Counted from the stretch's first letter, positions 1-32,000 are shown. The stretch: DNA of 32,000 nt from Candidatus Saccharimonadota bacterium (GCA_027925325.1 AP027133.1:390001-422000); one strand, 5' to 3'. A program made the numbers and translations. Notes: generated by a model from the letters alone, not told the origin.

Positions 1-28
1 TAAGATCATATAATGTTTTCTTTTTCAT
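1..28 (-). CDS. pgk: 5' end (first 9 codons) of a gene leaving the window on the left; probably phosphoglycerate kinase
   Basis: The reverse strand reads AAGGA-AAATA-ATG AAA AAG AAA ACA TTA TAT GAT CTT = MKKKTLYDL, with a Shine-Dalgarno at 34-38. Its position directly downstream of gap fits the common gap-pgk order, and the N-terminus looks PGK-like. Only 9 codons are visible, so the identity is inference. Confidence 0.35.
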
Positions 29-158
29 TATTTTCCTTATCTAATTTATATAAATATAATTAAATACATTATTATTTATGTAATATTTTAGTTATTATAT
101 CAAATAAAAAACAGCCTTTATAATAAATAACATTCTTTAAATTTAATAAAATTTGCAT

Positions 159-189
159 AAAAAAATAACCCTTATTTTTAAGAGTTATT
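159..189 (-). terminator. Rho-independent terminator downstream of gap
   Basis: The reverse strand reads AATAACTCTT-AAAAAT-AAGGGTTATT, a 10-bp stem with one G.U, followed by a T-run. It starts 25 nt after the gap stop codon. Confidence 0.55.
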
Positions 190-213
190 TTCTAATTTAA
201 ATCGTATTATATA

Positions 214-1254
<1,041 letters not shown>

Positions 1255-1341
1255 CTATTATATAATTTTTATCTCTAAAATGATTAAAATTAGTTGTAGT
1301 TTGTTAAAATATTATATAAATATAAGAAAACGGAGAACGAT

Positions 1342-1524
1342 ATGGCACAAATGGCTATTGCTCAAGGAAGAAGCAGAGATGCTTTAGCAAGAGAGATATT
1401 AAATATCATAAATCAAGTAGGACAAGACAAAATTATAAGTGTAATGCTTGATGAAACAGGTAGATTAGCTAATCGCGGTGGATTACTATCTCTTTCTAAA
1501 GCTTATGTTTTTTATAAAAATTAA
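1342..1524 (+). CDS. Small hypothetical protein (60 aa), divergent from gap
   Basis: A GGAG sits 7 nt upstream of the ATG (aaaacGGAGaacgatATG), and a strong terminator follows at 1550-1586. Local composition is visibly less AT-biased than the flanks. No family was recognised with certainty; see the findings for a weak SorC/CggR-like resemblance. Confidence 0.5.
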   Translation: MAQMAIAQGRSRDALAREILNIINQVGQDKIISVMLDETGRLANRGGLLSLSKAYVFYKN

Positions 1525-1549
1525 TTTTATATTAATATCAAATTAAGAA

Positions 1550-1586
1550 GCAAAAGGCAAATAAATTTTTGTCTTTTGCTTTTTTT
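1550..1586 (+). terminator. Rho-independent terminator
   Basis: GCAAAAGGCA (1550-1559) pairs with TGTCTTTTGC (1570-1579), giving a 10-bp stem with one G.U and a 10-nt loop. T7 follows at 1580-1586. Confidence 0.75.
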
Positions 1587-1606
1587 ATAATACTATTTAA
1601 TTAAAA

Positions 1607-2812
1607 ATGAATTCTTTAGTAGATGTATTATTTGATACAAGTGGGGAAATACTTTATTTTATTTTTGGCTGATTATTTCTTGCAATTGTTATTTTTCAAT
1701 TTCTAAATTATTTCTTTGAAGATAAATGAGAAGTAATGATAGCTGAAAAGCAAAAAAGCGATATCTTAATCGGCGGATTATTTGGATTTATTCCTGGATG
1801 TGGCGGTACTATTTTTTTAATCAATCTTTTTAAAGAAGAAAAAATTGGTTTAGGGACTCTAGTTGCTTCTTTTATTACAACTGTTGGAGAGGTATCACTT
1901 ATCTTAATTGTGATTGATCCATTACTTTTAATTTATATCTCAGTCATAAGTTATATTGCTGCAATTATTGTTGGTTACATTGTTAAATATTCAAAAATTC
2001 AACAAAAATACAATATTTATGCAACTACTGAAACAAAAAAGAAAAAATTACATACACATGAAAAAGAATCAAAAAAAGCATTGCAGATATTTTCACTTAT
2101 TGATCATTGAATAATTCCAATTTTATTTACAATAATATTTTTAATTGTTTTTCCTTTTACAATAATTGCTTCTTTTATTCCGGATGGAAAGGAAAATTTT
2201 TCTAATTATCTATTAATTGTGGAGTGAATTTCAATTATCATTTTGCCAATTACAATTATTTATTATCTTATAAGAATTTATTTCATAAGAAATATTCATG
2301 ATGAAATCCATTCTGAAGAAAATATTCATAATAAAGGAAAAGAAGGAATAAAACATCAAATAGGTCATATTTCCTATAATTTAATTTTAATTTTAACTTG
2401 AGTTTCTATTACATTATTAATTGTTGATTTGGTAATTTATGCGATTATTTATTATTCAAATATTTATCAAAATATAAATGATTTACAAGATGATATCGAT
2501 GAAATTAAAAATGATTGATGATATTTAATTGTTCTTGTAATAATTGGAGCTTTAATCGGACTTATTCCAACTTGTGGTCCACAAATTGCCTTTACTCTAT
2601 TAATGATTGGAGAATTAGGAGACAATAATGCAATCGCTTTTGGTGGAATAAGTGCCCTTATTGCAAATTCTATCTCTCAAGATGGTCATGCAGGAATTGT
2701 CTATTTTACTTTTGATAAAAAAGGTTATGGAATTGTAAAATTAATTGAACTTGTTGCGGCAATTATATTTGGATTAATTTTTATTCCTTTGGATAAATAT
2801 ACAAGTTTATAA
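1607..2812 (+). CDS. Polytopic membrane permease (401 aa) with twin IPGCG / IPTCGP motifs; resembles the 'putative 10-TM heavy-metal/manganese transporter' (ArsP_2-like) family
   Basis: Frame +2 is open from ATG 1607 to TAA 2810-2812 when 7 in-frame TGA are read as Trp. This unites track ORFs 1736..2110 and 2603..2812. The protein is highly hydrophobic throughout. It has a two-fold repeat architecture, with GFIPGCGGTIF in the first half and GLIPTCGPQIAF in the second. The family name is from memory of these motifs. Confidence 0.7.
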
Positions 2813-2853
2813 TAAAAATATATTAAAATTTTTAAAAAAGGGAAGATATAAAA

Positions 2854-5520
2854 ATGAATAAAGCGAGAAATTATAATATAGAAAATGAATTTTGAGAAAT
2901 TAAAACTAATATAAATTTGGATTTAGAAGAAATAGAAAAATTTAAAAATAATCATATTTACAAAAATATTAATTATAATCAAAATCAATTTGTATATTTA
3001 AAGATGAATGAATATCAAATCAATCAATATGAAATAAGTATTTTAGATGAAAATAAAAATGTAATATTTAATTCTCCAATTAAATATTGAATCACCAAAA
3101 AAAAAATAAATAAAATGATTAGAATTTTGATAATAATTGGTATTTTAGAATTTAAAATAATTCCAAATAAAAAAATAAAAAAAGATGATCTAACAAAATG
3201 CATTTATATCCTTAATACTTCAAATAATTTAGATTTTTTATTTAAAAACTCATATTTAAATTTTAAAAAAAGATGTGAAGAAGATGATTTTTTTGAATTT
3301 TTTTCAGGAGAAAAAAAAGGATATAACAGTTTTATTAAAAATAATTTTTATGAAAATTTAAATAATAGGAACGAAAATTGAGAAATAAAAAATATCTCAT
3401 TTAATGAAAGTGCAAAAATAATAGATGAGCCAAATATTAATTTAAAAAGAAAATATCAAAATTTAGATAATAGAATATTAATTAAAGATTACTTAAATAA
3501 ATCATCAGAAAAATTTAATAAAAGTATAGGTCAAGAAAAATTTATTTTAAAAAAAAGAAAATATATTGAAAATATTAAAAATAATCATGTCTATTCAGAA
3601 TTAATAAATATTAATATCTTTTTAGAAAAAAAATATAAATTTTGAATTCCTTTAATACAAAGAAGTTATGTTTGAGGAGAAAATAAAATAAGTAATCTAG
3701 ATAAAATGATGGAAGAATTATTTCAAAATAACTCTCATTCAAATTCAAAAATTTTTTATTTAAATAATATTGTTTTAAAAAAAACCAAAATTGAAAATGA
3801 ATACGAATTTTATCATATATTGGACGGACAACAAAGAATAACTTCTTTGAGTTTAATATTATGTTCATTGTGAAATTTTATTTTTGAAATATTAGATAAA
3901 GATGAAAAATTTTTATCCAAAAATTATTATTTTAATTTATTAAATAAAATAAAAAAAATGAACTTTTTCTTTGATAAAAAAATAATTGATTTTAATAAAA
4001 TTTTAAATAAAAAAAATGATTATAAATATTCAAATTTATTCAATAAAATTTTAAAGAAAATAGAAGAACATTTAGATAAATATTCAAATATAGAAAAAAT
4101 AAAATTTCTTGAACAAATTTTAAAGAAAATATTGTTTAAAACCACTTTTTCTATAACAATAATAAGAGAAAAAGATAATAGCATTGATCAAAATAGACTT
4201 TTCGAATCCCTAAATACAATTTTTGTAAACTTAGATGAACTTGATTTATTTAAAATTGTATTAATGAAAAATATAAAAAATCTTATTAATGAAAATAAGA
4301 AAAATTTAGATGAAGAAACAAAAATAAATAATTTATGAAAAGAACATATTGAAGACAAATTTTATGAAAAAAATAAACGTGACGTAACATTTATTTCTAC
4401 TTTTTATGAATATGTTAAAAATAATTATTTTATTAATGAAAAAAATAATGTTGATTATCATGAATATAAAATGGAAATTTGAGAAAATTACGTTTCCAAA
4501 TATTTAAATTTTAATTTAGAAAATTGTAAATCTATCCAAAACTTTGAAGAAAAATTAAAAATTATATCTTATGAAATTAAATTTGTGAAATCATTTATTA
4601 AAACTCTTGATGAAAAAGATATTTCTAATTCTAATTTATTTTATATACAAGATTTTTTGTATTCTTTTAAGGGAAGAAAAGTATATATACCCTTAGTTAA
4701 AAAAATAATATCTATAATTTGAGAAAATGGTGAAAATCATTTTCAAAATTTTTCAATTGATAAAAAAAACAAAATACTAGAAAAAATTAACGAAACAAGA
4801 AAATGATTATTTGAAATTGAAAAATGTGAAGTTTATTTTCAATTAAATCTTTATAGAGGACAATCATTAACAAATATTATCAATTCAATTGCAAGCAAAA
4901 TAGATAATTTAGGAAAATTTGAAAAATTTAAAGAAATTATTAGAAGTAAAATAATGAATATATCCAATAATAATCAGAAATATAATATATTGTGAAGTGA
5001 ATTAGGAAAAGATTACAAGGATGGATTTAATATAAATTTAAAAACAAAAAAAATATTATTAAATAGAATAGTTAATAGCGAATTAATTGAAAAATATTAT
5101 GATGATTATAATTTCATAAATTGTCCTTCAATCGAGCATATAATGCCTCAAGATTTTCAAATATCTAAAAATAATTATATTATTGAAAATAAATGAAATT
5201 TTGAAAAAGATAAAAATGATTCTTTCATAAATATTGAAAATTATTCAAATGTTAAAGAATCAATAAAAAAAGAAATTCATGAATTGTATCTAAATAATAT
5301 AGGTAATTTAATAATTTTAGATAAAGATATAAATTCGAAAATTAAAAATCATTCATCTTTTTTTAAGAAAAAAAATGTCTATATTGAATATTTTAATAGA
5401 GATTTTAAATTAGATTTTAAAGAGCTTATTTCAAATAGTAAAAAATGATCTAATGATGAAATTATCGAGAGATCAAATCGAATAATGGAAAAAATTATTG
5501 AAATATATAAAGATAATTAA
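2854..5520 (+). CDS. DUF262 (ParB-like NTPase) + DUF1524 (His-Me/HNH-like nuclease) protein, GmrSD-type Type IV restriction-enzyme architecture, with a ~260-aa N-terminal extension (888 aa)
   Basis: Frame +1 was checked triplet by triplet. It is open for 2667 nt from ATG 2854 (preceded by aaaaGGGAAGatataaaa) to TAA 5518-5520, with 13 in-frame TGA and no TAA or TAG. It absorbs track ORFs 3115..3381 and 3958..4338. DUF262 motifs: W-IPLIQRSYVW (3643-3672), DGQQRITS (3823-3846) and LFESLNT..LDELDLFK (4198-4254). DUF1524 motifs: SIEHIMPQ (5128-5151) and NNIGNLIILDKDINSKIKNH (5293-5352). Confidence 0.85.
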
Positions 5521-6795
5521 ATGGAAAAAATAAATTTATATGAATCTTTTGCTGGTATCGGAAGTCAATATTTAGCTTTAAAAAGATTATCAAAAAAAAA
5601 TAAAAATTTTGATGTTAATGTTGTTGGAATTTGTGAATGAGATATTTATGCTTTATATTCATATATAAATATTCATTTTCCTGAAATTGAAATTAACGAA
5701 AAAACAAAAAATTATGAATCTTTAAAAAAATTTATTTATAATAATGATTTTTCAAGTGATTCAAAATCTGTTGCAAAAAAAGAGCATCTTTTAAAAGATG
5801 AAAAAAATTTAAAAGTAATTTCAAAAATAAAAAATTTTAGTGAAAAAGTTAAATTAAATCCAAATATTGAAAAATTAAGTGGAAAAGATTTAATAGATTT
5901 AAAGGTAAATTTTTTAACTTATTCTTTTCCATGCCAAGATCTATCAAATGCAGGGAAAAGAAAAGGATTTGAAAGAGGAAGTAATACAAGGAGTAGTTTA
6001 CTTTGAGAAATTGAAAGAATAATCGAGGAAATATTTAAAATTAATAAAAATAAATTACCAAAATATTTATTATTAGAAAATGTCGCCTCTTTATTAAATA
6101 AAAAAAATAAATCACTTTTCCTAGAGTGGATTGATTTTTTATCAAATAAGGGATATAAAACTTTTTATGATAAATTAAATGCAAAAGATTTTTCAATTCC
6201 ACAAAATAGAATTAGAACTTTTGCATTTAGTATTTTAAATTATGAAGGAGAATATAAAGAAAAAGAATCTCTAGATGAAATAATTAAGGATTTTAATTCA
6301 AAAAATAAAATAAAAAATAAAATAAAGCCTATGGAAAAATTTTTAAAAATTGATTATAAAAATGATAATTATTCACTAGAAGCAAGAGATTCATCACCAA
6401 ATCACACCAAGAGCAGAGAAAGAATGTGAAATGAATCAGAAATAAAATTATTAGAATATGATGAAAATGATATACCTATTCCAAATGAAAAACAAATATT
6501 TTCCGGAACATTAACAACAAAACAAGATAGGTGGCATAATGGTGGAATGATTCAATTACCAAAATCATTTAGAAAAAAATATTATGATAAATCTAAAAAT
6601 CCATTAAAAGAATATAGATATAGATTTTTAACACCTACAGAAAGTCTACTATTAATGGGATTTAAAGAAAATGAAATAGAAAATGTTATTAAAAGTATTA
6701 ATAATGAATTGAAAAGAAGACATGTTATTCATCAAGCAGGAAATACAATTGTAGTAGATATTTTAGAAAAAATATTTGAAATTTTTATTTTATAG
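5521..6795 (+). CDS. DNA (cytosine-5)-methyltransferase (424 aa)
   Basis: ATG 5521 immediately follows the TAA of the upstream gene. The frame contains 3 in-frame TGA and absorbs track ORF 6547..6795. Canonical m5C-MTase motifs are present: I FAGIGS (5548-5565), IV FPCQDLSNAGKRKG (5926-5967), VI ENV (6076-6084), VIII QNRIR (6202-6216), then RFLTPTESLLLMGF (6622-6663) and QAGNTIVV (6733-6756). A variable region between VIII and IX contains TLTTKQDRWHNGG. Confidence 0.9.
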
Positions 6796-6801
6796 ATATA
6801 T

Positions 6802-6853
6802 AAAGAGATATTAAAATAAATATACAAACTTATAATTATCTTAATATCTCTTT
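6802..6853. terminator. Inverted repeat between convergent genes (possible bidirectional terminator)
   Basis: AAAGAGATATTAA (6802-6814) is the perfect reverse complement of TTAATATCTCTTT (6841-6853). The 26-nt loop is long for a terminator, and the right arm overlaps the last codons of the minus-strand hydrolase gene. Confidence 0.4.
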
Positions 6854-7492
6854 TAATTCAGAATTAAGATTTAAATCAATATCTTTTATCCTAAATCCAC
6901 TTTGATAATGTCCGGGATAAATGAGATAATCGTTTTCTTTTGCCAAATGATAAATAAATTTTATTGATCTCATAAATTTCTTAAGATCTACTTTTAATTC
7001 TTTTTGATGCATTCCAATTCCTTTTAAAAATAATGTATCGCCGATAAAAATATCTTGATTATCAAAAAGATAAAAAGTAGATCCTGCTGTATGTCCGGAA
7101 ACAGGAATTATTTTAATATTGATTCCTAATAAATTAATTTTTTGTTTAGAATTTGCAGCAAAAGAAATTATATTATCTTTATTTTTTAATTTTCAATCCA
7201 AATTAGCAAAAAATGATCTATTAATTTTAGGGTCAAAGAGTCCTAAAAAATCGTTTTGATTGATATAGATTATTGGATTAAATTTTGCAATAATTTTATC
7301 TAAATCGATAACATGATCTAAATGATTGTGTGTTAATAAGACATATTTAATTTTAATATCATGATCGATACAATAATTAATTATTTTCTCTCCTGATGCA
7401 GCGGTATCAATAAGTATCGCTTCTTTATTTCGTTTGATATGAATGTAAGCGTTACTAAAATTAAATTTATTATTTTGAAAATTTTTAATCAT
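6836..7492 (-). CDS. MBL-fold metallo-hydrolase (218 aa)
   Basis: Track ORF 7193..7492 continues through TGA 7193-7195 to TAA 6836-6838. The HxHxDH motif is present (LLTHNHLDHV), followed by a downstream ..VSGHTAGS.. and ..GD.. pattern typical of metallo-beta-lactamase-fold and glyoxalase-II-like enzymes. A GGAGAG Shine-Dalgarno lies just upstream of ATG 7492. Confidence 0.85.
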
Positions 7493-7500
7493 AGTCTCTC

Positions 7501-7569
7501 CTATTTTTAATTTTACATCATAAGATTTTAATTTAGTTTAATTGCCTTATCTTTTTGCATAAGATTCAT
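7501..7569 (-). pseudogene. Relic of the first ~22 codons of rpsJ (frameshifted, Shine-Dalgarno degraded)
   Basis: The reverse strand from 7569 reads ATG AAT CTT ATG CAA AAA GAT AAG GCA ATT AAA CTA AAT TAA. The genuine rpsJ reads ATG AAC CTT ATG CAA AAA GAT AAG GCA ATC AAA ATT AAA TTA AAA TCT TAT GAT. A 1-nt deletion creates a stop after 13 codons. The AAGGAG of the real gene is AAAGAA here. Confidence 0.8.
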
Positions 7570-7716
7570 ATTCTTTTGTTTTTAAAATTCTTGATTGATT
7601 TAAATAATTTTTCTTATATAAATTGTAATTGATATATTTTAAATAAATTACCTCCAATTTATGTGTTTATTTTCGCTAAAAAAATATCATTAATATTAAA
7701 ATTTTTAAGAAAAAAG
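7501..7716. repeat. Copy A of a ~215-bp direct repeat; degenerate duplicate of the rpsJ 5' end plus its upstream leader/promoter region
   Basis: By-eye alignment with 19821-20046 shows long identical runs, for example catcataagattttaattta, attgccttatctttttgcataag, ttgtttttaaaattct, aataatttttcttatataaatt, ttttaaataaattacc, tttatgtgtttattttcg and tttttaagaaaaaa. I estimate roughly 85-90% identity with a few 1-4 nt indels. Confidence 0.9.
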
Positions 7717-7730
7717 TAAAATTTTTGTAT

Positions 7731-8696
7731 ATGAAAAAAACAATTTTAATAACCGGTGGATTAGGATATATAGGAAAAAATATAGCAAATTTACTTTTAA
7801 AAAATAATTTTAAAATTATTGTAATAGATAATCTTATAAATAGTTATGAATATAAATTTAAGAATGATAATTATAAATTTATAAAATGTGATATTTTAAA
7901 TCAAATTAAATTAGAAAAAATTTTTAAAAAAGAAAAAATAGATCTAATTATACATGAAGCAGGATTAACAAAAGTAAAAGAATCAGAAGAAAAAATAATA
8001 GAATATTTTGACGTAAATATAGTAGGGACAATTAATATTTTAAAAATGATGGAAAAATTTAAAATAAAATATTTAATTTTTGCTTCGAGTGCAGCAGTTT
8101 ATGGAAATCCAGAAAAAATCCCAATAAATGAAAATGATTTAAAAAGACCAATTAATAATTACGGATTCACAAAATTTATTTGCGAAAAATTGATAAATAA
8201 ATGTGAAAAATTAGGAATAAAAAGTATTATTTTTCGTTATTTTAATGTTGCTGGTAAAAACATTGAAAGCAATCTTTACTATAACCCAAAAGGAAATATA
8301 ACTCATCTTATTCCATCAATAAGAAATGTAATTAAAAAAAATAAAGAGAAAATAATTATTTATGGAAATAATTTCAACACAAAAGATGGAACATGTATTA
8401 GAGATTATATTCATATTGATGATTTAGCACAAGCACACTTATTAGCAATTAATTACTTATTTAAATATCAAAAATCAGAGATTTTTAATCTTGGTTCAAA
8501 AAATAAATACAGCAATTTAGAAATTATAAAATTATCTGAAAATATTATAAAAAATAAAATAAATTTTGAAATTTCTAAAAATAAGCGCAAAGGTGATCCA
8601 GATATCCTTTATGCAAATACTAAAAATATTGAAAAAAAATTGAAATTCCATCCAACCAAAAACATAATAGATATACTTAGTGATGAATTTATTTAA
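7731..8696 (+). CDS. galE: UDP-glucose 4-epimerase / NAD-dependent sugar epimerase (321 aa)
   Basis: It has an N-terminal Rossmann motif ILITGGLGYIGKN, the catalytic YxxxK (NNYGFTKFICEKL), and SSAAVYG, RYFNVAG and DGTCIRDYIHIDDLA blocks typical of GalE. No TGA interrupts the frame. I prefer ATG 7731 (MKKTIL..) over the track's TTG at 7725. Confidence 0.85.
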   Translation: MKKTILITGGLGYIGKNIANLLLKNNFKIIVIDNLINSYEYKFKNDNYKFIKCDILNQIKLEKIFKKEKIDLIIHEAGLTKVKESEEKIIEYFDVNIVGTINILKMMEKFKIKYLIFASSAAVYGNPEKIPINENDLKRPINNYGFTKFICEKLINKCEKLGIKSIIFRYFNVAGKNIESNLYYNPKGNITHLIPSIRNVIKKNKEKIIIYGNNFNTKDGTCIRDYIHIDDLAQAHLLAINYLFKYQKSEIFNLGSKNKYSNLEIIKLSENIIKNKINFEISKNKRKGDPDILYANTKNIEKKLKFHPTKNIIDILSDEFI

Positions 8697-8769
8697 ATAT
8701 TAATTAATGAAGAAAGGAAATTATTAAAAAATTAATAAATATTAAATAAAATATTTCTAATAATTAATC

Positions 8770-9339
8770 TTATTTACAAATTTTATAAATGTATTTATAA
8801 ATTTTTTCGTATTTATTATTGTCTATATTTATAAGCGCTAATGTTTCTGTAAATAAAGCAATGTTAAATAAGACAAGAATAAAAATTAATTCGTTTTTAT
8901 TATTAATTTTTTGCTCAATAATTTTATTTTTCATCGCAAAGTTATTAAACGTTACATTTTTGCGAATGTAAAAATCATCTTTAATTCGTTCATAATTTTT
9001 AAATTGTTCAAAAATCAAGCGATGATCAAAATTTAATTTTTTGATTTTTTTAAGTGAATCTCGATATCGTCTTCTTGTAATTGGAGAACCAAAATAAGTT
9101 AAAAGTTTGATATCCGCTTTTGAATTTTTCATCTTATTTTTTTCTTTTATTCCTTCTAAAAAAAGATAAAAATTTTTGATAATATCTTCATCTATATCTT
9201 TACGCAAATTGATATTAGAATCTTTTCGATATTTAAAGTCTCATATCGCATAAAAAATACCAATAAAAGCCATTATTGATGTAACAATACTAAGTGTCGC
9301 AAGAAAAGTGCCGGTGAATCAAGCTGCAAAGCTATCCAT
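8770..9339 (-). CDS. Hypothetical membrane-anchored protein, paralogue 1 (189 aa)
   Basis: Track ORF 8770..9207 extends upstream through two TGA codons to ATG 9339, with GAGG 8 nt upstream. The N-terminus MDSFAAWFTGTFLATLSIVTSIMAFIGIFYAIW is a TM helix. By eye the protein is about 60% identical to the adjacent gene, with the same length and the same ..IYKxIYKIC terminus. Confidence 0.7.
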
Positions 9340-9353
9340 TAAATTACCCTCAT

Positions 9354-9923
9354 TTACATACAAATTTTGTAAATATGTTTATAAATTTTATCGTATTTTT
9401 CTTCGGTTATTTTTATAAATGAAAAACTTTCAGTAAATAAGGCGATATTTAATAATGTAAGAATAAAAATATTTTCCTTACGATCATTAATTTTTTCCTC
9501 AATAATTTTATTTTTTATGGCAAAATTATTAAACGTTACATTTTTACGAATATAAAAATCATCTTCGATCTGTTTATAATTACGAAACTGATCAAAGATA
9601 ATCTTTTGATCAAAATTTAATTTTTTAAATTTCTTAATTCGATCACGATATCTCTTTTTTGTAATCGGTGTCTTAAAATGAGTCAATAATTTAATATCAG
9701 AAGTAGATTCTTTCATTTTTTGTTGATTATTTAAATATTCAATAAAGAAATTAAAATTACTAATAATATCTTCGTGAATCTTTTTTCTTAAATTAATATT
9801 TGAATCTTTTTTATATTTAAATCCTCAAATTGCAAAAAAAACTCCCACAAAAATCATAATAGAAGAAGCGGCGCTAAAAAATAGCAAAAAAACGCCCCCA
9901 ATTCAAGCTAATGTACTTTCCAA
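9354..9923 (-). CDS. Hypothetical membrane-anchored protein, paralogue 2 (189 aa)
   Basis: Track ORF 9354..9716 extends upstream through two TGA codons to TTG 9923, preceded by aaAGAGGtaattt. The N-terminal TM helix is ESTLAWIGGVFLLFFSAASSIMIFVGVFFAIW. Blocks shared with paralogue 1 include DIKLLT.F..PIT..RYRD, KKLNFD, DDFYIRKNVTFNNFA.KNKIIE and NIALFTE. Confidence 0.7.
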
Positions 9924-9937
9924 AATTACCTCTTTAA

Positions 9938-9980
9938 ACCATTTTAAAAACTTAAATAAAATTTAGGTTTTTAAAATGGT
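9938..9980 (-). other. Perfect 14-bp AT-rich hairpin that incorporates the ACCA 3' end of tRNA-Leu
   Basis: accattttaaaaac (9938-9951) is the exact reverse complement of gtttttaaaatggt (9967-9980), with a 15-nt loop. It lies between the tRNA and the Shine-Dalgarno of paralogue 2. It could be a processing or attenuation structure; the function is unknown. Confidence 0.45.
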
Positions 9981-10059
9981 GCCCGAAATGGGACTTGAAC
10001 CCACACAGCAAAGCTAAAGGATTTTGAATCCTTCGTGTCTACCATTCCACCATTCGGGC
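9977..10059 (-). tRNA. tRNA-Leu (anticodon CAA), 83 nt with encoded CCA
   Basis: The reverse complement is GCCCGAATGGTGGAATGGTAGACACGAAGGATTCAAAATCCTTTAGCTTTGCTGTGTGGGTTCAAGTCCCATTTCGGGCACCA. It folds by hand as follows: 7-bp acceptor GCCCGAA/TTCGGGC; D-arm GTG..CAC; anticodon stem AAGGA/TCCTT with loop TTCAAAA (anticodon CAA); long variable arm AGC-TTT-GCT (class II); T-arm GTGGG-TTCAAGT-CCCAT. Confidence 0.92.
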
Positions 10060-10199
10060 AATATACTAAAATACAAAATAAAACAAGTAAATTATAATAT
10101 AAATTATATTTTTTATAAGTTATTTCTTCTATAAGATTATATATATTGAGTTAATTTATTTTTATTATTGTTATTTTTAATTATTATTTAAATTAATTT

Positions 10200-10226
10200 A
10201 AAAAACACACTTTCTAAATAGTGTGC
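10200..10226 (-). terminator. Rho-independent terminator ending the ribosomal-protein operon after rplO
   Basis: The reverse strand reads GCACAC-TATTTAGAAA-GTGTGT followed by TTTTTT, about 80 nt after the rplO stop. The stem is short (6 bp including one G.U). Confidence 0.6.
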
Positions 10227-10307
10227 CATCAAATTTTTTAATTTAATCACAAAAAGATCTAAATATAACTATTAAATTAAAAAATTATTTTAATTTATCT
10301 TTCAAAA

Positions 10308-10748
10308 TTATTCTTCGCTTTTTACTTTGATAATTTCTACTTTTCCGCCTGCATCTTCGATCGCTTTTCTTGCTGATTCTGAGAATTTATGTGCGGTAAC
10401 TGTATAAGCTTTTGTTAATTTTCCATCACCAAGAATTTTAAGATAACCATAATTTGATTTGATAATATTAGATTCAATTAAAATTTCTGGAGTAATTTTA
10501 TCACCTTTTACACGAACAAATTTATCAAGATTTAAAACTGTATATTCAATTTTATTGATGTTTTTAAATCCTCTTTTAGGAATTCGTTTATAAAGAGGAT
10601 TTTGTCCCCCTTCAAACCCAATCTTTTTTGAGTATCCTGCGCGTGATTTTTGTCCATTTTCACCACGTCCAGCTGTCTTATCACCACGTCCGACTCTCTT
10701 ATTCTTTTTTCTCGAACCAGGAGTTGATTTCATTTTATTTAATTCCAT
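10308..10748 (-). CDS. rplO: 50S ribosomal protein L15 (146 aa)
   Basis: MELNKMKSTPGSRKKNKRVGRG.. is the canonical L15 N-terminus. AAGGAG sits 7 nt upstream of ATG 10748. The track start at 10850 lies inside rpsE and is rejected. The gene overlaps the rpsE 3' end by 14 nt. Confidence 0.93.
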   Translation of the reverse strand: MELNKMKSTPGSRKKNKRVGRGDKTAGRGENGQKSRAGYSKKIGFEGGQNPLYKRIPKRGFKNINKIEYTVLNLDKFVRVKGDKITPEILIESNIIKSNYGYLKILGDGKLTKAYTVTAHKFSESARKAIEDAGGKVEIIKVKSEE

Positions 10749-11481
10749 CTTCTTGCTCCTTTTTATTGATTTTCTGTCCTCTATCTTGTGTAAATTTTGT
10801 TTTATTATTAAATCTACTTTTAACTTCTTCTTTAAGATGTAATTTTTCAATCTCTTCTTTTGTTCTTAAATTTTTAAGTCCATCTAAAGTTGCTAAGATT
10901 ACATTTTGCGGATTATTTGTTCCAAGATTTTTAGAATAAATATTTCTGATTCCAGCAAGTTCGACCACAGAACGAACGACATCGGAAGCGATAATTCCTT
11001 TTCCTTCTCCTGTCGGTTTAAGTAAGACTCTTGCTGCTCCATGATGTCCTATAATCTCATGCGAAATCGTATCTTCTTTTCCAACAATTTTAATTTTTAA
11101 TAAATTTTTCCGTGCTAATCTTGATGCTTTTTTGATTGCTTCTGGAACTTCGATATGTTTTGCAATTGCAAATCCAACATTTCCTTCATGATCACCAACA
11201 ACAACAAGAGCAGAAAATTTAAATCTTCTTCCCCCTTTTGTTACCTTAATAACTCTTTTAATATTGATAATTCGTTCCTCAAAATTATCTTTTTTATTAT
11301 TAAAATTTTTATTTGCTCCCGGTCTTAAAAAAGGATTAAAATTTTCTGGTAAAAAATCATCAGCTATTTTTTGCTGTGAAGTTTTGCTTTTAGAATCTAA
11401 ATCTTTATGTGCTGCTTTTGCTTGTTCTTTTTTAATCTCTTCTTTTGCTTTATTTTTTTCCAATTCTTTTGCTTGTTCCAT
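10735..11481 (-). CDS. rpsE: 30S ribosomal protein S5 with a K/E-rich N-terminal extension (248 aa)
   Basis: The core ERIINIKRVIKVTKGGRRFKFSALVVVGD..GNVGFA.AK..EVPEAI.KA is unmistakably S5. About 65 additional residues precede it and a basic tail follows it. Confidence 0.93.
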   Translation of the reverse strand: MEQAKELEKNKAKEEIKKEQAKAAHKDLDSKSKTSQQKIADDFLPENFNPFLRPGANKNFNNKKDNFEERIINIKRVIKVTKGGRRFKFSALVVVGDHEGNVGFAIAKHIEVPEAIKKASRLARKNLLKIKIVGKEDTISHEIIGHHGAARVLLKPTGEGKGIIASDVVRSVVELAGIRNIYSKNLGTNNPQNVILATLDGLKNLRTKEEIEKLHLKEEVKSRFNNKTKFTQDRGQKINKKEQEDGIK

Positions 11482-11495
11482 TTTATTTTTTATCC

Positions 11496-11846
11496 TTAAA
11501 TTTTAATGTTTTCGCTTCGCACACCATCAGCTAGTGATTTTACCTTTCCATGATAAATATAACCGTTACGATCAAATACAACCTGTTCAATCTTTAAAGA
11601 TTTTGCCTTTTTAGCGATATCTTTTCCGACTGCAAATGCACTTTTGATATTTTTAGCATCTAATTTTAAATCTTTTGTAGAAGAATAAGCGATCGTTTGG
11701 CCTTTAAGATCATCAATCAATTGAGCATAGATATTTTTATTTGATTTATAAACAGTTAAACGTGGAATTTTATCAGTTCCAAAGATTTTTTTACGTACAC
11801 GTAATTTTCGTTTTTTTCTTGCTTCTATTTTTTTATTTTTTGCCAT
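11496..11846 (-). CDS. rplR: 50S ribosomal protein L18 (116 aa)
   Basis: MAKNKKIEARKKRKLRVRKKI.G...PRL.VYKSNK.IYAQLIDD is the L18 signature. ATG 11846 is better spaced from the AGAAAGAG Shine-Dalgarno than the track's GTG 11858. Confidence 0.92.
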   Translation of the reverse strand: MAKNKKIEARKKRKLRVRKKIFGTDKIPRLTVYKSNKNIYAQLIDDLKGQTIAYSSTKDLKLDAKNIKSAFAVGKDIAKKAKSLKIEQVVFDRNGYIYHGKVKSLADGVRSENIKI

Positions 11847-11867
11847 TTTTAAAATCACTCTTTCTTT

Positions 11868-12407
11868 TTATTTAGAATTTGATTTTCCAGCTTTACGGAT
11901 AATCACTTCATTTTTATAGCGAATTCCTTTTCCAGCATAAGGTTCTGGTTTTTTAAGTAAACGAATCTTTGCTGCAAACTGACCAACTTGCTGTTTATCA
12001 ATTCCAGAAATCTTAAGTTGTGTTGGTTTTAAAACTTCTGCCTTAATTCCATCTGGAATTGATAGTGTTATTTTATGTGAATAACCTAAAGAAAAAGTTA
12101 ATTTATTATCAATAAAAGCGACATTATATCCAACACCGACAATTTCTAACTCTTTTGTAAAACCTTTTGTTACACCCTCAATCATTCCTTTAATTAAAGA
12201 AGCGTATGTTCCATGTAACATCTTTGTTTTTTTATTTTCATTGATTCTTTCTAAACTAATTCTATTATCAATTCTTGTAATCTTAATTGAATTTAAAAAA
12301 ATCTGTTCTAAGGTTCCAAGCGGACCTGTTACAACCATTTTCTTACCATCAAATTCAACCGTTACATTTTCGGGAATAATAATCTTTTGGTTTCCAATTC
12401 TTGACAT
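11868..12407 (-). CDS. rplF: 50S ribosomal protein L6 (179 aa)
   Basis: MSRIGNQKIIIPENVTV...GPLG is the L6 signature. AAGGAG lies upstream. Confidence 0.95.
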   Translation of the reverse strand: MSRIGNQKIIIPENVTVEFDGKKMVVTGPLGTLEQIFLNSIKITRIDNRISLERINENKKTKMLHGTYASLIKGMIEGVTKGFTKELEIVGVGYNVAFIDNKLTFSLGYSHKITLSIPDGIKAEVLKPTQLKISGIDKQQVGQFAAKIRLLKKPEPYAGKGIRYKNEVIIRKAGKSNSK

Positions 12408-12421
12408 TTAAAAACTCCTTA

Positions 12422-12814
12422 TCAAATATAAGCCATTATTTCGCCACCTAAATTGGCTTTTTTGGCAGCATGAGAAGTCATTATTCCTTTAGAAGTTGAA
12501 ACAATCGCTATTCCATATCCATTTAGCACTTCTGGTAATTTATTAGCTTCTTTATATACTCTAAGTCCCGGTTTTGAAATTCGTTTAAGACCGGTAATAA
12601 CACGATTTGTCCCCTTATATTTTAGAAAAATCTTGAAATTTTTTTCGCTTACTTTTTCACCGATAATTTTATAATCTAAAATATATCCTTCATCTAATAA
12701 AATTTTAATTATTTCTTCCTTTAATTTGGCATAAGGAACTAAAACCGATTTGTGTCTTCGCATATTTGCATTTCTGATTCGTGTCAATAAATCTGCAATG
12801 GGATCATTTGTCAT
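12422..12814 (-). CDS. rpsH: 30S ribosomal protein S8 (130 aa)
   Basis: [16 protein letters not shown] is the S8 signature, and the C-terminus GGEI.AY. is typical. Confidence 0.95.
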
Positions 12815-12835
12815 TTTTCTTACTCCTTTTTTAAT

Positions 12836-13021
12836 CTATCATGATGATTTTTTCACACCAGGAATTTCACCATTTGCTGCCATTTCACGGAAACAGATCC
12901 GACAAACACCATATTTACGCATATATCCATGTGTACGACCACAAATTTTGCATCTATTTTTTGCTCTTGTTGAAAATTTTGCATTCTTTTCCTGTTTTGC
13001 TATTTGTGCTTTTCTAGCCAT
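12836..13021 (-). CDS. rpsN: 30S ribosomal protein S14, short zinc-ribbon (type Z) form (61 aa)
   Basis: The protein contains ..[23 protein letters not shown].. (CxxC...CxxC). The track ORF stops at TGA 12839-12841, which encodes the conserved C-terminal Trp (..KKSSW). The true stop is TAG 12836-12838. Confidence 0.93.
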
Positions 13022-13040
13022 ATTTTAAATACTCCTTTAA

Positions 13041-13595
13041 TTATCTTTTTGCAAAAGGCATTTTAAACTTTTTAAGTAAAAGAAAGGCTTTTTGATCATC
13101 ACTTGTTGAGGTTACGATTGTAATATCCATTCCCTTCATCAATCTTACTTTATCAAGTTCGATTTCAGGGAATATAATAATTTCATTTACACCCAAAGTA
13201 TAATTTCCTCTTCCATCAAATGAGGTTGGTTTTAAACCACGAAAATCTCTAATTCTAGGTAATGCAAAATTTATCAATTTATCTAAAAAGTCATACATTT
13301 TTTCTTTTCGTAAAGTTATCTTAACACCGATTGGCATTCCTTCACGAATTTTAAAAGAGGCATTTGATTTTTTGGCATAAGTGATAATCGGTGTTTGACC
13401 GGTAATGATTGCCAATTCTTTTTTTGCTTCTGTTACTAATGACTTATCATTTACGGCTTTACCAAGACCGATATTAATGACAATTTTTTCAAGATGAGGA
13501 ACAGCCATAATTGTTTTTAAGTTTAATTCTTGTTTTAATTGCTGTTTAATTTCAGTATCATATTTTTTATGTAAAAATGTCTTTTCTTTTGCCAT
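13041..13595 (-). CDS. rplE: 50S ribosomal protein L5 (184 aa)
   Basis: Typical L5 blocks are present, including ..NIGLG.A..D.. and PRIRDFRGL....FDGRGNY.LG. The start overlaps the rplX stop (TAATG). Confidence 0.95.
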   Translation of the reverse strand: MAKEKTFLHKKYDTEIKQQLKQELNLKTIMAVPHLEKIVINIGLGKAVNDKSLVTEAKKELAIITGQTPIITYAKKSNASFKIREGMPIGVKITLRKEKMYDFLDKLINFALPRIRDFRGLKPTSFDGRGNYTLGVNEIIIFPEIELDKVRLMKGMDITIVTSTSDDQKAFLLLKKFKMPFAKR

Positions 13596-13918
13596 TAAAT
13601 CTCATCTCCTGTTTTTTTGGCGATTCTCTTCTTTGTTTTTTTACCACGAGAGGTTACGTATTTGTAACCGATTCTTGTTCCTTTTGCTTCTTTTTTTGTT
13701 CCGATATCATACATTACATTTGAAACATCGATCGGGGCTTCTTTTTTAAATATTCCCCCTTCTTGATCTTTTTGTGATGGTTTTACATGGAATGTACGAA
13801 CATTTACATCTTCGACAATTACTTTATTTGTTTTTGCAAAAACTTCTTTAATAAGACCGGATTTACCCTTATCTTTTCCTGAGATTACGATAACACGATC
13901 ACCTTTTTTTAATTTCAT
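13595..13918 (-). CDS. rplX: 50S ribosomal protein L24 (107 aa)
   Basis: MKLKKGDRVIVISGKDKGKSG is the L24 signature. AGGAGG sits 5 nt before ATG 13918; the track start at 13921 is only 2 nt from it. Confidence 0.93.
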   Translation of the reverse strand: MKLKKGDRVIVISGKDKGKSGLIKEVFAKTNKVIVEDVNVRTFHVKPSQKDQEGGIFKKEAPIDVSNVMYDIGTKKEAKGTRIGYKYVTSRGKKTKKRIAKKTGDEI

Positions 13919-13927
13919 CATAACCTC

Positions 13928-14296
13928 CTATAATACCTCTTGCCCAAGAGAGATAATTTTTTGATAACCTTTTTCTCTAAGTTCTCTTGCGATTGGACCA
14001 AAAATTCTTGTTCCTCTTGGTTCTTTATTTTCTTTAATAAGAACGGCGGCATTATCATCAAAACGTAGATATTCTCCGGTTTGTCTTTTAATACCATGTT
14101 TTGTTCTTACGATTACTGCTTTTACAACTTGACCTTTTTTGATTTGGGCATTTGGTTGGGCTTTTTTAACCGTGGCCACAACGATATCACCGATTGAAGA
14201 AAATTTCTTTAAAGATCCACCTAGATTACGAATGACTAGTAATTCTTTAGCACCGGTATTATCGGCTACTTTTAACCTTGTTTCGGTTTGAATCAT
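13928..14296 (-). CDS. rplN: 50S ribosomal protein L14 (122 aa)
   Basis: [17 protein letters not shown] is the universal L14 N-terminus. The track start at 14323 lies inside rpsQ and is rejected. Confidence 0.95.
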
Positions 14297-14297
14297 C

Positions 14298-14561
14298 TTA
14301 CTTACCATCCTTTGTTTCAACAATTTTTACCAAACGAAAATACTTTGTCTTTGAATAAGGTTTTGTTTCCATAATTTGGACCTTATCGCCAATTTTTGCC
14401 TTTTCATCTTGATCATGAACATGAAACTTTTTTGAATATTTATATCTTTTTCCATAAAGTTTATGTGCACGATAAGTATCAACTTTTACAGTGATTGTTT
14501 TATCCATAGCAGTAGAAATAACTATTCCTTGATAATTTTTTCTTCTATTTGTCCGCAACAT
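14298..14561 (-). CDS. rpsQ: 30S ribosomal protein S17 (87 aa)
   Basis: ..[23 protein letters not shown]......KLYGKR...SKKF.VHD is the S17 signature. A GGAGAG Shine-Dalgarno lies upstream. The gene overlaps the rpmC 3' end by 17 nt. Confidence 0.93.
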
Positions 14562-14844
14562 TAGTCTCTCCTTTATTTTTCTTTAAATTTTTATCTTCAA
14601 TTTTTACCTTTGTCTGATTTTTTAAAGAAAGATCTTTTTCGACAATATTAATATTATGTTTTCTTTCATTTATAACGGTAAAAAGTTTTGCAATATCTTT
14701 TTTTGTCTGTTTAATCAGATGAGTTTCATTTAATTGTCCGGTTGCATTTTCAAATCTTAGAGCTAATAATTTTCCTTTAAGATCAGAGACTAATTTTAAT
14801 AATTCTTGATTATTTTTCTTACGTAATTCTTCAATCTTATACAT
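14545..14844 (-). CDS. rpmC: 50S ribosomal protein L29 with a C-terminal extension (99 aa)
   Basis: ..[52 protein letters not shown]. is the L29 core of about 65 aa. A K/N-rich tail of about 35 aa follows. Confidence 0.9.
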
Positions 14845-15262
14845 TTTCTAACTCCTCACCTTTTGTAACGATTTTACATTTTACAGGTAATTTATGCATT
14901 CCTAATCTTAATGCTTCTAATGCTTGTTCGGTTGTAACTTCATCTAATTCAAAAAGAATCATTCCTTTTTTTACAACAGCAGCATAATGATCAACATTAC
15001 CTTTTCCTTTTCCCATTCTTACTTCCAATGGTTTCTTAGTAATCGGTAATTGCGGAAAAATTCTAATTCAAACCTTTCCATTTCTCTTTAAATATCTTGT
15101 GATTGCGATCCGTGCTGCTTCAATCTGTCTTTCGGTAATATAATTGCCTTCAAGTGATTGTAATCCATATTTTCCAAAAGCGATTTTTGTTCCCCGTTTT
15201 GCTTTTCCTTCATATGAAATTTTATGTGGTTTACGATATTTTTGTTTTTTTGGAGTTAGCAT
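14837..15262 (-). CDS. rplP: 50S ribosomal protein L16 (141 aa)
   Basis: Track ORFs 15068..15262 and 14837..15028 are joined through TGA 15068-15070. The junction reads ..[29 protein letters not shown].., the conserved L16 block with its invariant Trp. Confidence 0.95.
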
Positions 15263-16023
15263 TATTTATCTCCTCTTTGAAGATCTTTTTCGCTATTTTG
15301 GTCTGTTTTTCTAATTATTTTACGATCGGAAGGAAAACGATCACGTTTAATTTTAACTTTATCTTTCTCTTTACGATTTTGTAAAATTTCTCCACGCGAA
15401 ATTCAAACCTTTACACCTAAAATTCCATATGTTGTTTTTGCTTTTGTTTTGGCATAATCAATATCATATCTCAATGTTTGCAAAGGAACTTGTCCTTCAA
15501 GATAGCCTTCTGTTCGTGCCATATCAACACCATTTAAACGACCTGAGACCTGTGTTTTAATTCCCTTTGCACCGTTTCGCATCACTCTTCTTATCACTCT
15601 TTTTTGAGCAATTCGAAAAGGAACACGATTTTCAAGTTGACTAGCGATTTCGTTTGCGATAATTGTCGCATCTAAATCGGGCTTTTTAACTTCTTTTACA
15701 TCTAGAATGATTCTTTTCTTTTGAATTTTATTATGTAACAATTTTAAAAGATCAAGTTGAATTTTTTTGATATTTGATCCTTCTTGTCCAAGTACAAGTC
15801 CTGGTTTTGAAGTATTAATCGTAATTCTTACTTCTTTTGTAGTACGATCAATTTCAACCACAGATAAAGATCATTTTTTAAAATATTTCTCAAAGTAATT
15901 TCTAATTTTACGATCTTCAACCACTCATTCTGTTCATTGTTTGTTATCTTTTGCAAAATATCTTGATTTTCAATCACGTACAATTCCTAAACGCATCCCA
16001 TTTGGATTGGCTTTTTGTCCCAT
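15262..16023 (-). CDS. rpsC: 30S ribosomal protein S3 with a basic C-terminal tail (253 aa)
   Basis: ATG 16023 follows AAGGAG and gives [24 protein letters not shown].. with four TGA=Trp codons in the N-terminal ~55 residues. The frame continues through track ORF 15403..15861 and TGA 15403-15405 to TAA 15262-15264, which overlaps the rplP ATG (TAATG). Confidence 0.93.
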
Positions 16024-16036
16024 ATTCTCGATCTCC

Positions 16037-16405
16037 TTATTTATTTATTTTGTTACCTTTTTTAGTTATTTTAAAATCATCTGATAAAACTATCTCTAGA
16101 TGTGCTGTTCTTTTTAATTTTTTATCAACACGACCCTTAGCACGAGGACGAAAACGCTTGATTGTTGGTCCTTCATTTGCAACAGCTTTAATAATTATTA
16201 AATCTTCATTCAACATTCCATGATTTTCTGTTGCATTTGCAACAGCTTGATTAAGAACTTTTTTTAATAAAGGGGCTGCTTTTTTATTTGTCGTATCTAA
16301 AATTGAAAAAGCTTGATCGACTTTTTTATATCTTATAAGTTCACAAACAAGATTAGCTTTCTGTGCAGAAATGCGAATATTTTTAGTTAACGCTCTTGCT
16401 TCCAT
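16037..16405 (-). CDS. rplV: 50S ribosomal protein L22 (122 aa)
   Basis: MEARALTKNIRISAQKANLVCELIR and ..GPT.KRFRPRAKGR are L22 signatures. Confidence 0.94.
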   Translation of the reverse strand: MEARALTKNIRISAQKANLVCELIRYKKVDQAFSILDTTNKKAAPLLKKVLNQAVANATENHGMLNEDLIIIKAVANEGPTIKRFRPRAKGRVDKKLKRTAHLEIVLSDDFKITKKGNKINK

Positions 16406-16420
16406 TATTGCATTTGATTC

Positions 16421-16696
16421 CTATCTTTTTTTCTTTTTATCTTCGCCATGACCACCAAATTTACGTGTCGGTGCAAATTCACCTAATTTATGACCGACCA
16501 TATCTTCGATTATATAGACATTGATAAATTCTTTTCCATTATGGACTTGAAATGTTAAACCGACAAAATTAGGAAAAATTGTTGATCTACGTGATCAGGT
16601 TTTGATTGGTTTTTTTGATTTTGTTGTAATTGCATTTTCAACTTTTTTAGCAAGGTGCTCATCGATAAATGGTCCTTTTTTTAATGAACGACTCAT
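16421..16696 (-). CDS. rpsS: 30S ribosomal protein S19 (91 aa); absent from the ORF track
   Basis: Hand translation from ATG 16696 gives [91 protein letters not shown], ending at TAG 16421-16423. One in-frame TGA (16595-16597) falls at the conserved Trp. Confidence 0.95.
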
Positions 16697-16705
16697 AATC
16701 TTAAA

Positions 16706-17554
16706 TTATTTCTTACCCTTTCTTGTTCTTATAATATATTTATTTGACTGTTTATTTTTTTTCCGTGTTTTAACCCCTAGGGCTTTTTTTCCTCAAGGCG
16801 TCATCGGTGATTTTCTTCCGATTGGAGATTTTCCTTCTCCCCCTCCATGCGGATGATCATTTGGATTCATCGCTGAACCTCGAACCGTTGGTCTTTTTCC
16901 TTTATGGCGATTACGACCGGCTTTTCCAATTCGTTCAAGATTATGGCTAGAATTAGATACAACACCGATTGTTGCACGATTTCTGGCAAGAATTTTACGC
17001 ATTTCACCTGAAGTTAAACGAACAATCACATATCTTTCTGTCTCATCTTTTCCTAATACTTGCGCACTTGCGCCTGCTGAGCGAACAAATTCGCCCCCTT
17101 TTCCTGGTTTAAGTTCGATATTATGAATAAATGTCCCTTCTGGAATATTTTCTAAAGGAAGAGCATTTCCAATAGCAATTTCAGCATCTTTTCCTGAAAA
17201 AATCTTATCACCTACTTTAAGATTTTCCGGGGCGATAATATATCTTTTTTCACCATCGATATAATTTATAAGGGCAATAAAAGAAGTACGATTTGGATCA
17301 TATTCAATTGAAACAACTTTTCCAGAAATACCATCTTTATTACGCTTAAAATCAATAATTCGATATTTTTGTTTTACTCCTCCCCCTTTATGCCTTACAG
17401 TTATTTTTCCTGTATTGTTTCTTCCGGCCTTATTTACTTTTTTTACAGTAAGTGATTTTTCCGGTTTTGTTTTAGTAAGTGATTTTTTATAATCAATTAC
17501 AGATGAATTACGGCGTCCAGGAGAAGTTGGTTTATATTTTTTAATTTCTGACAT
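16706..17554 (-). CDS. rplB: 50S ribosomal protein L2 (282 aa)
   Basis: [16 protein letters not shown].. is the start, with AGGTGA 5 nt before ATG 17554. The track ORF ends at TGA 16793-16795, which is the conserved Trp of ..[21 protein letters not shown]... The frame continues to TAA 16706-16708. Confidence 0.95.
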
Positions 17555-17567
17555 ATTAATCACCTAA

Positions 17568-17963
17568 CTATTTAATATCTTTCTCTGCTTCTTTCATTAA
17601 TTTTTCAGTGTTAATAATTTTTAGACCTTTTTTATTAGATTCTTTTTTATCTTTTTCAACACCTTCTGCTCCATAAATTGGGATTGCTCCTGCACTTAAA
17701 ATTACATATGCTTTTTTGTAAGATTTTTTAAATCCTTCGTAACGTCCCATTTTTTTTGCTTTTGCTTTTACTTTTGCAATATTTACTTTTTTAACCTTAG
17801 CATCAGATTTTGCAAAAATATATTCAACAGCTCTTTTTACATCTTCTCTTGTAGCATTAGGATGAACCTCTAAAATATAAGTATTATGATCAGCTGTAAG
17901 TCTTGAATTTTTTTCGGTAATTATCGGTTTAATAATCACATCATTGATATTAAGTTTTTTCAT
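17568..17963 (-). CDS. rplW: 50S ribosomal protein L23 with a C-terminal extension (131 aa)
   Basis: ..DVIIKPIITEKNSRL.......ILEVHPNATREDVKRAVE.IF...V.KVNI is the L23 core. A K/E-rich tail of about 35 aa follows. Confidence 0.9.
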   Translation of the reverse strand: MKKLNINDVIIKPIITEKNSRLTADHNTYILEVHPNATREDVKRAVEYIFAKSDAKVKKVNIAKVKAKAKKMGRYEGFKKSYKKAYVILSAGAIPIYGAEGVEKDKKESNKKGLKIINTEKLMKEAEKDIK

Positions 17964-18603
17964 TCATAAGTCCCTTCTCAACCGATTTAATTGCATCTTT
18001 TGTAAGTAAAATTTTAGTTGCTTTTAAAAGTTTATTAAGCATCACATTTGTATTTAAATTAACAGAGATATTTTTGATATTTCTTCCTGAAAGATAAGCA
18101 TTTTTCTGTTCATTTTTCTCAACTGAAGGAATCACAAATAAAACCTTTTCTTTTTCAATTGCAAGATTTTTAAGCATTATCTTAAAATCTTTGGTAGAAG
18201 GAGTTTTAAAATCTAAATTATCGACAACGATAATTTTATTTTCTTTTAATAATTGTGATCAACCTGATTTTAAAGCTAATTTTTTAACTTTTTTGTTAAT
18301 TTTAAGAGTATAGTTTTTTTCTGCTTTTGGTCCAAAAACAACCCCTCCACCTCTTCATTGTGGGGAACGAATTGAACCCTGTCTAGCTCGACCTGTTCCT
18401 TTTTGTTTTCAAGGTTTTCTTCCTCCCCCTGAAACATCTGAACGAGTCTTGGTACTATGTGTTCCTTGTCTTAATGAAGCGCGTTCAACAAGAATTAAAT
18501 CATACATTGCCTGTTCATGAGGAGTAATATCAAAAACTTCTTCTGCCAATTCTAATGTATCGACTTTTTTTCCTAAAACATTTAAAACATCGATTGTTGC
18601 CAT
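17950..18603 (-). CDS. rplD: 50S ribosomal protein L4 (217 aa)
   Basis: Track ORFs 18409..18603 and 17950..18177 are joined through TGA codons at 18409-18411, 18355-18357 and 18259-18261. The junctions read ..[35 protein letters not shown].., the hallmark L4 block. I checked the frame for TAA and TAG and found none. Confidence 0.95.
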
Positions 18604-19553
18604 TATTTTTGCTCCTCGCTCTCTTTATTCTGATTTCGATTTTTTCTTGCATTCATTAAAGCTTCTACTTTTGCAATTTCTGATTTTAATTCTTGATTAG
18701 ACATTTTTAAAGCTTTAGCTTTATTAATTTTTAATAATTCTGCTTTTTCAAGTAATATTTTGTGTTCTTCTAAATCTTTTTGATGTTTGATTGTTGCTTG
18801 TTCAATCTCAACTTTCATCTGTTCAATTGACATAGAGGATGTTAATTTTGCGCCAACCTTTTTTCCTTCTTCAAAAAGTTGATTTTTAATTCTAACTTCT
18901 TCTACATCAACTAATTTAATAAGATTATTAATTTTAGTTCCTTTTTTAATTGCTTCTTTAATTACAATAAAAGATTTATTCGGACCTGGGATTGATCCTT
19001 TAATTAAAAAAACATTTAATTTACGATCAAAAGAAATAATTTCAAGATTTTGCATCGTTACTTGTTGATGCCCCATATGTCCAGGCATCTTCTTACTTTT
19101 TTTAACAGTGCTTCTAATATCACCAGATGAACCGGTAACACGATGAGATTTTGAACCATGACTCATCGGTCCTCTTGATTGATTATGTCTTTTAATAGTA
19201 CCTTGAAATCCTTTTCCTTTTGAGATTCCAGTTACATCTACTAAAGATCCATCAACAAAGATATCACCATTAATTAAGTCACCTCGTTCAAAACCATCCA
19301 TATCTCTAATTTCATGAATAAAATACTTAGGACTAGTATTAGCTTTTTTAGCTTCACCGATCATTGATTTGATTGATTTATTAATTTTCTTATCTTCTAA
19401 TCCTAATTTAAGTGCTTTATATCCATCTTTTGCTAGTGTTTTTACTTGAAGCACAACATTTGGTTTTATTTCAACAACAGTAACAGGAATTGCTTTTCCT
19501 TCTTCTGAAAAAACAGTTGTCATTCCTGCTTTACGGCCTAAAATACCTTTCAT
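18603..19553 (-). CDS. rplC: 50S ribosomal protein L3 with a ~100-aa K/E-rich C-terminal extension (316 aa)
   Basis: [15 protein letters not shown].. and ..[25 protein letters not shown] are L3 signatures. After about residue 210 the sequence becomes a charged, heptad-like tail (..[54 protein letters not shown]..). Confidence 0.93.
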
Positions 19554-19563
19554 TTTAAACCTC

Positions 19564-19878
19564 TTAATCTACTTTGACTTCTATCGCCACGCCGATAGGA
19601 AGTTCAATTCGATTTAATTTATCAATAGTGTCTGTTGTTGCTTTTTTAATTCCAATTAAGCGTTTATGTGTTCTAAGCTCAAATTGTTCACGAGAATCTT
19701 TATTAACATGAACAGATCTTAAAACTGTAAAGATTTCTCTTCTTGTCGGAAGAGGAACAGGACCATAAATTTCTGCTCCTGCATCTTTTAAAACCTTAAT
19801 AATTTTCTTTGCTGAAATATCTATTAATTTCGCATCATAAGATTTTAATTTAATTTTGATTGCCTTATCTTTTTGCAT
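19564..19878 (-). CDS. rpsJ: 30S ribosomal protein S10 (104 aa)
   Basis: [25 protein letters not shown].......GA.I.GP.PLPT is the S10 signature. AAGGAG is 10 nt upstream of ATG 19878. The track start at 19887 is only 1 nt from the Shine-Dalgarno. Confidence 0.93.
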
Positions 19879-20046
19879 AAGGTTCATACTCCTTTGTTTT
19901 TAAAATTCTGGGTTAATTTAAAATAATTTTTCTTATATAAATTGGAGTTGATACGTTTTAAATAAATTACCACCGATTTATGTGTTTATTTTCGGTAAAA
20001 CAATATCAATTAATGATACATTTTTTTAAGAAAAAAATAAAATTTA
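19821..20046. repeat. Copy B (original) of the ~215-bp direct repeat: rpsJ codons 1-22 plus the rpsJ / glycosyltransferase intergenic leader
   Basis: See copy A at 7501-7716. This copy retains the intact AAGGAG Shine-Dalgarno and the in-frame rpsJ coding sequence, so it is the functional parent. Confidence 0.9.
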
Positions 20047-20105
20047 ATATATTAAAATATGATATAAATTGTTTAAAGTAAAACAAGATTGAATAGAATT
20101 AGTTT

Positions 20106-21077
20106 ATGAAAAATAAAGATATAATTTTAACTTTAATTATTACAATATATAATCCACAGTATTATGAGATAAAAAATTGATTAAATTTTAAAAATAAATT
20201 AAAAGAATATAATGATATCCAATTTCTTTTTTTAATTGATAATCCAGAAATTAACGAAAATATTTTAAATTTAATAAAAAAAGAAAAAGCGGAATATAAA
20301 ATGTATGAAAAAAATCATGGAAAATTTTATATTGTAAAGGATGCTTGTGATAAAAATATTGCAAGAGGATTATTTATTAAAATTTGCGATCCTGATGATT
20401 TAATAATTACAGAACATTTATTAAATTTTGCAAATTGATTAAAAAAATTAAAATCATATAGAGATTATTTAATTTTAACAAGTCACGGAATAATAAAAAC
20501 AGGATATCATGCAGAAGAAAATATCAACATGAAAAAAATTCAATTAAAAACTTTCGGAGGAGCTCCCATAAATTGCAATACTGTTTTTTCAAGGGCAATC
20601 ATTAAAAGATTTAAAAATAAATATGATAAATTAAGTAAATCTAGCGATTCTTTAATATCAGTTAATACACTTTTAGATCCAAAAACAATATATATTGTCG
20701 CAGATCAAAGTAAATGATTTTATATATATAATTGACGAAAAGGAATATCTTCTTATAATTTATTTGATTATAATAAAAAGAAATTAAAATTGAAATATAA
20801 AAATTTATTTTTAGATAATTATAGATATTTGAATATTTTAAAAAATATGCAAAAAGAGATTAATAATATCAAATATGTTAATTTTCCTACAAAATATGAT
20901 TTCATTACTGTAAATAATTCATTAATAAAAGGAAAATTTTCTTGATTTGCAAGGATTTGTTATATTACAAAAATTTATAAAATATTTCAAAAAATAAATA
21001 TTTCAGAAAATGATTGAAATTTATTTATTTTATTTAAATGTTATTTTTTTCAGACTTTTAAAATTAAAAGAAAGTAG
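20106..21077 (+). CDS. GT2-like (GT-A fold) glycosyltransferase, paralogue A (323 aa)
   Basis: Frame +3 is open from ATG 20106 to TAG 21075-21077 through 6 in-frame TGA, and it absorbs track ORF 20529..20717. It has an N-terminal LTLIITIYNP strand motif, FLFLIDNPE, and the DxD-type motif IKICDPDDLI. The C-terminal third is hydrophobic and aromatic. Confidence 0.7.
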
Positions 21078-21085
21078 GAAAAATA

Positions 21086-22081
21086 ATGAAATTTACTTTA
21101 AATATTTCAATTACTTTATTTAAACCCGATACAATAGAATTAAGAAATTATTTTATTGCTTTTAAAAAAATAAATAAAATAATAATAGAAAAACATCCTA
21201 ATAGAATTAATGATTTAATAAATTTCTCAATAATTTCTGATAATCCTAATTTAGAAAAAAACCAAAAAATTGTCTATCTTATTAAAGAATTTGAAAAAAT
21301 AAGAAATTTTAAGTATTTTGCTACTAAAGAAAGATTACATAAAGCGGGAATCGTTATAAAAAATATAGATCAAATAAATGCAAAATTTACTAAATTTTGT
21401 GATCCTGATGATCTTGTAATTCCAGAAAATATAATAAAAATAGCTTTAGAATTAGATAGTCTTACAGAAAATTGTTTGATTTTACATGGTTTTATAAAAA
21501 CTAATTATAGACAAAAATTAGTTTGGGAGAATATATGAAATTTAAACAGTTGAAAATCATTTACTCCTTTTTCTTTTAATTTAAATACAATTTATCCTGT
21601 AAAATTATTAGAAAAAGCGAAAAAAGATAATTGAATTTTTAAGCATTCAATATGATCTGATGATGCCCTTGCTTTATCTTTAAATAAATATAAACCTTAT
21701 TATGTTTTTTTACCTAATTTTTTCCCATATATACATATTCCAAATAATGGAACTTCAAAAACAAAAACAAAGCATACTGAAAAAGATTTTTATAATGCAA
21801 GCATTGATCTTATAAAATTACTTTCAAAAGAGTATAAGTATTTTGACCATGAAACTTGTACAGATAAGCCTAATTTTTTCTTTGTAAAAAGTGTTTATCA
21901 TGATTTATTTTTATATAAAAAAAACAGAATCATTAAATTTTTTAAATATTTATGATTTATATTATTTTTAAATATTAAATTAGGAAAAAAATATAAGTGG
22001 TTTTGTAAAAAGAGATGAAATTTATTCTGATTTGAAATATTACTTTTATTAAGTTTTTTAATTAAAATTAGAATAAATTAA
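21086..22081 (+). CDS. GT2-like glycosyltransferase, paralogue B (331 aa)
   Basis: Track ORF 21086..21538 continues through multiple TGA codons to TAA 22079-22081; I checked the frame. The pattern matches paralogue A: LNISITLFKP, FSIISDNPN and TKFCDPDDLV. The C-terminus is hydrophobic (..YLWFILFLNIKLG..WNLFWFEILLLLSFLI). Confidence 0.7.
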
Positions 22082-22089
22082 TTTATATT

Positions 22090-23748
22090 TTATCAACTAA
22101 TTAAAATATCATCATTTAATTTTAATCATATCGGATATGCTCTATAAACATATTGTTCTCTAAAGAGAGCGTCATAAACAATATTATAATTAGAAAAATC
22201 TTCTATTTTTGGATCTATTTTATCAAATTGATAAATTGTTAGTCTTGCCTTTTGATCTTCTTTTGCACGACCTTGATCTACAGCAACATAATTCGTATTA
22301 TTTTCATTAAAAAAAAGGCATGAAGAAATAATATTGGATTTTTGTTCTGTTGGATGATTAAAAATAGTTCTCGCTGTCATCGGTGCTAAATTAGTTTTTG
22401 AAATCTGATTAGTTGGATTTAATTCAATTATTTTAATATAAGAATTAGAATCATCCTCATATTTAGGATAATTATATTCGCTCTCTTCATGAATTTCTAA
22501 GCTTGTGTCATCCGCTTCGGCATGATTATCAAACATCGAAAAATATAAATCATTTGGATCATAATAATTAGGGTCAGTAAAGAAAAATTCTGGACCTAAT
22601 TCTTCAATATATGAATTTAATAATTTAACACAATGTTCGCCCATAAATAATTCTTGCTCATTTTCTTTTTGTGCATTTTTTAATAATTCTAAATTACTAG
22701 CATCATAATAAATTCCATTTATCTCTCAATTTATAAATTTTTTCTGTAATCCATTATTTTGACTTTTATAATCATAAATTTCCTGTGCATCATATTCGGG
22801 ATTAGAAATATAATAATCAGAATTATCAGAATAAATAATTGGAAAATCACCATCTAGATCTTTTTCATAATAATAAAAATATCCACCATAATTTGCAGAA
22901 TAAATTCAATTAACCTCTGGTTGATTCATAATATTACCATTATTATCAATTACTTTAATAGAAATAATAGAACCTAAACTTCTTGAATTTGCATAAATAT
23001 TTTGTCCATCAAAATCAATTGAATTAAAATGAAAAAAATCATTTGTTGGCATTATTGTTCGATAATAATTATTATTTTCATCAATATAATATCATGAATT
23101 AAAATCATAATTTAAGAGCTGTGAAATATTTATAATTTCAAAATTCCCAGTATTACAATCTAAAAAAACAATCTCTTGAATTGATGGATCACCCAATCCA
23201 CCATTATCATCATTATCTTTTCCAGAACCGTAATTTATATTATCTATTGCAATAATATAATTGCTATCTGGAATATATAACATTTCATGATTAATAGAAT
23301 TACCTTCTTCAATAAACATTGCAAAATATTCTAAATTAGAATTAATTAAATCATTTAAATCTTCTTTATTTTCAACTTTGTAAAATGAGGTTTGACCCTT
23401 TTCTCCTTTTCCTCATGATCATCAAATAAAAGAAATTCTATCGTCTTGATTGTAATATGGTTGAAAAAAATGATAATTATTACTACTTGATACTGAAAAA
23501 AAATCCAAAGAAGGAATATAATCAATAAATCTGTATGTCTCTGTGTTTCCTTCCGATATATATAAATATGAGTCGGTTTTATTGGAAAAATCATCAACAA
23601 TAACATCAGAAATAAAATATTCTTGATCTAAATTATCATCTTTTGTTTCTTTAACAGAAAAATAAATAATTCAAGTTAAAAATGTAATGAAAATCAAAAT
23701 TAAGACAAACAATACTCAATATTTTAATTTTTCCCTTTTAAATAACAT
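22090..23748 (-). CDS. Hypothetical signal-anchored / secreted protein, D/N/Y-rich (552 aa)
   Basis: Track ORFs 22126..22644 and 23092..23319 share one frame. I checked that frame triplet by triplet. It is open from ATG 23748 (an in-frame TAA lies 6 codons upstream) to TAA 22090-22092, through many TGA codons. The N-terminus MLFKREKLKYWVLFVLILIFITFLTWIIYF is a single TM or signal anchor. The remainder is acidic and rich in Asn, Tyr and Asp. No family was recognised. Confidence 0.7.
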
Positions 23749-23784
23749 AATATTCTCTTTTCTTATTTATAAATTTTTTTCATA

Positions 23785-23858
23785 ATTCTAATTATATTTA
23801 ATTAATTAATTTTTGTTTTTATATTCTAATTATATTTAATTAATTAATTTTTGTTTTT
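23785..23858. repeat. Tandem duplication, 2 x 36 bp with a 38-bp period
   Basis: attctaattatatttaattaattaatttttgttttt occurs at 23785-23820 and again, identically, at 23823-23858. It lies between the stop of the 703-aa gene and the start of the 552-aa gene; the second copy reaches the stop codon at 23857-23859. Confidence 0.85.
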
Positions 23859-25968
23859 AATTTTTTTCCTTTAATCTTCTAATAAAAAAGTAATCAATTA
23901 TAAAATAAGAAAAAATAAAGAAACTAAATATTAAACGCATGTATTTTCCAAAAAACATCGTAATAAAAGTTGTTGATGCTGAAAATATATTAATAAAATT
24001 ATTAACTTCAATATTATTCACAACACGGTCAAAAGAAATCATATTAGTATTAGCCAATTCATAAATATTTTGCCACAATAAAATACTATACAAGCCATTA
24101 ACCATATATTCTACATAACCAAAAGAGATAAATGGAAAAAAGTCATTAGCATTTTTAACAATTGATCTTAATCCTGCAAATTCAATAAAATTATATTGAA
24201 CATCTAAATTTAAATCACTAGGATTTAAATTTATTAATGCTGGAAATAAATTTTGAATTTCAGTTCAATTGTCTGGTAAAAATTCTGTATTAACATAATT
24301 TACTGTTAAATCATATGCCATCATTGTCTCTATTGCTTCAAAAATAAAAAAGAAAAAAACAACAGCCGAAGTTCGAATCATTAATTTTTTATTTTTAAGT
24401 CATTTTTTAGAACTTATTGTAAGCTCATATGATTTATTTTCAACTGAATTAAATAAAGAAAAATAATCAACATTTTTATTTATAGATATTTTTATTTTCA
24501 AATAAAAATATCTATAAATATCATGAATTTTGCCATTTATAATTGCAAGTCCAGATAAAATTGAAAATCCCGTAGAAATAAATAATCCTCCCAATGATAA
24601 TGCTAAAATTATATAAACGTAAGATCCCATATCAAAAGAATTTATATTAAACATAAATAAATAAATAAATCCGATTGTGACAAATATTACTCCTGATAAA
24701 AAATGAATCATTCCTCGAAAAATAAATCCGGCTCCTATTATTCCACCAATTTTTGGTTTTGAAATTTTTATCGCTTTATTAATATATAAACTATAGAAAA
24801 ATATTGATAGAATGTGATTTCCTGTAAGTCCAAGAACAAAGAATCTAATTTGTGAAGCAAAAAATCAATGAAAAGCATTTTTTCAATTAAATTTTTGATT
24901 CTCAATATAATTAAAAATTAACATTAAAAACATTGAAAAGAAAATTGAAACAAAAAAATTAAAAATAAGAAGATAAAGAGCAGCAGTATCTGCTCCTGCT
25001 CCTAAAATTTTAAAAACATTATCATAACTACCTTGATATAAAATACCAAAAGTAAATCATAATGTTACTCCCAAAATTAAAAATGATACTAAAATTCAGA
25101 AAAAATTTTTTTTTGATAATCTTTTTTTTGTTATTGGATTTGAAAATTTTATAATAATTGATTTTAAAATCTCATCAGATCTAAGAACATCAATTGATCA
25201 TTTTGAATAAAAATTTGTTTCAAAATAAAATTTATTATCTTTTTTTGTTTGAATTATTAAAAATTTCCCATAATTGTGTGAAAATTCATAATAAATTTTA
25301 CTTGTATCTTCTGACCTTTTAATTAATTTTATTTTTAAATTATTCCCTTTTCCATCAAAAAAATTATTATTTACTTCTTTTAAAAAGTTATCAAAATAAT
25401 TTAAATCAATTTTTATAACTTTTCTTTTCGATAAATTATAAAATCCGCAATTATCAAAAATAATTTTTTTTAAATTATTTAAATTTTTACATCTTTTTAA
25501 AACTTTTAACTTTTCAAATTGAAAAGCAAGATCATCTTTTTTGTAAATATTTTTATTTATAAAAACAGTATTTTCACCACTTTTTTGCACTTTTGTAAAA
25601 TTTTTATTTTTTTCAATTAAATTCTTATAAATAAGTGGAAGTTTATTTAAATTAGGAAAAATATAATCGTATTTATTTTTATTTTTTTCAATAAAATAAA
25701 TATTAATATCAATTCGGTCAATTTTTAAAATTTTATGCTTTTTTATCTCAAAATAATCAAATCCTAATTCAAAACTATCAAAAAAAACTAATGAAAAAAA
25801 TTGTTCTTTTTTTAAAATTAGACTAACCTTATAAATATTATTTGTATCAAAATCTGAAAGCAAAAAAGAATGATAATTTTTTAGTTGACGTGAATTATTC
25901 ACAAAAAACTGATCATATTTATTTTTATCTTCGGCTTTTTTAAAAATAATTGCACTTTTTATATTCAT
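23857..25968 (-). CDS. Large polytopic membrane protein with a ~255-aa N-terminal soluble domain (703 aa); possible flippase or exporter-like component of the glycan locus
   Basis: Track ORFs 25198..25968, 24400..24711 and 23857..24105 share one frame. I verified that every triplet between them lacks TAA and TAG; only TGA occurs. The N-terminal 255 aa are hydrophilic and K/N-rich. From about residue 290 on there are many hydrophobic helices (..FWILVSFLILGVTLWFTFGILY.., ..LYLLIFNFFVSIFFSMFLMLIF.., ..IHFLSGVIFVTIGFIYLFMF.., ..VYIILALSLGGLFISTGFSILSGLAII..). The functional label is inference from context only. Confidence 0.7.
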
Positions 25969-26064
25969 ATTAAAATAATTAAATAATATTAAAATTAATT
26001 TTATTATAATTCAATTGTCTAAAAATATTAAAAATTTTAATAATATAATTTTAGGGAGAAATTT

Positions 26065-27357
26065 TTGCAGAAAAAAATTTTAATTATTGGCGGGGGATAC
26101 GTTGGATTATATACAGCAATAAAATTAATAAATAATGAGCAAATAAAAAAAATTGATATCTTAGATATAGATAAGAAAAAAATTGATAAATGAAAAAATC
26201 TCAAAAACCCAATTAGTGATTTATATCTTGAGGATTTTTTACAAAAAAATAAATCTTTTTTTAAAAAAATTAATTATTTAAATAAAGCTAATTTTGAAAA
26301 TTATCATTTTTTTATATTAACGCTTCCGACAAACCCAGAAAAAAGAAAAATAATAAATTGACAATCAAGTAAAAATAATATTTTGTCCACAAACAAAATT
26401 TTTTCTTATTGCAAAAAAATAAAAAATATTAAAAAAAATAGCAAAATTATTATTAGATCTACTGTTAATTATAATGATTATCTAAAAATAGATGATCTTA
26501 ATATAAGTTATTGACCTGAATTTCTTTCACAAGGACAAAAAATTGATAAAAATATAAATGGGCATAAGATAATTTTTGCAAAAGCAAAAAATTTTACAAA
26601 AAAAGATATTCTTAATTTAATTCCAGAACAAAAATATAAAAATATTATTTTTGTAAAAACAAACGAAGCAATTATGATTAAAATTTTTCATAATTCATTT
26701 GATGCTTTTTCAATTACAATTTCCAATTTATTAGCAAATATCTCTCAAAAAAATAACATTAAATTTTCTAATTTAATTCCGATTCTAAATGACCTTTTAA
26801 AAATTAAACCGAGAGTTAAAACACCAGGATTAGGATATGGTGGATCTTGTTATCCAAAAGATTCACGTTCACTTTTAAATATTTTAAATTCAAAAAAAGA
26901 TTTAAAATTAATAAATCAACTTGATAAATATAATTTAAATCAACAAAAAAGTTATAAAAATTATCTTAATTTAATTAAAAAAAATGACAAAATTTTAATC
27001 TTAGGTATTTCTTTTAAAGGACAAACAAACGATATTACAGAGACACCGATTAAATCATTAGTAAATTATTTAATTAGAAAAAAATATAATTTTAAAATTT
27101 GAGAACCAAATTTAGATAAATTAAATCTAAAGATGATAAATAAAAATATAAATGAGCAAAATATTATAAAAAATATCGAAAAAGATCTTAAAGAGTGTAA
27201 TATTATTTTTATAGGTTCTGATTGAGATATTTTCAATAAATTTATTAAAGAAAAAAAAATAAAAGATAAAAAAATTATAGATTTAAAAGGATACCTTTCA
27301 ATAAGTAAAGAAAACATTCATTATCGGATTGGGGATACATTTAATATAAATTATTAG
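26065..27357 (+). CDS. ugd: UDP-glucose 6-dehydrogenase / nucleotide-sugar dehydrogenase (430 aa)
   Basis: The start is TTG 26065, with GGGAG 7 nt upstream and an in-frame TAA at 26041, so no earlier ATG is possible. It gives MQKKILIIGGGYVGLYTA (Rossmann GxGxxG). The frame stays open through 6 TGA to TAG 27355-27357 and absorbs track ORF 26674..27102. The catalytic block GLGYGGSCYPKD and the helix NEAIMIKIFHNSFDA are typical of this family. Confidence 0.85.
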
Positions 27358-27358
27358 T

Positions 27359-28228
27359 ATGAGGCTTAAAACACTAACTTTTTTTTATTCAATATATAAT
27401 CCTAATATTATTGAATTAAATTACATTAATAAAATTATCACGTATATTAAAAATAAACCTGAATTAAATAGCGAGATTGATATTTTAATTTTCGATGATA
27501 CTCCTAATAATAAATTTAAGGATTTTTTTAAAAATTTAGATATTAAAACATTAAATATTAAAAAAAATATAAAAAAAAATGGCGCTCTTTATTATTCATT
27601 AAATCATATTAAAAGTAAATATATAAAAATTATTGATCCTGATGATTTTTTAGTTTTTGATTTATTAGAAAAATTAATCGAGAAATTAAAAAAAAGTGAT
27701 AGTGATTATGTTATTCATTCCTTTTATAAATTAAAAGAAAAGAAATTAAGATATCGTAATTATAAAAACTTAAGATATTATAATTTTAATACGATATATT
27801 CAGCTGAAAAACTTAGAAAACATCAATCCTTAATTAAGAATGATATTCTTTACTGCCAAGATCAATATCTTGGAATGATTGTCGATCTTGATAGTAAATA
27901 TAAAAAAATTAATATTCCATTTTATATTTATAATCGTAATTCTTTTTCTTCAATTTGAAATCAAGTTAGAAAAAATGATGGATATAAAAAACAAAATATC
28001 GATAAAATCCTAACTGATATCAATGAAAATATTAATTTTTATTACTTGAATCAAAATAGACTTTCAAGATCTGTAAAACCACGATTTATAAGTCTATTTT
28101 TCTTTAAGGAGAGATTTAAAAATAAATGAGAAATTTATCGTTATCTTAAGCAAAAATTAAAAATTAAACGATTGAATGTTAAAATTTGATTGATATATGC
28201 TTGTTTTTTAAAGGCAAAATGAATATAA
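27359..28228 (+). CDS. GT2-like glycosyltransferase, paralogue C (289 aa)
   Basis: Track ORF 27359..27958 continues through 4 TGA to TAA 28226-28228. The motif pattern matches paralogues A and B: LTFFYSIYNP, ILIFDDTPN and IKIIDPDDFL. The ATG lies 1 nt after the ugd stop. Confidence 0.7.
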
Positions 28229-28230
28229 AA

Positions 28231-28255
28231 AAGGCACTTAAAAGTGTCTTTTTTA
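28231..28255. terminator. Bidirectional rho-independent terminator between convergent genes
   Basis: AAGGCAC-TTAAAA-GTGTCTT forms a 7-bp stem with one G.U. It is flanked by A6 on the left and T6 on the right, so it reads as stem plus U-run on both strands. Confidence 0.7.
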
Positions 28256-28260
28256 TGTCC

Positions 28261-28815
28261 TTATTTTTGTGCTTTTTTATTAGCTTTCTCTAATTTCTTT
28301 TGCGCTTTCTTTTGTTTTTTGGTTGCTTTTTCTTTTGCTTTTTGCGCTTGTACTTCTTTTTTGTTTTGTTTATATATCTTTTTTATCTCTTTTCGTGAAT
28401 AATCTCGCTCACTATCTTTAGTGATATTATTAATCACAAATAATCGATGTTTTTGAAAATTATTTTCCGAGATAATTGCTGCTATCTTATAAATTTTATA
28501 ACTAGAAAAACTAATAATAATTATAAAAAAGGCCGCTTCAATAAAAACTCAAAGACTTTGTAAAAAGACAATAAATCCTTCAAGTCCATCATCGGCACTA
28601 AATGTATCTTGAATTGCTCGTACCGCATAGACAATCGCAAGAACCCCTAAAATAATTCCCATTAATCAAATTCAAATTCAAAAAATAAGCAATGGTCATA
28701 ATCTTTTATTACTATTTTTTCATTTTAATTGCTCTTGCTCTTTTCTTGTCATCTTTTTTTCTGTATAATTACTAATTTCTTCAGAATTAACTAGTCTTGT
28801 GTCATTATCATTCAT
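28261..28815 (-). CDS. Hypothetical small membrane protein with a lysine-rich C-terminal tail (184 aa); absent from the ORF track
   Basis: Hand translation from ATG 28815 gives MNDNDTRLVNSEEISNYTEKKMTRKEQEQLKWKNSNKRLWPLLIFWIWIWLMGIILGVLAIVYAVRAIQD...SLWVFIEAAFFIIIISFSSYKIY...KEVQAQKAKEKATKKQKKAQKKLEKANKKAQK, ending at TAA 28261-28263. It has 6 in-frame TGA and two predicted TM helices. Confidence 0.6.
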
Positions 28816-28834
28816 AGAGTAAATTTATTAGGTT

Positions 28835-30382
28835 TTATTGATTATCAATCAAAACCTCTCCTGTCATCTCTTTTGGAATTTTAATCCCTAGTAAATAAAG
28901 GATTGTCGGTGCTAGATCTGCTAGCTTTGCTTTGATATTTTTCCTATCATTAAATTTTGCTTTAAATTTTAAATTTTTATCAGTAATAATTGTAAGAACA
29001 GGATTTAAGGAATGCGCTGTCATCGGTTTACCTTCTTTTGTAAGCATTACATCAGAATTACCATGATCGGCTGTGATTATCATCACTCCTCCCATTTTTA
29101 AAACGATTTGATTATATAATCTGCCAAGCATTTCATCGGCTGTTTCACAAGCCTTAATCGCAGCTGGAATTGAACCGGTGTGTCCAACCATATCTGGTTG
29201 AGCATAATTTATAATAAAGACATCGATTCCCTTTGCATTTGCAATAATTTTATCAGTTAACTCATAAGCTGACATCTCTGGTTTTGAATCATATGTTGCA
29301 ACTTTTGGTGAATCAACAAGTACTCTTATTTCATGTTTTTTAGCAATTTCTTGTTGTCCATCCAAAAAGAAAGTGACATGTGGATACTTTTCTGTTTCTG
29401 CCGCGCGCATCTGTTTTAATTTATGATCTTCTAAAACTTCTCCTAACAGATTTTTCATATGATGAGCAGGATATAAGACATTACTTTTAATTCCGGCATA
29501 TTCACGCATTGTTGCATAAAATAAATTTTTTCTTTGATCTTTTACTTTATAATCATAATTTGTAATTTTTTCATCAGATCCAATTAACATATGTGACATT
29601 TCGCGTGCACGATCAGAACGGAAATTTGCAAATAAAATTGAATCATTATCTTTTATTTTGGCATCAAAATTTGAATTATAAGCAGGGATTAAAAATTCAT
29701 CTGTTATCTTTGCTTTATACTCGCTATCAATATAAGCGAAGGGATCAGTAAAACTTTTACCCTTACGATTAGCAATTACATCGTAAGCAAGTTTAATTCT
29801 TTCTCATCTTTTATCACGATCCATCGCATAATAACGACCAGAAATTGAAGCAAGCTTAATTTTTGCATCATAAATTTTTTTAATTGAATCTTTAGAAGAA
29901 GTAGGAGAAACATCTCTTCCATCAGTAAAGGCATGAATATAAACATTTACACCATTATTTTCAACAATCTTTGCCAATTCAATAATATGATTAATATGAG
30001 CATGAACGCCCCCATCTGAGCAAAGACCCATAATGTGAAAATTGCTATTATTTTTTTTAGCATGATCGATGGCTTTTAAAAGAATCTTATTATCTTTTAA
30101 ATTATCTTCTTCAATTTCTTTATTAATAAGCGCAAGTGATTGATAAACAATTCTTCCTGCCCCTATATTCATATGACCAACTTCTGAATTACCCATCTGT
30201 CCATCAGGAAGACCGACAAATTTTCCTCCTGTATTCATTAAAATATTTGGAAATTCCTTTGTTCACTTATCGATATTTGGTGATTTAGCAAGCTTTACTG
30301 CATTTCCTTTTCCTGCAGGCGCTTGTCCATAACCATCCAAAATAATTAAAGCAACCGGTTTTTTATTATTTCTTGTATTCAT
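28835..30382 (-). CDS. gpmI: 2,3-bisphosphoglycerate-independent phosphoglycerate mutase (515 aa)
   Basis: Track ORFs 29804..30238 and 28835..29599 are joined in one frame that I checked, starting at ATG 30382. The N-terminus is MNTRNNKKPVALIILDGYG. Further motifs are GNSEVGHMNIGAGR, RYYAMDRDKRW-ERI, FANFRSDRARE and ITADHGN. All are iPGM hallmarks. Confidence 0.93.
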
Positions 30383-30401
30383 ATTAATATCTATTTTATC
30401 A

Positions 30402-31106
30402 TTATCCTTTCTTATTTAAATTTTCTATCTTCCAATCGGCAAAAACACAATTTAATTCAAAGATTTTTTCATTTAAAATTTTGCTATCAACTTGTTTTGG
30501 ATAAGAACAGGGATCTTTTGGAATCTGTTGTAATCAATGAAAATTATTTTTTTCATAAACTTCATTTAAATAAATTAAATTTGTTTTGGTCGTCTTTTCA
30601 AAAATTTCTTTTGCAAGATAAACTGTTTTGTTGATTGTGGCAAGCGTTTTTTTACGTTTATTAATTTCAATAATCGAGAAAAATTCAATTCCCGTAAGTA
30701 GAACAATTTTATAATTAATCTTAAAAGGTAAATTACTTAAAAAACTATTAATTTCAATCGCAGCCGTAAGTAAATTACCTTCCGCAAAACTATTAGCTTT
30801 GTAGTGTTCAATAAATCCATAGATTTCTGTTCCAAATAAATGATAGTTATCAATTAAATAATAATTAAAAATTTTTAAAATACTCTCAGCATAAAGATTT
30901 ATAAATTTTAATTTTTCTTTTTCTTTTAATTTTTGCATTAACTTTTGATAATTTTCAATATTTATATAAATTGTTGTAATTTTAGTTTTATAATGACTGC
31001 TAATAGGAAAATTTTTAATATTAGGAAAATTATTATTAATATTTATTTCAGCATCCTCAATTGTTCTAATCTTTTTTTGAATATTTAAACGCAAAGAACG
31101 AATCAT
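30402..31106 (-). CDS. Hypothetical protein (234 aa); possible degenerate nucleotidyl-cyclase/GGDEF-like palm domain
   Basis: Track ORF 30534..31106 continues through TGA 30534-30536 to TAA 30402-30404. The segment TTIYINIENYQKLMQ...(43 aa)...FGTEIYGFIE...AAIEINSFL has spacing reminiscent of the GGDEF or class III cyclase palm (DxDxF...GGDEF), but with substituted acidic residues. The domain call is weak and made by eye only. Confidence 0.6.
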
Positions 31107-31152
31107 GAATTTTTAGTTTATTTCCTTATAATTTTTCAATATAGAAAATTAT

Positions 31153-31180
31153 AAACTTTATTATCATTTTAATAAAGTTT
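31153..31180 (-). terminator. Perfect 11-bp hairpin between two minus-strand genes (possible terminator)
   Basis: AAACTTTATTA (31153-31163) pairs perfectly with TAATAAAGTTT (31170-31180), with a 6-nt loop. It starts 22 nt after the stop at 31202. The trailing U-run on the minus strand is weak (ATAATTTTC). Confidence 0.4.
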
Positions 31181-31201
31181 GCTCTCTTCCAAAATTAAAA
31201 A

Positions 31202-31774
31202 TTATTCTAAAGCATCACTTGAAATAGTAAATGAATTTATAAGAAGAAGATAAATTCCACTTAATGCCAATGTAATGAAAGCAAAAACCAGCATTATAAT
31301 ATCATCAGTTGTATATTTCTCAACAATTTCTACTCCTGAAATTGAATTGATAATCGCTCAAGCCGGATCATTTTGATATAAATTAGCATAATATAAAAAA
31401 TTCTCTGCATATAAAAAATATAATGTAACGAAAAGAACAATCACAGCGGCAAGAAATATTCCATAATAAATATTTTGAAATATCTTCTTCTTAAAACTTA
31501 AAATCAAAAATAAAATTGTAACCGCAAAGACAAAGGCAAAAATAAACATAAAAATAATCGGTGTATAAGTTTCTGCTTTTAACGCTCCTGTATTAACGAA
31601 AAAATCAATATCATTATTAAATTTAACGGTATCTGAAAGTTTAATCGCTGCGACCGTAAAAAAGGCGATTAATGTAATAATTGAAAAAATTAAAAAGATA
31701 AATTTAAAAATAAAAAACTTATCTTCGGTTGTTAACTCTCTTTTTTGTTTTGCTTTTTGTTTTTTCTTTACCAT
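31202..31774 (-). CDS. Hypothetical polytopic membrane protein (190 aa)
   Basis: Track ORF 31358..31780 continues through TGA 31358-31360 to TAA 31202-31204. It begins with a basic N-terminus (MVKKKQKAKQKR..) followed by 4-5 hydrophobic helices. I prefer ATG 31774 to the track's TTG 31780. Confidence 0.6.
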
Positions 31775-31788
31775 AATCAAATTATAAA

Positions 31789-32000
31789 TTAAAGATATTC
31801 TAAAAATATTTTTTTAACTGCTAATAAATTAAATTTATTGATTGAGGAATATAAAATAACTTCATCAAGATCTAAAATTTGCTTAATATTTTTTTTAAAA
31901 GCAGCTTTTTCTTTTTGTGTAACTTTATCTAATTTTGTTCCAATAATTTTAAATTGTAAGTTATTTTTTTTAAAATAATCAATCATTAATAAATCATCTT
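31789..32000 (-). CDS. engB: 3' part of a GTP-binding protein, probably ribosome-biogenesis GTPase EngB/YsxC (partial; 5' end outside the window)
   Basis: The frame is open to the window edge. It contains the G4 motif GTKLDK, followed by a short C-terminal tail (..ILYSSINKFNL..) of the size and pattern seen in EngB/YihA. The identity is tentative. Confidence 0.45.
   Translation of the reverse strand, partial: DDLLMIDYFKKNNLQFKIIGTKLDKVTQKEKAAFKKNIKQILDLDEVILYSSINKFNLLAVKKIFLEYL

Follow-up and report, generated by a model that had tools for sequence, protein, structure and literature searches.

Gene content of the locus

The window analysed here, a stretch of 32,000 nucleotides, derives from the Mollicute 'Ca. 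Hepatoplasma scabrum' of the isopod gut, for which TGA as tryptophan is the normal code; 76 TGA and 5 TGG codons were counted window-wide (17 genes). Within it we identified two abutting, co-oriented genes flanked by a permease gene and a convergent hydrolase gene (Table 1), the same neighbours that a preliminary description of the DNA had named. Translated with table 4, gene 1 is open for 2667 nt from its ATG at 2854 to a TAA at 5518-5520, with 13 in-frame TGA codons, no TGG and no internal TAA or TAG. Gene 2 starts at the next base (ATG 5521; junction TAAATG) and runs for 1275 nt to a TAG at 6793-6795, its tryptophans encoded by three TGA and two TGG codons. The reading frames of the preliminary description were reproduced in full, as was its view that an open frame of this length is improbable by chance: at the local base composition 87 TAA or TAG codons are expected in the 888 codons of gene 1 (probability of none approximately 10^-39.6), and the other two frames contain 89 and 107. 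In both genes TGA codons match tryptophans that are invariant in standard-code homologues, such as that of QRxYxW. With the standard code, the plus strand of 2854-6795 contains precisely the three fragments listed previously (3115-3381, 3958-4338 and 6547-6795) as ORFs of 60 aa or more, with one more on the minus strand (3611-3868). The description of the genes as "TGA-masked" marks nothing special, however, since this is ordinary Mollicute code 4 and both proteins are already in GenBank (HPPSJP_3470 "hypothetical protein" and "cytosine-specific methyltransferase").

Table 1. Coordinates of the gene pair, its motifs and its flanking elements in the window
Feature	Position	Strand	Description
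Permease	1607-2812	+	ArsP_2-type, 10 TM; upstream flank
Intergenic leader of gene 1	2813-2853	+	41 nt; AT-rich promoter-like stretch, putative role
Gene 1	2854-5520	+	888 aa, GmrSD_N + GmrSD_C: ParB-like NTPase domain and His-Me/HNH nuclease domain
Gene 1 N-terminal region	2854-3621	+	aa 1-256; no known domain; specific to methyltransferase-linked clade
GmrSD_N / DUF262	3622-4254	+	aa 257-467; Pfam PF03235, E = 1.3e-18
GmrSD_N motifs	3646-3675; 3823-3837; 4198-4218	+	IPLIQRSYVW; DGQQR (aa 324-328); LFESLNT; from sequence
YRGQSL motif	4852-4869	+	aa 667-672; linker
GmrSD_C / DUF1524 His-Me finger	4981-5490	+	aa 710-879; Pfam PF07510, E = 6.2e-11
GmrSD_C motifs	5128-5151; 5302-5322; 5329-5349	+	SIEHIMPQ (E761/H762 5134-5139); GNLIILD; INSKIKN; from sequence
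Gene 2	5521-6795	+	424-aa C5-cytosine DNA methyltransferase, complete; PF00145, TIGR00675
Gene 2 motifs I, IV, VI	5548-5565; 5926-5946; 6076-6084	+	FAGIGS; FPCQDLS; ENV; from sequence
Gene 2 motifs VIII, IX, X	6202-6216; 6622-6642; 6739-6750	+	QNRIR; RFLTPTE; GNTI; from sequence
Gene 2 target-recognition region	6397-6549	+	Signatures PNHTKSR 6397-6417 and TLTTKQDRWHNGGM 6508-6549
AT-rich hairpin	6802-6853	.	Between convergent genes; ViennaRNA, predicted dG -15.4 kcal/mol
Hydrolase	6836-7492	-	Metallo-beta-lactamase fold; convergent downstream flank

A Shine-Dalgarno-like GGGAAG can be read 9 nt before the ATG of gene 1, and a promoter scan was uninformative in such AT-rich DNA (45 sites against 53.8 expected). 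The predicted hairpin between the convergent genes, consisting of a 13-pair outer stem and two inner 4-pair stems, was missed by a scan for GC-rich terminators and is likely to act as a bidirectional terminator closing the two-gene unit. No phosphorothioation genes (dndBCDE or sspABCD) were found at the locus, the sole partner of gene 1 between the permease and hydrolase genes being the C5-methyltransferase.

Sequence features of the two proteins

Both domains of gene 1 scored above the Pfam gathering thresholds (68.3 bits against 33.2 for PF03235; 42.8 bits against 23 for PF07510) with NTPase and nuclease motifs intact, and PF00145 was likewise recovered for gene 2, in agreement with the DUF262-DUF1524 architecture and the motif positions proposed in the preliminary description. 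QR.Y.W and DGQQR of the NTPase domain, together with E761, H762, N818 and N827 of the nuclease, are invariant in alignments of 11 and 54 sequences; YRGQSL shows no variation in the 11-sequence alignment (A3) and slight variation among Mollicute orthologues. In HEC-06, a GmrSD-like defence protein, the DGQQR motif and the EH residues equivalent to E761/H762 are required for defence (preprint 10.1101/2024.01.29.577857). Gene 1 scored 585 bits (E = 1.7e-177) with a profile of 12 clade members, itself among them, and 135 bits with a mixed GmrSD profile. A search with the clade profile returned 10 proteins at 604-1038 bits, followed at 186 bits by generic proteins of approximately 685 aa, a drop which indicates that the long-form proteins are a discrete clade. 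On these profile comparisons, gene 1 is a member of that clade and no generic GmrSD.

The clade-specific N-terminal region spans roughly 200-280 aa. In gene 1 it has no Pfam match at E <= 0.01 (aa 1-256) and contains a conserved I-x-x-L-x-x-x-G helix at approximately aa 89-101, alignment with the relatives of 820-950 aa beginning near residue 80. Structure prediction for the Hepatoplasma protein reached a pLDDT of only 40, and fold comparisons therefore use the 24% identical orthologue P0271, in which the equivalent region is predicted confidently (pLDDT > 90 at residues 11-160) and on its own matches nothing in the PDB.

Gene 2 exceeds the cut-offs of both C5-methyltransferase family models (PF00145, E = 1.8e-43, 149.6 bits; TIGR00675, 129.6 bits against 100.65) and carries motifs I, IV, VI, VIII, IX and X, bearing out the earlier claim that every canonical motif is present. 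Its closest solved relative is a Mollicute C5-methyltransferase (PDB 4DKJ / 8C56, E ~9e-42), which we take to be the CpG-specific M.MpeI of Mycoplasma penetrans, of the M.SssI lineage. Alignment with this structure covers the catalytic domain (residues 4-281) and motifs IX-X (query 366-420) but not the target-recognition domain (approximately residues 281-366), which bears a signature of its own, PNHTxSR ... T(L/I)TTKQDRWxNxG. A CpG-specific M.SssI / M.MpeI-type assignment is unsupported, as the target-recognition domains do not align and CpG is not depleted in the window (O/E 1.02); nor is any 4-mer palindrome depleted. Both counts have low power in 32 kb; as they stand, they show no footprint of a methylated or restricted motif in the window. 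RAST labels the orthologue of Mesoplasma florum "CPG DNA methylase".

Even with working orthologues elsewhere, the pair could be a decaying, non-functional relic of an island gained by horizontal transfer, and several features of the Hepatoplasma copy would suit such an origin. At 16.0% and 20.9% GC the two genes have the lowest values in the window; the A/T bias noted previously thus holds, although it is not unique to the pair, other accessory genes lying at 17.7-19.5%. Other paired orthologues share just 22-27% identity with gene 1 and the nearest partial relative 41%, the structure of the protein was not predictable, the host genome is that of a reduced symbiont, and the published genome paper lists no R-M system and omits the pair from its defence inventory. 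We nevertheless consider a relic very improbable: both ORFs are full length over 3.9 kb with no frameshift or premature TAA/TAG, QRxYxW, DGQQR, YRGQSL, EH, N and N are all retained in gene 1, all six methyltransferase motifs and both target-recognition motifs are retained in gene 2, and the translational-coupling junction is intact.

Recurrence of the nuclease-methylase pair

A methyltransferase of one subfamily abuts all long-form GmrSD relatives that could be placed in context, at 14 loci besides the window, including those of cultured Spiroplasma diminutum and M. florum. Beside each of the methyltransferases nearest to gene 2 (P0003, P0004, P0005, P0007, P0014, P0023 and P0037) a GmrSD_N+C protein of 775-866 aa is encoded, and the long-form GmrSDs P0273-P0276 and P0279 have directly upstream a PF00145 methyltransferase or an edge-cut ORF confirmed as one by HMM. 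Around generic GmrSD genes, no m5C methyltransferase was found within approximately 6 kb at 80 genome loci, and 79 viral loci gave two weak matches (E ~1e-4), leaving no convincing case among 159, with an HMM sensitive enough to detect an unrelated methyltransferase of M. florum, mfl308, at 3.6e-34. The adjacency pointed out in the preliminary description is neither unique nor, on this comparative evidence, incidental.

Paired genes are separated by -20 to +28 nt (12 pairs), and the pairwise distances of the two proteins are correlated (Mantel r = 0.95, p = 1e-4; Spearman 0.76). The two members co-diverge, a pattern that plain physical linkage would also give. The order outside Hepatoplasma is usually methyltransferase then GmrSD; it is inverted in Hepatoplasma, and probably likewise on one related 2.2-kb contig.

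Eight standard-code loci add a third module to the pair, the trio of the PADLOC candidate system PDC-M33: M33A (GHKL-like), M33B and M33C (DUF6339). We found three arrangements, the pair being adjacent and co-oriented throughout: GmrSD then methyltransferase, as in the window; methyltransferase-GmrSD-M33ABC on a single strand (L001, L007, L090-L093); and methyltransferase-GmrSD divergent from M33ABC (L002, L089). Profiles of M33A, B and C gave no match at E <= 1 to any table-4 ORF of the window. The pair stands without the trio at five Mollicute loci (the window, L003, L005, S. diminutum and M. florum), whose GmrSD proteins share 20-25% identity, a divergence which points to long persistence in reduced genomes.

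These arrangements bear on the possibility that gene 1 encodes a genuine Type IV enzyme directed against hypermodified phage DNA (hmC, glucosyl-hmC or similar) that ignores plain m5C, its methyltransferase being linked only genetically, either as a complementary defence or as the modifying component of some other system (the PDC-M33 trio, for instance) that hosts an "embedded" GmrSD. In Mollicutes the trio would have been lost and the remaining two genes kept together by inertia. In its favour, Pfam takes the names of both families from GmrSD, a Type IV enzyme, and GmrSD-like genes have been documented within BREX, Hma and Type I R-M loci, which they are considered to complement (PMC4619093; preprint 10.1101/2024.01.29.577857). 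An m5C methyltransferase precedes the trio in 52 of 80 PDC-M33 loci, and the one-strand five-gene loci (L001, L007, L091, L092 and others) place GmrSD exactly between methyltransferase and M33A. However, the methyltransferase abutting M33A at ordinary PDC-M33 loci belongs to a different subfamily, mostly 23-28% identical and devoid of the target-recognition motifs, both of which occur in 12/12 GmrSD-linked methyltransferases and 0/12 of those preceding ordinary trios. Where the cassette is rearranged (L002, L089), the methyltransferase accompanies GmrSD rather than the trio, the pair is retained at the five deeply diverged trio-less loci, and adjacency survives the inversion in Hepatoplasma. 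Type IV enzymes lack a cognate methyltransferase, whereas here a specific subfamily is adjacent in 15/15 loci against essentially none of the 159 generic ones. We regard the Type IV interpretation as somewhat unlikely.

Relationship to known systems and possible mode of action

The nuclease is nearest to the modification-sensing DndI and SspE, and farther from the Type IV enzyme BrxU, in both profile and predicted fold. Against PDB sequences the clade profile matched DndI (9JFL, 2.8e-26), 20yv (an 818-aa DUF262 protein, 4.6e-23), SspE (4.8e-16) and BrxU (1.2e-7), and Foldseek with the P0271 model (pLDDT 87) gave DndI at 1.4e-11 (TM 0.53 on target), SspE at 2e-10 to 7e-8 and BrxU at 2.6e-5. The GmrSD-type architecture assigned previously stands, but the default to Type IV that went with it does not. 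GmrSD and BrxU (Eco94GmrSD; BrxU 7P9K) share Pfam domains and catalytic motifs with gene 1 and are NTP-stimulated HNH nucleases; they differ in standing alone or lying within BREX or Type I loci, in targeting modified cytosines and in having no known dedicated methyltransferase. BrxU is the weakest solved relative of the clade, and HEC-05/BrxU was marginal in PADLOC. Genes enriched in a published survey of GmrSD neighbourhoods were those of Type I R-M, not Dcm-type methyltransferases (PMC4619093).

DndI and SspE have been shown by experiment to couple a host DNA modification to control of NTPase and nuclease (PMC11662687, PMC13251355). The long-form clade likewise has its DUF262-DUF1524 gene beside one for DNA modification, a methyltransferase abutting it in all members examined. 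DndI (IscS-DndBCDE-DndI, Salmonella) resembles gene 1 in its DUF262 NTPase with DGQQR and C-terminal HNH nuclease, ranks first among PDB matches to the clade by profile (over the whole core) and by fold, and is encoded beside host DNA-modification genes whose product serves self/non-self discrimination (PMC11662687). It differs in its length of 596 aa, without the N-terminal region of the clade, and in its partner mark, a phosphorothioate written by five Dnd/IscS proteins rather than m5C by a single methyltransferase. SspE (SspABCD-SspE; 6JIV, 7DRS) belongs to the same two-domain family, and its NTPase is stimulated and its nuclease licensed by host modification; in contrast to gene 1 it senses phosphorothioate, has no methyltransferase partner and carries DUF262 at its N-terminus (starting at residue 14 of 6JIV; the 818-aa 20yv chain has it from residue 56), with similarity to the clade confined to the DUF262 core.

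Two further systems occur near methylase genes. HEC-06, embedded in Hma, is the PADLOC family that best matches the less biased orthologues (P0271, 2.7e-44) and like the pair occurs within methylase-containing loci, but it has approximately 560 aa without the N-terminal region, and the single gene suffices in E. coli with no dedicated methyltransferase; Hma comprises a helicase, a methylase and an ATPase, none of them a Dcm-type methyltransferase. In the DCM5 locus of M. hominis a Mollicute C5-methyltransferase-like gene precedes one for a 979-aa protein with a C-terminal DUF1524, and the neighbouring HNH endonuclease led the authors to propose a role in defence (PMC10305163). Unlike gene 2, DCM5 spans approximately 256 aa, has neither FxGxG nor recognisable motifs VIII and IX, was judged probably inactive and yielded no methylation motif (PMC10305163).

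Transposon data from M. florum L1 bear on coupling within the pair. A viable Tn5 insertion lies at 349,478, nt 630 of the 1,368-nt methyltransferase gene mfl304, with the nuclease gene mfl305 intact downstream, whereas the conventional REase/MTase pair next to it, mfl307/mfl308, yielded no insertions (PMC5893858 Data Sets S1, S4). Viability is unexpected if methylation protects. DndI harms cells lacking modification, whereas SspE without modification is non-toxic, which would agree with this mutant; a polar effect on the nuclease or an absence of coupling is also compatible, and the insertion keeps the Type IV reading alive. Moreover, mfl308 is a second C5-methyltransferase gene beside the pair and, if active, would make a nuclease that cuts any m5C DNA suicidal in M. 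florum.

The same insertion counts against a Type III-like holoenzyme, which we consider quite unlikely, in which the target-recognition domain of the methyltransferase recognises the sequence and recruits the GmrSD-type NTPase-nuclease through its N-terminal domain, unmethylated sites eliciting NTP-dependent communication and cleavage and methylated sites being spared; this would be protective R-M built from unusual parts, and the window shows no motif avoidance. The strict one-to-one linkage and co-divergence would suit such a complex, as would abutting or overlapping genes suggestive of stoichiometric co-translation, a possible docking domain specific to the clade, and a target-recognition domain conserved clade-wide in contrast to a rapidly evolving nuclease. 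In other contexts, the ParB-like fold serves as a DNA clamp that depends on NTP.

Judged from sequence comparison, we give roughly even prospects to the pair being an m5C-based counterpart of SspE/DndI, one co-inherited defence module in which the methyltransferase would place 5-methylcytosine on a fixed short motif of its own DNA and gene 1, as effector, would read this mark for self versus non-self and nick or cut DNA without it. Both the reading of the mark and its direction are inferred. The M. florum data speak for a mode resembling that of SspE, where the mark would license NTPase and nuclease and an unmarked cell would carry a harmless nuclease, and against one resembling DndI or classical R-M, where the nuclease is always dangerous and the mark protects. 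The N-terminal domain is, speculatively, a candidate m5C reader or methyltransferase docking part. Of the three options in the preliminary description, none is proven: classical protective R-M is weakened by the viable insertion, a Type IV enzyme with a co-inherited methylase agrees less well with the profile and fold comparisons, and methylation sensing fits best. Coupling between the two genes is in turn made less secure by the ability of HEC-06, the nearest PADLOC family, to defend E. coli as one gene, by GmrSD-like genes "embedded" in methylase-containing systems with no known functional coupling, by the linkage that could underlie co-divergence and by the lack of a motif footprint in the 32-kb window. 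The open reading frames are intact, all catalytic motifs are present, and the pairing is clade-specific, tight, co-diverging and kept through three arrangements. Taken with its recurrence in other genomes, this suggests that the pair is probably a methylation-coupled anti-phage module, as a unit so far undescribed.

Reading frames, genetic code and setting of the pair

Gene 1 encodes exactly the NCBI protein HPPSJP_3470, and both genes of the pair are already called in GenBank. Their source, the metagenome-assembled genome 'Candidatus Hepatoplasma scabrum' (606,194-bp contig), belongs to a Mollicute found in the hepatopancreas of an isopod, Porcellio scaber (PMC10928387). The window has a G+C content of 24%, and TGA encodes tryptophan across it, with 76 TGA against 5 TGG codons in 17 genes; TGA codons fall where homologues that use the standard code invariably have tryptophan. 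The preliminary description had spoken of a TGA-masked operon. The frames are indeed hidden under translation table 11, which leaves only three scraps on the forward strand between 2854 and 6795, but since the code holds throughout the window the masking reflects the reader's default code and is no trait of this locus.

Under table 4, gene 1 has 888 codons, including 13 TGA, no TGG and no internal TAA or TAG, and gene 2 has 424 codons starting on the base directly after the gene 1 stop. Local composition predicts approximately 87 TAA or TAG codons in gene 1 (probability of none ~10^-39.6); read in its other two frames, the gene contains 89 and 107. Pfam searches recovered the domains that had been predicted from motifs, namely GmrSD_N (residues 257-467, 1.3e-18) and GmrSD_C (710-879, 6.2e-11) in gene 1 and DNA_methylase (1.8e-43) in gene 2, which also passed NCBIfam TIGR00675; every motif quoted in the preliminary description is present. 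The view that the Hepatoplasma pair is a decaying relic is contradicted by these intact frames and motifs, and we regard it as very improbable.

As had been described, a permease gene (ArsP_2) and a convergent hydrolase gene (MBL fold) flank the pair, and a hairpin ends the two-gene unit (see table); a promoter scan was uninformative in the AT-rich DNA of the window. The additional AT bias claimed for the pair holds in part: at 16.0% and 20.9% G+C its genes include the window's lowest value, yet accessory genes elsewhere have 17.7-19.5%. The housekeeping genes of that comparison belong to a ribosomal-protein operon (S10-spc type) with a G+C content of 24-35%.

Three paralogues elsewhere in the window were recognised by eye from their 'IYNP ... 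DPDD' motifs, which are characteristic of glycosyltransferases resembling family 2, and an adjoining gene has an N-terminal GGGYVG, also seen by eye, that suggests a nucleotide-sugar dehydrogenase. The glycosyltransferase-like region (G+C 17.7-18.8%) is on a par with the methylase-nuclease pair in AT-richness, and on this by-eye annotation the gene group at 20106-28228 looks like a surface-polysaccharide locus. Two tandem overlapping paralogues of about 190 aa, each with a single N-terminal hydrophobic segment, share the near-identical motifs AIW.FKY.KDSNINLRK and YIRKNVTFNNFA.

Coordinates of the pair, of other features of the window and of compared loci (L numbers)
Feature	Locus	Coordinates (strand)	Details
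Gene 1, long-form GmrSD nuclease	window	2854-5520 (+)	
Gene 2, C5-cytosine methyltransferase	window	5521-6795 (+)	
Long AT-rich hairpin	window	6802-6853	outer stem 13 pairs, dG -15.4
Tandem overlapping paralogues	window	8770-9363 (-), 9354-9923 (-)	
Ribosomal-protein operon	window	~10300-19900 (-)	
Glycosyltransferase-like paralogues	window	20106-21077, 21086-22081, 27359-28228 (+)	
Putative nucleotide-sugar dehydrogenase	window	26065-27357	
Pair found from homologues of gene 2	L001, L002, L003/L004, L005, L007/L008, L094, L095		L094, S. diminutum CP005076; L095, M. florum L1 AE017263
PDC-M33 trio	L001	3593-6832	
PDC-M33 trio	L007	11633-14967	
PDC-M33 trio	L175-L254		metagenome loci
mfl305 nuclease	L095	7397-9904	
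MutH-domain gene	L095	10563-13213 (region)	
MutH-domain gene	L094	12046-13260	
Helicase-nuclease gene	L094	2906-5941	
Helicase-nuclease genes	L007	1333-7807	
DUF8426 + AAA_5 protein	L091	7025-9640	
DUF8426 + AAA_5 protein	L092	7101-9011	
DUF8426 + AAA_5 protein	L093	6532-8448	

Recurrence of the methyltransferase-nuclease pair

The recurrence of a methyltransferase (MTase) beside homologues of gene 1 was seen from both search directions, and the adjacency first noted at this one locus is not incidental. The closest homologues of gene 2, on unrelated contigs and at 36-49% identity, each adjoin a GmrSD_N+C protein of 775-866 aa. Relatives of gene 1 were gathered by an exhaustive HMMER run and a six-sequence profile; a word-indexed search seeded by gene 1 recovered no protein but its own among 8,000 candidates swamped by low-complexity words. 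The six-sequence profile scored ten proteins at 604-1038 bits and then generic GmrSDs (~685 aa) at 186 bits, a drop which marks the MTase-linked form as a discrete clade. An MTase lies directly upstream of all five remaining clade members (P0273-P0276 and P0279), including two truncated at contig edges that were confirmed by HMM (5.7e-139 and 3.5e-44). The nearest partial relatives, P0122 (41% identity to gene 1) and P0009 (49% to gene 2), each come from a 2,213-bp NCBI contig; judged by length, the GmrSD would precede the MTase there, which is also the window's order.

As background controls we used the generic DUF262 loci among the matches listed in scans of genome and viral contigs. Among these matches, an m5C MTase was found in the flanks of 0/80 generic GmrSD loci from species-representative genomes and of two of the 79 viral-contig GmrSD loci, both weak (E ~1e-4); the MTase HMM detected an unrelated Sau3AI-type MTase at 3.6e-34. 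Spacing between the genes ranges from -20 to +28 nt across 12 pairs, and pairwise distances between MTases track those between nucleases (Mantel r = 0.95, p = 1e-4; Spearman 0.76), with the nuclease diverging much faster (25% versus 54% identity, Spiroplasma diminutum against Mesoplasma florum). The generic-locus controls, gene spacing and distance correlation together rule out chance adjacency: the pairing is real, and constitutes a conserved, co-evolving two-gene module.

Three more genes (~590, 283 and 250 aa) accompany the pair at eight standard-code loci and match the PADLOC candidates PDC-M33A, with the GHKL-like motifs IREIIQNSLDA and GSFGIGKN, PDC-M33B, and PDC-M33C, which is DUF6339. 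The pair precedes the trio in L001, L007 and L090-L093 and is divergent from it in L002 and L089; among Mollicutes, the window, L003, L005, L094 and L095 carry the pair without the trio, and no M33 genes were found in the window. In a metagenome scan with the M33A profile, an m5C MTase precedes the ordinary trio at 52 of 80 loci, usually directly beside M33A and co-oriented with it, and a GmrSD adjoins it at only 2/80. These MTases are mostly 23-28% identical to those of the pair and lack both motifs of its target-recognition region (TRD). Because the trio-only MTases differ and GmrSDs are rare beside ordinary trios, the specific MTase and the long GmrSD travel as one unit. The two trio loci with a GmrSD, L227 and L230, were rejected as clade members, being one duplicated locus with a generic GmrSD (620 bits with the generic profile versus 191 with the clade profile). 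No match for DUF6339 or PDC-M33 was found in the papers searched, and PDC-M33 plus MTase looks like an undescribed four-gene, methylation-linked system; as a by-product, the trio comes out as a second, apparently undescribed, m5C-MTase-linked system.

Both M. florum and S. diminutum have a MutH-domain gene directly after the pair, which thus sits within a small defence island; the M. florum gene carries the annotation LlaKR2I-type REase, and a second C5-MTase, mfl308, comes next, neither of them hit by Tn5. Immediately upstream of the pair are a large helicase-nuclease gene (RE_NgoFVII + SNF2/ResIII) in S. diminutum and, in 'Mollicutes bacterium LVI A0039' (L007), PLDc_2 + ResIII + DUF3427 and SNF2 genes, which are further defence-island context. 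Downstream of the five-gene cassette, L091-L093 encode a DUF8426 + AAA_5 protein, followed in one of them by a RE_LlaJI gene; this is a McrB/LlaJI-like GTPase restriction context.

Relatives of the nuclease and specificity of the methyltransferase

The AlphaFold model of the Hepatoplasma gene 1 protein was unusable (pLDDT 40), and the structure comparison rests in its place on the confident model of a paired orthologue, P0271 (pLDDT 87.4; N-terminal residues 11-160 above 90). Its top PDB match in Foldseek was DndI of the phosphorothioation-sensing DndBCDE-DndI system (9JFL; 1.4e-11, TM 0.53 on target), followed by SspE (2e-10 to 7e-8), with the Type IV enzyme BrxU last (2.6e-5). The clade profile gave the same ranking (DndI 2.8e-26; the 818-aa DUF262 protein 20yv 4.6e-23; SspE 4.8e-16; BrxU 1.2e-7), and PADLOC placed HEC-06 and 'Orf5' at the top, SspE next and HEC-05/BrxU as marginal. 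The N-terminal region (~200-280 aa) had no Pfam or PDB match, and the whole-chain Foldseek search with P0271 gave none attributable to it. This region differs among Mollicute orthologues: mfl305 has a HEPN-like R-x5-H motif (RNNDGGH, residues ~109-115) that the Hepatoplasma and S. diminutum proteins lack, so these regions are not all one domain.

The catalytic domain of gene 2 is nearest to PDB 4DKJ/8C56, which we take to be the CpG enzyme M.MpeI, and its TRD does not align to these entries. CpG specificity, implied by the RAST label of mfl304, was rejected because this TRD homology is missing; neither CpG depletion nor an avoided palindrome was found in the 32-kb window (CpG O/E and 4-mer palindromes, nothing beyond z = -2.8). 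The motifs PN(H/K/R)TxSR and T(L/I)TTKQDRWxNxG occur in the TRD of 12/12 GmrSD-linked MTases, a sequence signature that suggests one recognition specificity common to them. The subfamily is broad, since 86 of the best 120 MTase homologues, Bacillota included, carry the signature.

Mode of action and place in the GmrSD family

DndI and SspE are GmrSD-family nucleases for which host DNA modification is the self mark: SspE requires the mark for activation and is harmless without it, whereas DndI is constitutively active; the mark releases it from self DNA, and it poisons modification-deficient cells (PMC11662687, PMC13251355). Published work on what surrounds GmrSD genes describes Type I R-M, BREX and Hma contexts and no Dcm partnership (PMC4619093; preprint 10.1101/2024.01.29.577857). 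The sole near-precedent is a remark on DCM5 of M. hominis, a degenerate MTase-like protein of 256 aa with a 979-aa DUF1524 protein downstream that 'may take part in defence' (PMC10305163); the MTase-GmrSD module has so far not been described as a unit.

In M. florum, mfl304 ('CPG DNA methylase') and mfl305 ('RloF; DUF1524; DUF262') both count as non-core and both carry Tn5 insertions, mfl304 at 349,478 (mid-MTase) and mfl305 at 350,986 and 351,769 (nuclease), and the conventional neighbouring pair mfl307/mfl308 has zero insertions, with miss probabilities of 0.008 and 0.014 (Baby et al. 2018; PMC5893858). Viable MTase disruption argues against strictly protective methylation, although it may have a polar effect on the nuclease, as the MTase lies upstream of it.

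The best explanation, to which we give an even chance, is a GmrSD-family restriction module coupled to methylation, the m5C equivalent of SspE/DndI. Within it we lean towards an SspE-like licensing mode, favoured by the transposon data. Here the m5C marks written by the partner MTase would do more than block the nuclease: the long-form GmrSD would sense them, possibly via its clade-specific N-terminal domain, its NTPase would be switched on, and HNH nicking of unmethylated invading DNA would be licensed. Such a mode would explain loss of the methylase without cell death. That this pair represents the first restriction system licensed by methylation, with host m5C activating the nuclease as phosphorothioate does SspE, is a tentative proposal that we consider rather unlikely as yet; if true, the GmrSD scaffold has been independently wired to two chemically unrelated self marks. 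The main rival, which we hold to be doubtful, is a Type IV nuclease with an MTase merely genetically linked or embedded alongside, and a Type III-like holoenzyme of the two is improbable.

The published H. scabrum defence inventory (PMC10928387, Table 4) gives CRISPR-Cas9 genes only, with dashes for all restriction entries of Types I and II and no mention of the pair; the pair revises this inventory, in which no restriction-modification system is listed. The module is also present in cultivable, genetically tractable near-minimal bacteria (M. florum, as mfl304/mfl305, and S. diminutum), and its mechanism is thus directly testable; in Mollicutes used as synthetic-biology chassis, its genes may hinder transformation as well as genome transplantation.

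At present the nucleases of the GmrSD family fall into two kinds: Type IV enzymes, whose target is modified DNA, and SspE and DndI, which are coupled to phosphorothioate. A discrete clade obligately paired and co-evolving with a single subfamily of C5-methyltransferases would give the family a branch coupled to methylation, and such a branch would blur the boundary between modification-dependent and modification-protected restriction.
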